This document shows positions 1-64,000 of a stretch of 64,000 bases of DNA, piece by piece. The notes under the pieces were generated by a model. It was not told the origin of the DNA. It saw only the letters and a program-made list of their open reading frames with translations, and ran no database searches. The position numbers were made by a program, and so were the translations under genes. The number at the start of each line of letters is the position of its first letter. Within the stretch, counting starts at the first letter, position 1. Origin of the DNA: Fidelibacterota bacterium (GTDB lineage: Bacteria; Fidelibacterota; UBA8477; JABMPR01); NCBI GenBank assembly GCA_021734255.1, contig JAIPJM010000004.1:65345-129344 (forward strand). Reading direction: 5' to 3'.

Positions 1-7
1 TATCGTC

Positions 8-1414
8 ATGGTTTTCCAGATGGTGCTTTCATTTATCAACAATCAGTCGACGAATCAGCTGTTCCGTCAGTCCATGGACTACTATCGACGGGATTCCGCG
101 GAAAGGATCGCCGACCTTACCACGACTGCCCTGGAACTCCTTATAGAAAAAAGTGATACTCAACTTCATGACACCCCCGAGGAGCAAAATGCGCTTATTC
201 AGTCCTTTGATAAGCTTTTGAGCCAGCAGTTGCTCCAACGCAATATTGGTGAAGTTTTCCTCCTGGTACAAGATGGAGATTCCATAAAAACATTGGCTGA
301 TGGAACACAGATATTTGATCAATATATCGGTGGCAGAATTGTGCAGATGACCAGTGATTCGCTTTTTTCAGAAGCTGCCATTAAATATTTCGATGAGAAC
401 CAGGAGTCATTGTTACGGGATGAACAGATCATCAGTATTCTCGTAGGAGATGATACTTTCCATGTGCTGGTTCCGTTCTATTTCAAGGGTGAGATCAGCG
501 GTGCTGCCTATATGCGGATCACACCCGATGTGGGTCGGCTGATCGCATTGCTGAAAACGGCGTATAGCCAGAGTAGTGTGCTTTTTACGGGATTGATCCT
601 TATGGGCTTTATGGCTATGTTCTTCATTTATTCCTATACAGCTAGTGAACGGGATACTGTCCAGAACCAATTGTTTACCCAACGACAGAAACAGCTAAAG
701 GAACAGGTTGAACATCAGAAGGAAACGCTTTTTACCAAAAGAATTTATCATACACACCATAAAGCTGAAAAAGTAATGGGATTCATCAAAGAGGATCTGC
801 GGTATCTGGACGAACCCAATCTAGGTGAGACCCGGGATCGTGTGACCAAGTATGCGAACTTTGTCTCCCGGGTGATCTATGATATGAAATCCTATGATCC
901 ACCCCTCCATGTGATCCGAAACCCCATATTCAGGACAGATATTAACCAGGTGATCGAGTTTCTGGTGAGCAATCTGTTTCAGCGGGTGTATAAGAAAGGG
1001 GAGACCAAGGGTGTGCAGTTTCATCTGGACTTGCAAGAAGATATCCCCATTGTCCATGTGAATGAATATGTCGTCTGGGAGATCATCGAACCCCTGATCC
1101 AGAACGCCATCGACCACAACTCGGATCAGGAACTCACGCTGGATCTCGTCACCAGGATGGATGATAATAAGGAAAAATTAACGATTGAGATCAGAGACAA
1201 CGGGAAAGGTTTTCCGGCTGAGTTACTCGAAAAAGATGAGGATGGAGTGAAAGCGCTGTTCAAGGAATCGGTTAGCACAAAGGGGGGTGTTCCAAACTCT
1301 GGGTATGGTTGTTATCTGGCCAGGGAGATCAGTCGGAGATGTGGATGGACAGTTGATGCTGTTAATAGAAATGAAGGAGGCGCCTGCTTTGTCATTTATG
1401 CAGGTTTAGAATAA
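8..1414 (+). CDS. Sensor histidine kinase, possibly 5'-truncated by the window edge. One TM segment (VLFTGLILMGFMAMFFIYSY) and a C-terminal HATPase_c domain.
   Basis: C-terminal ATP-binding G-box motifs (IRDNGKGFP...GGVPNSGYGCYLAREI) and an H-box-like region (IYHTHHKAEKV). Only 7 nt lie upstream in the window, so the true start may be outside. The stop is 3 nt before the response regulator gene. Confidence 0.75.
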   Translation: MVFQMVLSFINNQSTNQLFRQSMDYYRRDSAERIADLTTTALELLIEKSDTQLHDTPEEQNALIQSFDKLLSQQLLQRNIGEVFLLVQDGDSIKTLADGTQIFDQYIGGRIVQMTSDSLFSEAAIKYFDENQESLLRDEQIISILVGDDTFHVLVPFYFKGEISGAAYMRITPDVGRLIALLKTAYSQSSVLFTGLILMGFMAMFFIYSYTASERDTVQNQLFTQRQKQLKEQVEHQKETLFTKRIYHTHHKAEKVMGFIKEDLRYLDEPNLGETRDRVTKYANFVSRVIYDMKSYDPPLHVIRNPIFRTDINQVIEFLVSNLFQRVYKKGETKGVQFHLDLQEDIPIVHVNEYVVWEIIEPLIQNAIDHNSDQELTLDLVTRMDDNKEKLTIEIRDNGKGFPAELLEKDEDGVKALFKESVSTKGGVPNSGYGCYLAREISRRCGWTVDAVNRNEGGACFVIYAGLE

Positions 1415-1416
1415 AT

Positions 1417-2862
1417 ATGGACCAGGATCAAATCAGCGTATTGCTCATTGAGGATGAAGAATTTGACGTTCGTCGGATCAAGAACACCTTGGATCCCTAT
1501 CGGGAAAGGATCAGGATCCAGGAAATAGTCTCTACAGGTGAAGACGCACTTTCCATGATCAGTCAGAAGGAGCCCTTTGATGTGGTTATTCTGGATTATC
1601 AGATCTCTGGAGGTCTCTATGGAGAACAGCTCATCCGGCGGATCAAGGAACAGGATCCGAGTCTGCAGGTCATCATTATCACCAAGATGACCATTGACCA
1701 GACGGACATACATTTTGCCAATCAGATGATTGAGAGTGGCGCATACTGGTTTGGCACAAAATACCCCTCCGATATTGAAGATTTCATTTACCAACCCACT
1801 GATTTCATCCTGACCATTCTGAATGCGGCTCAAAGGAAAAAGCTGGAGCTGGATAGAATCCGGTCACAGAAAAGATTGGACAAGAAAATTGACAGGATCA
1901 TGCAGGAACGACCGCTCCTAGGTGAATCATCCAGCATGCAACAGGTGCGTGACCTTATCACCAAATATGCACGAACCCAGGCCAACATCTTGATCAAGGG
2001 CGAGTCTGGATCAGGTAAGGAACTTATTGCCCGTAGCATTCACTACCAAAGTGAAAGACGCTATGAGAATTTCGTGACCGTGAATTGTGCTGCGATCCCT
2101 GGTGAGCTCATAGAAAGTGAACTCTTTGGATTTGTGAAAGGAGCATTTACAGGTGCCAAATCTGACAAAGCAGGGCTCTTTGAGCAGGCCAATAATGGCA
2201 CGATCTTCCTGGATGAGATCTCTGAGCTCCCTTATCTCGCCCAGGCCAAGCTCCTCCGTGTACTGGAAACCGGGGAGATGGATAAGATCGGGCGTAAGCA
2301 GAGCCATCAAGTAGATGTGCGGGTTATTTCTGCCACCAATAAGGATTTGAAAGAGCAGATGAAGCAGGACAAGTTCAGGGAGGACCTATATTATCGCTTG
2401 AATATTCTCCGCATCGAAGCACCTCCGATCGTTGAGAGAAAAGAGGATATCCCGCTCCTGATCGAATATTTTGTTGAACACTATTGTACTGATTTGAGCA
2501 TCACCATTCCATCCATTACTGAACAGGCCTGGAGTCGACTTAAGCAGTACCCCTGGCCTGGGAATGTGAGACAATTGAAGAATGTGGTCCAGCGTTTGGT
2601 CATATTGGGGATGGACGGTATCGATGATGACACGGTTGACCTGGCTCTGGATTCTCAAGCTCAGGACAGTATTTCATCTTTCGCAAACCCTGTTTTTTCG
2701 GAGGGTGAATTACTCCCCTTGAAAGAGATCGAGTTCAATTTCAGAAGGCAATATTTTGAGTTCGTGCGCAGACATTCTAGAACGGATACAGAGGCAGCTG
2801 GTAAATTAGGCCTGGCCCCTCCAAATTATCATCGCATGTGCAAAGAGTTGGGCTTGAAATAA
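1417..2862 (+). CDS. Sigma-54-dependent Fis-family response regulator (NtrC-like).
   Basis: N-terminal REC domain (VLLIEDEE...VVILDYQ). Central AAA+ sigma-54 interaction domain with Walker A GESGSGKE, GAFTGA motif (GFVKGAFTGA) and ESELFG. C-terminal Fis-type HTH. Confidence 0.85.
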   Translation: MDQDQISVLLIEDEEFDVRRIKNTLDPYRERIRIQEIVSTGEDALSMISQKEPFDVVILDYQISGGLYGEQLIRRIKEQDPSLQVIIITKMTIDQTDIHFANQMIESGAYWFGTKYPSDIEDFIYQPTDFILTILNAAQRKKLELDRIRSQKRLDKKIDRIMQERPLLGESSSMQQVRDLITKYARTQANILIKGESGSGKELIARSIHYQSERRYENFVTVNCAAIPGELIESELFGFVKGAFTGAKSDKAGLFEQANNGTIFLDEISELPYLAQAKLLRVLETGEMDKIGRKQSHQVDVRVISATNKDLKEQMKQDKFREDLYYRLNILRIEAPPIVERKEDIPLLIEYFVEHYCTDLSITIPSITEQAWSRLKQYPWPGNVRQLKNVVQRLVILGMDGIDDDTVDLALDSQAQDSISSFANPVFSEGELLPLKEIEFNFRRQYFEFVRRHSRTDTEAAGKLGLAPPNYHRMCKELGLK

Positions 2863-3161
2863 TTTTATCAGTTTAATAAAATTGTTATTCCAATAATAAG
2901 CACATGTTAGGAATTTAATCGGCATCCTTTTCCCCAAGCGGTGCATCTTCTACATTTTTTTACCTGAAACGTAATTCCCCGTCAATTTGTAAACCACTGT
3001 ATTACAAACACTTTTCTAGCGCTTGCACCTCGTCTGCAGGTGGTCTTCGATCATTTTAATACAAAAAATTGAACCCACGAACAACAGATGGTCTAGTATT
3101 TGAAATATATATAATTAATGAAATTTATTTTTCGTCAAAAAGCTAAGGAAAACGGTCAGGT

Positions 3162-4769
3162 ATGAGCGGCATCGATTTCGCTGTCATTGTCCTGTATTTT
3201 CTCATTGTCCTGGGAATAGGCGTTTATTATTCCAGACGGACAACGGATTCCACCGAATATTTTCTTGCCGGTAGGAATGTGGGCTGGATAGCCATAGGCG
3301 CCTCCTTATTTGCCTCGAATATTTCCAGTGAACATTTTATCGGCCTGGCAGGAACAGGATCAAGCAGTGGCTTGGCTGTTGGTCACTTTGAGTGGCTCGC
3401 AGCATTCATTGTGCTGTTCCTTGGATGGGTATTCGTTCCGTTCTATCTGAAATCCGGCGTTTTCACGATGCCGGAATTTCTGGAAAGACGCTATAGCCGC
3501 TCCAGCAGGATGTACCTGACCTCCGTTTCCATACTTGCCTATGTGATCACCAAGATTTCCGTCACGCTCTATGCTGGCGGTCTACTGCTCAGTAAGATCC
3601 TGGGGTGGGATATGATGACATCAGCCATTGTTCTCATCATCGTGACAGGGATCTATACCATTGCTGGTGGGCTGAAAGCAGTTATCTATACCGAATTACT
3701 CCAGACCTTTATTTTGATCGGGGGAGCACTTGCCCTAACCGTTCTTGGCCTGAACGAAGTGGGTGGATTCTCAGGCTTGCAGGCCAAGCTTCCACCTGAT
3801 TTTTTCAATATGTTCAAAGCCATGGACCACCCAGACTTCCCCTGGACAGGAATCATATTTGGCGCACCCATTCTGGGAATCTGGTATTGGTGTACGGATC
3901 AATTCATCGTTCAACGTGTGTTAAGCGCCAAGAATATCAATCATGCCCGTTCTGGTGCCATCCTGGCCGGATTTCTGAAGATCCTACCCGTGTTCATCCT
4001 CATTCTACCTGGACTGATCGCAGCAGCACTATTCGGTACATCGGGAGATGAAGCTTACCCCACGCTGGTTACCAGCTATCTATTGCCAACGGGGATCAAA
4101 GGCATCGTAATTGCCGGTTTGCTGGCGGCCCTCATGTCCTCGTTAGCCAGTGTTTTTAATAGCACCTCAACCCTTTTCACCATGGACTTCTATAAATATT
4201 TCAGGCCTGACTCTTCAGAAGTGGAACTTGTGCTCGTTGGTCGGCTTGCAACGACTGTCATGGTCGTGCTAGGTGTCTTGTCCGTCCCCCTCATCACCAT
4301 GTTAAGCAGTCAATTATTTGTCTACCTGCAGAGCGTTCAAGCCTACATCAGCCCACCCATTGCTGCTGTATTCATCCTGGGAATATTCTGGCAGCGGGCC
4401 AATGCGAGAGGAGCTATTTCTGCCCTGGGAACTGGTGCCGTTCTCGGTGCCCTGCGCTTCATTCTCGAACTGCTTGTCAAATCAGGAACTTCCCTGGGGG
4501 CTATCGAATGGTATGCCACAATGAATTTTTTGCATTTTGCTGTATTTTTATTTGTAATTTCAGTTGGTGTAGTGGTTGTTGTCAGTTTGGCGACAACGCC
4601 ACCGAGTCGTGAGCGCATATTGGGCCTAACGATGGCTACAGCTTCAGAAATTCAAACCGATCTAAGTCGTAAAATGGATGTTCAGGATCCATCATGGAAT
4701 AGGATCAATATTATTGCTTCGGTAATACTGGTCCTGACCATTTTGGCTCTCTGGGCAAAGTTTTTCTAA
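3162..4769 (+). CDS. Sodium:solute symporter family (SSF/SGLT-like) transporter, likely sugar uptake.
   Basis: About 14 predicted TM helices with an SSF-like N-terminus (YFLAGRNVGWIAIGASLFASNISSEHFIGLAG). Positioned upstream of the glycoside hydrolase cluster. Confidence 0.8.
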   Translation: MSGIDFAVIVLYFLIVLGIGVYYSRRTTDSTEYFLAGRNVGWIAIGASLFASNISSEHFIGLAGTGSSSGLAVGHFEWLAAFIVLFLGWVFVPFYLKSGVFTMPEFLERRYSRSSRMYLTSVSILAYVITKISVTLYAGGLLLSKILGWDMMTSAIVLIIVTGIYTIAGGLKAVIYTELLQTFILIGGALALTVLGLNEVGGFSGLQAKLPPDFFNMFKAMDHPDFPWTGIIFGAPILGIWYWCTDQFIVQRVLSAKNINHARSGAILAGFLKILPVFILILPGLIAAALFGTSGDEAYPTLVTSYLLPTGIKGIVIAGLLAALMSSLASVFNSTSTLFTMDFYKYFRPDSSEVELVLVGRLATTVMVVLGVLSVPLITMLSSQLFVYLQSVQAYISPPIAAVFILGIFWQRANARGAISALGTGAVLGALRFILELLVKSGTSLGAIEWYATMNFLHFAVFLFVISVGVVVVVSLATTPPSRERILGLTMATASEIQTDLSRKMDVQDPSWNRINIIASVILVLTILALWAKFF

Positions 4770-4804
4770 TGAATAACGTCATCATAGAGCAAGGAGGCTT
4801 TACA

Positions 4805-7375
4805 ATGAAGACAATGTTACGAACAAGCGTTGTACTGACACTCCTGGTATTTGTTGTCTTTGCACAGGCGCAGGTCATCAATAATTTTGATGCTGCACCA
4901 GCAGACACAAATTACTGGGAATTCTACAACCCCGTGACTGAAGGTGGTTCTGCCACTGCAACCGGTCACTATGCGATCAGTACAAACGCAAATCCTGAGA
5001 AGGGCTGGATTGATGTTTCGTATGTTACCGATCCTGTGTTAGAGGGTAGCGGTGCCATGCGGGTGGACTATTCCGCTCACAATAGCGAAGGATGGGGAGG
5101 ATACTCAAAACTCCACCATTTTCATCCGGATACACTCAGCACAGAGACCTATGACTGGTCCCTGTATGACAGTTTGTCCTTCTCATACAACAACATCGTT
5201 CCTCAGGACTCACTTGGCCGTGTTCATGTGAGATTGAACCTGAATGACTATGGCAATGTTACTGATTCCGCCTATGCAGATCTTGGAGAATACTGGTATT
5301 CCTTCAATTACATTCTGGATGATGAACCGGGCTGGAACACCATCACAATTCCACTTACACGTGGTGACAGCTATGGAAACACAGACTTCACCTATACCGG
5401 TTGGGCAGGTGCTACAGATGGGAATCAGGAAGTTGATAAAGATGCCATCAAGGGATTTGCTTTCGAGTTCTCCGTCAGTGGTGCTGGCGAAGGTGATGTG
5501 GTCACTGGATCAATTGTTTTTGATGATATGAAGCTGACGGGATCCCGAAATAAACTTACCCTGAATCCTGGTTTTGAAGCTGGTCCAAAAGCCGATGATA
5601 GTGGCGTTCCTGAAGGTTGGGGCGGCTGGATGGCTGCCTGGGACGGTTGGGGTGCCCAAACCCATTTTGCTACTGTAATGAGCGATTCGGCTCATAGTGG
5701 TGACTACTATGTCGAACTCGGTGTAGATGTTGGAAATGGCTACTGTGTCTTATGGCCAGAAGGTGATGAGATACCAGCGCTCCCAAGCGAAACTTTCGAG
5801 ATCAGTGCTTGGATCAAAGATGTATCTCCAACCGATGCAGGCGGTGATTTCGCAGCCCTCAAATTCGAAGCCTTTGATGCTGATGGAAATAAGGTTCTCG
5901 AGCAAGAGATTATCCAGGAAGGTGTCACTCGCGAGTGGCAGAAATTTTCTGCACAGGCTATCATGCCTGCAAATACTGTTAAAGTTCAGGCAGTCCTCGT
6001 CGCCACGAAATGGCTAGACGATGGTATTGCTGCAGTATACGCATTTGATGATGTAGCAATGGTTAGTCTTGGGTTTCCCGATCTTGAGCCACCAGCAGCT
6101 GTAGAAAATATCACAGCCATACCAGGAACCAACTACAACCTGGTAACCTGGGAAGAAGTAGCTGGGGAAGAAGGTGAAACCTATACTGTATACGCCAGTC
6201 CATTCCCCATCAATAACATCAATGCCGATTACGTAAGTGTTGTTGCAAGTGGTATTTTGGAAGGCGCTCCAAGTGTGGTCCATTATCTGTATACACCTGT
6301 CGTTGATGCAACTGTCAACACCTATTATGCAGTTGTTTGTACAGATGCCGCTGCCAATGTGGGACCTGCTGGTTATTCCACGTCTTCATTTGCCAATGAG
6401 GCGTTGGGAATCCCAACGATCTCCCTGAATCCACCAGCCAACTTCACCCCAGATGGTTTCTTTGATGAATGGGCTGGTATTGAACCCTTCATCATTGGTC
6501 AGCCCAACTCCTGGGGACATTCAGAGGTAAATAACACAGTTACAGATAATAGTGATGCTTCAGCTAAACTGTATCTCGCTGTGGATCAGGATTACCTGTA
6601 TGTAGCAGCTGATGTCGTTGATGATGTCTACTATGGTTGGACACCTGGAACGGGAAACTGGTGGGATCATGATGCCCTCCAGCTGTTCATCGGTCTTTAC
6701 GATCAGCGCGGTCCTCGTCATGGATCCTTCCAGCGCGGAGATGAACCAGACTACAGTGTCGTATTCGCCAATGATTCACTTTACAATGATAATCCAGGCG
6801 GTATGTCAGAAATGGCCGGGAGTGGTGACGGAATGTACTACTTCGAAGGGTTCTCATCTGATTACGTGATCGAAGCCAAGATCTCCCTTGATTCACTGGC
6901 AGCAAGTGGTGAAGACGCTAAGTTCGTTCCTCAGAACGGTATGCGTATCATCATGGAACCAATCCTTCACGATAATGATGGAAGTGGTTGGGAAGGTAAT
7001 GTTGAAAGTTCACCGTTGAACACAGACAATGCCTGGAACAACAATAATGAATGGAGTCAGACCTGGGTAGGAACTGGCGATCTGGTAAGCCGCGAAGACG
7101 TTACACTTCCTGGTGTATATGCACTTCGTGCCAACTATCCAAACCCATTCAACCCCAGCACCACGATCAGCTATGAGATCGCCCAGCAGGAACATGTCAA
7201 GCTGACGATCTACAACATGCTGGGTCAGGAAGTGGCGAACCTCGTAAACGAAGTTCAGCCAGCTGGAACCTACCAGATTCAGTTTGATGCAAGCACAATG
7301 GCCTCAGGTATCTACCTGTATACCATTGAAGCTGGTAGCTTCGGCGATACACAAAAAATGATCCTATTGAAATAA
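4805..7375 (+). CDS. Secreted multidomain protein with a T9SS C-terminal sorting domain (CBM-like domains).
   Basis: Signal peptide MKTMLRTSVVLTLLVFVVFAQAQ preceded by RBS caaggagg. The ORF-track ATG at 4769 is probably too far upstream. C-terminus YPNPFNPSTTISYEI...GIYLYTIEAG...KMILLK matches the T9SS type-A CTD. Confidence 0.6.
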   Translation: MKTMLRTSVVLTLLVFVVFAQAQVINNFDAAPADTNYWEFYNPVTEGGSATATGHYAISTNANPEKGWIDVSYVTDPVLEGSGAMRVDYSAHNSEGWGGYSKLHHFHPDTLSTETYDWSLYDSLSFSYNNIVPQDSLGRVHVRLNLNDYGNVTDSAYADLGEYWYSFNYILDDEPGWNTITIPLTRGDSYGNTDFTYTGWAGATDGNQEVDKDAIKGFAFEFSVSGAGEGDVVTGSIVFDDMKLTGSRNKLTLNPGFEAGPKADDSGVPEGWGGWMAAWDGWGAQTHFATVMSDSAHSGDYYVELGVDVGNGYCVLWPEGDEIPALPSETFEISAWIKDVSPTDAGGDFAALKFEAFDADGNKVLEQEIIQEGVTREWQKFSAQAIMPANTVKVQAVLVATKWLDDGIAAVYAFDDVAMVSLGFPDLEPPAAVENITAIPGTNYNLVTWEEVAGEEGETYTVYASPFPINNINADYVSVVASGILEGAPSVVHYLYTPVVDATVNTYYAVVCTDAAANVGPAGYSTSSFANEALGIPTISLNPPANFTPDGFFDEWAGIEPFIIGQPNSWGHSEVNNTVTDNSDASAKLYLAVDQDYLYVAADVVDDVYYGWTPGTGNWWDHDALQLFIGLYDQRGPRHGSFQRGDEPDYSVVFANDSLYNDNPGGMSEMAGSGDGMYYFEGFSSDYVIEAKISLDSLAASGEDAKFVPQNGMRIIMEPILHDNDGSGWEGNVESSPLNTDNAWNNNNEWSQTWVGTGDLVSREDVTLPGVYALRANYPNPFNPSTTISYEIAQQEHVKLTIYNMLGQEVANLVNEVQPAGTYQIQFDASTMASGIYLYTIEAGSFGDTQKMILLK

Positions 7376-7409
7376 GATTGTCTTTTGGTTAGTTAAAATA
7401 AACAGCAAA

Positions 7410-7437
7410 GGGGCGGGGAAGTTACCCGCCCCATTTG
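7410..7437 (+). terminator. Candidate rho-independent terminator after the T9SS cargo gene.
   Basis: GC-rich hairpin GGGGCGG-gaaguuac-CCGCCCC followed by AUUUGCAU (weak U tract). Confidence 0.45.
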
Positions 7438-7455
7438 CATCTCGATTACTAGGTA

Positions 7456-10164
7456 GTGCAGATGAAATATTATCTCAAGAAGTTCAATAAGCATTTAATC
7501 TTCGGTCTGTTGTTGACCCTCCTATTCATTGGGGGAGTCCAGGCTCAAACCACTGGAAAGATCTCGGGAATTGTCCTGGATGATGCCACTGGAGAACCAC
7601 TACCTGGGGCAAACATCAACCTGGTCGGTACTTCACGAGGAGCCGCTGCAGATATAGAGGGTCGATTTTTTATCCTGAATATTAGTCCAGGTTTCTACAA
7701 CCTCAGGATCGATATGATGGGTTATAGCCCGGTGATCGTTGAAAATATGGCTATTTCAATGAACAGAACGGTACCCGTTGAAATACGCATGGTTCCCTCT
7801 GTGATTGAGGGAGAAGTTGTTGTTGTAGAAGTTGACAGAGCGGCTGCAAAGAAAGATCAAACCGGTACCATAAAAAATATTTCATCTGAACAATTAGAGA
7901 TACTCCCCGTCGAGAATCTTGGTGCTGTTGTCAGCATGCAGGCAGGTGTGGTCGAAGGCCACTTCAGGGGCGGAAGATCAACAGAAGTATCCTATCTCAT
8001 CGATGGTATTCCTGTGGATGAGACCTTTGGTGGTCAATATGCATCGGTGGAGATCGAGCCGGAATCCATCAAAGACCTGGAAGTTATTACTGGAACATTC
8101 AATGCAGAATACGGCCGCGCAATGAGCGGTGTTGTGAATGCCGTAACCAAAGACGGTGATAAAGAATTTCATGGATCAGTTTATGTCGGGAGATCCAATT
8201 ATTATACGTCTAATACAGATATATTTCCTGGCATCGATTCATCAGCAGTTAACCTGAATGAGGACTATAAGATACAGTTGAGCGGTCCGATCCTGGGTGA
8301 CCGGATCACATTCTTTTTGAATGGACGTATGCAAAACAATCGTAACCATCTCAATGGTATCCACCGCTACAATGTAGATGATTATTCAAACTATTTTGGT
8401 GATACACCAGCTAGCTGGATCACAAGCAATACCGGGTCAGGTGAGTACGTCCCCATGAATGGTTCAGAAAACACCTCTGGCTTGGGAAAGATTGTATTCA
8501 AGCTCTTCGAGGGCATAAAATTTTCATTGATGCATTCCATCAATAATGATCGCTGGGACGGCTATTCCCATTCATGGAAATACAATCCCCATGGTCTGGC
8601 AAGTTCTTATCGCGAATCAGCCTTCAGCGTTTTTCAACTGAATCATATGTTGTCCAACCAACTTTTTTATGAGTTCAAAGTTTCCAAGATGGAAACCTAT
8701 AATGGGAACTATTTATTCCGCGATACTGCCGATTCAGGCTATGTCAATGATACCTTTACCAACGATTATGGGCCGGGATTTTTTACAGGAGGTCAAAACA
8801 AAGATCACAGCGAAAGATGGATGACAGACCTGGTCACTAAATTTGACATGACCTGGCAAGCAAATAACCATCATAGCTTGAAGGCTGGCGTTAACTATGT
8901 CCAACATGACCTGACAAATGAGTGGCATCAGATTCGGAATAAGTACGATGGTACACCCCTGGCTGTCTTCATGTATGAACCTGTTATATTTAGTGATAGC
9001 TCGGTATATGCAGATGTCTATACAGTCAAGCCTGAGGATTTCGCCGTCTATTTCCAGGATAAAATGGAATATGATGAGATGGTGATCAATTTTGGATTAC
9101 GATACGATTGGTTCGATCCAGCCACTGAGTACCCCAGTGATCTGCGTAATCCTGCGAATCAATTGAATTTTGAAGATGATTCAACAAGAACCTCTACCCT
9201 TCTACCAAGCCCGGTATCTTCCCAGATCAGTCCCCGGATCGGTCTGGCATATCAATTGGGAAGCGCAGCGATCCTGCACTTCAGTTATGGTCATTTCTTC
9301 CAGCTGCCACCCATGTATGCCATGTATCAGAACCATTCTTTTCTGGTGAGCCCCAGTGACTATTCTACAGTCATGGGTAATTCACGCCTGGATGCCGAGA
9401 AGACTGTTGCTTATGAGATCGGTCTGTGGCAAGAATTGATGCCTGGTATCGGTTTGGAAGTTTCGCTTTTCTATAAAGACATCTATAATCTCCTGAGTAC
9501 TCGGATCATCAGTACCTATAATCAGATCGAATACGGGCTGTATTCGAATAAGGATTATGGAAATGTAAGGGGTTTGGAGGTCAAGTTTGATGTATTTAAA
9601 AAACCGATCAACCTCTGGCTCAATTACACCCTCCAATACACACGCGGAAATGCTGATTCACCCACACAGGCTTTTGACAGAGCTGGAAATAGCCAGGATC
9701 CGGTGAACAAGTTCATCCCCATGAGTTGGGATCAAAGACACACGTTGAATGGCACGCTTGGGTATATTGGGAAAAATTTTGGTGTGTCCTTGACGGGATA
9801 TTTCAATTCGGGTGCTCCCTATACTTTTTCACCCCAGGGTGAAAGTATCCTTGCCAGGGTGAATTTGTATCCAAACAACGATTACCGACCCGTCAGGTAC
9901 CATGCTGATCTGACCGGGTATTACCACTTGCAGTTGGTGGGGGGGATCGGTCTCAAATTTGACCTGAGCATCTATAACCTGTTTGACAGATTGAACGAAA
10001 ATTGGGTGAATGGAGAAACAGGTCGTGCATATACTGCTGTCGTGACTGAGGCAGAACTTTCGAACTTTAAGAGTGACTTTTCAACTTATGAAGAAACCTA
10101 CCAGGATCCCTCTGCTTTCAGCGCTCCCCGACAGATCAAGCTGGGCATGGGCATCACATTTTAA
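7456..10164 (+). CDS. TonB-dependent outer-membrane receptor with an N-terminal carboxypeptidase-regulatory-like domain (SusC-like architecture, no SusD partner).
   Basis: Signal peptide, then a CarbopepD_reg-like domain (ISGIVLDDATGEPLPGANINLVGTSRGAAADIEGRFFI), plug and barrel. Terminates in ...KLGMGITF, the aromatic C-terminal residue typical of OM beta-barrels. Confidence 0.75.
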   Translation: MQMKYYLKKFNKHLIFGLLLTLLFIGGVQAQTTGKISGIVLDDATGEPLPGANINLVGTSRGAAADIEGRFFILNISPGFYNLRIDMMGYSPVIVENMAISMNRTVPVEIRMVPSVIEGEVVVVEVDRAAAKKDQTGTIKNISSEQLEILPVENLGAVVSMQAGVVEGHFRGGRSTEVSYLIDGIPVDETFGGQYASVEIEPESIKDLEVITGTFNAEYGRAMSGVVNAVTKDGDKEFHGSVYVGRSNYYTSNTDIFPGIDSSAVNLNEDYKIQLSGPILGDRITFFLNGRMQNNRNHLNGIHRYNVDDYSNYFGDTPASWITSNTGSGEYVPMNGSENTSGLGKIVFKLFEGIKFSLMHSINNDRWDGYSHSWKYNPHGLASSYRESAFSVFQLNHMLSNQLFYEFKVSKMETYNGNYLFRDTADSGYVNDTFTNDYGPGFFTGGQNKDHSERWMTDLVTKFDMTWQANNHHSLKAGVNYVQHDLTNEWHQIRNKYDGTPLAVFMYEPVIFSDSSVYADVYTVKPEDFAVYFQDKMEYDEMVINFGLRYDWFDPATEYPSDLRNPANQLNFEDDSTRTSTLLPSPVSSQISPRIGLAYQLGSAAILHFSYGHFFQLPPMYAMYQNHSFLVSPSDYSTVMGNSRLDAEKTVAYEIGLWQELMPGIGLEVSLFYKDIYNLLSTRIISTYNQIEYGLYSNKDYGNVRGLEVKFDVFKKPINLWLNYTLQYTRGNADSPTQAFDRAGNSQDPVNKFIPMSWDQRHTLNGTLGYIGKNFGVSLTGYFNSGAPYTFSPQGESILARVNLYPNNDYRPVRYHADLTGYYHLQLVGGIGLKFDLSIYNLFDRLNENWVNGETGRAYTAVVTEAELSNFKSDFSTYEETYQDPSAFSAPRQIKLGMGITF

Positions 10165-10173
10165 GGCTTAGCG

Positions 10174-13100
10174 ATGAGAATTATTATATATAGATCGATC
10201 ATAATGGCAGCCATCATCCTCGCTGGCTCCCTACCCGTGGAAATTAATGCACAGGGCAGACCCTATAGTGGACCCATAGATCCAGCAGGAGACCCTGCTT
10301 TCGAAAGAGAAGGCTACATGACAGGTAACCGTGTCTTGATCTATTTTCAGAACACGACTGAGTTGTCTGCCTGGCAAAAGCCGAACGTTTCCAGGTGGCC
10401 GAACAATGCTTCTGGGACAAAAATGGTAGATGGTATTGGCTTGCTCCTGGGAGCCAAAGTCTTCATTAAGGATGACTCAACCACAGCGATTGACACCATC
10501 CCATTGACGGATTGGCCAGAAGTGCTGAAAACGGATCACCACACACTCTACTATTTGCAGACCAGTTATCGTGAGGAAATGGATCTTAATCCGACTGGCG
10601 ATGTCGAGTGGGGGCTTTACCCTGTTGAGGGTTATTCCAATCCTACCAGTGAGTATCCTGCCATGAGTCATCTTGAAGAATCCTGGCCTCCTGGTGGTTG
10701 GCCCTCAGTGAATAATCAACTGAAATGGCCGGGTGAATGGAATGGCCGTTTTGGCCGCGGTGTCATTTATGCCGATATGGAATCCTACTTTGTTGTGAAT
10801 GATGCACAGGACCAGGAATACCTGGGGGTAGAGGATCGTGTTAAATATTATCCAAAGCCAGGTTCTTTCATCCAGAATTCAGCCACCATTCAGCCTGGTG
10901 CAAATTGGGGCGGCCTGGGACTTCGCGTGGAATCTCGAGGGTTCCAGTGGAATAATCCGCAAGCCCGTGATGCAATCTTCTGGGAATACACCATTGCCAA
11001 TACCTCAGAGTATGACCTCTTGGAAGTAGCCTTCGGCTATTGGGTTGATAACGCCATTGGGCATAGCGCGGTTGGTGGCTCCGATGGGGATGATGAAAAA
11101 GGTTTTTTTGATGATGAGCTGGATATGTCATACTCCTGGGATGTTAGTGGTCGCGGTGTTGGCAACTTAAAAACCGGTACCCTGGGGTTTGCCTATCTGG
11201 AAAGCCCTGGTGTTCCTAATGATTTTATTGACAATGATGACGATGGTCTCACCAATGAACGTAGGGACTATCCAGGTCCCACAGACCCTCCCATGTCGGA
11301 AATTGGGCCCTATGACGGTATCACAGATCTCCAAAAATTTCTGGACTTCTACAAATTAACAGAGGCAGATCTGCGCACACACTGGGATGCCGATGAAGAT
11401 CAGGATTGGGAAGATGGAATTGATGCCAATGGAGACGGTATCTACCAATTGACGGAATATGTCGGTGACGATGTTGGTCTGGATGGTGTAGGACCTGGGG
11501 AGTTGAATTACACCGGCCCTGATGAGGGCGAGTGTGATCATAAGCCTTCATGGGAAGAAGGTGTCGGTTGTGAGCCAAACTTCAATCTCACCGATGTTTC
11601 AGAATCAGATATGGTTGGTCTAACAGCCTTTCAGATGTTTCCCGTACCATCCCATGTTCAGTCCAATGAGACCCAATGGTTCAAAAATGATCAAGCCATG
11701 TGGGATCTGGTTGCCAGTGACACCCTGGAGGAGTACACCACAAATACGTCCAACCTGATCGAGGTCTTTGCCTCGGGTCCCTTCCCGCTTCCCCAGGGAT
11801 TGACGGAAAGAATTTCCATGAGTGAGCTGCACTCCTTTGATGATCTTGATGGTCTGAATAGCGATGAACACCGGGCGCCGGCTCTGTATGAGCTCAAAAA
11901 GATCGTACAGGTGATCTATGAGAAAGATTACCGCTTTGCTCAGCCCCCCAAGATGCCCACGCTTACCGCAACACCAGGAGATGGCCGTGTCATCCTGACC
12001 TGGGATAATATTGCGGATACAAGGACCAGAGATCCTTTCGTAGGAAACGTCAATGATTTTGAAGGGTACAAGATATATAGGTCCACGGATAAATTTCTGG
12101 CTGATCCTGAGATCATTACCGATGGATTTGGACAGCCAACATTCAAGAAACCCATCTTTCAATGCGACCTGAAAGATGGTAAGCAGGGTTTCACTGATTT
12201 CGCCCTCCTGAATGGTGCAGCTTATTACCTGGGATCAGAAACAGGTATAACCCATCGCTATATCGATAATAATGTGGAGAACGGCAGGACCTATTACTAT
12301 GCAGTGGTTGCTTACGATTATGGCGCACCTGAAATAGGCCCAGGAATCGCACCCTCGGAAAACAATGCGGTCATTGAGCTGGATGAAGCGGAAAATGTTA
12401 GATCCATCGGTAAGAATGTAGCCATCATGGTACCGCGTCAGGCGGCGGCTGGCTATATCCCGCCAAAGATCGTTCAGGAGGAAAATGACAATCTCTTTGG
12501 TTCTGGATCTGTGATCCCGGAGATTCTGGCGACAGGGGCTGTGGCTGCTGACAATACTTACATGGTCACATTCGAAGTTGATACCATCAAGCTATTGAGT
12601 AACTATGAGAATGGTATTTTCTACAGCACCAGCGCCTTCAGCATTTTGAATGCCACAGATACCCTGCGATTAGTCTATAGTGAGGATGAGGATCAATATT
12701 CAGGTGCTAACCTCATATTTACCCAGGGAGATTCGCTTGACGTTGGTCAAAATTATGAAGACTTCTGGTCGCTGAATGAGCAGGGAGCTTCCTCTGACAT
12801 TTTTGACGGTTTACAGGTAACCATTGATCCAGGACCGGTAGTCCCAAGTTATAGCTATGCACGTTCCGACTGGTTGAATGGGACAGGAACGATCAATATC
12901 GTCCCCTCTGAATTCGAATCACGAATGTTAGCCTGGGACTATGATATTGTCTTTACTGGCCAGGATTCAGCCTATGTTGGGCATAATCGTGGTGGCACGG
13001 CAAGGGATGTGGATGGGACCACTGTTTCAAATCTTCTTTGGCAGCTTCCATTCGATTTTTATGTGGAGAATACCAGTTTTCCAGACAGTAATGGGTTCTT

Positions 13101-13692
13101 TGAAAAATTCGATATGGTGGTCTCTGATCTGAATGCGAATGGCACCTTTGATCTGTTCGAGGACAAGATCCTGGTTGGGCCAAGGAGCGATAGGCAAAGA
13201 TGGATCGCAACTGCGTTCTCCATCGACTTTAAATACGCGGATGCCTCATCCTATCCGAGCGCAGATGCTATTTACAACGTGCGCTTCGATCGTCCTTTCT
13301 GGAAGACCGATACCGTTTCATTCAAAGTGGAGACAACAACAGATCTGAATGAGGTAGCCCTGTCCACCACTATGGATAGTATTCAGGTTGTACCAAACCC
13401 ATACATCGTTACAAATATGATGGAAACAGCGGTGGCAAATCCCTTCCTGAATCAGCGTCGGAAGATCATGTTTACCCACATTCCATCTGAATGCACTATT
13501 CACATTTTCACGGTCAGCGGTGTGCTGGTCGACAAGATCGACGTTGAAAATGCAGACCCGGAGAACGGCATTGTTCATTGGGACCTGCTGAGTCGAGAAG
13601 GATTGGAGATCGCTGCAGGCATGTATCTATATCATGTAGAATCCACCCAAACGGGTGAAATAAGAACCGGCAAATTTGCCGTGATCAAGTAG
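10174..13692 (+). CDS. Large secreted protein (1172 aa) of unknown function with Asp-rich calcium-binding-like repeats and a T9SS-type C-terminal domain.
   Basis: Signal peptide. Asp-rich loops (DNDDDGLTNERRD, DADEDQDWEDGIDANGDGI). C-terminal ~80 aa (IFTVSGVLVDKIDVEN...GMYLYHVESTQTGEIRTGKFAVIK) resembles a T9SS CTD. It sits where a SusD-like partner would follow a SusC-like receptor. Confidence 0.55.
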   Translation: MRIIIYRSIIMAAIILAGSLPVEINAQGRPYSGPIDPAGDPAFEREGYMTGNRVLIYFQNTTELSAWQKPNVSRWPNNASGTKMVDGIGLLLGAKVFIKDDSTTAIDTIPLTDWPEVLKTDHHTLYYLQTSYREEMDLNPTGDVEWGLYPVEGYSNPTSEYPAMSHLEESWPPGGWPSVNNQLKWPGEWNGRFGRGVIYADMESYFVVNDAQDQEYLGVEDRVKYYPKPGSFIQNSATIQPGANWGGLGLRVESRGFQWNNPQARDAIFWEYTIANTSEYDLLEVAFGYWVDNAIGHSAVGGSDGDDEKGFFDDELDMSYSWDVSGRGVGNLKTGTLGFAYLESPGVPNDFIDNDDDGLTNERRDYPGPTDPPMSEIGPYDGITDLQKFLDFYKLTEADLRTHWDADEDQDWEDGIDANGDGIYQLTEYVGDDVGLDGVGPGELNYTGPDEGECDHKPSWEEGVGCEPNFNLTDVSESDMVGLTAFQMFPVPSHVQSNETQWFKNDQAMWDLVASDTLEEYTTNTSNLIEVFASGPFPLPQGLTERISMSELHSFDDLDGLNSDEHRAPALYELKKIVQVIYEKDYRFAQPPKMPTLTATPGDGRVILTWDNIADTRTRDPFVGNVNDFEGYKIYRSTDKFLADPEIITDGFGQPTFKKPIFQCDLKDGKQGFTDFALLNGAAYYLGSETGITHRYIDNNVENGRTYYYAVVAYDYGAPEIGPGIAPSENNAVIELDEAENVRSIGKNVAIMVPRQAAAGYIPPKIVQEENDNLFGSGSVIPEILATGAVAADNTYMVTFEVDTIKLLSNYENGIFYSTSAFSILNATDTLRLVYSEDEDQYSGANLIFTQGDSLDVGQNYEDFWSLNEQGASSDIFDGLQVTIDPGPVVPSYSYARSDWLNGTGTINIVPSEFESRMLAWDYDIVFTGQDSAYVGHNRGGTARDVDGTTVSNLLWQLPFDFYVENTSFPDSNGFFEKFDMVVSDLNANGTFDLFEDKILVGPRSDRQRWIATAFSIDFKYADASSYPSADAIYNVRFDRPFWKTDTVSFKVETTTDLNEVALSTTMDSIQVVPNPYIVTNMMETAVANPFLNQRRKIMFTHIPSECTIHIFTVSGVLVDKIDVENADPENGIVHWDLLSREGLEIAAGMYLYHVESTQTGEIRTGKFAVIK

Positions 13693-13702
13693 GGAGGATA
13701 AA

Positions 13703-14755
13703 ATGAAAAGAACAATCGTTTATCTTACTCTATTGCTAACTCTGGGAGCATCACTATTTGGTGAGCAGATCAACCGTTATGGGTCCACTGCGGCAAGCTT
13801 TCTGGAAATTGGGGTGGGTAGCAGGCCAACCGGTATGGGAGAAGCTTATGTAGCCGTTACCGGTGACTTATCTTCGATCTACTGGAATCCGGCCAGCTCT
13901 GCCTATCTAGATAGAAGTTCATTTGCCTTCATGTACCAACCCTGGCTCGTAGACATTAGCACTGTCTTCTCCAGTGGTGCGATCGTGATCCCCACCATTG
14001 GAACAGTTGCTGTCTCCATGACCCAGATCGGTTACGGTGAAATGGCTGTGACCAACTTGACTCATCAGGATGGAACCGGAGAATTCTTTACCGCCAATGA
14101 ATATGCACTGGGACTTTCCTACGCCAGGAAGATCGCTACCTGGTTCTCATTTGGAGCCACAGCCAAGATGATCAATTCGCAGATCTGGCATGAAAGTGCT
14201 TCCGCCTTTGCCTTGGATCTGGGTGTCATCGTCAAAACCAACTTTTTCGCGCCAGAAGACAGGCGGGAAAAAGGATTGGTGATCGGCATGAGTATATCCA
14301 ATTATGGGACGCGCATGCGCTATGATGGTATCGATCTGCTCCAACCCATCGATATCTCCATCGATGAGACAGGTAACTATGGGGATGTGGTCGGTCTCTA
14401 CAGAACCCAGGAATGGGAACTCCCGCTTCTGTTCCGAATTGGACTGTCCTGGACGCCGATCCTCAATCGTTTTCATTCGCTGACCCTGGCTGCTGATGCA
14501 CTTCACCCCAACAATAATGCTGAATCTGTGAATGTTGGCGGAGAGTATTCCATTAAAATGGCCAACTCAGGAAGACTTTACTTGAGAAGCGGTTACAAAT
14601 CCCTGTTCCTCGAAGATGCAGAATTCGGATTTACGGCTGGTGGCGGTATCGAAATATACCTCATTGGCAATCGGTCACTGAGGATCGACTACGCTTTCAA
14701 GGAAGCCAATATTTTGGGAAATACCCAGGCTTACACTATTGGTCTGACGTTTTAA
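13703..14755 (+). CDS. Outer-membrane beta-barrel protein, PorQ/PorV-like (T9SS-associated, FadL-like).
   Basis: Signal peptide. N-terminal motif SFLEIGVGSRPTGMGEAYVAVTGDLSSIYWNPA resembles the conserved start of PorV/PorQ-family proteins. C-terminus ...TIGLTF ends in an aromatic residue. Located directly downstream of T9SS-CTD cargo genes. Confidence 0.5.
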   Translation: MKRTIVYLTLLLTLGASLFGEQINRYGSTAASFLEIGVGSRPTGMGEAYVAVTGDLSSIYWNPASSAYLDRSSFAFMYQPWLVDISTVFSSGAIVIPTIGTVAVSMTQIGYGEMAVTNLTHQDGTGEFFTANEYALGLSYARKIATWFSFGATAKMINSQIWHESASAFALDLGVIVKTNFFAPEDRREKGLVIGMSISNYGTRMRYDGIDLLQPIDISIDETGNYGDVVGLYRTQEWELPLLFRIGLSWTPILNRFHSLTLAADALHPNNNAESVNVGGEYSIKMANSGRLYLRSGYKSLFLEDAEFGFTAGGGIEIYLIGNRSLRIDYAFKEANILGNTQAYTIGLTF

Positions 14756-14758
14756 CCC

Positions 14759-16267
14759 ATGCATCCTCCTATTAAGAAAGCCATCCAGATACTGGGTATC
14801 TGGATGGCTTTATGGGCTCTAGGAGCCTGTTCCAATGAACCGGAACCTGCAGGTGAGGTCCTCGCCCGAATAGGGGACCGGGTCATCACCACTGAGGATT
14901 TTCAGCGTCGGGCAGAATATACTTTACGTCCTGATTACTGCGCTGGGGATAACTACATCCACAAAAAGATCGTTCTGAACAGCCTCATCGCAGAGAAATT
15001 GTTGGCCCTGGAATTCAGTGACTCTCCCCTTAAGTCTGATCCAACATTTCAGGCATATATCCAGGGGCGACAGGAACAGGTTATGCGTCAGTGGATGCAG
15101 AAGACACATGGACGTGATCTTGTCAGTATTGATAGCAGTGCACTAAAAGATGCATTCAGGCTCTCCAGCCGGATCTATCATGTACAATTTCTGGTCCTGC
15201 CTGACAGCAATGCGGCTATGGGCTGGGGTCGCGCAAGGAGAGATGGTATTGGCTTCAACGAAATAGCCGCTGCGCTTACGGGAAGTGATACCATTCCAGG
15301 GAGAGCGATATCCTGGTTTGATAGAGAGCTTGAATCCGTATGGCAGGTGATTTTTGAGCAGGAGCAGACCAAAGGGAATGTTTTGGGCCCCCTTCCACTT
15401 GACGATGGAACCTTCATAGTGCTCCGCATCGATGGTTGGGTTGATCGACCGGATATTACTGATGATGCACTTCAGCAGCGCTGGATCGATGTGACTGAAA
15501 GAATGATCGAGAGGCAGGCAGACCGCATTTACAAGTCTTATGTCGGCGAACTCATGTCTGACAAACAATTGCAGTTAAACAAGCCTGTTTTCTGGAGCTA
15601 CTCGAAACGGATCAGTGATATTTACCTTGAAGCAGAGGATGAGAAGAAACAATTATTGAATGCGGCCATTTGGGAAGTGGAGGAAGGCCTGTTGAATCAG
15701 GAGTGGGACGAATTACCAGAAGTTGATGGATCTGAGATCCTGTTTGAGATCGATCAGCAGGAATGGTCTATCGACCGATTTGAGGAATATCTTCTAAAAC
15801 ATCCCCTGGTGTTCAGAAAAAGGAAAATGAACACGAGTGAGTTCGCTGAACAATTCAAGTATGCCATCGCCGATCTCGTCCGCGATTATTATATCACAGA
15901 ACAAGCTTACAGGCTTAACTATGATCAGGTTCCCAATGTGCACCAGTATACAGAAACTTTTGAAGACCACTACCTTAGCCGCCAGGCCAGAAAGGAGTAT
16001 CTCAGGTCGAGAGTAAAAGTTGATAGCCTGAAACAGGCTTTGAGTAATGTGGAATTAATTCAGACCTATCTGGATCCCCTGGTTGATACACTGCAGGCTA
16101 AGTACTCACCAGAGATCAAAATAAATATGGAACTGTTTGAGTCCATTAAGCTGAGCACAGTCCCCATGATGGTTGGTAATCGTAATGTTCCATTTCCTTT
16201 GGCCGTACCGGCCTTTCCCAGGTTAACAACCGATAACCGCATCGATTATGGGGAAAATGTAAACTGA
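14759..16267 (+). CDS. Hypothetical lipoprotein.
   Basis: Lipobox LWALGAC. No recognisable catalytic motif. An internal start at 14804 is possible. Confidence 0.45.
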   Translation: MHPPIKKAIQILGIWMALWALGACSNEPEPAGEVLARIGDRVITTEDFQRRAEYTLRPDYCAGDNYIHKKIVLNSLIAEKLLALEFSDSPLKSDPTFQAYIQGRQEQVMRQWMQKTHGRDLVSIDSSALKDAFRLSSRIYHVQFLVLPDSNAAMGWGRARRDGIGFNEIAAALTGSDTIPGRAISWFDRELESVWQVIFEQEQTKGNVLGPLPLDDGTFIVLRIDGWVDRPDITDDALQQRWIDVTERMIERQADRIYKSYVGELMSDKQLQLNKPVFWSYSKRISDIYLEAEDEKKQLLNAAIWEVEEGLLNQEWDELPEVDGSEILFEIDQQEWSIDRFEEYLLKHPLVFRKRKMNTSEFAEQFKYAIADLVRDYYITEQAYRLNYDQVPNVHQYTETFEDHYLSRQARKEYLRSRVKVDSLKQALSNVELIQTYLDPLVDTLQAKYSPEIKINMELFESIKLSTVPMMVGNRNVPFPLAVPAFPRLTTDNRIDYGENVN

Positions 16268-16268
16268 T

Positions 16269-18098
16269 ATGTTGACCGCTCACTCAAGGCTGAAAAATCT
16301 GCTCGGTCTACTGCTCATTGGTAGATGTCTGGTTGTCCAGGCCCAATCTTATCTTGGGGCAGAATTACGATCACTGGATTATTTTCAGTATGGTCGCTTT
16401 GAAGCGCGCATCAAATCAGCACAGGGTGAGGGCTACCTCTCAAGTTTTTTTACCTACAATGATTCTTTTCCCCACACACCCTGGGCAGAGATCGACTTTG
16501 AGATCCTGGGGCGCTGGGCGAACAATGTTGACATGAATGTCATTGAAGAGCAGGGGTCACATTTACGCCAGAACCCATTGAACTTTAATCCACACCTCGA
16601 TTTTCATACCTATGCCTTTGAATGGACCCCGGACTATGTAGCCTGGTTTATTGATGGGGAAGAAGCCTACAGACAAACTGGAACGCATATCAACGGTCTC
16701 CTGGAACCTGGAAAGATCATGATGAATGTATGGACACCTGCATTTGCAGATTGGGTCGGTACCATTGATGATCGGACCTTGCCTCGCTTTTCCTATTACG
16801 ACTGGGTGTCCTACGCTAGTTATACACCTGGATCAGGCAGTATCGGTACAGATGCAAATTTCACTCCTGAATGGCTGGATAATTTTGATGTGTTTGACCT
16901 GGAGCGCTGGGAAAAGAGTGATGGTCATTCCTGGAATGGGAATAATGCAACCCTGGTTGCAGATAATATCGTATTTAAAGATGGTCACATGATCATGTGT
17001 CTTACACTGCCTGACAAACCAGGACTTCAGGACGATAATCCACCCCATGCCTTATGGGCACGCGCCCATCAACCTGATTCGCTTGTTGTGCGCTTCAGCG
17101 AAGAACTTGACTTAGAATCAGCAACAAGCGTATCAACTTACAACATCCCTGGCTCCAACATCCAGCGTGTGTACCTCCACCCAGACCAGCGAACGGTGAG
17201 CATCCTATTAGCTGAACCCAGTTTGACGGAGAACAGTACGGTGTACGCACTGGGTCTAAAAGACAGGGCTGATCCATCAAATACTCAGGTAGGTACCTAT
17301 ACAAAGATCATTCACCCCAAACCACTGGATCTACCTATAAATATCGATGTTGCCGGTCCCGGTGCCTCTGGATTTTTGCCGGATCAGTGGTGGTCAGCTG
17401 AGGTAGAGTATGGCCATGAAGGTGGCAATTATCAGGTAGCTGGAGACTATCCCGATCTATCTGGAACAGATCTCGACTCCGTGATGGCTACCTCACTTAA
17501 TCGTTATTCCAGATATCATGTTCGACTGGAACCAGGTGTCTTTGATGTACAGCTCCATTTTGCAGAACATCACTACAGCAACGCTGGGGAACGGGTGTTC
17601 CAATTATTTGTTGAGGACTCACTGATCATAGCGGAGTTGGATGTGTTTGAAGCGGTTGGGAATAGTGCAGCGCTAACGGTTTCAATACCCGACCTGCAGG
17701 TAACTGATGGTACTCTGGATATCCTGGGAGCGGCCCTGGTGTACGGCAGAAGTTATGGCTATGCCGGCCCACTTCTCAATGGTATCCAGATCGATGGGAC
17801 AGTGTGGACCAGCACAGATGATGTGTTGCTTCCGACGGAGCATGCTCTGACTGCTATCTATCCAAATCCCTTCAACGACAGCACAACTATTGTCTTCAAT
17901 CTGGAAGATGCGGCCAAGGTCAACATATCTCTGTATGACCTGCGGGGTGTGGAATTGCAGACACTTACCAATCGTGCCTATTCCGCTGGATCTCACCACT
18001 TAAGACTCGAAGCACACGATCTACCCAGCGGTCTATATGTCCTAAGATTTAAAGCAGGTCTCACCTCGCAAAAAACTAAAATACTATTACTGAAGTGA
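16269..18098 (+). CDS. GH16 beta-glucanase (laminarinase-like) with a malectin-like carbohydrate-binding domain and T9SS CTD.
   Basis: GH16 catalytic motif WAEIDFEILG. Mid-protein malectin-like region (DVAGPGASGFLPDQWW...VQLHFAEHHYS...ERVFQLFVED). C-terminus YPNPFNDSTTIVFNL...GLYVLRFKAG...KILLLK. Confidence 0.8.
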   Translation: MLTAHSRLKNLLGLLLIGRCLVVQAQSYLGAELRSLDYFQYGRFEARIKSAQGEGYLSSFFTYNDSFPHTPWAEIDFEILGRWANNVDMNVIEEQGSHLRQNPLNFNPHLDFHTYAFEWTPDYVAWFIDGEEAYRQTGTHINGLLEPGKIMMNVWTPAFADWVGTIDDRTLPRFSYYDWVSYASYTPGSGSIGTDANFTPEWLDNFDVFDLERWEKSDGHSWNGNNATLVADNIVFKDGHMIMCLTLPDKPGLQDDNPPHALWARAHQPDSLVVRFSEELDLESATSVSTYNIPGSNIQRVYLHPDQRTVSILLAEPSLTENSTVYALGLKDRADPSNTQVGTYTKIIHPKPLDLPINIDVAGPGASGFLPDQWWSAEVEYGHEGGNYQVAGDYPDLSGTDLDSVMATSLNRYSRYHVRLEPGVFDVQLHFAEHHYSNAGERVFQLFVEDSLIIAELDVFEAVGNSAALTVSIPDLQVTDGTLDILGAALVYGRSYGYAGPLLNGIQIDGTVWTSTDDVLLPTEHALTAIYPNPFNDSTTIVFNLEDAAKVNISLYDLRGVELQTLTNRAYSAGSHHLRLEAHDLPSGLYVLRFKAGLTSQKTKILLLK

Positions 18099-18105
18099 GA
18101 CCCTT

Positions 18106-19188
18106 GTGAATAGACACATACTCCGCATCACCATGCTTCTAGTGACACTGACAACAGTCTTCGGAAAAGGCTATAGAGGTGCTGAATATAGAACAATTGA
18201 GAGCTATTTATATGGCCGTTTTGAAGTCAGGATGCAATCAGCAGATGGGGATGGTGTGGTCAGTTCATTTTTCACCTTCAGGGATTATTATGCTGAAGGA
18301 CTGAACGGCAGCCAACACTGGAATGAGATCGATCTGGAGTGGTTGGGTCTGCGTGACAATAAGGTCTCGACCAATGTGATCATTCAAGGTGAGTGGGGGG
18401 ACCCGTCAGAGGTATTTCTTACGGCCAATCCTCATGAAAATTTTATCACCTATGCGTTTGAGTGGACACCGGAAGCTATCCGATTTTATGAAGGTGATCG
18501 GCTCTTGCGTACCATCAGCGGTGAGCGGGCGGATTCAGTTTACCACGCACAAAAATTGATGATGAATATCTGGTTACCCGCCTACCCGAGCTGGGTGGGA
18601 ACATTCGATCCAGCCATATTACCTGTGTATGCATTTTATGATTGGGCGTCCTATGCAGCTTATACACCCGGGAGTGGTTCGGTTGGGACGAATAACGACT
18701 TTTCGCCGCAGTGGAAGGACAATTTTGATGAATGGGACACCAGCCGCTGGCAAAAAGCCTCCCACACCTGGTCTGGTAACAATGTGGATTTCACCCCATC
18801 CAATGCTGTCATCAGATATGGGCACCTGATCCTATGTCTTACCACTCCCACTGAGCTTGGATATAATGGAGCTGCTCTCCATGTTGAGGAGAGTAGTGGT
18901 CCAATCCCAGACAACTTTCAGCTGTCACCTGCCTATCCAAATCCCTTCAACGGACAAGTGAACTTAACGCTCGAAACTGCAGCCACCACTGACATGACAC
19001 TCAATATTTTTGATCACCTGGGGAAATTGAGACACAGCGTAGCACTGCCGGACAACGGACAGAATCTGCAGACGATCACCTGGAATGGAAAAGATGATGC
19101 TGGAGAGCTGCTGCCCTCCGGATCCTATATTATTCGAATCAACTCACCGCTTGGTCAGGCGAGCCAGAAAGTGGTTCTGCTGAAATGA
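18106..19188 (+). CDS. GH16 beta-glucanase with T9SS CTD.
   Basis: Catalytic motif WNEIDLEWLG. Paralogous to the upstream GH16 (shared YAFEWTP, YDWASYA blocks). C-terminus AYPNPFNGQVNLTLE...GSYIIRINSPLGQASQKVVLLK. Confidence 0.8.
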   Translation: MNRHILRITMLLVTLTTVFGKGYRGAEYRTIESYLYGRFEVRMQSADGDGVVSSFFTFRDYYAEGLNGSQHWNEIDLEWLGLRDNKVSTNVIIQGEWGDPSEVFLTANPHENFITYAFEWTPEAIRFYEGDRLLRTISGERADSVYHAQKLMMNIWLPAYPSWVGTFDPAILPVYAFYDWASYAAYTPGSGSVGTNNDFSPQWKDNFDEWDTSRWQKASHTWSGNNVDFTPSNAVIRYGHLILCLTTPTELGYNGAALHVEESSGPIPDNFQLSPAYPNPFNGQVNLTLETAATTDMTLNIFDHLGKLRHSVALPDNGQNLQTITWNGKDDAGELLPSGSYIIRINSPLGQASQKVVLLK

Positions 19189-19210
19189 TACTTTAGGGAA
19201 GTAATACCTC

Positions 19211-21169
19211 ATGAAAATTGCTGTGTCCATTTTACTTCTGGTATTCCTGGCTAATCCAGTGGCAGCATTTGTGCATGCCTCTGGTCAGCAAATACTTGAT
19301 GCGGGTGGCGAACCAGCGCTCATGCGGGGCATGGGTCTTGGCGGGTGGCTGGTTCCAGAAGGGTATATGCTTAATACCATTTCTCAATCACCGAGCACCA
19401 TCCGAGCTGACATTGTAGATGTTGTCGGTGAGACTGGCGCAGATCAATTCTATACCGCTTATCATAATAATTATGTAACGCGTGAGGACATTCACGAACT
19501 GGCTGAATGGGGTTTCGACCATGTGCGTATGCCCTTTCATTATAACATGTTTTCCCCGGCCAGGGGGGTCTATATCGATTGGGGATTTGAAGTAACTGAC
19601 TCTCTGATCGCCTGGTGTTCTGAAGTGGGCATGCACGTCGTTCTCGACATGCACTGTGCACCGGGTGGGCAGAATGGTGGACCGATCAGTGATAGTGATG
19701 GAACTGCACGTTTGTGGCTGGAAGAATCCAACAAGGCCCATACCGTTGAGATCTGGACGAAGATCGCAGAAAGATATGTCGATGAACCGTGGGTAGGTGG
19801 TTATGACCTACTCAATGAACCGGTTCTGCCGTCTGGTGTCACATCAATAGAATTCAGAGCGCTCTATGTGCGTCTGAAGGAAGCCATTCGAGCCGTTGAT
19901 ACGAACCACATGCTTTTCATAGAGGGTAACTGGTATGCCACAGATTTTGCCGGTCTGACGCCGCCATTTGACACCAATATGGCCTATAGCTTTCATAAAT
20001 ACTGGAGTGTTAACGACCAGAATTCAATCCAGAGCTACCTCAATATGCGCAATCAGTACAATGTGCCGCTCTGGATGAGCGAAACCGGCGAAAATTCAAA
20101 TACCTGGTTCTATGAAGCAGTCCTGTTGTTTGAGGAGAATGACATTGGGTGGTGCTGGTGGACCACCAAGAAATTTGAGACCATCACCAGTCCCTATTCC
20201 GCCGATCAACCTGCGGGTTGGGATCTGCTTCGTGACTATTGGTCGGGATCCGGCGGAAAACCGAGCCCCCAGGCTGCTCAAGCGATCCTCATGGAGATGG
20301 CAGATAATCTCAAGACTGAAAACTGTCGTTTCAGCCCCGGTGTTGTAGCCTCCTGGTTCAGCCCAGATTATGCTTCAGTAAATCAACCGTTCAAGGAGCA
20401 TAAGATTCCTGGAACGATCCTGGCAGCCGATTATGATATTGGAGCGCAAGGCGTAGCCTATCTGGATGACGTATATGAGACCGTGCACTGGGATAACTAT
20501 ACCGCCTGGAATAATGGTCACCAATATCGCAACGATGGGGTCGACCTTCAGATCGAAGATTCAGGCATTCCCAATGTAGGGTGGGCAACTGATGGTGAAT
20601 GGATGAAATACACCTTTCATGCTGAGTATGGTGGTATCTATGACCTGAGTATGGAATTTGCCAGCACAGCATACTCAGGACAGTTCAGATTATATCTGGA
20701 TAATCAGCCGCTGACAACCATTATGGAAACACCGATCACCGGTAGTTGGACCGCCTACGAATCCCTCCTGGTTGAGGGGCTGGAGATTCCCATCGGTGAT
20801 CATGAACTGAAGCTACAGATATTGCAGTCAGGTCCAAATATTAGAACAATGGCTTTTATCATAGATTCAGTCCACACCTATCCTGACATTCCTGTGGTCT
20901 TCACACTTGGACAAAATTACCCCAACCCCTTCAATGGTGGCACGGTGATCCCGCTTGAAATAGAAACAGATGATCCCCTTACGGTGGAGATCTTCGATAT
21001 TCTCGGTCGTCGCGTACAGTTCTTTGATTTTACAGGAGCCAAGGGCAGGGTAAAAGTCTCCTGGAATGGTACTGACCTGAGGGGACTCAGAGTGCCAGCC
21101 GGAACCTATTATTATCAGGTCATTTCAGGGGACATGCGCGCGGCTAAAAAGATGCTTTTTCTTCCATAA
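19211..21169 (+). CDS. GH5 glycoside hydrolase (beta-glucanase-like) with C-terminal CBM-like domain and T9SS CTD.
   Basis: GLGGWLVPEGYM resembles GH5 beta-1,3-glucanases. Acid/base LLNEP and nucleophile WMSETGE. C-terminus NYPNPFNGGTVIPLEIE...GTYYYQVISG...KMLFLP. Confidence 0.75.
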   Translation: MKIAVSILLLVFLANPVAAFVHASGQQILDAGGEPALMRGMGLGGWLVPEGYMLNTISQSPSTIRADIVDVVGETGADQFYTAYHNNYVTREDIHELAEWGFDHVRMPFHYNMFSPARGVYIDWGFEVTDSLIAWCSEVGMHVVLDMHCAPGGQNGGPISDSDGTARLWLEESNKAHTVEIWTKIAERYVDEPWVGGYDLLNEPVLPSGVTSIEFRALYVRLKEAIRAVDTNHMLFIEGNWYATDFAGLTPPFDTNMAYSFHKYWSVNDQNSIQSYLNMRNQYNVPLWMSETGENSNTWFYEAVLLFEENDIGWCWWTTKKFETITSPYSADQPAGWDLLRDYWSGSGGKPSPQAAQAILMEMADNLKTENCRFSPGVVASWFSPDYASVNQPFKEHKIPGTILAADYDIGAQGVAYLDDVYETVHWDNYTAWNNGHQYRNDGVDLQIEDSGIPNVGWATDGEWMKYTFHAEYGGIYDLSMEFASTAYSGQFRLYLDNQPLTTIMETPITGSWTAYESLLVEGLEIPIGDHELKLQILQSGPNIRTMAFIIDSVHTYPDIPVVFTLGQNYPNPFNGGTVIPLEIETDDPLTVEIFDILGRRVQFFDFTGAKGRVKVSWNGTDLRGLRVPAGTYYYQVISGDMRAAKKMLFLP

Positions 21170-21234
21170 GGACTTAATCGTAGGCATATTAAAGTTCACT
21201 ATCAACCAATTTTAATAATTGGATCGGAGTTGAG

Positions 21235-23025
21235 ATGACCCTTCACATTATAGATAGTTCGATCATCGTCATTTATCTCGCAGCAGTCGTCCTGATGGGG
21301 CTTTGGCTCAGACGAAGAGCAGGAGAGGGTATGGACGCCTACTTTCTGGGAGGGCGCAGCATCCCCTGGTATGTGCTGGGTGTATCCAATGCCTCCAGCA
21401 TGTTCGATATTGCCGGTACCATGTGGCTGGTAAGCATGCTGTTTGTATACGGATTGAAAGGTACCTGGCTACCCTGGCTCTGGCCCACATTCAATCAGAT
21501 ATTCTTGATGATCTACCTGGCTGCCTGGGTGCGTAGGAGCGGGGTTGTAACCGGAGCGGAGTGGATCGGCACGCGCTTTGGGAAGGGTCGGGGAGCTGAA
21601 CTTTCCCGCATCGCCATTGTGGTCTTTGCCCTGATCTCCGTTATTAGCTTCCTCATCTATGCCTATCAAGGTGTTGGTCGATTTGCGGCAGCTTTTCTAC
21701 CCTGGGATTGGTCAGCCGATACCTATGCCATGCTGCTCATGGGAATTACAACCTTCTATGTCATTCTCGGAGGAATGTTCAGTGTGGTGATCACCGACGT
21801 TTTCCAATTTATCATGCTGACCATCGCTTCCATCTTTATCGCCATTATCGCCATGAATAACGTGGCGCCTGGAGTCCTACATGCGGTGATACCTGATGGC
21901 TGGAAGAACCTGTTCTTTGGCTACACCCTGGATCTGGATTGGTCCGGACTCATACCGTCTGTTACGGAGAAGATCAAAGCGGATGGCTACAATATGTTTA
22001 CCATCGTCTGGATGATGATGCTCTCTAAGGGGATTCTGACGAGCATGGCAGGCCCGGCTCCAAATTATGATATGCAAAGGATCCTGGCGACACGGGGGCC
22101 AAGGGATTCTGCACTCATGAGTGGAATGGTTTCAGCGGCACTCGTTCCCCGCTGGCTCATGATCGGTGGTATAGCAGTTCTGGGCCTTGCATTCTTCAGC
22201 ACTGAACTGAGAGTGATGGAAGGGGCAGCAGATTTTGAAATGCTCATGCCCTTTGTCATCCGTGAATTTTTTCCCGTAGGTGTCACCGGTCTTGTAATAG
22301 CCGGACTGTTGGCAGCCTACATGAGTACCTTCGACTCTACAGTGAACGCAGGTGCTGCCTATCTGGTAAATGATCTCTATAAGCGCTACATCGATCCGGA
22401 TGCCAGCGAGAAGAAGGTCATCTGGATGAGTTATGGAGCCAGCATTCTGATCGTGATCGTTGGTGTGGTCCTCGGGACTCAGGCAGAAAGCATCCACTCA
22501 GCCATGGGCTGGATCGTGACTGGGTTGTGGGGTGGCTTCACCATCCCGAATCTGCTGAAATGGCATTGGTGGCGCTTTAATGGGTATGGATATTTCTGGG
22601 GTATGATCTCAGGTATTGTCACCGCTATGATCTTGGCTCAGATCGTACCGGCATCGGACTACTTGTATTACTTCCCAGTGACAATGGGAGCGGGAGCCTT
22701 AGGTAGTATTGTCGGTAGCCTGTCGACCAAACCTGATGAAATGGATGATCTAAAAGCATTTTATACCTCCGTACGTCCCTGGGGCTTCTGGGGTCCTGTG
22801 GCCACGGAAGTGAAAAGAGAACAACCACAGTTTGAAACAGGTGCTTCTGCCTTTCGGGATCTTAGTAATGTGGCAATAGGCATTATCTGGCAGATGTCTC
22901 TGGTTGTTGCACCTGTATACCTCATCATTCGTGAATGGTACGCCATGGGGATTGCCTTGGCGATCGCTGTGGGTACGAGCTACTGGCTGAAGACACGCTG
23001 GTACGACCAGCTGACCAATGATTGA
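21235..23025 (+). CDS. Sodium:solute symporter family transporter (second copy), likely oligosaccharide uptake feeding the phosphorylase.
   Basis: Polytopic membrane protein with SSF-like N-terminus (YFLGGRSIPWYVLGVSNASSMFDIAGTMWLVS). Immediately upstream of the GH94 phosphorylase. Confidence 0.75.
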   Translation: MTLHIIDSSIIVIYLAAVVLMGLWLRRRAGEGMDAYFLGGRSIPWYVLGVSNASSMFDIAGTMWLVSMLFVYGLKGTWLPWLWPTFNQIFLMIYLAAWVRRSGVVTGAEWIGTRFGKGRGAELSRIAIVVFALISVISFLIYAYQGVGRFAAAFLPWDWSADTYAMLLMGITTFYVILGGMFSVVITDVFQFIMLTIASIFIAIIAMNNVAPGVLHAVIPDGWKNLFFGYTLDLDWSGLIPSVTEKIKADGYNMFTIVWMMMLSKGILTSMAGPAPNYDMQRILATRGPRDSALMSGMVSAALVPRWLMIGGIAVLGLAFFSTELRVMEGAADFEMLMPFVIREFFPVGVTGLVIAGLLAAYMSTFDSTVNAGAAYLVNDLYKRYIDPDASEKKVIWMSYGASILIVIVGVVLGTQAESIHSAMGWIVTGLWGGFTIPNLLKWHWWRFNGYGYFWGMISGIVTAMILAQIVPASDYLYYFPVTMGAGALGSIVGSLSTKPDEMDDLKAFYTSVRPWGFWGPVATEVKREQPQFETGASAFRDLSNVAIGIIWQMSLVVAPVYLIIREWYAMGIALAIAVGTSYWLKTRWYDQLTND

Positions 23026-23043
23026 TTATTAAAGGAATAGGGT

Positions 23044-25497
23044 GTGAAATACGGTTATTTCGACGACGACCGACGTGAATATGTGATCACTGATCCAAAA
23101 ACTCCATGGCCCTGGATCAACTATCTGGGTAACCAGGATTTTTTCCGCTTGATCTCAAATACAGGTGGAGGATATGTATTTTACCAGGATGCCAAGCTTC
23201 GCAGGATCACCCGGTATCGTTACAACAATGTCCCTCTCGACCAAACCGGAACATATTTTTATATCAAAGACGGTGAATATATCTGGAATCCAGGTTGGCA
23301 ACCCACGCAAGCAAAGCTGGAGAATTATTCATGTCGTCACGGTCTCGGATATTCAATTCTAAGCGGTACGAGGAGGGGGGTCCAGGCCGAGGTGACACAC
23401 GTGGTGCCCCTGGAATTCACTGGAGAGGTCCAGCGTATCTCATTAAAGAATGTTGGTAAGACACCCAAGAAGCTGGATCTGTTTAGCTATGTGGAGTGGG
23501 CACTTTGGGATGCCCAGGATGATGCCACTAATTTTCAACGCAATCTGTCTACTGGGGAAGTGGAAGTAGACGGACGAATCATTTACCACAAGACCGAATA
23601 CCGGGAGCGTCGCAACCATTACGCCTTTTATGCCTGCAGCGACCATCAGGATGGCTTTGACACCGACAGAGAGGCATTTCTGGGCCTGTACAATGGATTG
23701 AATGCACCTGACGTAGTTACGCGGGGGAAAGCCAGTAATTCGATCGCCCATGGCTGGTCACCCATCGCTTCACATCATTTATGCGTTGATCTTTTTCCTG
23801 GTGAATCCCGGGACATCATGTTTGTCTTAGGCTACGCTGAGAATCCTCCAGATGCCAAATGGGAGAAGCCAGGTGTTTTGAATAAGGACAGAGCAAAATC
23901 GATGCACCACCAGTTCAAACACACTCAGCAGGTGGATAAGGCACTTGTCGACCTGCGCGCTCACTGGTCGGAGCTATTGGATAATTACCAGGTGAGTGGT
24001 CTGGATGACAAGCTTGAACGCATGGTTAATATCTGGAATCAATATCAATGCATGATCACCTTTAACCTGTCGCGCAGCGCCTCCTATTTTGAAAGTGGTA
24101 TTGGCAGGGGAATGGGCTTTCGTGATTCCAATCAGGATGTTTTAGGGTTTGTCCATCAGCTCCCGGAGAGAGCCAGGGAACGCATCCTGGATCTTGCTGC
24201 TACGCAGCTGCGGGATGGGGGAGCCTTTCACCAGTATCAACCCTTGACCAAAAGAGGAAATGATGACGTGGGAAGCGGCTTTAACGATGACCCGCTCTGG
24301 CTCATCCTCTCAGTAACTGAGTATCTCAAGGAAACCGGTGATCTACCCCTCCTGGATGAGCGTGTAGATTTCGAAAATGAACCTGAATTGGCAGCACCTT
24401 TATCAGAGCACTTAAAACGCTCATTTGACCATGTGATCAATAACCTTGGTCCGCACGGATTGCCGCTTATCGGTCGGGCAGATTGGAACGACTGCCTGAA
24501 CCTGAACTGTTTCTCCGACATTCCTGGGGAACCCTTCCAGACCACTCAGAATAAGGAAGGTGGTGCTGCGGAGTCAGTATTTATAGCTGGCATGTTCGTG
24601 GCCTATGGTAGCGAATATGCCCGTATTTGTGAATTGACGGGTAATAATTCTGAGGCACAGCGCGCCAGAAATGCGATCGAAAAAATGAGGGCAGCAGTCA
24701 ATGAACATGGTTGGGATGGGAGATGGTTTTTGAGAGCCTATGACCATTTTGGTGAAAAAGTTGGCAGCAGTACAAACAAAGAGGGTAAGATATTTATAGA
24801 ACCCCAGGGTATGTGTATCATGGCCGGCATCGGACTTGAGGATGGAAGAGCGCTGCAGTCCCTGGAATCAGTACAGAGTCAGTTGGAGTGCGAACATGGG
24901 ATCGTCCTGAATCAGCCTGCCTACACGAGCTATCACTTGAATCTGGGAGAGATCTCAACCTACCCACCTGGTTATAAAGAGAATGCCGGGATCTTCTGCC
25001 ACAACAATCCCTGGATAACCATTGCAGAAACGCGACTGGGCCGGGGAAGTAGAGCCTTTGAGACCTATGCCAGAATTGCACCTGCCTATCTGGAAGATGC
25101 ATCGGATATGCATCGGATGGAGCCCTACGTATACTCCCAGATGATCGCAGGAAAAGATGCAGCGAGACCGGGAGAAGCAAAGAATTCATGGCTGACTGGT
25201 ACAGCATCCTGGAATTTCTATGCCATCAGCCGCTTCATTCTGGGGATACAACCCGATTATGATGGACTCATCATCGATCCCTGTATCCCTGCAGGCTGGA
25301 GCAATTACACCGTGGAAAGAAACTTCCGTGGAGCCAGGTACAGCATTACGATCAGTAATCCCGATCATATTGAAAAGGGAGATATATCTCTGACGGTAAA
25401 TGGTGGATCTATCCCTGGGAATACCATCCCGATCCAGAAATCTGGAACATCGAACAGGGTTATAGCCACAATGATCAAAAAGGGTAAATCAAAATGA
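23044..25497 (+). CDS. GH94 glycoside phosphorylase (cellobiose/laminaribiose phosphorylase family).
   Basis: N-terminus [30 protein letters not shown] is near-diagnostic for GH94 cellobiose phosphorylase-like enzymes. Length 817 aa, cytoplasmic. Confidence 0.85.
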
Positions 25498-27179
25498 GAA
25501 AAATTTTATTAGCTGCACTGATCCTGTTGTCGATCCTGGGATTGGTCTTGTCATGTAATCCAGGCATGCAGGCTGACTCATATCCAATGAACACGATCCA
25601 TGTGAACCAGTTGGGCTATTTGCCCGATGGCTACAAATCAGCAGTTGTTATCGGAAGTTCCAACACCTTCACCATTGTCAGCTGTGAAAGCAAAGCAGTA
25701 GTATTCAGGGGTGATCTCAGTGAACCCCAATATTGGGAAGCATCCGGAGAAACTGTGCGACTGGCTGATTTTACCGAATTTAATACCCCTGGTATCTACC
25801 GTGTGAATGTTGGTGGTGGTCGATCCCACCGTTTTGAAATAGATCGCCAGGTTTTTTCTGAGTTGGCGGCGGCAAGCGTAAAAGCGTTCTATTTCCACCG
25901 GGCTGGCGTAGGCCTGGAAGAGAAATATGCTGGCATCTATAGCAGAAATCCAGGACACACAGATACCGCTGTCGGCATTCATGCCAGTGCAGCGTCAGAA
26001 TCGAGACCGGAAGGCACCATTATTTCCTCTGCAAAAGGTTGGTACGATGCAGGTGACTATAACAAATATATCGTCAATTCAGCGATCACCGTTTCAAGCA
26101 TGATGAGTGCTTATGAACACTATCCAGAGATCGCTGGCGGACTGGACCTGAACATTCCAGAAAGTGGTGATCAAACCCCTGATCTGCTGGATGAGATCCG
26201 CTGGAATCTGGAGTGGATGCTCACCATGCAGGACCCAAACGACGGTGGGGTCTATCACAAATTGACCAGTAAGAACTTCAGCGGCATGATCATGCCTGAG
26301 GAGGATACATCAGAGCGCTGGATAGTAATGAAAACCACACCGGCTGCCTTGGACTTTGCCGCTTCCATGGCACAGGCCAGTCGAGTTTATAAGCCTTTTG
26401 ATGGGGCATTTTCGGAGCGGTGTTTGACAGCAGCGTTTGGAGCCTGGGAATGGGCTCAGGGCAATATGGATATCCACTACAGTCAACCCGAGGACATTCA
26501 CACGGGCGCTTATGCTCAGCCTGGAGCTTCCTTTGAGGATGAAAAATTTTGGGCAGCCACCGAGCTGATGATCACCACAGATGAAACATATGATGCAGTG
26601 CTGCCGCAGCCCCTTAAGGTGCCAGAATGGCGAGATGGAGCCGCACTTGCTGCCATGAATCTTTTGCATAAGCAATCTGACGATGGTGTGAAGCAAACAT
26701 TTTTTACTCTGGCAGACTCTCTGTTGAACGAACAGCAGATGAGTGCCTACGATGTATCCAATGCAACATTTCGCTGGGGCAGTAATAGTGATTTTCTCAA
26801 CCAGGCCATGATTCTTATTGCGGCTTATCGTTTCAGTGGGAATGAGGCATATAAAGATGCAGCCCAATCAACTTTCGACTGGGTCATGGGGAAAAATCCA
26901 ACCGGGTTTTCATTTGTGACTGGCTTCGGGGATAAGACACCCAGGCATATTCATCACCGCCCCTCAGAGGCAGATGGTATTGAGACACCGCAACCAGGCT
27001 GGGTGGCTGGTGGACCAAACCCGTGGAACCAGGAAGATTGCGGGGCCGAAGCCTACACCTCAAGCTATCCTGCACTGGCTTATATCGATCAGCTGTGTAG
27101 TTACGCCACAAATGAGATCGCCATCAACTGGAACGGTGTGCTTGTTTATGTCTCCATCGCCCTGGATGCTGAGGGCTAA
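25494..27179 (+). CDS. GH9 endoglucanase lipoprotein with N-terminal Ig-like (CelD_N) domain.
   Basis: Lipobox LVLSC. GH9 motifs [12 protein letters not shown] and [18 protein letters not shown] (H-x-R signature). Start overlaps the GH94 stop by 4 nt. Confidence 0.75.
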
Positions 27180-27206
27180 GGAAATTATCGTTACCCGGCT
27201 TCTGTT

Positions 27207-28064
27207 TTACAGGTGGAAGTAAACCCCCAGACCGTATAGTTGGACGATCTGGTATTCCAGAGTACTGTAGGGCAAATTCCCATGGTAATACTCCATGAAG
27301 ATCATAAAGGGATTCTTCGATAGACTACCCAGTTCAATTCCAACCCCAGCTTTCACATTGGGTCGGTAGTCATTCTGTTCATCCGCTTTGACGTGCAGCC
27401 CTAATAAATAACTCAGTTTTGGGTTTGCATTAAAGGGGTGACGATACTGGTATCCCCCCTGAAATGCGGACCTTTTCCGAGTGGTATTTGGACTCACATT
27501 ATATCCGAACCCATAGTAATACTGAGAATGAGCTCTGGAATGCATGCGGGTAAGACTGAGCTGCTCATAATTGAGCACCTTCGAATTGGGCGAAAAAAAG
27601 GTGTTTCGCAGCATATAGTCATCACCCAGATGAGAGGATTGGTGGAAGAGTAGCACCCTCCAGACCGAACGGTTTGTCCGGTAATGGATCATAGCGCCGA
27701 TCCGATAGTCTGTATTCTGCAGTCCTCCCATGAGGGTTTCCCCGGAATCAACGATGCTGAACTGGGAATGCAGGCCGAATTCCAGGCCCAGCTCAATACC
27801 CTGATGCTCATCGATATCATGACGGGCAACCATCTTCTGCGTCCCGATGTTGATCGGGCTATAGACCCTTTCCTTAAGACTTCCCTGCACTTGATAGGCC
27901 AGAATGCTGGCGCTGGTCTGCGGGGCGGTGGGGTCGAAGATGGTCGTTTTGTAATAGCTCCCGGACGGCAGCCATTCCAGTGGCGAATGACCGGCAGGAT
28001 AACCAGCGCTTGGAAATATGGTTAGACTGAAAATGATGAGTAGGTTGAGACGTGAAATATTCAT
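27207..28064 (-). CDS. Hypothetical outer-membrane beta-barrel protein.
   Basis: Signal peptide, Tyr/Gly-rich amphipathic strands, C-terminal ...YGLGVYFHL. No confident family assignment. Confidence 0.4.
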   Translation of the reverse strand: MNISRLNLLIIFSLTIFPSAGYPAGHSPLEWLPSGSYYKTTIFDPTAPQTSASILAYQVQGSLKERVYSPINIGTQKMVARHDIDEHQGIELGLEFGLHSQFSIVDSGETLMGGLQNTDYRIGAMIHYRTNRSVWRVLLFHQSSHLGDDYMLRNTFFSPNSKVLNYEQLSLTRMHSRAHSQYYYGFGYNVSPNTTRKRSAFQGGYQYRHPFNANPKLSYLLGLHVKADEQNDYRPNVKAGVGIELGSLSKNPFMIFMEYYHGNLPYSTLEYQIVQLYGLGVYFHL

Positions 28065-28184
28065 CTTAGAATATAGAAAATTTTAAAGGATTCGACAGAA
28101 TTTGAGAGCTGTATATAAGATTGAGCCTGGGGGTTCGCTATCAGGGTAAACCCTATAATTACCCCCATGTGATATCAATCAACA

Positions 28185-28192
28185 GGGGGGGG
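28185..28192. repeat. Homopolymeric G8 tract about 200 bp upstream of the pilin-like gene.
   Basis: The sequence aacaGGGGGGGGtacc was read directly. Confidence 0.6.
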
Positions 28193-28393
28193 TACCAGTC
28201 CTTTATTTACCTTGTATCGATTATTTCAGACAAATATATTCACACCGAATTGAAGAGTACGGGCTGACTTTTTCTACTGAGGGAAACCTTCTCTCTGGAA
28301 CTGGAGAATGACGCCAGGAAGTAGAAATGTATTATGAAAGATCATTTTCTTCCTTCGATAGAGTATTAATAAAGTAAAAAAAGGAGAGCCGTA

Positions 28394-28780
28394 ATGGGTC
28401 AACAACAATTACTTCTGATCGTATTAGGTACCATCATTGTTGGTGTAGCCGTTGTCGTAGGTATCAACATGTTCACACAGGGCGCGGTAAACGCCGAACG
28501 TGATGCCATGATGCAGGACATCAATGCCATCGCCTCAGATGCTGCAGCATACTGGCGTAAACCAGCCGCCATGGGTGGTGGAGCAAGGGATTTTATCAAT
28601 GCAACTGATATCACGTCCTTTGGTTCAGATTCCTCCAACGCGAATGGTACATATGTCATGTCAGGTGCAACTGCTTCTCAGTTTACACTGACTGGAACCG
28701 GTGCCAATGAAGGTGTTGTTATCGAAGCTACAATTACTCAGAATGGAATTAGTGGTTCACCAACCATTACCATGCCGTAG
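28394..28780 (+). CDS. Pilin-like protein (candidate major pilin) with a non-canonical N-terminus.
   Basis: Strong RBS aaggagag 5 nt upstream. N-terminus MGQQQLLLIVLGTIIVGVAVVVGINMF is a hydrophobic alpha-1-like segment followed by a helix-forming region (AVNAERDAMMQDINAIASDAAAYW). 128 aa. First gene of the pilus operon, followed by a strong hairpin. Lacks the G/FTLIE motif. Confidence 0.45.
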   Translation: MGQQQLLLIVLGTIIVGVAVVVGINMFTQGAVNAERDAMMQDINAIASDAAAYWRKPAAMGGGARDFINATDITSFGSDSSNANGTYVMSGATASQFTLTGTGANEGVVIEATITQNGISGSPTITMP

Positions 28781-28829
28781 TAGTTTGACGTAGAACGTTT
28801 TATAGCACATATTATCCCTTAATTGCAAA

Positions 28830-28861
28830 CCGGATGGGCGTTGGTATCAACGCCCATCTGG
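28830..28861 (+). terminator. Strong 14-bp stem-loop between the pilin gene and pilC (attenuator/partial terminator).
   Basis: ccggatgggcgttg-gtat-caacgcccatctgg, 14 bp with one G-U, followed by uuucaugcuu. Typical arrangement downstream of major pilin genes. Confidence 0.5.
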
Positions 28862-28885
28862 TTTCATGCTTCATGGGAGTCCCTG

Positions 28886-30205
28886 GTGGAGCAATTTAGA
28901 TATACCGTCACAACTGTCGCGGGAAAGCAGATCAAAGGCGTTCTCGAGGCAAATAATAAGAAAGAAGCCAAAGCAGCCGCCCTCGAGTTCGCTGCCAAGC
29001 GTCGCCTTACTTTTCAGAGTATTGATAAGAAGGCAACGTTTCTTTATAAGGCCCAGAAATCTGGTCAGGAACCGACGACTGGTGAATTACAGGCTTTCTC
29101 AAAGACGGAAGTACAAGCCGCCCTTGAAAAGCTCGGATTTCGGGTACTCAGCGTTAATAAAAAGCTGCTCGATTTCAAGGGCAAAGTTCCCTCCAGCGAA
29201 GTGTCTTCCTGGATCAGGTTGTGCGCAGACCTGCTAAAAGAAAACCTGCCTTATGATGAGATCCTCACATTGCTTGGAGAAGACACGCCAAATAAACGGC
29301 TGAAAGAAACGATCAAGCAGATACAGCAGGACCTGAAAGAAGGAAAAGAAGGTAAGGAGGTCTTCGGTAAGCATGAGGATGTTTTCGGAAAATTCCCGGC
29401 CTATATGCTGGCCGTTGCTTCAACCTCTGGAAATATGCGCAGCGTCTACGAAAGTACTGCCAAATTCATGGCCCGAGACGAAGAATTTAAACGCAATCTG
29501 AGAAAGACGCTGGTTTCACCCTTCGTGACCCTGGGTGTGATCTTCCTGGTTGTTGCGTATTATGTCATGGTCATTTTCCCCGAAACTGCCACGATGTTCG
29601 AAAAATTTGGAAAGCCATTGCCCCCTATGACCGCCAAGACGATGGCATTCAGTAATTTTCTGTCAAACAACTGGATGATCATTGTAGCTGCTATTCTCAT
29701 TCCGGTTATTGGTCTGATCATCTATACGAGAACGGAGCAGGGGAAACTGTGGAAAGATAAGGTGGTGATCAGGATCCCAGTCATCGGAGAATTACTCCAC
29801 AAAACAAGTATTGAGATCTTTGCAAGAGTCTTTTACTCCCTGTATAGCGGGTCGGGGCAAAATATTGAGGTCATTAAGATCGCTTCTGAGGCTTGCAGAA
29901 ATAATTATATTGCCTATCAAATGAATAATGTGGGTATTCCCATGATGCTTGGAGAAGGTAAGGGCATTGTCGAGGCCATGGAAGCGACAGGTGTTTTTAC
30001 TAAAACCGCCATATCCAGATTTCGTTCTGGTGCAGAATCTGGAGCACTCCGTAATAATGCGCTACAGCTCGCGAATTATTATGAAACAGAAACAGGCTAC
30101 CGAATGGACCGTGTTGTTGGAGCGATTAACGGCGTTGTCACCATGGTCATCATGACGGTGATGATCGGATTAACGGTTGTTTCATCAGAAACCTCAGTCA
30201 TGTAG
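28886..30205 (+). CDS. pilC: Type IV pilus / T2SS platform protein PilC/GspF.
   Basis: Two GspF-type domains and three TM segments. N-terminal FRYTVTTVAGKQIKGVLEANNKKEAKAAAL matches the PilC N-terminal fold. The ORF-track ATG (28823) lies upstream of the hairpin. GTG 28886 with SD GGGAG 6 nt upstream is more plausible. Confidence 0.8.
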   Translation: MEQFRYTVTTVAGKQIKGVLEANNKKEAKAAALEFAAKRRLTFQSIDKKATFLYKAQKSGQEPTTGELQAFSKTEVQAALEKLGFRVLSVNKKLLDFKGKVPSSEVSSWIRLCADLLKENLPYDEILTLLGEDTPNKRLKETIKQIQQDLKEGKEGKEVFGKHEDVFGKFPAYMLAVASTSGNMRSVYESTAKFMARDEEFKRNLRKTLVSPFVTLGVIFLVVAYYVMVIFPETATMFEKFGKPLPPMTAKTMAFSNFLSNNWMIIVAAILIPVIGLIIYTRTEQGKLWKDKVVIRIPVIGELLHKTSIEIFARVFYSLYSGSGQNIEVIKIASEACRNNYIAYQMNNVGIPMMLGEGKGIVEAMEATGVFTKTAISRFRSGAESGALRNNALQLANYYETETGYRMDRVVGAINGVVTMVIMTVMIGLTVVSSETSVM

Positions 30206-30222
30206 ATTAGAAGGGTTACCTC

Positions 30223-31998
30223 ATGGCAAAAATTGGAGATATACTTGTTGCAAAAGGCGTGATCTCTCAGGAAATCCTGGAGCAAGCCTTAGAGGTTCAG
30301 CAGAATGAACCCGCAAGTAATCGCAGGCAACTGGGGAAAATATTCTACGAAGATCTTGGTGTCGACCAGCATTCTGTGCTCCATGAGTTATCACAAATAT
30401 TTGCCATCAAGGAGCTGGACGTTCATCCAGATGAATTGACAGAGGAACAGATTGCCTTCATTGATGGCTTATATGACAGTCGCTCCGATGAAGTGAGGGC
30501 AGCCATGATCCGCGCGAAAATGGTCCCTTTCAAATTAAATGGCCAGGGCAGTGAATCTGTTTTGACCATCCTGGCTGCTGATCCAACGGATCCGGATGTC
30601 GCCAGTATGGCGGAGCAACTACCCTACAGCAATTTCGAGATCGTTTACAGCAAAGTTGATAATGTGGATGCTGTTCTTAACAAGGTCCTGTCCAGCAGAA
30701 ATGATTTTCTCGGTATTTTGGATGAGATCCAGTATGACGAAGAATCGGTCATCGACGACGAAGATGATGTCGATGAAGCTGCCCTTGATGCCGAGATAAA
30801 TCAGAGTGCCTTAACTGCACTGGTAGAGGGGGTTCTCGTTGAAGCAGTGCGTCAGGGTGTTAGTGATGTCCATATTGTCCCCAGTCCAGGAAACGTTACG
30901 AACATCAATTTCCGTGTTGATGGTAAACTGGAAACATGGCATTCACAAAAAGGGGTAAAACCTGAAGCCATTGCTGCTGTTTTCAAGGATAAGACCCGTA
31001 ATGTGGATCGGTTTGAAAGAGACATGGCCCAGGATGGTTTTATCCAGCGCAAGATCGATGATCATCTCATCCGTTATCGCGTGTCACTGATCCCCATCGT
31101 TGGCTCCGAGTTTGACCGAAAGCTTGAAAGTATTGTTATTCGTATTCTGGATGACCGTAAAGTGATCACGGATCTGAATAAATTGGGGCTTCAGGAACAG
31201 GCCCTGAAAGATTTTAAAAAGTCTATCAATAAGCCCTCTGGAATTGTCATCGTTACCGGTCCTACCGGCTCTGGGAAAAGTACAACACTGGTAGCAGCGC
31301 TATATGCAGTTATAACGCCAGAGAAATGTGTGCTCACAGTCGAGGATCCAGTTGAGTACATGATCAATGGTGCCCGGCAGTTGAAGATCAGTGACAAAAT
31401 GGGTTTTGAGCAGGCGATTCGTGCGATCCTCAGACATGACCCGGATATTGTTCTCGTCGGGGAGATCCGTGACCTGAAGACGGCTGAAACAGCCATGAAA
31501 CTGGCCAATACTGGGCACCTGACATTTTCGACCCTCCATACCAATGATGCACCCAGTGCCGTTTCACGATTATATAAGATGGGCATCGAGCCCTTCCTTA
31601 TCAGCTCGTCTGTCAGTTTGATCTTGGCCCAGCGGCTGATCCGCCGGCTTTGTCCAGATTGTAAAAAACCGGCAGGACCTGAACATAAACCTGCTGCACT
31701 CGAATTAGGATTTACCGAAGAGGATCTGAAAAACCATACCATCTATGAAGCTGTCGGCTGTAATAATTGTCGGCACGGCTATAAAGGCCGCTCTGCGGTT
31801 ATGGAATCCCTTTATTTCACGCCAAAAATAAGGGAGATGATCATCACATCAGGTGACCAGATCGATGAGGAGGCGATCAAGGAGGAAGCCATTCGAAATG
31901 GCATGCTGACTCTGCGAATGTCAGGTATGGAGCGGATTAAAGAAGGGGTTACCTCCATAGAAGAGATCATTGCTGTCACTGTTGAGGATGCTGAGTAA
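30223..31998 (+). CDS. pilB: Pilus assembly ATPase PilB/GspE/MshE with N-terminal MshEN (c-di-GMP-binding) domain.
   Basis: N-terminal KIGDILVAKGVISQEILEQALEVQ matches the 24-residue MshEN motif. Walker A GPTGSGKST, His-box GHLTFSTLHTNDA, tetracysteine CPDC...CNNC. Confidence 0.85.
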   Translation: MAKIGDILVAKGVISQEILEQALEVQQNEPASNRRQLGKIFYEDLGVDQHSVLHELSQIFAIKELDVHPDELTEEQIAFIDGLYDSRSDEVRAAMIRAKMVPFKLNGQGSESVLTILAADPTDPDVASMAEQLPYSNFEIVYSKVDNVDAVLNKVLSSRNDFLGILDEIQYDEESVIDDEDDVDEAALDAEINQSALTALVEGVLVEAVRQGVSDVHIVPSPGNVTNINFRVDGKLETWHSQKGVKPEAIAAVFKDKTRNVDRFERDMAQDGFIQRKIDDHLIRYRVSLIPIVGSEFDRKLESIVIRILDDRKVITDLNKLGLQEQALKDFKKSINKPSGIVIVTGPTGSGKSTTLVAALYAVITPEKCVLTVEDPVEYMINGARQLKISDKMGFEQAIRAILRHDPDIVLVGEIRDLKTAETAMKLANTGHLTFSTLHTNDAPSAVSRLYKMGIEPFLISSSVSLILAQRLIRRLCPDCKKPAGPEHKPAALELGFTEEDLKNHTIYEAVGCNNCRHGYKGRSAVMESLYFTPKIREMIITSGDQIDEEAIKEEAIRNGMLTLRMSGMERIKEGVTSIEEIIAVTVEDAE

Positions 31999-32003
31999 GT
32001 CTG

Positions 32004-32495
32004 ATGGGTCGAGCTGAAATGATCATTCTGGTTGCCGCCATAGCCATTCTTGGCAGGTATTCACTTACCGTGAATGATGTGTTGGCCAATAATGAGATCC
32101 ACGTGATTCAATCTGAGTATGAATTGAATGTGGTCGGTATCGCAGAGCGTTATTTCAGGCAAGCCTGGTTAAAATCATTTGATGAAACGACAGTTGATGG
32201 CGCCCCCGTTGATATTCCAAATGATTTTACTGACAAGGAGCACCTCGGAGTCGATTCAGGAGAATCTTACCCGGATTTTGATGATGTTGATGATTTTGAT
32301 GATTTTTCAATTACGGGCACAGCTGATAACGGAATGGTTTACGACATGCAAATTGTGGTAGGATATATTTCTGAGGATGATAAGGAGAATATTGCGAATC
32401 AACGGTCAACACTTAAGCGGATGAATATTACGTTCAGCAGTGATTATTTAAGAAACGACATTACGCTGAGTCGAATTTTTCCGTACTGGAAATGA
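32004..32495 (+). CDS. Minor-pilin-like protein (N-terminal hydrophobic segment, acidic C-terminal region).
   Basis: N-terminus MGRAEMIILVAAIAILGRY, the same MG-plus-hydrophobic pattern as the 28394 pilin-like gene. Located inside the pilus operon. Confidence 0.35.
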   Translation: MGRAEMIILVAAIAILGRYSLTVNDVLANNEIHVIQSEYELNVVGIAERYFRQAWLKSFDETTVDGAPVDIPNDFTDKEHLGVDSGESYPDFDDVDDFDDFSITGTADNGMVYDMQIVVGYISEDDKENIANQRSTLKRMNITFSSDYLRNDITLSRIFPYWK

Positions 32496-32501
32496 TGGAC
32501 G

Positions 32502-33059
32502 ATGGGTGATATTCAACTAGCAGGAACGTTCATTATTGGTGGAATGGTCTTACTGACGATCTTCGGTATGAATGTGGAGATCCTTGAAACCAATAGCCTG
32601 AATTCCCTGGGTCGCATGGCTCAGGAAAATATGGGTGAGATGCTTTCTATTATTCAATACGACTTTAAAAAGATCGGGAATCAAGTACCACGGACATCAA
32701 ATGCATTGATAGCCGTGTCAGATACGACGATATCTTTTTTAGCAGATATCGATCAAAATGGAAGTATAGATACGATTGCTTACAGGGTGGGACCTGCCAG
32801 CGAGACGAGTAGTACAGATAACCCGTCTGATCGTTTGCTATACAGGAGTGTAAACGGAGTAGAATATGACGTTGGCCTGGGTATTACTCAGTGGCAGCTG
32901 TCCTACTTCAACGAGGATATGGGGTCAACAATGGCGCTGGACAGTATCAGGCTGATAGAATTATCTCTGACTGTCGAAACGATCTATGGATACAATGAGC
33001 AATACGGGAGTGCATCCTGGTCGACTCAATTTGCGCCTAAGAATATGGGAGTTCTGTAA
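32502..33059 (+). CDS. Minor-pilin / pseudopilin-like protein.
   Basis: N-terminus MGDIQLAGTFIIGGMVLLTIFGMNVEIL, then a beta-rich region (QWQLSYFNED...IRLIELSLTVE) reminiscent of GspJ/PilW-type pseudopilins. Confidence 0.35.
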   Translation: MGDIQLAGTFIIGGMVLLTIFGMNVEILETNSLNSLGRMAQENMGEMLSIIQYDFKKIGNQVPRTSNALIAVSDTTISFLADIDQNGSIDTIAYRVGPASETSSTDNPSDRLLYRSVNGVEYDVGLGITQWQLSYFNEDMGSTMALDSIRLIELSLTVETIYGYNEQYGSASWSTQFAPKNMGVL

Positions 33060-33598
33060 TGAGCGAGCTGAACGTCGGGGGGAAAAGCAAAATAGATATC
33101 AAGCCGGAGACAGGTGGAGCCATTAGCGTCAAAAAGGAAGCATCTGGAACGCTGATCCATTTCAAGGAAACACCGATCCTGCTGGCCCATTTCCCCCAGG
33201 AGATGGCAAAGAAGTTTCTCATGCTGGGCCGTGAGGAAAAATATAATTCCCACGTCGATATTCTAAGAAAGGGCCAGGTCGGTAGAGATATGTTTTTGAT
33301 CTGCCAGGGTAGGATATCCGTGTGGAAAGAGAATATTATCCTGGGTGAGCTGTTAAAGGGTGATGTATTCGGTGAACTGGTCATGTTCAGGGATCATTAT
33401 CGTATTGCCACGGTAAGGACTGAGGAACCGACCATTGTTCTTCGTTACAACAGACAATGTCTGCTTGACTTCTTTGCCAGACAGGATCCAAGATATTTTA
33501 ACATCTATACCATGAATATTATTGAGATACTGCGCAGAAAACTGATCGCCACGAATAGTCGCGTAGTTAAGCTTGAAGAAGAACTGGTACGACAGTAA
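33059..33598 (+). CDS. Cyclic-nucleotide-binding domain protein.
   Basis: cNMP-binding fold signatures (GDVFGELVMF, RIATVRT). Embedded between the minor pilin genes and pilT. Confidence 0.6.
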   Translation: MSELNVGGKSKIDIKPETGGAISVKKEASGTLIHFKETPILLAHFPQEMAKKFLMLGREEKYNSHVDILRKGQVGRDMFLICQGRISVWKENIILGELLKGDVFGELVMFRDHYRIATVRTEEPTIVLRYNRQCLLDFFARQDPRYFNIYTMNIIEILRRKLIATNSRVVKLEEELVRQ

Positions 33599-33631
33599 AT
33601 TTAATGTTACGCAGGAATATGGAGTAAGGTC

Positions 33632-34861
33632 ATGGATCAGAACTTAATCGATCAAGTTCATAATATTGTAAGTCCCGTTATTGCGAAAATTCCAGATACA
33701 CTTTTTGGTCTGGAACGTCTGGAATTTATGTCCGACGAAGCCGGGAAGCTTAGCGACGTCGACCAGACAACCCTGCGGAATTTTTTAAATGGTACCTTGA
33801 TCCATATGAAAGAGCTGGATGCCTCTGATATTGATATGGGATCCAGCGGCTGTCGAGAAAAGATTTGGTATCGCGCCCATGGCGAGAAAAACCCCGATCC
33901 GAAAATGGGGGAGTTCAAGCATGCTGAGATGGATCTTATCCTTTTGAATATTCTCATGGAAAAGCAACGTGACGCCCTGATCAAAGACCGTAATCTGGAC
34001 TTTTCCTACTCCCTGGATGATGCAGGCGAGCCCATCCGCCTGCGCGGTGATATGTATTTCGACCTGGGGCACCTGGCCTTGAATATGCGCATGATCGGCG
34101 ATGAGATTCGTCCCTTTTCATCATTGGGGCTTCATCCTGAAATTGCCAAAGCACTGAGTTTACGCCACACGAAGAAGGGATTGGTTCTGGTGACTGGCAT
34201 AACTGGCTCTGGAAAAAGTTCAACTCTGGATTCCATCATAGACGCCAACAACCAGACCAGCAATGCCCATATCGTCATCATTGGGTCGCCCATCGAACAG
34301 GTCCATAAACCCAAGGGCTGTCTCATTCGGCACCGAGAGGTGGGCTCCGATGTGATGTCTTTCAAAGAAGGCGCCATACAGGCACTCCGCCAGGATCCTG
34401 ATATTATCATCATTGGTGAAATGCGTGATCCAGAGACAATTATCACCGGCCTGGAAGTCACAGATAGTGGACACAAAGTATTTTCTACGCTGCATACCTC
34501 ATCCACAGTTGAGAGTATAGACCGAATCATTGGTGAAGTACCAGCTGACGAGCAGAATCGCGTGCGTGAACGTCTGGCTGACGTTCTCAGTGTGGTTATT
34601 TCACAGAAATTGCCCAAAACGCTGGACGGCAAGCGCACACTGGCGAAAGAAGTTTTGCTGATGACCCCTCCTATTCGAGCAGCCATCAAGAATAATAACC
34701 TGGACGAGATCTATCAGATGCTCCAGCAGTCTGCCAGTCTGGGGATGATGACCCTGGAGCAGGATCTTAAACGCTTATTTGAAGAGAAGAAGATCTCATA
34801 CGAAGAAGCCCTGTCAAATGCCAATGATAAAAAGCGATTCAAGGAAATAGTCAAGCTGTAG
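33632..34861 (+). CDS. pilT: Twitching-motility / retraction ATPase PilT-like (with N-terminal extension).
   Basis: Walker A GITGSGKSST, His-box GHKVFSTLHT, PilT-like AIKNNNLDEI (compare AIRNLIRE). Confidence 0.8.
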   Translation: MDQNLIDQVHNIVSPVIAKIPDTLFGLERLEFMSDEAGKLSDVDQTTLRNFLNGTLIHMKELDASDIDMGSSGCREKIWYRAHGEKNPDPKMGEFKHAEMDLILLNILMEKQRDALIKDRNLDFSYSLDDAGEPIRLRGDMYFDLGHLALNMRMIGDEIRPFSSLGLHPEIAKALSLRHTKKGLVLVTGITGSGKSSTLDSIIDANNQTSNAHIVIIGSPIEQVHKPKGCLIRHREVGSDVMSFKEGAIQALRQDPDIIIIGEMRDPETIITGLEVTDSGHKVFSTLHTSSTVESIDRIIGEVPADEQNRVRERLADVLSVVISQKLPKTLDGKRTLAKEVLLMTPPIRAAIKNNNLDEIYQMLQQSASLGMMTLEQDLKRLFEEKKISYEEALSNANDKKRFKEIVKL

Positions 34862-34871
34862 ATCGATCTAA

Positions 34872-37391
34872 ATGAGCGCACCTAAGAATATACTGAGCAT
34901 TTACCAGGACGGGGTTGAGTTAAAGACCGTTCTGGCAGGTACCTCCAAGGGAAAGATAGTGATAAAGGCAATTGATCATGCTACACTCATCTCACCTTTT
35001 CAGCAGGAGTTCGAAGAAGATGTTGAGCTGGATGAAGCCGGTGAACCACTCGAATCTCCTGACGATATCTTTGGGATCGATAATTCGGGACCCCTGGCCA
35101 CCGATGATCTAGGTGAAGCAGTGTCTGCAGAGGAGGAAGAAGCCTCTGGCAGCATGGTGGATGAGACTATCGAGGAACAGTTCGATGAAGACGAGACCAA
35201 CGAAGATATTCTCCACACACTCCTGACACATGTACCAGAAAAACGCTATGCCCATGCCATAAATCTTCCCAGAAATCTTGCGCACACCCTTCATCTCCGG
35301 ACGGATTATTCCCAGATGAAGCCCAAGGAACGCGAAAAAAAGATATTTAATGAGATCGTAGAGCGACTGAATGATACGGTCATTCCCAAAGACCACTACG
35401 ATTCTATCCTGACACCCAGCGGTGATGCCTACTCCTTCGTTTACAAAAATGATATTCCCATCATCCACGCCTTCGACAGTATTCAGCAATATCTTAAGGT
35501 AAAACCCAGATTTGTCTCAGTCACTCCTGATGAAGTGGCGCTTGTGAATCTGCTTCGCTATAATTATGAATTCGAAGCAGAAGAAGTCATCACCCTGGTC
35601 AATATTGAGGATGTACAAAGCAGTTTTATTATCATGCAAGGCAATGATGTCCTGCACTTTTCACAGAGCATTCGCGAAAATCTGAAATCCCCATCCCTGC
35701 TGAATGCAGTCACAGGTCGTATGCTTTATGATCAGGACCTGGGACACTTCCCTGATTCATCCAGGATCATTCTCACAGGTGAGGCGCCGCAGATAAACGC
35801 CAAGGAGCACTTTGTCCAGACGAATCCAGGTGTAAATGTTGAATATTTTCAACTAAACGCTGAAAAATTCGTCATACCTGAGGAATTGGATGCCACCTTC
35901 ACAGGCTATGCGGTCCCCCTTGGAATGGCTGTCCAGGCGCTACTACCAAAACTTGAATCACATATCCCCATCAATCTTATTCCAGATTATGTCAAACAAA
36001 GGCAGCGGACCTTCAAACTTGCTTGGCACGGAATGCTCCTGCTGCTGCTGATCTTTTTAACACCTATTGGAATAAACCACATCTATCAGCAGAAGTTGGA
36101 TGAACAGCGAGCAGCTCAACTCAGGATCAGTAACCTTAATCAATCCATCAAAGACATCGACTGGGTAACCTATATGGTTGATAGTCTATCCCTGGAGCAT
36201 GCCTCTGTGCAGGAGCAGTTGCATAATCTGACAAAATTATCGCAAGGATCGCTGCGCTGGAGTGTGACCTTCAAACAGTTACTTGTTGCCTTGGAGGAGG
36301 TAAATGGCGTCTGGTTTGCAGATCTTAAGAGTAAGGGGGAAGGGATCGAATTAGCTGGGCTTAGCCTGTATAGGAATCGAATCCCCAGGCTCATCGAATA
36401 TTTTGAAGAGGCCGAGATATCCACGGTGATTCCTGCTGATATAAGAGGAAAAACGGTCTATAAATTTACCCTCTCCATCAATTCGATAACTGCAGATTCT
36501 GCCGCTTTTAATCCAAAACTTATTACACCACCGCCCATGCCGATTGAGAGTTTGGAAGCGTCTGCTCCAGTGACCATAATCGATGAGAACGAGGATATCC
36601 AGACACCACCTGACACGCTGGAAGTTATTGAGCCAGAACCTGAACCAGAGCCAGAACCGCAAACCCCTGATACCATGGAAACTGATCCTGCAGACATGGA
36701 GCAACTGGCAGATAGCCTGTTACCTGAAGCCGTTTTTGACTCGCTCATGCCCATGACAGACGATATCTCAAGACTTTCCGATTCTCTTGAGAATGTGACT
36801 ACCCAAATTGTATCAGAACCCTCAATGGATGGGAATGGTGGCATCCCTATAACGGCGCTCAAAGTTCATAAAGTTCGCCGGGGGGAGACCTTGAAGAAGA
36901 TCGCCAGAGATCGCCTGGGGGATGAAAAACGCTGGCGCGAAATATATAATCTCAATCGGGATGTACTATCCAGCCCAAACAAACTGAGTATCGGTCAGAT
37001 TCTTGTTGTACTTCAAGATGAGGAAGATCTTGATCCAATTAAACATAAGGTTAAACCAAATGAGAACCTGAAGATCCTGGCACTCTGGTACTATGGTGAT
37101 GAAGAGCGCTGGGAAAAACTCTATGAATTGAATAAGCACACGATCAGCAATCCGAACATCATTTATCCGGGGCAGGAATTGACCATCATGTCCTATGACA
37201 ACAGGTTTAATTACCCGCTCCAGACCCATGTGATTCGCTCGGGGGAGACATTGAAGACCATTGCCAGGAAATATCTGGGTGATGAAGCACGTTGGGAAGA
37301 GATCATGCAGCTCAATCCAAAAAGCATTAAGGATCCGAACCGAATATTTAAAGGGCAACGGATAAAAGTGAGAAACGAAGTTGGAAAATAA
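34872..37391 (+). CDS. PilM-PilN-like fusion protein with an acidic/Pro-rich linker and three C-terminal LysM domains.
   Basis: N-terminal actin-like PilM pattern (ILSIYQDGVELKTVLAGTSKGKIVIKAIDH). Internal TM plus coiled coil (LAWHGMLLLLLIFLTPIGINHIYQQKLDEQRAAQL) like PilN. EPEPEPEPEP linker. Three LysM repeats (HKVRRGETLKKIARDRLGDEKRWREIYNLN; HKVKPNENLKILALWYYGDEERWEKLYELN; HVIRSGETLKTIARKYLGDEARWEEIMQLN). Confidence 0.55.
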   Translation: MSAPKNILSIYQDGVELKTVLAGTSKGKIVIKAIDHATLISPFQQEFEEDVELDEAGEPLESPDDIFGIDNSGPLATDDLGEAVSAEEEEASGSMVDETIEEQFDEDETNEDILHTLLTHVPEKRYAHAINLPRNLAHTLHLRTDYSQMKPKEREKKIFNEIVERLNDTVIPKDHYDSILTPSGDAYSFVYKNDIPIIHAFDSIQQYLKVKPRFVSVTPDEVALVNLLRYNYEFEAEEVITLVNIEDVQSSFIIMQGNDVLHFSQSIRENLKSPSLLNAVTGRMLYDQDLGHFPDSSRIILTGEAPQINAKEHFVQTNPGVNVEYFQLNAEKFVIPEELDATFTGYAVPLGMAVQALLPKLESHIPINLIPDYVKQRQRTFKLAWHGMLLLLLIFLTPIGINHIYQQKLDEQRAAQLRISNLNQSIKDIDWVTYMVDSLSLEHASVQEQLHNLTKLSQGSLRWSVTFKQLLVALEEVNGVWFADLKSKGEGIELAGLSLYRNRIPRLIEYFEEAEISTVIPADIRGKTVYKFTLSINSITADSAAFNPKLITPPPMPIESLEASAPVTIIDENEDIQTPPDTLEVIEPEPEPEPEPQTPDTMETDPADMEQLADSLLPEAVFDSLMPMTDDISRLSDSLENVTTQIVSEPSMDGNGGIPITALKVHKVRRGETLKKIARDRLGDEKRWREIYNLNRDVLSSPNKLSIGQILVVLQDEEDLDPIKHKVKPNENLKILALWYYGDEERWEKLYELNKHTISNPNIIYPGQELTIMSYDNRFNYPLQTHVIRSGETLKTIARKYLGDEARWEEIMQLNPKSIKDPNRIFKGQRIKVRNEVGK

Positions 37392-37426
37392 AGCCATTAA
37401 TAGCAACTGGATGATGAACTAAACGT

Positions 37427-38665
37427 ATGTCATATTCAATAAGAAATTCGATCATCCTGGCGATTATCCTGCTCCTGCTTGGCGGCGGCGGTTACGGTTG
37501 GCTGCATTTTACTTTCGATAAGAAAAACGAAAGCTTGACCTCCAAAGTTGAGAACAAGGAACAGAGATTGGCTGAGCTGGAAAAAGCAATGGCAGATTAT
37601 GAGTACTTCCGGGAAGAACTCTATAAAGTGAAGACACAATTCGATTATTACCCGAAGTTGTTGCCCCCTGAATCAGCGATCCAGGGCACCTATCGCTATC
37701 TGGACAAGCTATCCACACGGCGGGCATCCTTTAACTACGATTTCCGTTTCGACGGGATCAAGCGTGAAAATGGTTCGATCAAAGCCACATATCTGCTTAC
37801 CGGCGAGGGCGATTTCGATAATATTGCCAATTTCATTTATCGGCTGGAGAATGGGAAGCCCATCTATAAAATACAGAATCTGAGCTTTAAGAAAAAGAGC
37901 CCCCGTGGTTTCCAGCAATCCGATAATGTCGAGGTCAGCATGCAGCTGACTGGGTTGTTCAGCGATCGGGAGGAACAGAGCGATGAAGAGATCTCCCGCA
38001 TGTTTGATAAATCTCTCATTTTCCCGGGCATGCGCTTAAAGATCCTCCAGGAATCACAGCATACTAAGCTGCAATATCATAAGGTTCGTCCAGGTGAGAC
38101 CCTGAAGAAGATCTCCAGAACCTATTTTGGGACGACGACAAAATGGCGAGATATTTACGATCTGAATCGATCGAAACTCAAGACCCCGCATATGATCTAT
38201 GTCGGGCAGCGTCTAAAGATCAAAGAAGAACAAATTGACGACTATTTCATGATCCATGAGGTCAAACCGGGTGAGACCTTGCGCTCTCTGGCAGAACAGT
38301 ATCTGGGTGACGAGAATCTCTGGCGAGACGTATATAAGTGGAATCAGGACCGGATCGAGAATCAGATCCCTGATGACATCCTTACGACCTATGACCCATT
38401 CAAACCGCTGATTTTATCTAAGTTGCCACCCAACGTGGATGGTCTGGTCAATGTGGCCGGATCTCGCCTGGTCGCCTTGACCAATAACCTGGCATTCATC
38501 CTGGATCAGGAAGGTGTGATGCAGGAGATGAAAGTCGGTGATAAGGTATACCTGGGGAACTTGTCCCGGATCGATCTACACAGGGGAAAGGTATTATTCA
38601 ATTTGAACAAGGGTGGCATCTTTTCCACAGAAGAATTAACACTTGCCAATTCAGGAAGGAATTGA
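37427..38665 (+). CDS. PilO-like (TM plus coiled coil) protein fused to two LysM domains and a PilP-like C-terminal beta domain.
   Basis: N-terminal TM IILAIILLLLGGGGYGW plus coiled coil. LysM repeats (HKVRPGETLKKISRTYFGTTTKWRDIYDLN; HEVKPGETLRSLAEQYLGDENLWRDVYKWN). C-terminus MKVGDKVYLGNLSRIDLHRGKVLFNL resembles PilP. Confidence 0.5.
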   Translation: MSYSIRNSIILAIILLLLGGGGYGWLHFTFDKKNESLTSKVENKEQRLAELEKAMADYEYFREELYKVKTQFDYYPKLLPPESAIQGTYRYLDKLSTRRASFNYDFRFDGIKRENGSIKATYLLTGEGDFDNIANFIYRLENGKPIYKIQNLSFKKKSPRGFQQSDNVEVSMQLTGLFSDREEQSDEEISRMFDKSLIFPGMRLKILQESQHTKLQYHKVRPGETLKKISRTYFGTTTKWRDIYDLNRSKLKTPHMIYVGQRLKIKEEQIDDYFMIHEVKPGETLRSLAEQYLGDENLWRDVYKWNQDRIENQIPDDILTTYDPFKPLILSKLPPNVDGLVNVAGSRLVALTNNLAFILDQEGVMQEMKVGDKVYLGNLSRIDLHRGKVLFNLNKGGIFSTEELTLANSGRN

Positions 38666-38666
38666 T

Positions 38667-39923
38667 ATGCAGCATTATTCCAGAGCATTCAGCTTACGAA
38701 TAAAAGAAGGATTCTCGATTTTCTGTCTACTGGCTTTGATCGGCTTTTTGACCTTGCCAACTCAGTTGCTGGGACAACGTTTGCCTACCGCAGCTGTGTC
38801 CCCTGATGAAATGGTGTCATTCCAGCCAAACACCACTTTCCAGCAAGCCATCCAGATCATCAGTCTCCTGTCCTCCCAACACGAAGGCAAAGTTGTCATC
38901 GATCCAACCGGGACCAAGGGACCTATCAATATTGCAATTCCACCTTCACATTGGCTAAAGGCGCTGGAGCTGGTCGCCCGTGCGAAAGGGCTTGAATACG
39001 CTGAAAAATCCACCTATTACGAGATTCGCAAACCAACCGCGAGATCGACTGGACCCAGTGTGGCAAAACCTGCAGCACCTATCGTTCAAAGTGGCTCTTT
39101 TCCTCTGGATACGCGCGAGATTGAGATCTCAGCAATTTTTTTCCAGGGTGATCGTCGGTCCCTGGCTGAAGTTGGTGTAGATTGGTCTGCTATCACAGAT
39201 ATTGGTACTGGTGATACGATCACCGTTGGGAACAACTCAGCCTTCAATGTTTCCCAGGAATTGTTAAGTATCGGAGGTTCCTATAATGCAGCCTTTGGGC
39301 AGGCAACGACGTCTGTCATGGCCCTACTGCAGACATTTGAAGCTCTGAATTATGGCGAGATCATTTCCAACCCATCCATCCAGGTCATGGATAAGACCAC
39401 GGGAAGGATACAGGTGGGGGAAAAATTCTCTATCAAGCAGAAAGATTTCTCTGGCAATACCATTGAGAATTTTTTCGATGTGGGTACCATTTTGGAGGTG
39501 ACACCTGAAGTGATCCAGGAACAGGATGTGACTTTTATCCATCTTGCGATTTCTGCAGAGAGAAGTTCAGCTTTTCCTGATCCGGTGAGCACGAGAATTG
39601 CCAATCAGACAGCTGTGACCAATGTGCTGCTTCTGGATGGCGAGCAAACAGTTATCGCAGGATTATATTCAGAGGAAGTGTCAGAAGTACGCAAAGGTAT
39701 TCCCATCCTTAAAGATCTACCCTGGTGGGTCCTGGGTATTAAATACCTGGCAGGCTTCGACTCTGATGATGTGATCGAAAAAGAATTGGTAATAATCATC
39801 AAGGCCCAACTGGTCCCAACTATTTCGGATCGTCTGGAAAAACGACATGCCAGGATGCGCGATCTCATAGAAGAAGAACGCCAACAGTTTAAGGACAATA
39901 TTGAAGCAAACGAGGATCAATGA
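38667..39923 (+). CDS. pilQ: Secretin (PilQ/GspD family), short form without N-terminal AMIN domains.
   Basis: Signal peptide. C-terminal secretin domain (GIPILKDLPWWVLGIKYLAGFDSDDVIEKELVIIIKAQLV). Start at 38667 preferred (SD AGGAAGG 7 nt upstream) over the ORF-track 38643. Confidence 0.8.
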   Translation: MQHYSRAFSLRIKEGFSIFCLLALIGFLTLPTQLLGQRLPTAAVSPDEMVSFQPNTTFQQAIQIISLLSSQHEGKVVIDPTGTKGPINIAIPPSHWLKALELVARAKGLEYAEKSTYYEIRKPTARSTGPSVAKPAAPIVQSGSFPLDTREIEISAIFFQGDRRSLAEVGVDWSAITDIGTGDTITVGNNSAFNVSQELLSIGGSYNAAFGQATTSVMALLQTFEALNYGEIISNPSIQVMDKTTGRIQVGEKFSIKQKDFSGNTIENFFDVGTILEVTPEVIQEQDVTFIHLAISAERSSAFPDPVSTRIANQTAVTNVLLLDGEQTVIAGLYSEEVSEVRKGIPILKDLPWWVLGIKYLAGFDSDDVIEKELVIIIKAQLVPTISDRLEKRHARMRDLIEEERQQFKDNIEANEDQ

Positions 39924-39926
39924 ATA

Positions 39927-40841
39927 ATGCTCAGAGTAGGTCTTATGAATAATTTACGCAGTGCAAAAACATATGTCATCCTGATCTCAATAATTGTAAT
40001 CAGCACGGGGTTTAACTCGTGTGCATCACCTCCCCAGTTGCTGGAACCAGCCAAGGTCACTTTCAAGGAATCACTGCGGGCTGAGAATGATAATTATATC
40101 GGGACGCTGGAGGGCTGCATCGTTGGGAAAAAAGAAAAACCCTTGAAAAAACTAGTAGTGACTCCCGACCTGGAAGATTTTATCAACATCAGAGGTGAGG
40201 TCACTCGCACCGATGATCAGGGCTGCTATTCCATCGATCTGTACTGGAAGAACCAACCTTATCTGCTGGCTGATGTTTATCCAAATCCTGCCGAGAACAG
40301 TTTTACCAACAGTGGCCTCGATTATCTGAAGGCAGCCAGAACGGTATCGGTTGATATCCCTGTGCTTGCAGGTAAGAAGGAAGTAGAGCTTTACGAGCAG
40401 GAAGTCACCATGTACAGCGTGAGCTATGTATTGAAACAGATCGCTGCAGAGGTGGTAAATCCACGCTTGCGATCCTTCCGTTTTGCTGTGGAAGATTACA
40501 ATACGGGATTTCCCATCGTCGGTGCAGAGGTCAATATCCGTGCCTCCAGTAGTGTCCAGCCCGTGGATTCCATCCTGGCCATGTATGTGAGCCAGCAGAA
40601 CTTCCGGGATATTGCCAGCACTACTATTCAACCTTTCATCACGTCTTCGGAGACAAAGAAACAGGAACCTGGAAGTTCCATGGAGTTCATCGTGATGAGT
40701 TTCGAGGATTACTGGTTGACAGTCACCCACCCACAATATCATGGGGTAACGGAGAAGATCTATGTTGAGAGCAATCTGGACAAGATCGTTCGCCTAACGC
40801 CCAAGGACCAGAAGAAACGCATCGATATTATCGACAGATAG
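39927..40841 (+). CDS. Lipoprotein of unknown function (pilotin/secretin-associated candidate).
   Basis: Lipobox GFNSC. Immediately downstream of the secretin with a 3-nt gap. Confidence 0.45.
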   Translation: MLRVGLMNNLRSAKTYVILISIIVISTGFNSCASPPQLLEPAKVTFKESLRAENDNYIGTLEGCIVGKKEKPLKKLVVTPDLEDFINIRGEVTRTDDQGCYSIDLYWKNQPYLLADVYPNPAENSFTNSGLDYLKAARTVSVDIPVLAGKKEVELYEQEVTMYSVSYVLKQIAAEVVNPRLRSFRFAVEDYNTGFPIVGAEVNIRASSSVQPVDSILAMYVSQQNFRDIASTTIQPFITSSETKKQEPGSSMEFIVMSFEDYWLTVTHPQYHGVTEKIYVESNLDKIVRLTPKDQKKRIDIIDR

Positions 40842-40957
40842 CAGTTAAGAATTCAAAATTAATGTGTAAAGAATATTGACCACTACTTTAGCACCAAGTC
40901 AAGTAGGATCTTTCCAAACTTTATTTTTGTACTGTTGACTTTTTAATTCAGACAGGT

Positions 40958-41992
40958 TTACTCCCACCAATAGAGATCGGCGAGATAACGGCGATTTTTC
41001 CCGGAATTCTCAAGTCCCTCCTGAACCATGTGGATCGCTTCGCTACTGTAATACAGGTCAGCCGTCCCTCCTAATGTGAGATTCACTTCAGTTGCACTGA
41101 GTAATAGTCCCCCATAAATTGCTGGGGTACCGGAGGCGTCGAATTCCATCGTGCTGGCACCAGCAACGAGCACGATCCCGTGCCAGCGGACCTTCCCCCG
41201 CATCGTAAGGGCGCCATCAACAACCAGCACGCCGTACCCGCTAAACGTTCCACTTAATTCACAATCACCGTCGATATAAGCGATGGTTGGATTCGTGTCA
41301 CTCCCACTGGAAATAGTAGAGCAGTCGAGCAGGTCTTGATCTGCTACAGCTTCATAATATTCTACGATCTCAGACAGGTCGGTGGTACTATCGCTTGAAA
41401 CGGCAACACTGGGCTCAGTACCAGCACCCTGGATAAAATTAGTCCCACTGTAATCATCGACGATGGTGGCACTATCCTCGGGAGATGATACAGTGATTCC
41501 CGGAAGCTCTGGCCCAGACCCTGTTGTACCATCCATATTGGTATCCTGGCCATGGACCTCCACGTTTCCATAAAAATTAAAATTTGATGTCTCAGAACTG
41601 ATCCCCACAGAGGCAGTGATGGGAGGGATCATCAAACTTCTGCTGATCAAGGATACCTGACTGCTGTCCAACACGCCAAAGATGTTGCTTACCGCTGAGA
41701 TCGATACAGTATCGATGTTCTCAAGCGTGTCCTGACCGTCCAGTGTAATACTAACGGTTATGATACCCTCCAACCAGTTGGAGTCAACTACCGTCGTATC
41801 TACGGCACCAGTTTGCAGGTATATGGAGAGTGCATACTCGATCGCGCTGCTCGTAATTTGATCAAGCTGGGCATTCTCAGTGAATTCAGAGGCAAAGTTC
41901 ATCGCCTCCTCAGCTGTGCGATTAAGGTTCGATCTGACATAGCCAAAGATGACAATGAAACCAAGTACCACAATTAGGACCATTCGTCCCAT
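40958..41992 (-). CDS. PilX-like / large minor-pilin-like protein, Thr/Ser/Gly-rich.
   Basis: N-terminus MGRMVLIVVLGFIVIFGYV then RSNLNRTAEEAMNFASEFTENAQ (PilX-like helix). Shares the MG-plus-hydrophobic start with the other pilin-like genes. Confidence 0.4.
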   Translation of the reverse strand: MGRMVLIVVLGFIVIFGYVRSNLNRTAEEAMNFASEFTENAQLDQITSSAIEYALSIYLQTGAVDTTVVDSNWLEGIITVSITLDGQDTLENIDTVSISAVSNIFGVLDSSQVSLISRSLMIPPITASVGISSETSNFNFYGNVEVHGQDTNMDGTTGSGPELPGITVSSPEDSATIVDDYSGTNFIQGAGTEPSVAVSSDSTTDLSEIVEYYEAVADQDLLDCSTISSGSDTNPTIAYIDGDCELSGTFSGYGVLVVDGALTMRGKVRWHGIVLVAGASTMEFDASGTPAIYGGLLLSATEVNLTLGGTADLYYSSEAIHMVQEGLENSGKNRRYLADLYWWE

Positions 41993-42039
41993 GGTTTTAT
42001 CCTTTTACTATGTCATAAAATCCGGTAAATCAGAAGGAA

Positions 42040-42564
42040 TTATTGGCAATTCCCTACAAATCGGATGTTGTGTAGAACGTATGAACCAGGCTCATCTGGA
42101 TTCGATCGAACGGCTACCTTCAGTCTGAGTTTAAGTTTATTCACCCATCCTCCGATGTTGGTCAGGTCTTCGTCATAGATCTCTGTCCAGCTCTGGCTCA
42201 ATGGATGGCGCACCAGGACGATCACGTCTCCCGCTACCCAGGAATCTGTGGTCGGCAAATTATGCATGGAGTTATACTTCACAAAGATCGAATCGCAGTC
42301 AGTGAGAACAACTGGATCGTTTAAGTCAAGATAGACAGTATCAGGTCTGGCCAGTGGGGGATTATCTTCATCAAAGGAGAAAACAAATCCCAGTGTGGTA
42401 TCCACCATAGTTGTGGTCACTCGACCATCAACGGTCCATTCCAATGAATCAGTACTGACAAAGATGATATCGTCTGGCATGGCGAGTAGACTGTTTGTAA
42501 ATGCCAGGATACCCACGATCAGGCTGGATATCTTCAATGTCGAACGAAGCTTGTTAAAGGTCAT
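42040..42564 (-). CDS. Secreted hypothetical protein, co-oriented with the PilX-like gene.
   Basis: Sec-type signal peptide (LKISSLIVGILAFTNSLLA). No recognisable domain. Confidence 0.4.
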   Translation of the reverse strand: MTFNKLRSTLKISSLIVGILAFTNSLLAMPDDIIFVSTDSLEWTVDGRVTTTMVDTTLGFVFSFDEDNPPLARPDTVYLDLNDPVVLTDCDSIFVKYNSMHNLPTTDSWVAGDVIVLVRHPLSQSWTEIYDEDLTNIGGWVNKLKLRLKVAVRSNPDEPGSYVLHNIRFVGNCQ

Positions 42565-42845
42565 CTTTTACCTCCTGCTATTGCCGGATGTACGGCGTGT
42601 TTAATAATTGGTACAAGCCAGCATCTGCAGAGGCTTGAATACCATGCAAACAACTTAAATTCATCCCGACACCGACTACATTCTCCCAAATCTAATGTTC
42701 GCTTGTTGGGCATCCAAGGTCGGAATATCGGTGGAGTCTGTGAGTTGTCCTCCATCACATGAAAGATTTCAAAAGTTTTTGATGGAAATTTTCACCACGG
42801 AGGTAATATTATGGTTCACCTTGATTTACGGATGGAGAATGATCG

Positions 42846-43361
42846 ATGAACAGGATTTTAATAACCACATTAATACTTGTCGCCAGTATGGGAAATGCGA
42901 AGGCTATGGACCTGACTGGAAAACCAGCACCAGACTTCACGCTGAAAGATGAAGAAGGAATAGCACATACCCTCTCAGATTACCTGGGACAAGATGTCGT
43001 TGTATATTTCTATCCCAAAGACGATACCCCTGGCTGAATTAAAGAGGCCTGTAGTATACGGGATGATTATGAGTCATATTCAGAAAAAAATATCAAGGTA
43101 TTTGGGATCAGTTATGATAGCATTGAATCACATCGCAAATTCAAAGAGAAGCATCAGCTGTCATTCACATTGCTGTCCGACTCGGACAAACAGGTCAGTA
43201 GGTTATATGGCACTTATGGCTGGGTCGTAGCAAAACGAAAGACCTTTCTCATTAACAAGGAGGGTGTGATATTCAAAGTGTATGAGTCGGTGGATGTGAA
43301 TAGCCACGGAAGTGAGATTTTGGAAGATTTTGAGGATTATTATGAGACTGATAAACCGTAA
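42846..43361 (+). CDS. bcp: Bcp-type peroxiredoxin (AhpC/TSA family) with in-frame TGA at the peroxidatic Cys position. Candidate selenoprotein, or a nonsense pseudogene.
   Basis: The reading frame is continuous across TGA at 43035-43037: FYPKDDTPG-[TGA]-IKEACSIRDDYE...LLSDSDKQVSRLYG...KKTFLINKEGVIFKVY, colinear with Bcp (FYPKDDTPGCTxEAC). A small hairpin (ccugua-gua-uacggg) lies 13 nt downstream. The ORF track splits this into 42846..43037 and 43170..43361. Confidence 0.6.
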
Positions 43362-43821
43362 GAAAATATTAATCGCCCTGCTACTGGTCACAGGAGTTGG
43401 ATTTGCCGAGGATGCAGACCCCGTTATTCTTGACCTGAAAGTACCGCTGGCTGAATCTGCCGATCTATTGCCGGCTAAATTGGGTGCCAGTGTTTATCTC
43501 ATACAGTCAGATTGGGCACGTGTGTCTGAAATAGGGGAAGATGCTGCCATCTGGCTGAGGAACTATGATCGGAAGAAGAATATCATTCTGCAGCAGGTCA
43601 TCTCACTTACCCTGGAGATCAGGGAACCTTCTAATTTGCGGAGAGGCAACCTAATAGCAGAGAAGGACGTGGTGGTGCGCTATTGGCCTTCAAAAAATGA
43701 TGCTGGAGACTCAGAATTCAGAATTGTGCAGGATCTGGAAGAACTCTCCCATGAATTAAAGGTGGAAGCCTACCATCTGGGTAGAGAGATAGAGGCAATT
43801 CTTAGGTCTCATTTCAAATAG
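43342..43821 (+). CDS. Secreted hypothetical protein.
   Basis: Signal peptide MRLINRKKILIALLLVTGVGFA. Start at 43342 preferred over 43312. Confidence 0.4.
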   Translation: MRLINRKKILIALLLVTGVGFAEDADPVILDLKVPLAESADLLPAKLGASVYLIQSDWARVSEIGEDAAIWLRNYDRKKNIILQQVISLTLEIREPSNLRRGNLIAEKDVVVRYWPSKNDAGDSEFRIVQDLEELSHELKVEAYHLGREIEAILRSHFK

Positions 43822-43825
43822 TCAC

Positions 43826-44440
43826 TCACGCGTGTGGGGGATAAAAAAGGTATTCAAACTCTCGGAGTTTCTGCCGTCGTTTCACTGTCTCTGCCTGACC
43901 GAGAATATCATATAAAATACGCCAGAATTGACGGCTGTGATTTTTTTCACGGGTGTGGGCAAGCTCGTGGAGTAGCACATAATCCCTGAGGTCATCCGGG
44001 AGATGGAACAAATTTTTATTCAGACTGATATTATTCCTGGCTGAGCAGGAGCCCCAGCGGCTCCGTTGGTTCCTGAAACTGAGTGTGTTGTATTCAAATC
44101 CGTGGACAGTTGCTAATTGTTCGATCCTTGTACTAAGCCCATCACGAACGGTTTTTTCCTCTAGGGATTTGATCGTGGGGAAAAAAGCCAGGGACCGTTC
44201 TTCTATCTGCTTTGAGCGCTGGAGTGCTTTGCTGATCCATTCGGTTTTGCCCTCGACAAAGTTTTGAACAGACGCCGGGGAACTTCTCCCCGGAAAGGAA
44301 ACCATAACACCCTGGAAGGGGATGACCTGAAGATGCATCCGCTTGAGCTTTGGCTTACGAGCGTAGTGAATCTGACCGAAGCGCGGGTGGGTTTCTGTCC
44401 ATAAGTCAGTTCGGGGTTCAGTTCGGGAGAATATTTTCAT
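43826..44440 (-). CDS. YgjP-like (DUF45 / M48-like) zinc metallohydrolase.
   Basis: C-terminal HELAHTREKNHSRQFW (HExxH) in the YgjP-like arrangement. Confidence 0.6.
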   Translation of the reverse strand: MKIFSRTEPRTDLWTETHPRFGQIHYARKPKLKRMHLQVIPFQGVMVSFPGRSSPASVQNFVEGKTEWISKALQRSKQIEERSLAFFPTIKSLEEKTVRDGLSTRIEQLATVHGFEYNTLSFRNQRSRWGSCSARNNISLNKNLFHLPDDLRDYVLLHELAHTREKNHSRQFWRILYDILGQAETVKRRQKLREFEYLFYPPHA

Positions 44441-45962
44441 TCAGCTGTGTGAGTTGGCGAGTCTTGTTGATGAGCGCGGGGTAACTGAGCTTCAGTATAG
44501 CAGCCATCCGTTGCTTGTTGTAGCCATATTTTTCATAGAGATAGTGCATGATCTCCCGTTCGAAGATAGCGTTGATCTCTGTCCAACTTAATTCTTGCTT
44601 GTTGTCAATGTAATCCTGGATAGCATCGATCTTATCCTCGGGTTTTACACCACTTTTCGGAAGTAAATATCCGCGTTCGACGAGTCGAGACTGGAGTGAA
44701 TAAAGGGTGGTGGCCGGCATGTTCATTTTTTTCGCCATTTTTTTACTGTTGAGTGAATCGCCTGAATGGTACAGGATCAGCTGATGTTGGAAGATATCCT
44801 TGATCTGCTTCCAGCTCTTACCTTCTGCAAAGGAGAAGCGGTTTGGAGACGTTGTGGTTGAACCAGTGGATCTCTTTTTCGTTTTTAATATGTTGAGATA
44901 GGCATCAACAACCTGCTTCCGTTCAACGGTTAGACTGATCCCGTGCTCGGCGTATCTGATGGCGTGCTCATACCCGATCTGGTAGTAATGCTCTGCCTGA
45001 TCCAGATCTTTGTAATGCTTCTCAAATTGTTCACCCAGATACAGGGTTTCATCAGGAACCATGGTGACATGGTCAAGCTGAGTCGTGATCTTCAGGGCGT
45101 CTTTAACCAGGGAAATGGCCTGCTCTCGATTGCCATCCTTTTCCTCCATAACGGCCAGAATCTCATTAACGATGGCCTGGTGAACATCATCGGGTCCTTC
45201 GATCTCCACCTGCTCCAACAATTGACGCGCTCGGTCATGCTCTCCCCAGGTCCGTGCAGACACGGCTTGAGAAATGATGACTTGTTTATGCAGGAGCGCC
45301 AAGTTGTTTTCCTCGGCCATTTTAAGCGCTTTGGATGTGTAACTCTTGCTATCAGAATTAAGCCCTCTTTGTCTAGCATAAATACCAGCCATTCGCCACC
45401 CCATACACGCAAGAGGAGTTAAGCTGGCAATCTCTACCTTTTCCAATGCTTGAATAAATCTATCGAGGTTTTTTGAAAGGTACACCACTTCCAATCTTCT
45501 TTGCAAGAGAGTTGTGGCTAATAGAAAATTATCATTCTTTGTTAATTCATGGCTTGTGACACAAGATGCATAGGCATCGCTAAAATTTTTTATTTTTGTC
45601 TCTAAGACAGCCTTCTCATAATGAAAAAATGCTTTTACTTCCAAAAAGGAAGATTTGTCAGGGAAGAGATGTTGGTGTTCCTCGATCCTAAAGAGGATGT
45701 CGGCAAATGCTTTGTGACTTGAAAATACTTTTCCTTGAACAGACTCAAATTTTGCTCTTCCAACCATCACAAGTGATTCCTGCCAGGAATCTTGAGTAAT
45801 TGAGCCCAACTTTCTATAAAGATTTATGAGGAAATTTTTATCAGCTAGTGAAATAAAACTGAAAAACTCCCACAGACGATCAGAGTAATCCCTTGTTTCG
45901 GGTCTGAAAACCTCTAGGGCTGAATTGTTTTGAAAAACCTTGTCATTTAGATCGATATTCAC
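44418..45962 (-). CDS. TPR-like repeat protein with two C-terminal Fis-type HTH motifs (putative transcriptional regulator, paralog A).
   Basis: Helical-repeat N-terminal region. C-terminus carries two HTH-like segments (MAKKMNMPATTLYSLQSRL; MAAILKLSYPALINKTRQL). Paralogous to 47216..48709 (shared ...YYxIG...AEHG..L..ERKQVV... block). Confidence 0.5.
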   Translation of the reverse strand: MNIDLNDKVFQNNSALEVFRPETRDYSDRLWEFFSFISLADKNFLINLYRKLGSITQDSWQESLVMVGRAKFESVQGKVFSSHKAFADILFRIEEHQHLFPDKSSFLEVKAFFHYEKAVLETKIKNFSDAYASCVTSHELTKNDNFLLATTLLQRRLEVVYLSKNLDRFIQALEKVEIASLTPLACMGWRMAGIYARQRGLNSDSKSYTSKALKMAEENNLALLHKQVIISQAVSARTWGEHDRARQLLEQVEIEGPDDVHQAIVNEILAVMEEKDGNREQAISLVKDALKITTQLDHVTMVPDETLYLGEQFEKHYKDLDQAEHYYQIGYEHAIRYAEHGISLTVERKQVVDAYLNILKTKKRSTGSTTTSPNRFSFAEGKSWKQIKDIFQHQLILYHSGDSLNSKKMAKKMNMPATTLYSLQSRLVERGYLLPKSGVKPEDKIDAIQDYIDNKQELSWTEINAIFEREIMHYLYEKYGYNKQRMAAILKLSYPALINKTRQLTQLNENILPN

Positions 45963-46043
45963 AGAGAATAAATTAATCCCAGAAAGGAAAGGATACGATA
46001 ATTATTATGGAATATTAGAGAAAAAGTAATCTAAAGGGGCGGA

Positions 46044-46409
46044 CTAGTCTTGCGCTTTGGGGAGTGAGTAACCTGATTGGAGATATTTGCTGGGGATGCG
46101 GGCAATGAGCTGATCCAGCTCATCTTTCTCAATGATCTCACATTCCAGAGTTCTGCCAACGATCTTCTTCTCCAGTTCCAGCTTGGCCAGAATTCCTGAT
46201 AGGGTGGAGGGTGCTGGCTTATCCATCCCGTAGATACGAATGATCTCCTGGCGTTTGTCAGCCCCGCCATTGATACTCATTTCGAAGGTATTTCCGTCCA
46301 CGATACTGGTGACCAGACCCTTAATATGGGTTAGTTCCTGGCTTTTGCCGTTGGTCTTTTCACCTGATTCAGGGGGCACCTGTTGCTTATTTGTATCGAC
46401 AATTCGCAT
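46044..46409 (-). CDS. Small SNase-like (thermonuclease-fold) protein, possibly degenerate.
   Basis: IVDGNTFEMSINGG...IRIYGMDKPA resembles the staphylococcal-nuclease motif V.DGDT...R..GID.PE. Only 121 aa, so catalytic completeness is uncertain. Confidence 0.3.
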   Translation of the reverse strand: MRIVDTNKQQVPPESGEKTNGKSQELTHIKGLVTSIVDGNTFEMSINGGADKRQEIIRIYGMDKPAPSTLSGILAKLELEKKIVGRTLECEIIEKDELDQLIARIPSKYLQSGYSLPKAQD

Positions 46410-46603
46410 CTGGTTCCCAGGCTTATAGGTGAAATTGAAAAGTGCTTGTATGATGACTAGTTGCTTTCATTCCGAACTTAATCTAGTCCATCATTTTCCA
46501 TCTTGCAATAAAATTATTTATAATATATAAAAAATATTATACATCTGTTCATTTTTTAATTATATTGGCCTCGGAGGATATTATAATCGGAGGAAAAGTT
46601 ATC

Positions 46604-47161
46604 ATGAGAATTTTAGCAATTATCCTGTTAAGTCTGGTTCTGTTTATCGGTTGTGAGAGCCCGGTAGAAACGGAAAATGATCAAAACCTTTACAAGGGGG
46701 AAACTGTAGAGCTGGGGAAAGCACCTTTTCTCCTAAACACAAGCCTGGCAAAAAAGAGTGACGGCGTCGTCGTTATTTCTGAAAATACGTCTGATGGAAC
46801 CGTCTTCGGCTTACAGGCAGATGCTGCCGTTTATGACGCTGAAGGTGGAGAGGTCCTACCCACTGAAACCTGGATCGGAAATCAGTTCGATGAGCCAGTC
46901 GAGGTCATACTTGGATCATCTCTGGTTCTTACCTTTGATGAACCCACGCTGGTCACTCTACTGGATGCCAATCAGGTATCCTATATAAATGAGAACGGCG
47001 AGTTGCAAAAATTTAATGGTAGTGGTGTCATCACAGCTACTCAGATATTTACCGCGAAGGTATGGTCAGAGGGGCTTGGGAAGAGCAGTAGCAATAGCTC
47101 AACGACCATCATCACCAATGCAACATTTGGTATTGGTGGAGACGGTGGAGAAAACGGCTAA
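46604..47161 (+). CDS. Hypothetical lipoprotein.
   Basis: SD ggagga upstream of ATG 46604. Lipobox LFIGC. Upstream is an AT-rich promoter-like region. Confidence 0.45.
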   Translation: MRILAIILLSLVLFIGCESPVETENDQNLYKGETVELGKAPFLLNTSLAKKSDGVVVISENTSDGTVFGLQADAAVYDAEGGEVLPTETWIGNQFDEPVEVILGSSLVLTFDEPTLVTLLDANQVSYINENGELQKFNGSGVITATQIFTAKVWSEGLGKSSSNSSTTIITNATFGIGGDGGENG

Positions 47162-47215
47162 GGGCTAAAATCAATAAGACAAGAAATCAAATATATATAA
47201 ATAGCTAAAACCAGA

Positions 47216-48709
47216 ATGAATAATCAACTAGTTCCCAAAAGAAACACCAATGAATGGCTTGAGTTCATAAGCCAGATGGGGCTGGTCAGACTAGACGAAG
47301 CAAGGGATGTATTTTTTACTGGTGATTATTCAAACTTATCCAGTCTAAGCCAAAAAGCTCTTTTTACAGCTGGAAAGGGAAAAATTCTTTCCATTGAAGG
47401 TAATATACTTGGCTCAAAAATGACCCTCGATGAAGCGAGAGCTCTTGCCGAAGATAGAAACGCTGAAAATGGGTATCCATTACAAGATGAGATACTTTCC
47501 TATGTCCACTATGAACAAGCCACATTAATTTTAAAGCTAAAAGAACTGTTCCAGGGGATAAGTTTACTTCGGTCAGCACGAAGATTGGTTGAATCAGAAT
47601 CACTGACCTCCATTATCGATTATAGGGTTGCAATTGAGCAATTACTAAATGGAACAGGCAGTTCTCTCCAAGAGATTCAAAACTGGATTACATACTTTAA
47701 TGAACATGATATGCAGGTGATGTATAATCTAGCTTTGCGTAATCTATCCCAATTCCACAGAGAAATCGAGGATTTTGAAATAGCAATTTCTCTATTAGAC
47801 CAGGCACTCGACCATGCAGTTCAATTGGACCTTCCCTTTCTCGCTGAACAGGTGAAGAACTCCCAAGGATATCTGCTGTACAGCATGGGTGAAAATAGTA
47901 ATGCCAGAAAAATATTTGAGAGTCTACTCCAGGGGACCTACAGCAAGTACCTGAAATCAACCATATTCGAGAACCTTACCCTGACGTACTACGATGAAGG
48001 TAAAATTGAAGAAGCTGCTGAGACCATCGACCAGGCCATAAGCCATAGCAAGAAATATGACATTCTCTCCCTGCTGGCTGAAGAATGTCTGTTCATGGGT
48101 GATCTGCAGCGGGATCAGCTCAAGCAGCCCGAGCTGGCAACACATTATTATGAGATCGGTTCCTCGGCTGCCTTGAAATTAGCAGAACACGGGTTTCGCC
48201 TCGAAGGTGAAAGAAAGCAAGTCGTCGAACGCTTCCAGAACAGACCCAAGGTCGGGTATAGCTTGCCTGAGACCCTTGGACCACAGGTCGAACCATTTGC
48301 CTTTAGCTCTGGATTGAAATGGAAAGAGATCAATGACATCTTTCAGGCTAAACTGTTTGACGCACATCTGAATACCGGACATCAGATCTCTGAACTACCG
48401 GAAAAGCTGGATCTAAAGTCCAGTACCTACTATGCCATCAAGCGTCGCCTATCTCAGCATGGCTATGATCTCTCTACACCAGAATCATCCTTACCTGTTC
48501 ATATTAGTAAGCGCCATCTGCAAGCCCTGGATCAGTATGTTGGCAGTTTGCTTGAACTATCCTGGGCAGAAGCAAATCAACAATTTGAAAAAGAGGTCAT
48601 GGAATATCTCTTTAAGCAGGTTGGATATCAGAAAGTCCGTCTCGCACGGGAACTGGAAGTTAGCTACCCAACCATCCTGCAGAAAACAAAAGCATTGAAT
48701 CAGGTATAG
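47216..48709 (+). CDS. TPR-like repeat protein with two C-terminal HTH motifs (putative regulator, paralog B).
   Basis: Same architecture as 44418..45962. C-terminal HTHs (SSTYYAIKRRL; LARELEVSYPTILQKTKAL). Confidence 0.5.
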   Translation: MNNQLVPKRNTNEWLEFISQMGLVRLDEARDVFFTGDYSNLSSLSQKALFTAGKGKILSIEGNILGSKMTLDEARALAEDRNAENGYPLQDEILSYVHYEQATLILKLKELFQGISLLRSARRLVESESLTSIIDYRVAIEQLLNGTGSSLQEIQNWITYFNEHDMQVMYNLALRNLSQFHREIEDFEIAISLLDQALDHAVQLDLPFLAEQVKNSQGYLLYSMGENSNARKIFESLLQGTYSKYLKSTIFENLTLTYYDEGKIEEAAETIDQAISHSKKYDILSLLAEECLFMGDLQRDQLKQPELATHYYEIGSSAALKLAEHGFRLEGERKQVVERFQNRPKVGYSLPETLGPQVEPFAFSSGLKWKEINDIFQAKLFDAHLNTGHQISELPEKLDLKSSTYYAIKRRLSQHGYDLSTPESSLPVHISKRHLQALDQYVGSLLELSWAEANQQFEKEVMEYLFKQVGYQKVRLARELEVSYPTILQKTKALNQV

Positions 48710-48748
48710 TATCCGTATTTGTAGATCATCCTGTTCAATACAGAACTT

Positions 48749-48758
48749 CCCCCCCCCC
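48749..48758. repeat. Homopolymeric C10 tract between regulator paralog B and the response-regulator/pilD operon.
   Basis: The sequence cttCCCCCCCCCCga was read directly. Confidence 0.6.
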
Positions 48759-48767
48759 GATCCTCCA

Positions 48768-48799
48768 GAGCCCCAATTCCCTTGGGGCTCACTCTTTTT
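48768..48799 (+). terminator. Rho-independent terminator.
   Basis: GAGCCCC-aauucccuu-GGGGCUC followed by ACUCUUUUU. Confidence 0.6.
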
Positions 48800-48907
48800 A
48801 GTAAGCTATGCTTATAGAATTGTTATCCGTTTTCGATTATCTTAATCCATATTTGGTGGAAACTTTTCACCTCTTATGGGAATCGATCACTGCTAGAGGG
48901 TAACGCA

Positions 48908-49273
48908 ATGTCTCAGATACGAATCCTCATCGTCGACGACGAGAAATTCTTTATTGAACCAGTCAAACGCCTCCTGGAGGGGCAGGACTATGCAGTTGAC
49001 GTAGCAAATGATGGTATCTCAGGACTTGCCATGGCCCGGCAGAAACAGCCCGATCTCATTATGCTTGATCTCATGCTACCCGGTATGAATGGATACCAGG
49101 TTTGTCGACTCCTGAAATTCGAAGAGCAGTTGAAGCATACCCCGGTCATCATTGTTACTGCCAAAGACAGTGAGCGGGATCGGGAAATAGCAGAAGAAAG
49201 CGGCGCAGCGCTCTATCTGGTCAAACCGCTAAACTACCAAACCTTCCCATCCCAGATCGAATCGCTCCTGTGA
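48908..49273 (+). CDS. Single-domain response regulator (CheY/PilH-like).
   Basis: REC domain (ILIVDDE...DLIMLDLMLPGMNG...VIIVTAK). 121 aa, no output domain. Immediately upstream of pilD. Confidence 0.8.
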   Translation: MSQIRILIVDDEKFFIEPVKRLLEGQDYAVDVANDGISGLAMARQKQPDLIMLDLMLPGMNGYQVCRLLKFEEQLKHTPVIIVTAKDSERDREIAEESGAALYLVKPLNYQTFPSQIESLL

Positions 49274-49283
49274 TCAGTTCTCT

Positions 49284-50051
49284 ATGACCGCTTTCTTTAC
49301 TATTGTCTTCGGCCTCCTCATTGGAAGCTTTCTGAATGTGGTGATTTATCGATTCCCAAAGGGGGAGTCCGTAGCCTTCCCCGCATCACACTGCCCCAGC
49401 TGTGGTCACCCCATCCGACCCTGGGAGAATATTCCCGTCCTCAGCTACATCTTTTTGCGAGGCAGATGCTCCGCCTGTAGAGCAAGGATCTCGCTCCGCT
49501 ATCCACTCGTTGAGTCATTGACCGGTCTGCTGTTCTATTCCAGCTATATCCGCTATGGTCTAAGCTTGGATCTGGTGGTATTCGCCCTTTTCGGTGCATT
49601 GCTCATCGCCATTGCCTTCATCGATATGGACCATTTGATCATTCCAGATTCCATGGTCATCATAGGTTTAATACCGGGATTCTATCTTCTGTATACCCAG
49701 GGGGGTGAAACATTAATACCACAACTCTATGGTCTGCTTGGGTTGGGAATGGCTTTCTGGACTATTCGCTTTTTTGGTGAAAAAGTGTTCAAACGGGAGG
49801 CGATGGGGCTTGGTGATGTGAAATTTGCAGCCATGGCAGGCTGGGTCCAGGGCTGGGATGTCGGTATCGTCTCCATGTTCCTGGCATTTCTCAGCGCGAC
49901 CCTCATGATGACCGTGCTCATGCCCCTGGGAATAATCGATCGCAAACAACAGGTACCCTTTGGTCCCTTTATCTGCCTAGGTATTTGGTTGGGTCAGTTG
50001 TGGGGCAGGGAGATCATTGACTGGTACCTCTCCCTTTTCATGGGGTTCTAG
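49284..50051 (+). CDS. pilD: Prepilin peptidase PilD (A24 family).
   Basis: N-terminal GSFLNVVIYR and the zinc-binding tetracysteine CPSCGH...RGRCSACRARIS. Polytopic membrane protein with catalytic-Asp-containing loops (IDMDHLIIPD). Confidence 0.85.
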   Translation: MTAFFTIVFGLLIGSFLNVVIYRFPKGESVAFPASHCPSCGHPIRPWENIPVLSYIFLRGRCSACRARISLRYPLVESLTGLLFYSSYIRYGLSLDLVVFALFGALLIAIAFIDMDHLIIPDSMVIIGLIPGFYLLYTQGGETLIPQLYGLLGLGMAFWTIRFFGEKVFKREAMGLGDVKFAAMAGWVQGWDVGIVSMFLAFLSATLMMTVLMPLGIIDRKQQVPFGPFICLGIWLGQLWGREIIDWYLSLFMGF

Positions 50052-50350
50052 CTGCCAGATCGTTCCTCAAGGGCTGTATCAATAATAGACTCGATCTGGT
50101 TCAACTGATCCGGAATATTCTCATATTTTTCTGCGTTTATCTCGCTACAGATATCTGCTCCCAACTGACTTAGATTCTCAAATCCATAGCTGGTACCCGT
50201 CCCCTTGATATTGTGGGCGAATTTGTACACTTTGTCATACCCGGCATTCTCAAAGTGTTGCCGAGTCTCAGGAAAAAGTGCTTTTAAATATTCCAAGTAC
50301 TCTTTGATCAGCGCCTGAAATTCCGGGGACTGCATGAAATCTTGACTCAT
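50048..50350 (-). CDS. Hpt (histidine phosphotransfer) domain protein.
   Basis: YKFAHNIKGTGTSYGF contains the Hpt HxxKG motif. 100 aa. Convergent with pilD. Confidence 0.6.
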   Translation of the reverse strand: MSQDFMQSPEFQALIKEYLEYLKALFPETRQHFENAGYDKVYKFAHNIKGTGTSYGFENLSQLGADICSEINAEKYENIPDQLNQIESIIDTALEERSGS

Positions 50351-50492
50351 TGGATCGATCCTCTCATGGTTAGCATGAAAATGAGCAAAACAATAATCTT
50401 ATGAGCAGTTAATTACAAGCCCTGATTTAACCACCTGTTTGATTAAATCTCCTATTTAGGGCAGTTTCTCCTTTGTATGAGACCCATTTTAT

Positions 50493-53400
50493 GTGTTATT
50501 ATCAGGTCGAAATATGGGAGACCAGGGACTGGAAATCATGAATGATGGGACAAACACACAGCGCAAGGATCCAGTGGAACATAGCCACCCTGATCTGGAG
50601 TTTCATGTTCGCGGCTTGATCACCGATCAATACGGCCTTCATCTACCCCTCTATACCCTGGAAAATGGGAAGTTTCGGATCGCCTACCATGAGCTACAGA
50701 ATCTGGCGCATCAAATGCAGGCCGACGACCCGGAGACCAGCTTCACAGCCAGAGAACTGCATGGTATGGGCCTGCTCATGCTTATCTCTCACAAAGTCGT
50801 CAGGTTATATAAAAACCAGGTAAATCCCCGGTATATAAGCGATCTGCATGATCATTTATCCACTGAACTGCAGGAGGACCAGCTCCAGGACATGTTGGCA
50901 CGTTTCGTTGAAGCCTTACCAACGGCTGTCTACCGAGCGTCAGAGACCACACCGGAAACATTTCTCAATTCGGAGATAGGGAAGGTAAAAACAAGTGATC
51001 TGGTCACTGAAGAGCTGCTTATCCATCTCCTGGCGCGCGCCAATCCGGCCCTGCAAACGTGCGAGACCATCTTTAAAGACGAATTTCACGAACGTGTCCG
51101 TCAACCGGAAAAGCTATTGGGCATCATTCAGGCAATGACAGACGCTGGGGAAGGATTTGGAGCGGAGGGTAAGAATTTACTGGAGTTGCTCATGGAACCC
51201 ATATTGGCCGCTCCCGACTCTATCTACGATCAGTTGAAATGGATCCAGCAGAACTGGGCTTCCTTCCTGGGGACACACATTAGTGATCTGTTACGCGGTC
51301 TGGATCACTTTGAAGAGGAACGAAAGATTCGTGCCGGTGGTCCTGGCGAGATCACAGGTCCTAGCTATTCAGGGGACCTCATGGATGGTGAATACTACAG
51401 CGCAGATAGCGAGTGGATGCCCCGTGTGGTCATGATCGCCAGAAATTCACTTGTCTGGCTGGACCAGCTCTCCAAAAAATATAAGCAAGAGATAAAAACC
51501 CTGGACGCTATCCCCGATGCCGAACTGGACCTCCTCAAAGATCAGGGGTTTACCGTTTTATGGCTGATCGGGCTTTGGAATCGCAGCAGCATATCCAAGC
51601 AGATCAAGCACTGGTGTGGCAATCCTGATGCTGAATCCTCAGCCTATTCACTCAAGGAGTACAAGATCGACCCCATCCTTGGTGGCGAAGCAGCCCTGGA
51701 AAATTTACGCAAACGCGCCTGGGAGAGAGGCATCCGCCTGGCCAGCGATATGGTCCCCAATCACACTGGCCTGGATGCGAACTGGTTGAAAGACCACCCG
51801 GACTGGTACATCTCAGCTGACCACCCACCGTTTCCATCCTACACCTTTGATGGGGGAGACCTGTCAGAGGATCCGGAGCTCAGTATTCATCTGGAAGACC
51901 ACTACTACACCCGCAGTGATGCTGCTGTGGTATTTAAATATTATGATCATCGGAATGGGCAGACCCGCTATGTCTATCATGGCAATGACGGTACTTCCAT
52001 GCCCTGGAATGACACGGCACAGCTTAATTATTTGAATCCGGAGCTCCGGGAGCAGGTCATCCAGGTCATTCTGGACGTGGCCAGGCAATTCAAGGTGATC
52101 CGTTTTGATGCGGCCATGACCCTGGCCAAACGCCATATCCAGCGACTCTGGTTCCCTGAACCGGGCTCAGGCGGAGATATACCATCGCGTGCTTCCTACA
52201 GCATGAGTGGCGCTGATTTCAATGCTGCCATTCCGGCTGAGTTCTGGCGGGAGGTCGTGGATCGCGTGGCAAAAGAAGTTCCGGATACCCTGCTCCTGGC
52301 TGAAGCCTTTTGGATGATGGAGGGTTACTTCGTCCGCACCCTGGGTATGCACCGCGTCTATAATAGTGCCTTCATGAACATGCTGAAGATGGAGGAGAAT
52401 GCCAAATTCTTCGGGATGATCGCCAGCACCATTGAATTCGACCCCCGCATCCTGCAGCGCTATGTCAACTTTTTAAGTAATCCTGATGAGGATACTGCCA
52501 TTGCCCAATTCGGGAAGGGTGACAAGTATTTTGGGGCTACCATTCTCATGATCACCCTGCCGGGAATGCCCATGTTCGCTCATGCCCAGATCGAAGGCTT
52601 TGAAGAGAAATACGGGATGGAATATCGGCGTGCTTACTGGGATGAATCACCGGATCAGGACCTGGTCCACCGCCATGAAGCCCAGATCTTTCCCCTGATG
52701 AAACAACGCCATCTGTTCGCAGATGCCCAGAATTTCAGGCTGTTTCCCATGACCAACGCAGATGGCAACCGCATCGATAGCGTTTTTGCCTACACCAATC
52801 GTTTTGAGAATGAGCGCTCCCTGGTCGTCGTTAACAATTCATATACCAGTCAGGCCGGGTGGATCAAAGGGTCCACACTGTTTAATCGAGCCCCTGCTGC
52901 CGATCAGGCCGACATGATCACAGAGGACTTGAATGCAGTCCTTATTGAGCCGGGAACCAGCCGTCAGTTCGTTATTTTTCACGAGCAGATCTCCAATCAA
53001 TGGTTCGTTAGGGAGATCCAGCAGCTGCGCGAGCAGGGACTCTACTTGGAACTATCCGGGTATCAATCCCAGGTCTATCTAAATTTCCAGTACGTGGATG
53101 ATTCACTGGATTTCCACTGGACTGAAGTGGCTCAGAGATTGAATGGTGCTGGTGTTCAAGACTTTGCCCATGTTCATAAGCTTATTGAGCTCATCCCTGT
53201 CCATCGATTATTGAAGCATCTGCTCAACCGGATCCAGGAAAAAGAAGATCCGGATGTCCTGGGCGAGATGCTGACCACATTTTCACCCGTATTTGAAGCC
53301 ATGCTGGATATGCTGGGTATATCCCTGCTCCTGGAGGAGATCCAGGATTATTCCAAACGCTTTGAGCAGCGCTATACTGAATTGTCGGCTATTCGCTTTT

Positions 53401-53852
53401 TACGCGATGACGATACAGGCTCGCTGAACACCATCATGGCTTCAGTATTGGCACTCACTGCGCAGGTCCACAGGGCGGTACCCACTCAGCAGGGTAGTGT
53501 TGTGGATGAATTCCAGCTCTTGGAACCCCTGCGTGATACCCTAAGCGTGGAAGAGCTGCAGCGACTGGATGTTTTACCTATTCTGGAATTAACGGACCAA
53601 TTGTTGGCTCATGAGCCTGAAACGCTGGCAGGACTGTGTCAGGATCTGATGCGCACAGCTGAAGCCCAAACATTCCTCCTCATGAACGATGCTGATGGTG
53701 TGACCTGGTTCAAGCAGGAACGCATGGAGCAACTGATCGCTGTCCTGGACCCATTCCTCAAGATCCAACGCCCGGAATGGAAACTGAAAGTCCTCCGATC
53801 GGCTTTGAAAGCCTCGGACTACCAGTTAGATAAATTTCTCGGCAGCCTTTAA
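50493..53852 (+). CDS. Large (1119 aa) alpha-amylase family (GH13) multidomain protein.
   Basis: GH13 conserved regions I (DMVPNHTG), II (VIRFDAAMTL), III (LLLAEAFW) and IV (FLSNPDED) in the central portion. Large N- and C-terminal extensions of unknown function. Confidence 0.7.
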   Translation: MLLSGRNMGDQGLEIMNDGTNTQRKDPVEHSHPDLEFHVRGLITDQYGLHLPLYTLENGKFRIAYHELQNLAHQMQADDPETSFTARELHGMGLLMLISHKVVRLYKNQVNPRYISDLHDHLSTELQEDQLQDMLARFVEALPTAVYRASETTPETFLNSEIGKVKTSDLVTEELLIHLLARANPALQTCETIFKDEFHERVRQPEKLLGIIQAMTDAGEGFGAEGKNLLELLMEPILAAPDSIYDQLKWIQQNWASFLGTHISDLLRGLDHFEEERKIRAGGPGEITGPSYSGDLMDGEYYSADSEWMPRVVMIARNSLVWLDQLSKKYKQEIKTLDAIPDAELDLLKDQGFTVLWLIGLWNRSSISKQIKHWCGNPDAESSAYSLKEYKIDPILGGEAALENLRKRAWERGIRLASDMVPNHTGLDANWLKDHPDWYISADHPPFPSYTFDGGDLSEDPELSIHLEDHYYTRSDAAVVFKYYDHRNGQTRYVYHGNDGTSMPWNDTAQLNYLNPELREQVIQVILDVARQFKVIRFDAAMTLAKRHIQRLWFPEPGSGGDIPSRASYSMSGADFNAAIPAEFWREVVDRVAKEVPDTLLLAEAFWMMEGYFVRTLGMHRVYNSAFMNMLKMEENAKFFGMIASTIEFDPRILQRYVNFLSNPDEDTAIAQFGKGDKYFGATILMITLPGMPMFAHAQIEGFEEKYGMEYRRAYWDESPDQDLVHRHEAQIFPLMKQRHLFADAQNFRLFPMTNADGNRIDSVFAYTNRFENERSLVVVNNSYTSQAGWIKGSTLFNRAPAADQADMITEDLNAVLIEPGTSRQFVIFHEQISNQWFVREIQQLREQGLYLELSGYQSQVYLNFQYVDDSLDFHWTEVAQRLNGAGVQDFAHVHKLIELIPVHRLLKHLLNRIQEKEDPDVLGEMLTTFSPVFEAMLDMLGISLLLEEIQDYSKRFEQRYTELSAIRFLRDDDTGSLNTIMASVLALTAQVHRAVPTQQGSVVDEFQLLEPLRDTLSVEELQRLDVLPILELTDQLLAHEPETLAGLCQDLMRTAEAQTFLLMNDADGVTWFKQERMEQLIAVLDPFLKIQRPEWKLKVLRSALKASDYQLDKFLGSL

Positions 53853-54137
53853 TAACTTTCAACTAAACAGGGATTAATAGCAAACCGTTAAAACGGTTAC
53901 TTGGAGCGCTTAGTATTTTTAACACCTGGCTAAAGCCAGGTGCTAATGAGAACGTGCCAACAGAAAAACTGATGTAGTGGCAATCTCCCGCTAGCACCCA
54001 ACTTTCCTGGCTCGGCGTAGCTCGAACCCCGCCACGGCGGGGGATGAGCGTAGACGGCAGTTGGGTGATTTAACGAGACTATAGACTGGATCAACCATTT
54101 CAACGGTTTATCAACAACACTATGGAGGGGTTGCAAG

Positions 54138-55517
54138 CTACTTCAAGCTGGCCAGGATCTGGGGCAGTATATCCTCAGTCAATTTTCCGGCCGCATTACT
54201 CAAGGATTTGTTGGCTGCAGCCGCATAATTCAGATCGATCCCCTTAACCCGGGAAATAGAATTCTTGTAGATCTCTTTAGCGCTGGTCCTGTCCCGCACA
54301 CTGACACTCACATCAGAAAAAACGGTGTACAGGCCGCTATACTCTGTTCCTGGTGTGGCGGTTGCCTGCAGTTCCATGAACCAGTCAGCCTGAGCTGGTC
54401 CGTCCACAAAATGGAAGCCATTTTCGATGAAGTGGTTTTTCAATTGAGGTTCAATGCGGGGCTGTGCCATTGGTTTGCCATTGTAGATCTCGCTGGTGCT
54501 GAGGAAGATGGTCGGGTTGGTCACCTCGATCATGATCTGAGTCGCAACCTTGGGAACACTGTTGACCAGTCCGGTGACGATGGGAGAGGTCCCCTCAGGG
54601 ATCAACTGATCGGGATCAATACGGATACTGAGAATCTGCAACTTGTCAGCAGCCGTCAAGTGGATGAGAGGGAGGTCTGCCACCCCATTTTCATCTGTTT
54701 GAATCGTCCTGGTCAGCTCTCCTGCGCCCTTGGCAAAGGTGAGTGACAGGGGAACGTTAGCCAGTGCTTTGCCATTGGTATCTCGGACCTGGATCCTGAT
54801 CTGGTCGCGGATGGCTTGTCCCAGCTTGGCTTTAATGGTGCTTGTATTGGGTGTCACTTTGATGTCGCTTAAGATCTGAAACAGAGACTGATTGATCTCG
54901 TTGCTAATAATGACCGGTTCGCCATTAACATTTGCGTTGAGTGCTTCATTCAGGTAAGGGATCAAGGGTGTGAAGGCCTGGAGCAGGGCTTTCAGCTCTG
55001 CATCGAAATCCCCTAAGCCATGCGCTGTCTGGCTTTTGGCATAGAAATCAGTGGCCAGCGCCAGTGCTTCCGCCCGTTTCTGGGCCTGAATGGCCGCGTA
55101 TTTGGCTTTTGAGAGACGGTAGTAGGCGTAATGGTTCCGGGCATCTGACCAGGTGTCCACCAGTTCGTGTCCTTCCAGGTCAGCAACCGCCTGGGAGCGT
55201 GCCGTGGCCATGTACTCATCTGCTGTCATGGCACCGCTCTCAATGATGGTGGTGACAATATCGCTGGTCACTTTCACCGAGATCTGGGAGGCAATATCGG
55301 CCAGAGCCAGGTCCTGGGCACTCTTCTGGGCTTCACTAGCATTGCCTGTATTAGCAGCCGAGCCGATCCCGGTGTAATAGTTGCTATCCACCGGTCGCTG
55401 GATCAACCAGCTCGGTTTGGGTCCAGAGCTACTACCCGATGTTTCTTTGGATGAACTACAGCCTGCCACCAGGAGTAGTGTAGTGACAATTGCTATGAAT
55501 TTGAATTGCAGCTTCAT
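54138..55517 (-). CDS. Hypothetical lipoprotein.
   Basis: MKLQFKFIAIVTTLLLVAGCSSS (lipobox LVAGC). The ORF-track start at 55538 lacks an RBS, so 55517 is preferred. Confidence 0.45.
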   Translation of the reverse strand: MKLQFKFIAIVTTLLLVAGCSSSKETSGSSSGPKPSWLIQRPVDSNYYTGIGSAANTGNASEAQKSAQDLALADIASQISVKVTSDIVTTIIESGAMTADEYMATARSQAVADLEGHELVDTWSDARNHYAYYRLSKAKYAAIQAQKRAEALALATDFYAKSQTAHGLGDFDAELKALLQAFTPLIPYLNEALNANVNGEPVIISNEINQSLFQILSDIKVTPNTSTIKAKLGQAIRDQIRIQVRDTNGKALANVPLSLTFAKGAGELTRTIQTDENGVADLPLIHLTAADKLQILSIRIDPDQLIPEGTSPIVTGLVNSVPKVATQIMIEVTNPTIFLSTSEIYNGKPMAQPRIEPQLKNHFIENGFHFVDGPAQADWFMELQATATPGTEYSGLYTVFSDVSVSVRDRTSAKEIYKNSISRVKGIDLNYAAAANKSLSNAAGKLTEDILPQILASLK

Positions 55518-55773
55518 TGGATCGCCTCGATTATTCATAAGTCTTGTATTGAGTCCAAATTAGTTGGTAGGATTGGTGGATGAAAGCCTCTTTCCCATGT
55601 GCGCTTAATCAAGCCTATCAGAAAGTGCAGTAAAGCTCAGGATGGTTCCATAGGAATTACCTGGAAATGATTTATTTTGAGGCGATTTTTACTGTTGGAG
55701 TGAACTTTGCACATCCAAAGGGGTTAGATGAACAGTTCAACATTTTTACTTACTATTCTTAAAGGAAAATTAC

Positions 55774-56889
55774 ATGCAATTCATTGATTTGGCCAAGCAG
55801 CAGCGTCTGATCAAGGACAAGATCGACCAACGGATACAGGATGTACTGGCCCACGGAAAATATATCATGGGACCGGAAATTCGGGAGATGGAAGCCCAAC
55901 TGGCAGACTATGTTGGAGTCAAGCATTGCGTCAGCTGTGCATCAGGAACAGATGCCTTACTCATGCCGCTCCTGGCCTGGGGCATCGGACCGGGTGATGC
56001 CGTATTTACCACACCTTTTACTTTTATCGCCACGGCTGAAGTGATCCAGTTACTGGGGGCCACCCCGGTGTTTGTGGACATCGATCGGACAAGCTATAAT
56101 ATTGATCCCACGCTTCTGGATGAGGCTATAGAAACGGTCATCGCTGAGGGAAAGCTGAAGCCTAAAGCCATCATCCCCGTTGATCTCTTCGGCCTCCCGG
56201 CTGATTATCCGGCTATTGAAGCCATCGCTCAAAAATATGATATCAAATTGTTGGAAGATGCAGCCCAAGGCTTTGGCGGCCAGATCGGCGACAAATTAGC
56301 CTGTAGCTTTGGTGATGCCGCTTCTACTTCTTTCTTTCCAGCCAAGCCGCTGGGATGCTATGGTGATGGTGGCGCTATTTTTACCGATGATGACGATCTT
56401 TATGAAAAACTGGTCTCCATCCGTGTCCATGGTAAGGGCGGCGACAAATATGACAATGTGCGCATCGGTCTGAATGGCCGCATGGATACCCTTCAGGCCG
56501 CCATTGTTCTGGAAAAGTTTCAGCTTTTTCCCAACGAGGTGACCCTGAGAAATAAAGTAGCCAAGTCCTATAATGAAAAATTAGCTGGTGTGGTGGTGAC
56601 ACCAAGTGTTCCGGATGGCTATCTTTCATCCTGGGCCCAGTACTCCATTCTGGCCAAGGATGCCGAGGACAGGCAGACAATTCAGTCAAAATTAAAAGCA
56701 GCAGACATCCCTTCAGCTATCTATTATCCTAAATCACTGCATCAGCAGACGGCTTTTGCCCATCTGGGGCTGGGCGCCGGGGATTTTCCAGTCAGTGAAG
56801 AGATGAGTCAGCGCATCTTCAGTTTGCCCATGTATCCTTACCTCGAGGAACAAGATATAAAAACCATAACTGAGGTTTTGAAAAGTTAG
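55774..56889 (+). CDS. DegT/DnrJ/EryC1/StrS-family PLP-dependent sugar aminotransferase (WbpE/ArnB-like).
   Basis: YIMGPEIREMEAQLADYVGVKHCVSCASGTDAL and overall length and fold pattern of DegT aminotransferases. Confidence 0.85.
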   Translation: MQFIDLAKQQRLIKDKIDQRIQDVLAHGKYIMGPEIREMEAQLADYVGVKHCVSCASGTDALLMPLLAWGIGPGDAVFTTPFTFIATAEVIQLLGATPVFVDIDRTSYNIDPTLLDEAIETVIAEGKLKPKAIIPVDLFGLPADYPAIEAIAQKYDIKLLEDAAQGFGGQIGDKLACSFGDAASTSFFPAKPLGCYGDGGAIFTDDDDLYEKLVSIRVHGKGGDKYDNVRIGLNGRMDTLQAAIVLEKFQLFPNEVTLRNKVAKSYNEKLAGVVVTPSVPDGYLSSWAQYSILAKDAEDRQTIQSKLKAADIPSAIYYPKSLHQQTAFAHLGLGAGDFPVSEEMSQRIFSLPMYPYLEEQDIKTITEVLKS

Positions 56890-56900
56890 TGGTATAGTCA

Positions 56901-56913
56901 AATGTCCAAAGTC
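56901..56913. repeat. Left arm of a perfect 13-bp inverted repeat flanking the four-helix-bundle gene.
   Basis: aatgtccaaagtc here, gactttggacatt at 57326..57338. Also a short tandem agtcaaa x3 adjacent. Confidence 0.7.
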
Positions 56914-56943
56914 AAAAGTCAAAAGTTCTGAGTTGGGAGTCCC

Positions 56944-57312
56944 TTGGCTAAGGTACAAAGATTTGAGGAATTACGAATTTGGATAGAAGCCAGAGCCCTC
57001 GTCAATGAAGTATATTCGGGCCTGGAAACAAGTGACAAAGGATCGAAAGACTGGGGGTTTAGAAGCCAAATCCAGCAGGCTGCCATTTCAATAATGAATA
57101 ATATTGCTGAGGGGTTTGAAAGGAATTCTGACAAAGATTTTGCTAGATTTCTTGATATGGCTAAAGCCTCATGTGGCGAGGTTCGGAGCATGCTATATCT
57201 TGCGGAAGATCAACAATACTTAGAAAGTAGAATGGCATCAGAGCTGAGAACGAAATCTGAACACATATCTAAGGGAATAGCCACACTAGCAAAACACCTT
57301 AGATCGTCCTAG
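56944..57312 (+). CDS. Four-helix-bundle protein (23S rRNA intervening-sequence-protein family).
   Basis: LRIWIEARALVNEVY...FERNSDKDFARFLDMAKASCGEVRSMLYLA matches the IVS-protein / four-helix-bundle family (TIGR02436-like). Confidence 0.75.
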   Translation: MAKVQRFEELRIWIEARALVNEVYSGLETSDKGSKDWGFRSQIQQAAISIMNNIAEGFERNSDKDFARFLDMAKASCGEVRSMLYLAEDQQYLESRMASELRTKSEHISKGIATLAKHLRSS

Positions 57313-57325
57313 TGGTTCTACTTGT

Positions 57326-57338
57326 GACTTTGGACATT
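57326..57338. repeat. Right arm of the 13-bp inverted repeat flanking the four-helix-bundle gene.
   Basis: gactttggacatt is the reverse complement of 56901..56913. Confidence 0.7.
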
Positions 57339-57393
57339 AGACTTTAGACTCATTTATTTGACGGTAAAAAAAGTAGAGAATTAGAGGAAATAC

Positions 57394-58953
57394 ATGGAGA
57401 AGAAAGTATGCGTAGTGGGAGCCGGTCGTTGGGGGACCAATCATATTAAAACCCTGAATGGCTTAGGAGTGCTTGGCGGTATCGTGGAGAGCCGTGACGA
57501 TCGGCGAGATGAATTGCAGGAACTCTTTCCAGACGTACCCCTGTTCAATACCGTGACAGATGTACCCCTGGATGATTTCGATGGCTTTACAGTAGCAACG
57601 CCAGCAGAGACCCATGTCGATGTGGGCTCATACCTGTTGGAAAATGGGAAACACGTACTCATTGAAAAACCCATCGCCCTGAATACCAAAGATGCTCTGC
57701 ACTTGAAACAACTGGCAGATAAAAACGAAGTCAACCTCATGGTTGGCCATGTCTTGTTGTTCCATCCGGCTATCATCAAGATCAAAGAGCTCATCGAATC
57801 AGGTAAGATCGGCAAGCTGCAGTATATCTACAGCAATCGTGTGAATCTCGGGACGGTCAGAACGGAAGAGAATATTCTCTGGAGTTTTGCCCCCCATGAC
57901 ATATCCATCTTTGAATATTTCATCGGTGCTAATCCAGTTGAAGTGGTGAGCCGCGGTGGTGCATTTTTAACCCCCGGTATTCATGATACAACCATGACCA
58001 CCCTGACCTACCCTGACAATGTGGTGGGTCATATCTTTGTGAGCTGGTTGCATCCCTTCAAAGAACATCGCATGGTCATCATCGGCTCTGGCGGTATGAT
58101 CTCCTTTGAGGATAGTTCCCAGGAGAAGGATATCCTGTTCTATGAGAAGGGGATCGACTGGATCCAGGGCGAACCCATCACACGGGATGGCCCTACCGAA
58201 GTGATCCCCTATGAGAAAGGGTTCCCTTTGACCAATGAACTGCAATATTTCCTGGATCACCTGGATGGCAGCAAAATAGAGATCGCTGATGGTCAGAATG
58301 CCTATGATGTGCTGGATGTGTTGGAAAAGGCGACAATTTCTCTGCAGGGTAAAGCCAATGGGGTCAAACAGGAGGACGCCAGCTCAAAAAAATTCTTCCT
58401 CCACGCCACGAGTGAGGTCGATGCGGGTGTGGACGTGGGTGAAGGGACCAAGATCTGGCACTACTCCCATATTCAGAGTGGCTCGACCCTTGGAAAAAAT
58501 GTCTCTATCGGCCAGAACGTAAACGTAGGCAATAATGTGAAGATCGGCAACAGCGTCAAGATTCAGAATAATGTGTCGGTCTACGAGGGAGTTGAGTTGG
58601 AGGATTATGTTTTCTGTGGACCCTCCATGGTCTTTACCAATATTCAGCGTCCCCGTTCTGAATTCCCTCAGCGCGGAACGGAGTTCTATGCCAAGACCCT
58701 GGTGAAGAAAAGTGCCAGTATCGGTGCCAATGCCACCATTGTCTGTGGCACGACCATCGGTGAGTATGCCTTTATCGGTGCCGGTACGGTGGTCACCAAA
58801 GATGTCCCGGCCTATGCCATGGTCGTCGGTAATCCTGGCCGCATCATTGGTTGGGTAGACAAAAAAGGCTTCAAACTCACCTTCGATGCATCAGGGCTGA
58901 GTGAGTGCAAGAATTATCGCTTATCAGATGATAAAGTCGAGTTTTTAGGTTAG
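57394..58953 (+). CDS. Fusion of a Gfo/Idh/MocA-family NAD-dependent sugar oxidoreductase (WbpB-like) with a hexapeptide-repeat N-acetyltransferase (WbpD/PglD-like).
   Basis: N-terminal Rossmann motif KVCVVGAGRWGTNHI and a GFO_IDH_MocA core. C-terminal left-handed beta-helix hexapeptides (GKNVSIGQNVNVGNNVKIGNSVKIQNNVSV). Confidence 0.75.
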   Translation: MEKKVCVVGAGRWGTNHIKTLNGLGVLGGIVESRDDRRDELQELFPDVPLFNTVTDVPLDDFDGFTVATPAETHVDVGSYLLENGKHVLIEKPIALNTKDALHLKQLADKNEVNLMVGHVLLFHPAIIKIKELIESGKIGKLQYIYSNRVNLGTVRTEENILWSFAPHDISIFEYFIGANPVEVVSRGGAFLTPGIHDTTMTTLTYPDNVVGHIFVSWLHPFKEHRMVIIGSGGMISFEDSSQEKDILFYEKGIDWIQGEPITRDGPTEVIPYEKGFPLTNELQYFLDHLDGSKIEIADGQNAYDVLDVLEKATISLQGKANGVKQEDASSKKFFLHATSEVDAGVDVGEGTKIWHYSHIQSGSTLGKNVSIGQNVNVGNNVKIGNSVKIQNNVSVYEGVELEDYVFCGPSMVFTNIQRPRSEFPQRGTEFYAKTLVKKSASIGANATIVCGTTIGEYAFIGAGTVVTKDVPAYAMVVGNPGRIIGWVDKKGFKLTFDASGLSECKNYRLSDDKVEFLG

Positions 58954-58965
58954 AGAAATGTATTG

Positions 58966-59450
58966 CTCCTCGCAGCGGCGCCCGCCTGCGTATAACTCTG
59001 TGCGGGCAGGCAAGGCTGCAAGAGTATCAAGTAATATTGGATTGATAGGAGATAATCGCAAAAAAGAGCTACTGATAACACAATTTCGAGCCCCGCATTA
59101 TGCGGGGCGAGAAAACCCAATACTATGACAAGCCAGCGAACTTATTTTACATACATACTTTCGAACAAAAACCGACGACTCTATGTTGGCATGACAAATG
59201 ACCTGGATAGGAGAATCGAGGAGCACAAGACAAGCAAAAAGGGATTCGCAGCAGCTTACAAAATGACAAAGCTGGTCTATTATGAAACATTTCCTGGTCC
59301 CAATGAAGCCCTGAGTCGCGAATCGATTATTAAGAAATGGCGAAGAGAGAAAAAAATCGCGTTGATCGAGTCTGTGAATCCAAATTGGCAAGCGCTTGAA
59401 ACGGATGATGGTGCTGGGATTTCTCCCCCGCAACTGGCGGGGTCGAAATT
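58966..59450 (+). mobile_element. GIY-YIG mini-element copy A (long form: ~130-bp 5' leader repeat, 5' hairpin motif, ORF, 3' hairpin motif).
   Basis: The 5' leader cctcgcagcggcgcccgcctgcgtataactctgtgcgggcaggc...acacaatttcgagccccgcattatgcggggcgagaaaacccaa is near-identical to 63138..63298. The 3' motif gggatttctcccccgcaactggcggggtcgaaat is shared with three other copies. Confidence 0.55.
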
Positions 59451-59481
59451 ACATCAATCGAATCACGAAAATCGCAGATGA
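59125..59481 (+). CDS. GIY-YIG nuclease superfamily small protein (paralog 1 of 3).
   Basis: YFTYILSNKNRRLYVGMTNDLDRRIEEHK carries the GIY-YIG core with conserved Arg and Glu. 118 aa. Confidence 0.8.
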   Translation: MTSQRTYFTYILSNKNRRLYVGMTNDLDRRIEEHKTSKKGFAAAYKMTKLVYYETFPGPNEALSRESIIKKWRREKKIALIESVNPNWQALETDDGAGISPPQLAGSKLHQSNHENRR

Positions 59482-59505
59482 TTTTGAACTAAAACGAGAT
59501 CATAG

Positions 59506-60510
59506 TTGAGCAAAATATTAGTAACAGGAGCCGCTGGATTTATTGGATTTCATTTATCTAAAAGACTGATGAATGATGGTCATGAGATCTGGGGTATCGA
59601 TAATCTGAATGACTACTATGATCCAGGCTTAAAAAAAGCCCGCCTGGCAGAAATAGATGACTCAGGCTTTCAGTTTCACCGATTCGATCTTCAGGACCAT
59701 GGGCGAGTCCAGCAGCTTTTCGCTGAGTTTAAGCCGGAGATCGTGATCCACCTGGCGGCTCAGGCCGGTGTGCGTTACTCCCTGGAGAACCCCCGCTCCT
59801 ATATCGAATCCAACCTGGATGGATTTTTCAACATCCTGGAAGCCAGCAAACAGAATGGTGTGGAGACCTTTCTGTATGCCTCTTCCAGCTCCGTCTATGG
59901 CAATAGTGAGGACACGCCCTTTTCAACCGAAGATCGGGTTGACTATCCAGTTTCGCTGTATGCTGCTACTAAAAAATCCAACGAGCTCATCGCTCATACC
60001 TACAGCCATCTCTATAATATGACGACGGTTGGTTTGCGCTTTTTTACCGTGTATGGTCCCTGGGGCCGTCCCGATATGGCTTATTATTTCTTTACCAAAG
60101 CTATTTTGGAGGGGAAACCCATCAAGCTGTTCAATCAGGGGAAGAACCTGCGGGATTATACCTATATCGATGATATTATCGAGAGTATCAAGCGTATCCT
60201 GGATAACCGAGCAGCATTGGAAGCAGGTGGTGCTTCAGCATCCCTTGCAGAACAGCGCAGTCCCTATTATCATGTATTCAATATTGGTGGTGATCGTTCC
60301 GTCTCTGTCCTCGACTTTGTAAAAACACTGGAAGGCCATATAGGCAAAGCAGCCAGAACCGAACTGGTCGAGTTCCAGCCCGGTGACGTATTCAAGACCC
60401 AGGCGGACACAAGCGCTCTCCAGAAATTCACTGATTTTAAACCTCGCATCGCACTAGACGAAGGATTAGCTCATTTTGTGCAATGGTACAGAGACTATCA
60501 TGGGAAGTGA
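59506..60510 (+). CDS. NAD-dependent epimerase, UDP-glucuronate 4-epimerase-like.
   Basis: MSKILVTGAAGFIGFHLSKRL...IWGIDNLNDYYDPGLKKARL and the YxxxK SDR active site (YAATKKSNE). Confidence 0.8.
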   Translation: MSKILVTGAAGFIGFHLSKRLMNDGHEIWGIDNLNDYYDPGLKKARLAEIDDSGFQFHRFDLQDHGRVQQLFAEFKPEIVIHLAAQAGVRYSLENPRSYIESNLDGFFNILEASKQNGVETFLYASSSSVYGNSEDTPFSTEDRVDYPVSLYAATKKSNELIAHTYSHLYNMTTVGLRFFTVYGPWGRPDMAYYFFTKAILEGKPIKLFNQGKNLRDYTYIDDIIESIKRILDNRAALEAGGASASLAEQRSPYYHVFNIGGDRSVSVLDFVKTLEGHIGKAARTELVEFQPGDVFKTQADTSALQKFTDFKPRIALDEGLAHFVQWYRDYHGK

Positions 60511-60580
60511 ATTCCGGAGAATGTCGCCCAGTATTGATTAGTAGCTCATATGAAACAAATACAAACAATGATGTGAGGGT

Positions 60581-60953
60581 GACACAATTTCGAGCCCCGC
60601 ATTATGCGGGGCGAGAAAACCCAAAACTATGACAAAGCAGCGACGTTATTTTACATACATCCTCTCGAACAGAAACCGACGCCTGTATGTGGGCATGACA
60701 AATGACCTTAATAGAAGATTGAAAGAGCACAGAATCGGCAAAAAGGGATTTGCGGCTGCCTACAGAATGACTCAACTCGTGTACTTTGAAATTTTTCCAG
60801 GTCCTTTTCAAGCAATGAGGCGTGAATCTGAGATCAAAAAGTGGCGCCGGGAGAAAAAGATTGCATTGATCGAGTCAGTGAACCCACATTGGGAGGATTT
60901 GGAAATTGGCGATGGTTCTGGGATTTCTCCCCCGCAACTGGCGGGGTCGAAAT
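60581..60953 (+). mobile_element. GIY-YIG mini-element copy B (short form without the long leader).
   Basis: 5' acacaatttcgagccccgcattatgcggggcgagaaaacccaaaactatgacaaag. 3' gggatttctcccccgcaactggcggggtcgaaatc. Confidence 0.55.
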
Positions 60954-60988
60954 CACATCAGTCAAATTTTGAAACAGAGGTAAAGTAA
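60629..60988 (+). CDS. GIY-YIG nuclease superfamily small protein (paralog 2).
   Basis: YFTYILSNRNRRLYVGMTNDLNRRLKEHR. About 65% identical to paralog 1. Confidence 0.8.
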   Translation: MTKQRRYFTYILSNRNRRLYVGMTNDLNRRLKEHRIGKKGFAAAYRMTQLVYFEIFPGPFQAMRRESEIKKWRREKKIALIESVNPHWEDLEIGDGSGISPPQLAGSKSHQSNFETEVK

Positions 60989-62049
60989 TGGCAAAAAAAA
61001 TAATAGTCACCGGCGGTGCCGGCTTCATCGGAAGCAACTTCATTCTCAAGCAGATCAATGAAACAGCGAACGAGATCTTGAATCTAGATAAATTAACCTA
61101 CGCCGGGAATCTGGATAACCTCGCTTCTGTTGCGGATCATGCCCGCTATCAATTTGTGGAAGGCGATATTACCGACAAAGAGCTGGTTCAGAGTCTGGTT
61201 CAGGGTTTTCAACCCGATGGTATCGTCCATTTTGCAGCCGAGTCCCACGTGGACCGCTCCATTGATGGACCCATGCCTTTCATCATGACCAATGTGGTGG
61301 GAACGGCCAATTTACTGGATGTGACCTACCGCTACTGGAAAGATCTGGAAGTAGCTCGCAAAGCAGATTTCCGCTTCCTGCATGTCTCCACAGATGAGGT
61401 CTTCGGGTCCCTGGGAATGGATGATGTGTTTAAAATTGATACGCCTTACGACCCCAGCTCACCCTATTCAGCCTCAAAGGCTGGCTCCGATCATCTGGTC
61501 CGAGCCTGGGGGCGCACCTTTGATTTCCCGGTGCTTATCACCAACTGCACCAACAACTACGGTCCCTTTCAATTTCCTGAAAAGCTGATCCCGCTGGTGA
61601 CCATCAACGCCCTGGCAGGCAAAGAACTGCCCATCTACGGAACCGGTGAGAATATCAGGGACTGGCTCCATGTGGAAGATCACTGTGATGCCATCTATTC
61701 GGTTTTCAGGGATGGTAAGGTGGGGGACACCTACCTGGTCGGTGGTGAAGAAGAAGTCACCAATTTGCGGGTGGTCCAAACCATCTGTGATGTGCTGGAT
61801 GAGATCAGACCCACTGCCTCGGGAAAAAGTTACCGGGAGCAGATCACCTTTGTGGCTGATAGACCGGGCCATGACCTGCGGTATGCCATGGACATCAGCA
61901 AGATCCGAGATGAACTTGGCTGGCGTCCCAGTAAGGATTTTGCGGCTGGTTTAAAGCACACCATTGAATGGTACCTGGCCAACGAGCCTTGGTGGCGGAA
62001 GCTGCAGGAAAAGAAGATCTATGAGCAACAAAGGCTAGGTACTAAATAG
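60988..62049 (+). CDS. rfbB: dTDP-glucose 4,6-dehydratase.
   Basis: MAKKIIVTGGAGFIGSNFI..., YASTDEVFGS, YSASKAGSDHLV (YxxxK). Typical RmlB length. Confidence 0.9.
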   Translation: MAKKIIVTGGAGFIGSNFILKQINETANEILNLDKLTYAGNLDNLASVADHARYQFVEGDITDKELVQSLVQGFQPDGIVHFAAESHVDRSIDGPMPFIMTNVVGTANLLDVTYRYWKDLEVARKADFRFLHVSTDEVFGSLGMDDVFKIDTPYDPSSPYSASKAGSDHLVRAWGRTFDFPVLITNCTNNYGPFQFPEKLIPLVTINALAGKELPIYGTGENIRDWLHVEDHCDAIYSVFRDGKVGDTYLVGGEEEVTNLRVVQTICDVLDEIRPTASGKSYREQITFVADRPGHDLRYAMDISKIRDELGWRPSKDFAAGLKHTIEWYLANEPWWRKLQEKKIYEQQRLGTK

Positions 62050-62107
62050 TAGTAATTGACAGGGTGGCTGCCCATAAGGGAATTGTGCAAAGCAAGAATC
62101 AGGATTG

Positions 62108-62280
62108 ACACTATTTCGAGCCCTGCAAGACGCAGGGGCGAGAAAACCCAGAATTATAGCAAAGCATAACACAGCGATCACATACATGAATCGAGTCAAA
62201 GCAGCTAAATCAGGGACAGCACGAAACGAGCAATTACTTTGAGATTTCTCCCCCGCAACTGGCGGGGTCGAAATTAGATT
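62108..62280 (+). mobile_element. Miniature ORF-less derivative of the GIY-YIG element (copy C).
   Basis: Retains a diverged 5' motif (cactatttcgagccctgcaagacgcaggggcgagaaaacccagaattatagcaaag) and an intact 3' motif (gagatttctcccccgcaactggcggggtcgaaatt). Only ~80 bp of non-coding sequence lies between them. Confidence 0.5.
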
Positions 62281-62352
62281 ATTACGGCTTTGAAATTGGC
62301 TACCTTGTTGGCATGAACTTATGAATACTGAACATGAAATTGGGAGATTAAA

Positions 62353-63135
62353 ATGAAGGGCATCATACTAGCAGGCGGTTCAGGAACACGTCTACACCCC
62401 CTGACCAGAGTGGTTTCTAAACAGCTGCTCCCCATCTACAATAAACCGATGATCTACTATCCCTTGTCCACCTTACTGTATGCCGGGATCACAGAGATTC
62501 TGATCATCTCAACGCCAACGGACCTGCCACGCTTTGAGGATCTGTTGGGTGATGGCAGCAAAATTGGCGCAAAACTGTCCTATAAGGTTCAACCCAGTCC
62601 CGATGGCCTGGCTCAGGCCTTTATTCTGGGTGAAGAATTTATAGGGGATGATGATGTCTGCCTTATTCTCGGTGATAATATCTTTTTTGGGCACGGTCTG
62701 ATCCGTATGCTGAAAGAAAGCACGCAGATCGTGGAGGAGCAAAAGGAAGCCGTTGTCTTTGGTTATCACGTGGAAGATCCCCAGCGCTACGGTGTGGTCG
62801 ATTTTGATGAGAATGGAATGGCCCTGTCCATTGAGGAGAAACCGGAGCAGCCAAAAAGTAAATATGCTGTGGTCGGCCTGTATTTTTATCCCAATTCCGT
62901 CGTGGATGTAGCGAAAAAGTTAAAGCCATCTCCTCGTGGTGAGTTGGAGATCACCGATGTAAATAAGATTTACCTGAACCAGAAATCCTTGAATGTGCAG
63001 ATCATGCGCCGGGGCTTCGCCTGGCTGGATACGGGCACTTTTGACTCATTATTGGAAGCGTCCCAGTTCGTCCAGACCCTGGAAAAACGCCAGGGGCTCC
63101 AGATCGCTGACATTGAGAATATCCTAGAAGATTAA
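62353..63135 (+). CDS. rfbA: Glucose-1-phosphate thymidylyltransferase.
   Basis: [38 protein letters not shown] and downstream RmlA blocks. 260 aa, slightly short at the C-terminus. Confidence 0.9.
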
Positions 63136-63137
63136 TA

Positions 63138-63627
63138 CCCCCTCGCAACGGCGCCCGCCTGCGTATAACTCTGTGCGGGCAGGCAGAGGCGCAAGAGTGT
63201 CAAGTAATATTGGATTGATAGGAGATAATCGCAAAAAAGAGCTACTGATAACACAATTTCGAGCCCCGCATTATGCGAGGCGAGAAAACCCAATACCATG
63301 ACAAGTCAGCGAACTTATTTTACATACATCCTCTCGAACAAAAATCGACGCCTATATGTTGGCATGACCAACGACATGAACAGAAGATTGACAGAGCACA
63401 GGACTGACAAAAAAGGGTTTGCCGCTGCCTACAAGATGACCAAACTGGTATACTACGAAACGTTTCCAAGTCCGAATGGTGCCTTGAGGAGAGAGTCTGA
63501 GATAAAGAAGTGGCGAAGAGAGAAAAAGATTACATTGATCGAGTCTGTAAACCCGAATTGGGAAGAGTTAGTGGTTGAGGACGGTAGCGGGATTTCTCCC
63601 CCGCCACTGGCGGGGTCGAAATTAAGT
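63138..63627 (+). mobile_element. GIY-YIG mini-element copy D (long form, like copy A).
   Basis: Leader ccctcgcaacggcgcccgcctgcgtataactctgtgcgggcaggc...acacaatttcgagccccgcattatgcgaggcgagaaaacccaataccatgacaag. 3' gggatttctcccccgccactggcggggtcgaaatt. Confidence 0.55.
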
Positions 63628-63639
63628 AATGAGAATTAG
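63298..63639 (+). CDS. GIY-YIG nuclease superfamily small protein (paralog 3).
   Basis: YFTYILSNKNRRLYVGMTNDMNRRLTEHR and a conserved C-terminal GISPPPLAGSK. Confidence 0.8.
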   Translation: MTSQRTYFTYILSNKNRRLYVGMTNDMNRRLTEHRTDKKGFAAAYKMTKLVYYETFPSPNGALRRESEIKKWRREKKITLIESVNPNWEELVVEDGSGISPPPLAGSKLSNEN

Positions 63640-63649
63640 GAAACCATCC

Positions 63650-64000
63650 AATGAAATTTAAAGTCACCCCGCAATCCATTCCAGATGTCCTGCTCATCGA
63701 GCCCACAGTGTTTGAAGATGAGCGTGGATACTTCAAGGAATGCTATCAGCAACAAGATTTTGAAACCTTCCTCCCCGGTGTGCGCTTTGTGCAGGAAAAT
63801 GAATCAAAGTCCTCAAAAGGCGTCCTGCGCGGTTTACATTTTCAAAAAGAGCCTCACGGTCAAGCCAAGCTTATTCGCGTGGTTCAAGGAAAGATTTGGG
63901 ATGTGGCGGTAGATATACGCCGAGATTCACCTACTTTTAAATCGTTTGTTGGTGTAGAACTATCGGCTGAGAACCATGCGCAGTTATTTATTCCTAAAGG
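63650..64000 (+). CDS. rfbC: dTDP-4-dehydrorhamnose 3,5-epimerase, 3'-truncated by the window end.
   Basis: ATG at 63650. MKFKVTPQSIPDVLLIEPTVFEDERGYFKECYQ...LRGLHFQKEPHGQAKLIRVVQGKIWDVAVDIR matches RmlC. Not in the ORF track because no stop occurs within the window. Confidence 0.8.

Follow-up and report, generated by a model that had tools for sequence, protein, structure and literature searches.

Met-Gly pilin-like proteins in a type IVa-like pilus cluster of a Fidelibacterota bacterium: candidates for pilins made without a class III leader

Can a type IV pilin be made without a leader? Type 4 pilins are held 'invariably' to have a class III signal peptide, with a leader that ends in Gly or Ala and needs a prepilin peptidase (PMC10191384). 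In the DNA analysed here, a stretch of 64,000 nucleotides from a Fidelibacterota bacterium that we refer to as the window, four genes that lie within or next to a PilB/PilC/PilT/PilMN/PilO/PilQ cluster all open with Met-Gly and run directly into a hydrophobic helix, so that in place of a hydrophilic leader ending in Gly or Ala there are only 1–5 residues, the initiator Met included, ahead of that helix. An earlier note on this DNA had proposed that the four are either pilins cleaved after Gly2 or members of a distinct pilin class, and had pointed to the presence of PilD in the same stretch.

The genes encode a protein of 128 residues (28394..28780, plus strand, starting MGQQQLLLIVLG), one of 163 residues (32004..32495, plus strand, starting MGRAEMIILVAA, that is, MGRAE, with Glu5 in the numbering from Met1), one of 185 residues (32502..33059, plus strand, starting MGDIQLAGTFII, or MGDIQ, with Gln5) and one of 344 residues (40958..41992, minus strand, starting MGRMVLIVVLGF), which alone among the four has neither Gln nor Glu at position 5. 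All four open reading frames are present with the N-termini that the earlier note quoted, although the last gene, which it placed at 40958, lies on the minus strand and begins at 41992, 40958 being its 3' end. In-frame stops stand 7, 4, 3 and 5–6 codons upstream of the 128-, 163-, 185- and 344-residue genes, respectively, and no ATG, GTG or TTG lies between any of these stops and the start, which bears out the claim that upstream stops set the starts. The good ribosome-binding sites claimed alongside it exist for two of the genes, with AAGGAG and AAGGA 7–13 nt 5' of the starts at 28394 and 41992; for the 163- and 185-residue genes the Shine-Dalgarno matches are weak, and as these genes begin only 5–6 nt past the preceding stop codon, they look translationally coupled. 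NCBI's gene calls give identical starts and lengths, all labelled 'hypothetical protein', and among homologues the distance from start to upstream stop has a median of 3–6 codons (42–62 homologues per family). The starts of the four genes are real and conserved. That they were mis-called, with longer canonical leaders encoded upstream, is ruled out for practical purposes by the stop codons and the N-terminal conservation: of ~190 homologues in 80 loci, most have an in-frame stop 0–7 codons before the start, none of the homologues has a longer leader with a G/F-x-x-x-E site, the same start residue recurs in 138 of 150 diverse representatives of the 128-residue family, in paralogues the codon at precisely the Met1 position is TTG or GTG, and a start of the G-[FMILV]-T-L-I-E type is absent from all six frames of the window.

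The surrounding genes, all on the plus strand, show the kind of machine involved. Directly 3' of the 128-residue gene are a PilC-type platform protein (28823..30205; Pfam T2SSF 6.2e-27, in two stretches) and a PilB-type extension ATPase (30223..31998; T2SSE 1.2e-100). Past the 163- and 185-residue genes come a cyclic-nucleotide-binding protein (33059..33598; cNMP_binding 8.2e-14), which is found in 14–17 related loci and is a possible regulator, and a PilT-like retraction ATPase of 409 residues (33632..34861; T2SSE 1.2e-31). These are followed by a PilM/PilN-like alignment protein with three C-terminal LysM repeats (34872..37391; LysM 1.1e-23, with a weak PilN match at 0.0082; 77 of 81 loci), a PilO-like protein with two LysM repeats (37427..38665; PilO 4.8e-4, LysM 1.1e-15; 74 of 81 loci) and a PilQ-type secretin (38643..39923; Secretin 3.4e-25; 71 of 81 loci). 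Judged by these domain assignments, the cluster is a type IVa-like pilus machinery with a retraction ATPase. For comparison, 80 related loci were collected around PilT homologues of 52–85% identity and their 20-kb neighbourhoods were searched; PilB, PilC, PilT, PilM/N/O and the PilQ secretin are encoded together in the window, and the same families occur in 71–81 of the 81 loci. The record titles of the related loci name Neomarinimicrobiota, Kryptonia, Ignavibacteria, Calditrichota, KSB1, Balneolaceae and Bacteroidota, the PilT of the cluster being 52–63% identical to its Ignavibacteria, Kryptonia and Calditrichota homologues. In the window, a glycan-degradation locus adjoins the pilus cluster.

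The 128-residue protein is best explained as the major pilin of this cluster, an assignment that draws on its predicted fold, its pattern of conservation and its gene context. In it, a polar tail of 5 residues leads into a hydrophobic helix of 22 residues (L6–F27), which corresponds to the 20–25-residue hydrophobic α1-N stretch in the definition of type IV pilins, and then into a small β-sheet head. Across 23 homologues (71–95% overall identity) residues 1–28 are invariant and the head is variable. The family is large (3285 homologues, falling into 1626 clusters at 50% identity), and in 138 of 150 cluster representatives the sequence reads M-[G/A]-x-x-x followed by the hydrophobic run, opening MG[QST]QQ at residue 1, such that position 1 of the profile is residue 1 of the protein; Gln or Glu is conserved at position 5, with Gln in 137 of those 138. 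The AlphaFold2 (AF2) model (pLDDT 78) has a continuous helix from residue 2 to residue 55 packed on four strands, and its best matches in a fold search of the PDB are Thermus PilA4 (6xxd; probability 0.91, 124/125 columns) and the P. aeruginosa minor pilin PilE (4noa), both weak at E 0.03–0.05. Pilins opening MGQQQ were found in 52 of the 81 loci, and in ~50 loci the Met-Gly gene occupies the PilA position beside PilC-PilB, in clusters that hold no other pilin candidate.

The 163-, 185- and 344-residue proteins are, on the best explanation that we can offer, minor pilins that accompany it, with unequal claims to the title. The 163-residue protein is a minor pilin candidate whose family, found in 47 of the 81 loci, starts M-[GNTSH]-x-[GARV]-[Q/E] (e.g., MNTGQ, MTTGQ) ahead of its hydrophobic run, and its N-terminal profile aligns Met1 to Met1 with those of the major pilin (hhalign probability 72%) and the 344-residue pilin (76%). 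The 344-residue family (48 of 81 loci) starts MG[RK] or M[FLV]GK, keeping the Gly-Lys/Arg pair while the residues before it vary. The AF2 model of the window's member (pLDDT 84.6, pTM 0.77) joins a pilin module, made of a helix at residues 3–61 and a four-strand sheet at 66–119, to a C-terminal β-helix; it thus shares with the 128-residue model the lollipop fold of a long N-terminal helix and a β-sheet head, and in both models the α1 helix, which the earlier note had suggested modelling with AlphaFold, is long. Its fold matches in the PDB are ice-binding-type β-helices (7ehk, probability 0.99) and the Thermus competence pilin ComZ (6qvi, E 3e-3), and a distant sequence match is an Acidobacteria protein named by JGI 'Tfp pilus assembly protein PilX'. 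As the largest subunit, and one without Gln/Glu5, it resembles tip pilins of the GspK/PilX type, and like the modular ComZ it carries an extra module on a pilin module. It has no significant match to the PilX_N or T2SSK models, however, it starts MG[RK] where those pilins have a basic, Gly-ending leader, and its extra module resembles ice-binding-type β-helices where that of GspK is an α-domain. We consider it a candidate tip or adhesin subunit. The 185-residue protein is a putative minor pilin and the least firm of the four: its family (51 of 81 loci, always adjoining the 163-residue family) has an N-terminal hydrophobic helix with an acidic or amide residue at position 4–6, its homologues starting MFDIE, MPDIE, MVDIE, MDIE or MxxxLD (e.g., MSVILD), and its profile has no significant match to the other pilins of the cluster.

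That the four proteins lack the canonical class III signature, as the earlier note held, is confirmed by the profile searches, in which none of them matched N_methyl (PF07963) or TIGR02532 at E ≤ 0.1 in Pfam or NCBIfam; as a positive control, PF07963 did match the canonical pilin of a related locus (L161, see below). No relevant match came from Pfam or NCBIfam for the four, or from searches of their family profiles against PDB sequences, and these empty results rule out sequence membership in known pilin families. With canonical T4a pilins (P. aeruginosa PilA, Neisseria PilE, Thermus PilA4) the MG pilins nevertheless share the lollipop fold, a hydrophobic N-terminal helix of ~22 residues that is extremely conserved whereas the head varies, genes beside PilB/PilC with PilT, PilM/N/O and PilQ, the combination of one major and several minor subunits, and a Gln or Glu heading the hydrophobic run. 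They differ in having no hydrophilic leader and no Phe1, in the Gln that replaces Glu5 in the major subunit, in the residues at positions 2–4, which are polar (GQQ) in the MG major pilin and hydrophobic (TLI) in T4a pilins, and in the want of an N_methyl match and of a PilD within the cluster. Other filament classes fit less well. Tad/Flp (type IVc) is ruled out by N-termini without a Flp-like G/XXXXEY motif, by ATPases that are PilB- and PilT-like and by the two T2SSF stretches within one protein, and T2SS pseudopilins (GspG–K) by the absence of T2SSG/H/I/J/K matches in Pfam and NCBIfam and by the PilT-like ATPase in the operon. The Bacteroidetes 'T2SS' (Cytophaga hutchinsonii CHU_3191-3202), which phylogenies group with T4aP (PMC6668835, PMC5553014), is likewise a divergent, polysaccharide-linked type IV filament system of the FCB group with minor subunits that are hard to recognise; the two are not identical, since the Cytophaga system has an in-cluster Peptidase_A24 and a pseudopilin found with T2SS-G signatures (IPR013545/PF08334), whereas the MG-pilin cluster has neither and does have PilT. 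Archaeal pilins and archaellins (substrates of FlaK, PibD and EppA) resemble the MG pilins in tolerating short leaders and in having no conserved Glu5, but they need a dedicated peptidase, and the machine here is that of a diderm bacterium, with secretin, PilT and PilM/N/O and no archaeal-type components seen. In the literature on leaderless pilins, on the motif MGQQQLLL and on pilins of Marinimicrobia and Ignavibacteria we found no description of such a class. By fold, conservation pattern and gene context the proteins are pilin-like, and the class that they make up is a distinct one, as the earlier note had suggested as one of two options.

Might the four not be pilins at all? They could be bitopic or Sec-secreted proteins with a signal anchor or a peptide cleaved by signal peptidase I, the real pilins lying elsewhere and using PilD. 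Such a reading would account for the lack of any sequence match between the four and pilin families or PDB pilins, for the weakness of the PDB fold matches and for the 185-residue protein, which has no independent evidence of being a pilin; there is also a V-N-A motif after the helix of the 128-residue protein. We nonetheless regard it as very improbable, because the 128-residue model is a pilin lollipop whose two best PDB matches are pilins, the same module recurs in the 344-residue model with ComZ among its matches, the invariance of the N-terminal 28 residues is unlike that of signal peptides, a hydrophobic run of 22 residues is long for a signal-peptide core, and the PilA position is held in ~50 loci where no other candidate is found.

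If these are pilins, the next question is what their N-termini have in common. Gly at position 2 describes this genome and the major pilin, as the earlier note had it, but not the class, in which minor-pilin homologues start MNTGQ, MTTGQ, MFDIE or MSVILD. Cleavage after Gly2 as a single rule, with Gly2 as the universal -1 residue for PilD, consequently fails: position 2 is variable in the 163- and 185-residue families, and near the N-terminus of the latter, which is also the family of only putative pilin nature, homologues have no conserved Gly or Ala. The absence of Glu at +5 holds when residues are counted from after Gly2; counted from Met1, there is Glu5 in the 163-residue protein and Gln5 in the 128- and 185-residue proteins. 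The 163-residue family aligns Met1 to Met1 and Asn24 to Asn24, with Q or E at position 5 in most members, G/A/V/R at position 4 and G/N/T/S/H at position 2. On these alignments the shared feature is not Gly2 but a polar tail of 1–5 residues together with Gln or Glu at position 5 from Met1; its counterpart in the 185-residue family is acidic or an amide and lies at position 4–6, and the 344-residue protein has none. Glu5 of mature type IV pilins is itself frequent rather than obligatory, and is absent in tip subunits. How the MG pilins register against canonical ones is ambiguous: the profile alignment of the major pilin (probability 69%) sets its G17 on the canonical G14, an offset of +3, and not Q5 on E5, and an alignment of the 163-residue family that places M1 on F1 and E5 on E5 has a probability of only 4%.

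The window does contain a bona fide PilD, a prepilin peptidase/N-methyltransferase at 49284..50051 (plus strand; Pfam A24_N_bact 1.8e-37, Peptidase_A24 1.3e-14), just as the earlier note stated, and it is paired with a single-domain response regulator at 48908..49273 (plus strand; response-regulator models, e.g., PleD 1.7e-26). The peptidase is intact, is identical to the NCBI record 'prepilin peptidase [Candidatus Marinimicrobia]', is 70–82% conserved among close relatives, and lies ~7–9 kb from the pilus cluster in the window and in close relatives (L083). Outside Marinimicrobia, its closest relatives among named PilDs belong to Firmicutes (40–42% identity). What is doubtful is its connection with these pilins. 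Neither tblastn nor a PilD profile HMM run over all open reading frames detected a PilD or A24 peptidase within 10 kb of any of the 80 related clusters, nor do these FCB clusters hold canonical prepilins, and Melioribacter roseus was reported in its 2013 genome paper to be without pilD. Relatives of the window's PilD at 60% and 47% identity sit in PilT-RR-PilD-PilB-PilC clusters; the first of these (L161) is a canonical T4aP cluster with two prepilins (MKTNNKG/FTLIELIM and MNIKRQMG/FTLMELVV), and the regulator that precedes its PilD is ~70% identical, by eye, to the regulator in the window. By tblastn the latter is 73–75% identical to its counterparts in close relatives and 44% in L085; matches near Ignavibacteria clusters, considered as counterparts of the PilD partner, proved to be receiver domains of hybrid histidine kinases and were discarded. 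In loci centred on PilD, PilB or PilC is adjacent in 58 of 80 and canonical prepilins are present in 32 of 80. Since none of the 80 related clusters has a PilD and the regulator-PilD pair matches the pair inside canonical clusters, the PilD of the window is probably not the enzyme of the MG-pilin system. Going by these neighbourhoods, a second, canonical T4aP is the likeliest source of the pair, as a remnant of it or as a part now detached; any substrates of that system would lie outside the window.

We are inclined, with little more than even confidence, to view the four genes as encoding leaderless, PilD-independent pilins of a retractile type IVa-like machine (PilB, PilC, PilT, PilM/N, PilO and PilQ). 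Such pilins would be made without a class III leader, translation starting 1–5 polar residues before the α1-N helix, so that the start codon itself would yield the N-terminus that prepilin peptidase makes in ordinary pilins. The helix would serve as an SRP/Sec signal anchor with its N-terminus in the cytoplasm, PilD cleavage would be dispensable for the subunits, and the mature N-terminus would be (formyl-)Met1, or Gly2 by the action of methionine aminopeptidase where residue 2 is small. The Gln or Glu5 that heads the hydrophobic run may replace the inter-subunit polar contact of the canonical Glu5. It is tempting to imagine the 163-, 185- and 344-residue proteins as a priming tip complex in which the β-helix module of the largest would mediate adhesion. 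Several observations count against this model, among them the weak PDB fold match of the major pilin (E 0.03) and its ambiguous register.

Another is the near-invariant Gly close to the N-terminus in three of the families, which is how an ultra-short leader ending in Gly would look. According to this alternative, which we think possible though rather unlikely, that Gly is the -1 residue of an ultra-short class III leader (M, MG, MxG or MxxG) which is cut off by PilD or a different A24 peptidase, leaving a mature protein that begins with Gln (the major and 163-residue pilins) or Lys/Arg (the 344-residue protein). A Gly is indeed found within the first 2–4 residues in 62 of 62 major pilins, 42 of 44 members of the 163-residue family and 41 of 42 of the 344-residue family, behind residues that vary, and an intact, conserved PilD in kept synteny 7–9 kb away speaks for this alternative and against the leaderless model. 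EppA substrates have Gln at +1, which the Gly/Gln site of the MG pilins recalls. Moreover, a final Gly or Ala is part of the definition of pilin leaders (PMC10191384), and archaeal PibD cuts engineered leaders of as few as 3–4 residues (PMC4307647). A leader of 1–2 residues, on the other hand, would be shorter than any shown to be cleaved. The window's proteins could formally have an 'MG' leader, but in homologues of the 163-residue protein the aligned -1 residue can be V or R, and as the family has G/A/V/R before its Q/E while its Marinimicrobia members carry Gly at position 2, this one family would need cleavage sites two residues apart. The 185-residue family offers no conserved Gly or Ala to cleave after, a Lys or Arg at +1 without Glu5 would put an uncompensated charge in the filament core, and the distribution of PilD described above, including its apparent membership of a module of canonical clusters, counts against this alternative too.

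Should the pilins prove leaderless, they would be the first family of type IV filaments, in Bacteria or Archaea, to be independent of prepilin peptidase. We hold it an evenly balanced proposition that there is a whole clade of bacterial T4P systems with subunits born mature, free of both a class III leader and a prepilin peptidase step, and with Gln5 in place of the salt bridge between Glu5 and the N-terminal amine; it would extend over Marinimicrobia, Ignavibacteria, Kryptonia, Calditrichota, KSB1 and Balneolaceae, from all of which we have records with the same pilin N-termini, and would comprise at least 1,600 pilin clusters at 50% identity. The MG-pilin class either breaks the rule of the class III leader (PMC10191384) or lowers the limit on leader length to 1–3 residues, and either outcome would say something about the purpose of the leader and of PilD, be it topology, timing or extraction from the membrane. 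The class also makes plain that thousands of pilins go unrecognised by Pfam and NCBIfam models, and the same blind spot is to be expected of tools that look for the class III motif (PilFind, IPR012902). A pilin with no need of PilD would also ease heterologous production of pili. The lineages that carry MG pilins include abundant bacteria of marine waters and sediments, and because the cluster adjoins a glycan-degradation locus, MG pili may attach these cells to particles.

Four genes in or next to the pilus cluster encode proteins that begin with MG and pass directly into a hydrophobic run: a putative major pilin of 128 aa (28394-28780, + strand, start MGQQQLLLIVLGTIIVGVAVVVGINMF) and three candidate minor pilins of 163 aa (32004-32495, +, MGRAEMIILVAA), 185 aa (32502-33059, +, MGDIQLAGTFII) and 344 aa (40958-41992, -, start codon at 41992, MGRMVLIVVLGF). 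The earlier note's observation of these starts is confirmed, since the ORFs, their upstream stops and PilD were all found in place and the starts agree with those at NCBI, where Candidatus Marinimicrobia/Neomarinimicrobiota MAG records hold the four proteins and PilD identical in sequence and annotate the four as 'hypothetical protein'. The starts are indeed fixed by upstream in-frame stops: the 128-aa gene is preceded by TAA at 28370-28372 and has AAGGAG 7-12 nt 5' of its ATG, and the other three ORFs have an in-frame stop 3-6 codons 5' of the start with no alternative start codon in between. A six-frame scan of the window found no other intact 'MG + hydrophobic run' start, a fifth match being broken by a stop, and no prepilin start of the G-[FMILV..]-[TS]-L-I-E type.

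The gene set around 28394 is a type IVa-pilus-like operon, which runs from the pilin through PilC (T2SSF, 6e-27), PilB (T2SSE, 1e-100), the 163- and 185-aa proteins, a cyclic-nucleotide-binding protein (33059-33598, its start overlapping the stop of the 185-aa gene) and a PilT-like ATPase to a PilM/N-like protein (34872-37391), a PilO-like protein (37427-38665), a secretin and a lipoprotein; the 344-aa gene lies just 3' of the operon on the opposite strand. The cNMP-binding gene is seen again in 14-17 related loci, a recurrence which suggests that piliation is under cNMP control. The PilM/N-like and PilO-like proteins carry three and two LysM (peptidoglycan-binding) repeats, respectively, an unusual tie of the alignment subcomplex to the cell wall.

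The 128-aa protein has no match in Pfam, NCBIfam or PDB sequences. Its AlphaFold2 model (pLDDT 78) has a helix (residues 2-55) packed on a four-stranded sheet, and the two best Foldseek matches, both with weak E-values (0.03-0.05), are to Thermus thermophilus PilA4 (6xxd, probability 0.91 over 124/125 columns) and the P. aeruginosa minor pilin PilE (4noa). Across 23 homologues that share 71-95% overall identity the head varies but residues 1-28 do not; in these respects the protein behaves like a major pilin. The 344-aa model (pLDDT 84.6, pTM 0.77) continues from a helix (3-61) and a four-strand sheet (66-119) into a C-terminal beta-helix, and its PDB fold matches are ice-binding-type beta-helices (probability up to 0.99) together with ComZ, a competence pilin of Thermus that itself has a beta-solenoid. 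The sequence relatives most remote from it come from Acidobacteria, and JGI names one of them PilX; these proteins have its C-terminal DGDCEL...G.GLLVVTG motif. The evidence for pilin nature is weaker for the other two: the N-terminal profile of the 163-aa family aligns M1 to M1 with the major pilin (hhalign probability 72%) and with the 344-aa family (76%), and the 185-aa family is a putative pilin on context and N-terminal helix.

A word-indexed search returned 3285 homologues of the 128-aa protein, and 117 of the best 120 start with MGQQQLLLIVLG. Profile search of 1.84 billion cluster representatives gave 1626 clusters with E <= 1e-3, of which 828 reach E <= 1e-10; among the best 150 representatives, 138 start with M-[G/A]-x-x-x and a hydrophobic run, their residue 1 aligning to profile position 1, the remainder being fragments or head domains fused to other N-termini, and within those 138 sequences G2 is kept in 137, Q5 in 137, L11 in 135 and G17 in 136. 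Eighty comparison loci were fetched around homologues of the cluster's PilT, with titles spanning Neomarinimicrobiota, Kryptonia/Kryptonium, Ignavibacteria/Ignavibacteriales, Melioribacteraceae, Calditrichota/Caldithrix, KSB1, Balneolaceae and Bacteroidota. MGQQQ-type pilins occur in 52/81 loci, frequently as two paralogues, some of which start with TTG or GTG at the exact Met1 position. A prepilin-start scan found no canonical start in the 80 PilT-centred loci, and the same scan found canonical prepilins in 32/80 PilD-centred control loci.

Tandem major-pilin paralogues are present in many clusters outside Marinimicrobia, mostly Ignavibacteria (loci L014, L016, L035, L062, L066, L067, L069-L071, L074, L075, L077 and L080), the upstream copy having a more divergent helix (e.g. 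MGQQQLLLIILAIIIVGIAIAISI) and frequently a TTG or GTG start. On the Ignavibacteriales chromosome of L080, MGQQQ pilin genes (3792-4169 and 4211-4618) lie between two GT-C-type glycosyltransferase-like genes (1553-3400 and 4781-6355; TMEM260-like, 8e-41, and a weak PMT match, 2.6e-4), which are candidates for pilin O-glycosylation. The 128-aa pilin head also recurs in other settings (proteins P0122, P0123, P0125, P0129, P0137 and P0168), either joined to unrelated N-termini that resemble those of lipoproteins or signal peptides, or repeated three times in tandem within proteins of ~380 aa; it may be a reusable surface/adhesion domain, or these forms may be assembly artefacts.

Gly2, which the earlier note pointed out in the four proteins, is not what the families have in common, since position 2 varies in the minor ones. 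The 163-aa family (47 loci) starts MGRAE, MGKAE, MGRVE or MGQRE in Marinimicrobia and at a few further loci and MNTGQ, MTTGQ, MGTGQ, MSTGQ, MHTGQ or MNLGQ elsewhere, in a common register (M1 to M1, N24 to N24; a few members have shorter or longer tails) with Gln/Glu at position 5 in most, G/A/V/R at position 4 and G/N/T/S/H at position 2. The 185-aa family (51 loci) starts MGDIQ, MFDIE, MPDIE, MVDIE, MDIE or M-x-x-x-[LI]-D, with an acidic or amide residue at position 4-6 and no conserved Gly or Ala, and the 344-aa family (48 loci), with no Gln/Glu ahead of the helix, begins as MG[RK] in its Marinimicrobia members and as M[FLV]GK in those from Kryptonia, Calditrichia and KSB1. As read from these alignments, the common signature is Met followed by 1-5 polar or small residues and a hydrophobic helix of 20-odd residues. 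Counting from Met1, the major pilin and most members of the 163-aa family have Gln/Glu5; canonically, Glu5 is present in all pilins except the tip-capping one (PMC10191384), and the pattern here, with the largest subunit lacking the residue, appears to mirror this. The reported lack of Glu+5 thus depends on an assumed cleavage after Gly2, since in Met1 numbering the window's 163-aa protein has Glu5. Profile-aligned with canonical pilins from the control loci, the major pilin places G17 on canonical G14, an offset of +3 (probability 69%), which makes positional homology with canonical pilins tentative. Within the 163-aa family (homologues in L001-L078), Glu5 always accompanies Arg/Lys at position 3-4 (MGRAE, MGKAE, MGQRE) and Gln5 neutral residues (MNTGQ, MTTGQ, MGTGQ); the variants cluster by lineage, so this covariation reflects few independent events.

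The ORF at 49284-50051 (A24_N_bact 1.8e-37, Peptidase_A24 1.3e-14, visible CxxC...CxxC and GxGD motifs) is by these matches a genuine bifunctional prepilin peptidase, as had been claimed. The puzzle of unusual pilins 'despite' its presence is weakened, as none of the 80 clusters has a PilD within 10 kb of its PilT, whether searched by tblastn or by a profile HMM built from window PilD homologues, and the window PilD probably belongs to a module of canonical pilus clusters. PilB or PilC adjoins PilD in 58/80 PilD-centred loci. The closest PilD relatives (L081, L083) keep the window synteny, secretin ... 344-aa pilin ... TPR ... RR-PilD, where RR is a single-domain response regulator (48908-49273 in the window, just 5' of PilD). 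The next relatives, at 60% (L161) and 47% (L163) identity, sit inside canonical T4aP clusters ordered PilM_2-PilO-secretin-PilT-PilT-RR-PilD-PilB-sigma54 activator-PilC, followed in L161 by two canonical prepilins, MNIKRQMG/FTLMELVV and MKTNNKG/FTLIELIM, the latter with a PF07963 match. The window RR is ~70% identical (by eye) to that of L161, and L085 has the same PilT-RR-PilD-PilB order with a PilD of 39% identity. Because of these relatives and the RR match, the window pair has probably become separated from a second, canonical pilus system, which suggests that this system was lost or relocated. RR-PilD is a conserved module (window 48908-50051; L161 9623-10762; L163 9636-10783; L085 about 9594-10756), whose window copy has a TPR protein on one side and a 1119-aa alpha-amylase-like gene on the other. 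The nearest named PilDs outside Marinimicrobia come from Firmicutes (40-42% identity), whereas the cluster PilT shares 52-63% identity with homologues in Ignavibacteria, Kryptonia and Calditrichota. Melioribacter roseus is reported to lack pilD, which fits a pilA that escapes recognition and a machine that works without PilD. Between the pilus cluster and PilD lie two TPR paralogues of ~500 aa (26% identical over 475 aa), with synteny kept in close relatives: the one at 44418-45962 (-) has a weak C-terminal Fis-type HTH, and the one at 47216-48709 (+) a weak PilW-like TPR match (TIGR02521, 0.0011).

The best reading, to which we give somewhat better than even credence, is a leaderless pilin class. 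The start codon itself, as the data show, sets the N-terminus of the translated pilin; from canonical pilus biology and the PilD data, the helix would insert as an SRP/Sec signal anchor with no need of a prepilin peptidase step, leaving as N-terminus (formyl-)Met1, or Gly2 where methionine aminopeptidase acts. Gln/Glu5 would cap the hydrophobic core with a polar contact, and the 163-, 185- and 344-aa proteins would form a tip complex that primes the filament, in which the beta-helix of the 344-aa subunit would be the adhesive module. It is possible, if rather doubtful, that an ultra-short leader is instead cleaved after an N-proximal Gly: Gly falls within the first 2-4 residues in 62/62, 42/44 and 41/42 members of three families, with varying residues before it, PilD is intact and near the cluster, and archaeal PibD cleaves leaders down to 3-4 residues (PMC4307647). 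Yet the implied site would have to move by two residues between members of the 163-aa family, Gly or Ala is not conserved in the 185-aa family, a leader of 1-2 residues would be shorter than any minimum so far demonstrated, and the absence of PilD from the 80 clusters, with the window PilD probably part of a canonical-pilus module, points away from cleavage. That these are not pilins is very unlikely. The subunits lack a leader ending in Gly/Ala and an N_methyl match, two defining marks, but possess the hydrophobic helix, the fold and the context. Their description as pilin-like is upheld by the 128- and 344-aa models, the invariant N-terminus and the operon. Mis-called starts, for which longer-leader homologues would have spoken, are also very unlikely, because homologues keep the start at residue 1 and their loci lack canonical prepilin starts.

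The system seems to work like a T4aP and encodes the full machinery. The Bacteroidetes 'T2SS' of Cytophaga differs in encoding an A24 peptidase within its cluster and a pseudopilin recognised through T2SS-G signatures (PMC5553014, PMC6668835), features which rule out identity with the window system. A glycan-utilisation locus (1-27179) lies 5' of the pilus cluster, with a histidine kinase and sigma54 activator, an SSF symporter, a TonB-dependent receptor, a PorV-like protein, a CBM9 protein, two GH16 enzymes with type IX secretion C-terminal domains and a 561-aa ORF (25494-27179) that is a GH9-like candidate by eye; the locus hints at a pilus used for attaching to polysaccharide particles. Searches of Pfam, NCBIfam, PDB sequences and the searchable literature turned up no account of this pilin class, and either outcome, the absence of processing or a leader of 1-3 residues, would fall outside current pilin definitions.

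Follow-up and report, generated by a model that had tools for sequence, protein, structure and literature searches.

In the window, which is the whole 64-kb stretch of DNA analysed, four consecutive gene junctions of a nucleotide-sugar operon are occupied by three copies of a GIY-YIG ORF (A, B and D) and one ORF-less copy (C), all on the + strand and all at the coordinates originally predicted. The flanking genes, in the order WbpB-D-like fusion, SDR epimerase, RfbB, RfbA and RfbC, are likewise borne out by domain matches. Copy A begins with a leader (58966-59075, +) common only to A and D, which contains its own imperfect hairpin at about 58977-59012 and folds as RNA at -27.3 kcal/mol (z -1.75). 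As predicted, it is shared with the copy D leader (63138-63248, +), with 96% identity to 63141-63248 across a 109-nt alignment, and it was unmatched in 131 fetched loci except in L128, a Logan assembly made independently from the same organism. This assembly matches the window sequence and its contig breaks exactly inside the repeats; therefore the copies are not an assembly artefact. The leader of copy A is followed by a 5' terminal inverted repeat (TIR) with a hairpin (59078-59119, +; ACACAATTTCGA-G-CCCCGCA-tta-TGCGGGG-C-GAGAAAACCCA), an ORF encoding a predicted 118-aa Slx1-like/UPF0213 GIY-YIG nuclease (59125-59481, +; PF01541 E 1.1e-15) and a 3' TIR with a hairpin (59418-59454, +; GATTTCTC-CCCCGC-aactg-GCGGGG-TCGAAATTACAT). 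Copy B consists of a 5' TIR (60582-60623, +; 37/37 identical to copy A, or 47/49 counting flanks), a 119-aa GIY-YIG ORF (60629-60988, +; PF01541 E 3.4e-15) whose TAA stop overlaps the rfbB ATG (TAATG), and a 3' TIR with 0 mismatches (60922-60958, +). The 5' TIR of copy D (63251-63292, +) has one mismatch, a G-to-A change that creates a mismatch in the stem; its 113-aa GIY-YIG ORF (63298-63639, +; PF01541 E 1.2e-14) is overlapped at its 3' end by a segment (63591-63650, +) comprising the 3' TIR (63591-63627) and a trailer of ~23 nt, AATGAGAATTAGGAAACCATCCA, which stops at the rfbC ATG, has an RBS-like AGGAAA and resembles the trailer of the element at the same junction in the related locus L129. 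The three ORFs are 75-81% identical at the amino acid level, higher than the 65-75% first claimed.

Copy C (62085-62279, +, including a left arm of ~22 nt) is an internal-deletion derivative. Measured across both repeats it is about 172 nt long (62108-62279); it has no ORF and keeps both ends, the 5' repeat (62108-62150, +) with its inner stem compensatorily changed to CCCTGC/GCAGGG and the 3' repeat at 62243-62279 (+); about 35 nt from the 5' part of the ORF are retained, with the ATG changed to ATA. It occurs once in the window, with a colinear homolog at a different junction in L129 and multi-copy units in other genomes. Its description as a non-autonomous, MITE-like derivative is supported, in that it is short, non-coding and carries the same TIRs as its ORF-bearing relatives.

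The hairpin motifs that the original prediction described at the 5' and 3' sides are present in all copies, but it was missed that they are inverted copies: each motif is the reverse complement of the other, which places every ORF between hairpin-containing TIRs. When the 64-kb window was searched, the 5' core TTTCGA-N(5-30)-GAGAAAA and the 3' core ATTTCTC-N(5-30)-TCGAAAT were each found four times, all on the + strand between 59.08 and 63.62 kb (shuffle expectation 0.03 and 0.06, respectively), and both were absent from the remaining ~59 kb. The consensus for the class reads TGTCATTYCGA-[variable stem-loop]-GAGRAATC ... GATTYCTC-[variable stem-loop]-TCGRAATGACA, with conserved outer flanks and variable inner stems, and a perfect 36-nt inverted repeat is present in L025. 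The right arm of the 5' repeat contains, in most lineages, a predicted GGAG/GAGG Shine-Dalgarno sequence 4-12 nt before the ATG. The window ends fold as single-stranded DNA on both strands (for the copy A 5' end, -12.8 kcal/mol on the + strand and -12.1 kcal/mol on the - strand, z about -5), and the minimal ends found in other lineages, 21-28 nt long, form barely stable hairpins by nearest-neighbour rules. The stems are Watson-Crick, with G.U pairs at 5/469 in the sense and 10/469 in the antisense direction (1-2%; p=0.53), and the comparison of sense and antisense revealed no strand bias in folding. No intrinsic terminator was called in any of the eight hairpins (tails TCGAAATTACAT and GAGAAAACCC), and a search of the window against Rfam gave no match at the gathering threshold; relevant families were likewise missing from the region at E<=5 and, at E<=0.1, from 12 loci with many ORF-less units. 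On these grounds the RNA-level function that had been offered as an alternative is unsupported.

The GIY-YIG fold proposed for the ORFs was confirmed by Pfam PF01541 (E 1e-15 to 1e-14 for A, B and D; 54.7-58.1 bits, above the cutoff of 22.6), by an AF2 model of the copy A ORF with the beta-beta-alpha-alpha-beta-alpha arrangement (pLDDT 77-95 over residues 1-94) and by Foldseek, in which UPF0213 (1zg2) ranked first, then Slx1 and then UvrC-N. Sequence matches in the PDB were to 1zg2 (E 1.1e-6) and 1ywl (E 9e-4). Y10, Y20/G22, R29/R30, H34 and E66, which supply the catalytic Tyr, Tyr, Arg, His and Glu, do not vary across 20 aligned sequences, nor does N85 (NPxW); a C-terminal catalytic Asn is typical of the UvrC+ lineage and absent from the Slx1-like/UPF0213 family (PMC1564403). 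Judged by sequence and modelled structure, the protein appears closest to UPF0213 and Slx1, not to UvrC or I-TevI. It is a single domain of 113-119 aa with a core of ~95 aa and without auxiliary domains; residues 95-118 of copy A, encoded by the 3' repeat, form a disordered tail (pLDDT <50), and a separate DNA-binding domain was not found in the protein. The family, with 2,102 clusters at a threshold of E<=1e-10, was found neither in viral contigs nor among defence families, and no description of such a TIR-bounded GIY-YIG mini-element was found in the papers searched.

The same architecture of end, ORF and inverted end is seen in related loci from other lineages, and is conserved across many bacterial phyla. 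In a set of 76 distinct loci, canonical ends occur at 3.5 per kb in the 5' zone and 2.9 per kb in the 3' zone, compared with 0.23-0.31 per kb elsewhere in the same loci and about 0.03 per kb in shuffles, an enrichment of more than 10-fold beside the ORFs; an adjacent canonical end was present in 47/76 loci and, by the strict pattern, none in 29/76. The two ends of one unit have the same half-site variant more often than expected (36/62 vs 23.9, p=0.0005). Related loci also contain 42 ORF-less two-ended units with a spacer of <=150 nt, and multi-copy units of this kind are common, with near-identical ORF-less copies recurring within loci L034, L054, L042, L043, L065, L070 and L086. Among 62 units neither a clear target motif nor a MITE-type target-site duplication was found, abutting direct repeats being at chance frequency. 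The co-orientation with the operon noted for the window is general, holding in 21/22 cases; a preference for nucleotide-sugar operons is not, since the neighbour genes span 130 Pfam families.

Comparison with relatives reveals presence/absence polymorphism at orthologous junctions. In L131, the closest relative (RfbA 92% identical), the rfbB/rfbA and rfbA/rfbC junctions are both empty, with rfbB and rfbA overlapping as ATGA and the second junction reading rfbA-TGA-t-ATG-rfbC. L129 (88%) has a copy-C-like unit in rfbA/rfbC, colinear with copy C including the left arm of ~22 nt, and the WbpB-D/epimerase junction of L006 is empty (28 nt). At the DegT/WbpB-D junction a GIY-YIG element is present in L006, L007, L008, L015, L017 and L018; there the window has a second cassette (56893-57346, +), bounded by a 27-31-nt inverted repeat and containing a four-helix-bundle ORF annotated as '23S rRNA intervening sequence protein' (56944-57312, +; PF05635 E 9e-31, TIGR02436). 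This family was first seen in rRNA intervening sequences. Unrelated cassette types likewise occupy the same junctions in sister genomes, and the four-helix-bundle cassette competes with the GIY-YIG elements for these sites. In the window and its relatives at least five different, unrelated junction sequences are occupied. The inserted blocks identified from the empty sites reach beyond the hairpins, with leaders as long as 110 nt and trailers of around 25 nt, an extent that is unexplained by simple TIR-defined cut-and-paste.

The ratio dN/dS among ORFs A, B and D is 0.05-0.13, which points to strong purifying selection, and because dS is saturated (1.1-2.4) the three are old paralogs that do not reflect a recent burst. 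Of the selfish, recently active family originally proposed, the selfish part is supported by the empty junctions and the copy-C-like unit at another junction, but recent activity is unsupported given this divergence. Despite dS >1, the ends of A and B are identical at 47/49 and 43/45 positions, ends overall are about 96-100% identical, and the identity profile consists of islands of ~100% at the ends with 63-77% inside. Strong selection on the ORFs is found together with near-identical ends, strict co-orientation and no terminator.

In summary, the copies are best explained as a DNA-level selfish element in which a predicted GIY-YIG nuclease gene lies between palindromic TIRs and from which ORF-less derivatives would be mobilised in trans, a reading given a probability of roughly 0.68. 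The element is likely to be mobile, transposition and nuclease activity both being predicted. It is suggested that the nuclease acts on the palindromic ends, either extruded as a hairpin or cruciform or bound as duplex, in keeping with its structure-specific relatives of the Slx1 type. Breaks at these ends may lead to the element being copied or gene-converted into new sites, and the same break-driven conversion would keep the ends homogeneous within a genome; given that no target-site duplication was found, the chemistry is presumably not DDE-type. Insertions would survive mainly between co-directional genes, where the element could be transcribed by read-through without terminating the operon and where its trailer may supply stop and RBS-like signals to the neighbour genes. 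As the Shine-Dalgarno sequence lies inside the right arm of the 5' repeat, end pairing could throttle translation of the nuclease. REP- or MITE-like intergenic palindromes of this class occur in Marinimicrobia, Ignavibacteriales, Omnitrophota, Desulfobacteraceae and many unclassified metagenome lineages. This raises the possibility, to which somewhat less than even odds are given, of an unrecognised prokaryotic mobile-element superfamily in which a minimal Slx1-like GIY-YIG nuclease mobilises hairpin-bearing TIRs without target-site duplication, a GIY-YIG counterpart of REP/RAYT and IS200/IS605 and the source of these widespread palindromes.

Given the strong purifying selection on old copies, it is possible that the copies instead belong to a domesticated repeat system like REP/RAYT, in which intergenic palindromes are useful to the host (in mRNA 3'-end protection, differential operon expression or as nucleoid-protein sites) and the GIY-YIG gene, passed on vertically, serves a housekeeping function by maintaining or spreading them and is not a parasite. 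Within the clade of L006, L007, L015, L017 and L018 the DegT/WbpB-D element is syntenic and its divergence tracks that of the host (75-86% for GIY-YIG vs 85-92% for DegT), a pattern that fits long vertical retention and would leave room for a host-useful role; the density of ends in the flanks of other genomes (0.23-0.31 per kb) is REP-like, and a 2006 survey calls the prokaryotic Slx1-like family mostly vertical (PMC1564403). However, this is unlikely for several reasons: first, three paralogs and a dead copy lie within 4.7 kb, and the remaining 59 kb contain none. Second, the empty junctions of the closest relative are compact and functional, and unrelated cassette types occupy the same junctions in sister genomes. 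Third, the stems are without RNA-type features and the neighbour genes are functionally unrelated.

Free-standing, site-specific homing endonuclease genes like T4 seg, each copy homing to one intergenic target and the motifs being co-converted flanks, are an improbable explanation for a protein of 113-119 aa that has a disordered tail in place of a DNA-binding extension and a fold nearest to Slx1/UPF0213, not I-TevI. The GIY-YIG domain itself, the intergenic position between conserved genes and the presence or absence between relatives would agree with such genes, as would a match to the group I intron endonuclease model TIGR01453, but this match is weak and sub-threshold (20.6 bits vs a cutoff of 56.05), the occupied junctions comprise at least five unrelated sequences, and TIR ends with multi-copy ORF-less derivatives are foreign to homing endonuclease genes. 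Neither a DNA-binding module nor a single cognate target, as in I-TevI/Seg-type enzymes, was found. Least probable is an RNA-level module, in which the hairpins, or a four-way junction of the paired 5' and 3' motifs, process or stabilise mRNA and so release or insulate the small ORF, like the RNase III stems around rRNA intervening sequences: every copy is co-oriented with transcription, the window hairpins fold strongly as RNA (-16 to -20 kcal/mol), the GA/GA and UC/UC internal loops are perfectly paired when the two ends pair together and the neighbouring four-helix-bundle cassette is from the rRNA-intervening-sequence family, but such cross-pairing is automatic in inverted repeats, G.U pairs are nearly absent and the antisense strand folds as well, other genomes contain ORF-less units and single ends in both orientations, Rfam has no match, and the outer helix is not conserved in L015.

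The proposed selfish element bounded by TIRs resembles several known systems in part. With the UPF0213/Slx1-like proteins (YhbQ, BH0048, EF2693; COG2827) it has in common the 1zg2/1ywl match, the top structures 1zg2 and then Slx1, the minimal single-domain size and the invariant Tyr/Tyr/Arg/His/Glu; that family has been characterised as a minimal nuclease that is inherited vertically and is not selfish (PMC1564403). In contrast, a large clade here lies between TIRs, is multi-copy and is positionally polymorphic. T4-like seg genes are similar in placing a GIY-YIG gene between conserved genes and presumably in spreading by break repair, but carry DNA-binding modules, have one target and lack TIR ends and ORF-less derivatives. 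Copy C and the 42 ORF-less units resemble MITEs in being short, non-coding and multi-copy in several genomes with the TIRs of ORF-bearing copies, and differ from them in having no target-site duplication and, as presumed parent, a GIY-YIG nuclease in place of a DDE transposase. IS200/IS605 elements are also very small, with hairpins at both ends, a 5' hairpin overlapping the translation start signals and no target-site duplication; however, they have no TIRs and use an HUH-Y1 transposase, whereas the ends here are inverted repeats and no HUH-Y1 TnpA ORF is present. REP/RAYT systems and REPIN doublets share the small nuclease gene flanked by inverted short palindromic repeats, the intergenic dispersal of the repeat as singlets and doublets, and the conserved outer flanks with variable inner stems. 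RAYTs are usually single-copy and vertical, whereas the genes here are multi-copy and positionally polymorphic; furthermore, the repeat head is TGTCA and not GTAG, and the flanked ORF encodes a GIY-YIG enzyme only, with no HUH-Y1 TnpA_REP. If the broader superfamily proposal is correct, this element would represent a widespread GIY-YIG counterpart to REP/RAYT and IS200/IS605 and a source of intergenic palindromes in many lineages.

Four consecutive junctions of a nucleotide-sugar operon in the window, which derives from a Candidatus Marinimicrobia MAG, are filled by co-oriented mini-elements (copies A to D), as the original prediction described. The operon runs on the plus strand from a DegT aminotransferase (55774-56889) through a 122-aa four-helix-bundle ORF (56944-57312, PF05635/TIGR02436), a WbpB-D-like oxidoreductase/acetyltransferase fusion (57394-58953), an SDR epimerase (59506-60510), RfbB (60988-62049) and RfbA (62353-63135) to RfbC (63651 onward). 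Copy A lies in the WbpB-D/epimerase junction (552 nt), copy B in the epimerase/rfbB junction, the ORF-less copy C in the rfbB/rfbA junction (303 nt) and copy D in the rfbA/rfbC junction (515 nt), all on the plus strand. The ORFs of A, B and D were confirmed as GIY-YIG proteins by a Pfam match with E about 1e-15. Relaxed patterns for the 5' and 3' motifs each gave four matches, all on the plus strand between 59.08 and 63.62 kb, with none in the rest of the 64-kb window; 0.03-0.06 matches are expected in shuffled sequence. A Logan assembly made independently from this organism (L128, 932 nt) has the sequence of window 62250-63181, and its contig starts within copy C's 3' repeat and stops inside the leader hairpin of copy D. 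Given the identical sequence and that both contig ends fall within repeats, the repeats are real and fragment assemblies.

The 5' motif in the window reads ACACAATTTCGA-G-CCCCGCA-tta-TGCGGGG-C-GAGAAAACCC and the 3' motif GGGATTTCTC-CCCCGC-aactg-GCGGGG-TCGAAATTACAT. Their conserved parts are mutually reverse-complementary and each ORF therefore sits between terminal inverted repeats, an inverted relation that the original prediction had missed. Each repeat is an imperfect palindrome: ATTTC/GAAAT form a closing stem of 5 bp, followed by a 2x2 internal loop (GA/GA in one strand, TC/TC in the opposite one) and then by an inner stem-loop. The hairpins proposed at both motifs do fold as RNA, and folding of the window repeats as ssDNA is equally good on either strand (-10.7 to -12.8 kcal/mol, z -3.5 to -5). 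The inner stems vary by genome with complementarity kept: CCCCGCA/TGCGGGG and CCCTGC/GCAGGG in the window, CCC/GGG in L129 (a relative with RfbA 88% identical), GGTC/GACC in L015 (a Marinimicrobia relative), GGTCC/GGACC in locus L021 and only C-GNA-G in loci L006, L008 and L017. The overlap of the 3' motif with the C-terminal codons also holds, the last ~25 residues (…GISPPQLAGSK…) being the translated 3' repeat; AlphaFold places a confident GIY-YIG core at residues 1-94 and leaves the repeat-encoded tail disordered.

This architecture recurs across phyla. Both ORF ends were read in 80 metagenome loci with relatives at 40-70% identity and in Marinimicrobia relatives, and the recurrent 5' end is TGTCATTYCGA-(variable stem-loop)-GAGRAATC, with the start codon 0-12 nt on, while the recurrent 3' end is GATTYCTC-(variable stem-loop)-TCGRAATGACA, often overlapping the ORF terminus with the TGA stop within GAAATGACA. 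Canonical ends were scored by the closing-stem criterion, a filter for an inner stem of at least 4 bp having been dropped as it rejected obvious cases, and occur at 3.5 per kb in the 5' zones and 2.9 per kb in the 3' zones of 76 distinct loci, against 0.23-0.31 per kb in the remainder of the same loci and about 0.03 per kb in shuffled sequence; at least one adjacent canonical end is present in 47 of the 76. The half-site variant (ATTTC, ATTCC etc.) is the same at both ends in 36 of 62 units where 23.9 are expected (p=0.0005). Units begin with TGTC in 56/62 and finish with GACA in 55/62, with a T/A bias just outside, and the flanks gave no target-site duplication. The C-terminal tails of homologs from many sources (GISRPxDSK, ADSSLRSE, KDFSLRSK, …VGMTNDK) are translated repeats, and in a rough count of peptides the termini of 21 of 60 independent representatives resemble translated repeats. 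A related half-site variant, TGTCATCCTGAGC…GAAGGATC, adjoins family members in loci L027, L028 and L032.

Ends also occur without the gene. The window's exact 3' repeat, with the loop left free, is found with no adjacent ORF in Ignavibacteriales, Omnitrophota and Desulfobacteraceae MAGs, and ORF-less units, in which 7-90 nt separate a 5'-type end from a 3'-type end, are frequent (42 end pairs at a gap of at most 150 nt). Within one locus, near-identical ORF-less copies number three in L034 and in L054, and two in each of L042, L043, L065, L070 and L086. Gene callers often run ORFs through repeat arrays (L039 2725-3000, L050 990-1150, L270-type tails), and the resulting pseudo-peptides (VIPTEGRNLL, SFRPKGGICF, CHSDRREES, VILSAAKNL, ILRCAQDD, SLRSE, GMT) sit in hypothetical proteins of many phyla. 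Copy C is, as proposed, a MITE-like derivative: both ends remain, together with the first ~35 nt of the ORF, in which ATA replaces the ATG, and the remainder is lost. In L129 a copy-C-like unit fills the 208-nt rfbA/rfbC junction and aligns colinearly to copy C, starting ~22 nt to the left of the 5' repeat and running through the 3' end, the sole indel being inside the 5' inner stem. Given that copy C occupies rfbB/rfbA and the L129 unit rfbA/rfbC, one internally deleted form is found at different junctions in two related genomes. The L129 unit carries an intact 43-codon ORF (L129 1108-1239, MTKYEAIITYSAKAKANELGVARNELRHWDFSPASGRVEIASR), and the homologous frame across copy C (window 62105-62242, …IAKHNTAITYMNRVKAAKSGTARNEQLL) matches it at 11 of 28 residues; the stretch ELGVARNEL looks helix-turn-helix-like. 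With two sequences compared, this may be a conserved mini-protein or chance.

A GIY-YIG element lies between DegT and WbpB-D in the related loci L006, L007, L008, L015, L017 and L018, and in the L006/7/15/17/18 clade, where this copy is syntenic, its divergence roughly tracks the host (GIY-YIG 75-86% vs DegT 85-92%), so single insertions can last long. Three other junctions are polymorphic. The WbpB-D/epimerase junction of copy A is empty in L006 (28 nt), and in L131, the closest relative (RfbA 92% identical), the junctions of copies C and D are empty (an ATGA overlap and TGA-t-ATG respectively); the L131 and L129 comparison covers rfbB/rfbA and rfbA/rfbC, and L006-type relatives cover DegT/WbpB-D and WbpB-D/epimerase. 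These occupied and empty sites, a comparison that the original prediction had called for, argue against a fixed operon feature. That junction in the window contains instead a second cassette (56893-57346), which carries the '23S rRNA intervening sequence protein' ORF (56944-57312) and has an inverted repeat of 27-31 nt, with many GACTTTGGAC/GTCCAAAGTC motifs, on its two sides; a GIY-YIG end remnant sought there gave no convincing alignment. A cassette of this second kind also occurs in L015 (3152-3508), between sulfate-activation genes, and in L129 (3-250), upstream of rfbA in the rfbB/rfbA junction, and GACTTTGGAC-like remnants lie in the 'empty' L006 junction and 3' of the L007 element. From these positions, there seems to be turnover of GIY-YIG and four-helix-bundle cassettes at shared operon junctions. 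Two local anomalies were seen among the relatives: in L131 (1060-1140) the rfbC frame diverges after ~50 codons and meets an early stop followed by a minus-strand gene (truncation of rfbC, a rearrangement and a chimeric contig are possible causes), and in L015 (10031-16210) phage-like genes (HTH, RadC, DUF932, PD-(D/E)XK nuclease, terminase large subunit) directly 3' of the polysaccharide operon suggest a prophage or island inserted at the operon end.

Co-orientation with the host operon is general: of 22 cassettes that lie between two co-directional neighbours, 21 have the neighbours' orientation. The neighbouring genes are functionally unrelated (98 proteins with 130 Pfam families, among them RecA, OMP decarboxylase and R-M subunits), and a nucleotide-sugar operon is thus not a general target. 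Compared with the empty sites, the inserted blocks of the window and L129 span the upstream stop codon to the downstream ATG and terminate in a ~25-nt trailer with an RBS-like GGAAA/GGAG; the gap of copy C opens with three successive in-frame stops (TAGTAGTAA), the first of which is rfbB's own. Every copy has a GAAA-containing segment ~20-25 nt 3' of the 3' repeat (window 59455-59480, 60959-60985, 62280-62305 and 63628-63650: CACGAAAATC, TTTGAAACAG, TTTGAAATTG and TAGGAAACCA; L129 1228-1254: AGGAAATAAG). In copy D and L129 it lies 7-8 nt upstream of the next gene's ATG and resembles a ribosome-binding site that would have been carried in with the insertion. Selection may have retained those insertions that keep the neighbouring genes expressed. 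Copies A and D share, as predicted, a leader of ~110 nt with its own imperfect hairpin (58966-59075 and 63138-63248), 96% identical over 109 nt between copies whose ORFs are 76% identical. Apart from L128 the leader has no match among the 131 fetched loci, and it contains no sigma-70-like promoter site; it could be a small repeat in its own right, a tract of recent conversion or a leader with a regulatory role. The mosaic of near-identical leaders on diverged ORFs points to exchange between copies.

The original prediction also allowed that the repeats might serve a domesticated function at the RNA level, and an apparent four-way junction (outer helix AAUUUCGA/UCGAAAUU, inner helix GAGAAAACCC/GGGAUUUCUC) can be drawn. 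This junction is an automatic consequence of inverted repeats and hence not independent evidence; long-range RNA pairing is inseparable from the inverted-repeat property, and it was rejected with RNA signatures absent. In 55 ORF-adjacent ends G.U pairs are rare (5/469 sense, 10/469 antisense) and folding is as good on the antisense strand as on the sense strand (Wilcoxon p=0.53), other genomes carry ORF-less units and single ends in either orientation, no T-tract follows the hairpins, and no Rfam family matched the window or 12 loci rich in ORF-less units at gathering or permissive thresholds. An RNA-level function is therefore unlikely and these properties favour a DNA-level palindrome. Many ends have only a 2-bp inner stem, which makes folding z-scores of inner stems uninformative, and the minimal ends (ATTTC-GA-CC-GAA-GG-GA-GAAAT) have low nearest-neighbour stability. 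Tandem G.A pairs and C-GNA-G mini-hairpins are unusually stable in ssDNA. For the minimal ends, the alternatives are that a multimer reads the palindrome as duplex or that such special motifs matter.

The closest solved relatives of the protein are the uncharacterised UPF0213 proteins BH0048 and EF2693, and fold similarity, checked as proposed, descends from UPF0213 through Slx1 to UvrC-N. Slx1 is a structure-specific nuclease acting on branched DNA; for the UPF0213/YhbQ-type family structures are solved and a role is not assigned, and it has been taken for a housekeeping lineage passed on vertically. At 50% identity clustering the family comprises 10,313 clusters at E<=1e-3 and 2,102 at E<=1e-10. 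Viral contigs yielded only distant giant-virus GIY-YIG proteins, and PADLOC and PHROGs matches were weak and partial, so the family is neither phage-borne nor a known defence system. The catalytic residues (Tyr, Tyr, Arg, His and Glu) do not vary, and dN/dS among the A, B and D ORFs is 0.05-0.13, indicating purifying selection; dS of 1.1-2.4, which is saturated, identifies them as old paralogs kept functional. The ends of A and B are nevertheless identical at 47/49 and 43/45 positions, and along the element identity rises to about 100% in islands at both ends vs 63-77% within the ORF. Near-identical ends on old paralogs imply either far tighter constraint on the ends than on the gene or homogenisation between copies. 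A 2006 survey of the superfamily described prokaryotic Slx1-like proteins as a minimal, non-selfish group inherited mostly vertically (PMC1564403).

In summary, the best-supported reading is a selfish element acting at the DNA level, in which a minimal Slx1-like GIY-YIG gene lies between palindromic inverted repeats and gives rise to ORF-less derivatives. The comparisons directly show the architecture, its enriched recurrence across phyla, the derivatives, positional polymorphism with empty sites, purifying selection with conserved ends, and co-orientation. Its nuclease would act on the palindromic ends, break repair or conversion would spread and homogenise the copies, and expression would rely on read-through transcription. 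Linking a large clade of the UPF0213/YhbQ family to these ends and derivatives gives the family a testable function, action on its own palindromes, and offers an origin for common intergenic palindromes often mistranslated as ORF tails (…SLRSE, …GMT, …RNDK). It would also add a nuclease class so far unrepresented among bacterial insertion-sequence enzymes. In practical terms the elements fragment short-read assemblies, as in L128, and inflate gene calls; they show how compact operon junctions (ATGA, TGAtATG) can be invaded without polar effects, and a small nuclease that recognises a structure or palindrome at a defined DNA site could serve as a tool.

The combination of a GIY-YIG gene with inverted-repeat ends was not described in the full texts searched, a set outside which most subscription papers fall. 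Both REP/RAYT and IS200/IS605 elements are similar in the outline of their working, but the element has no HUH enzyme and for this reason belongs to neither. Homing endonucleases combine a DNA-binding module with a single target, and the absence of both from the element excludes it from that class. Broadly, it is a nuclease-encoding inverted-repeat element with MITE-like derivatives, and that it represents a distinct, unrecognised superfamily of bacterial mobile elements is a tentative proposal, to which a probability of roughly two in five is given.
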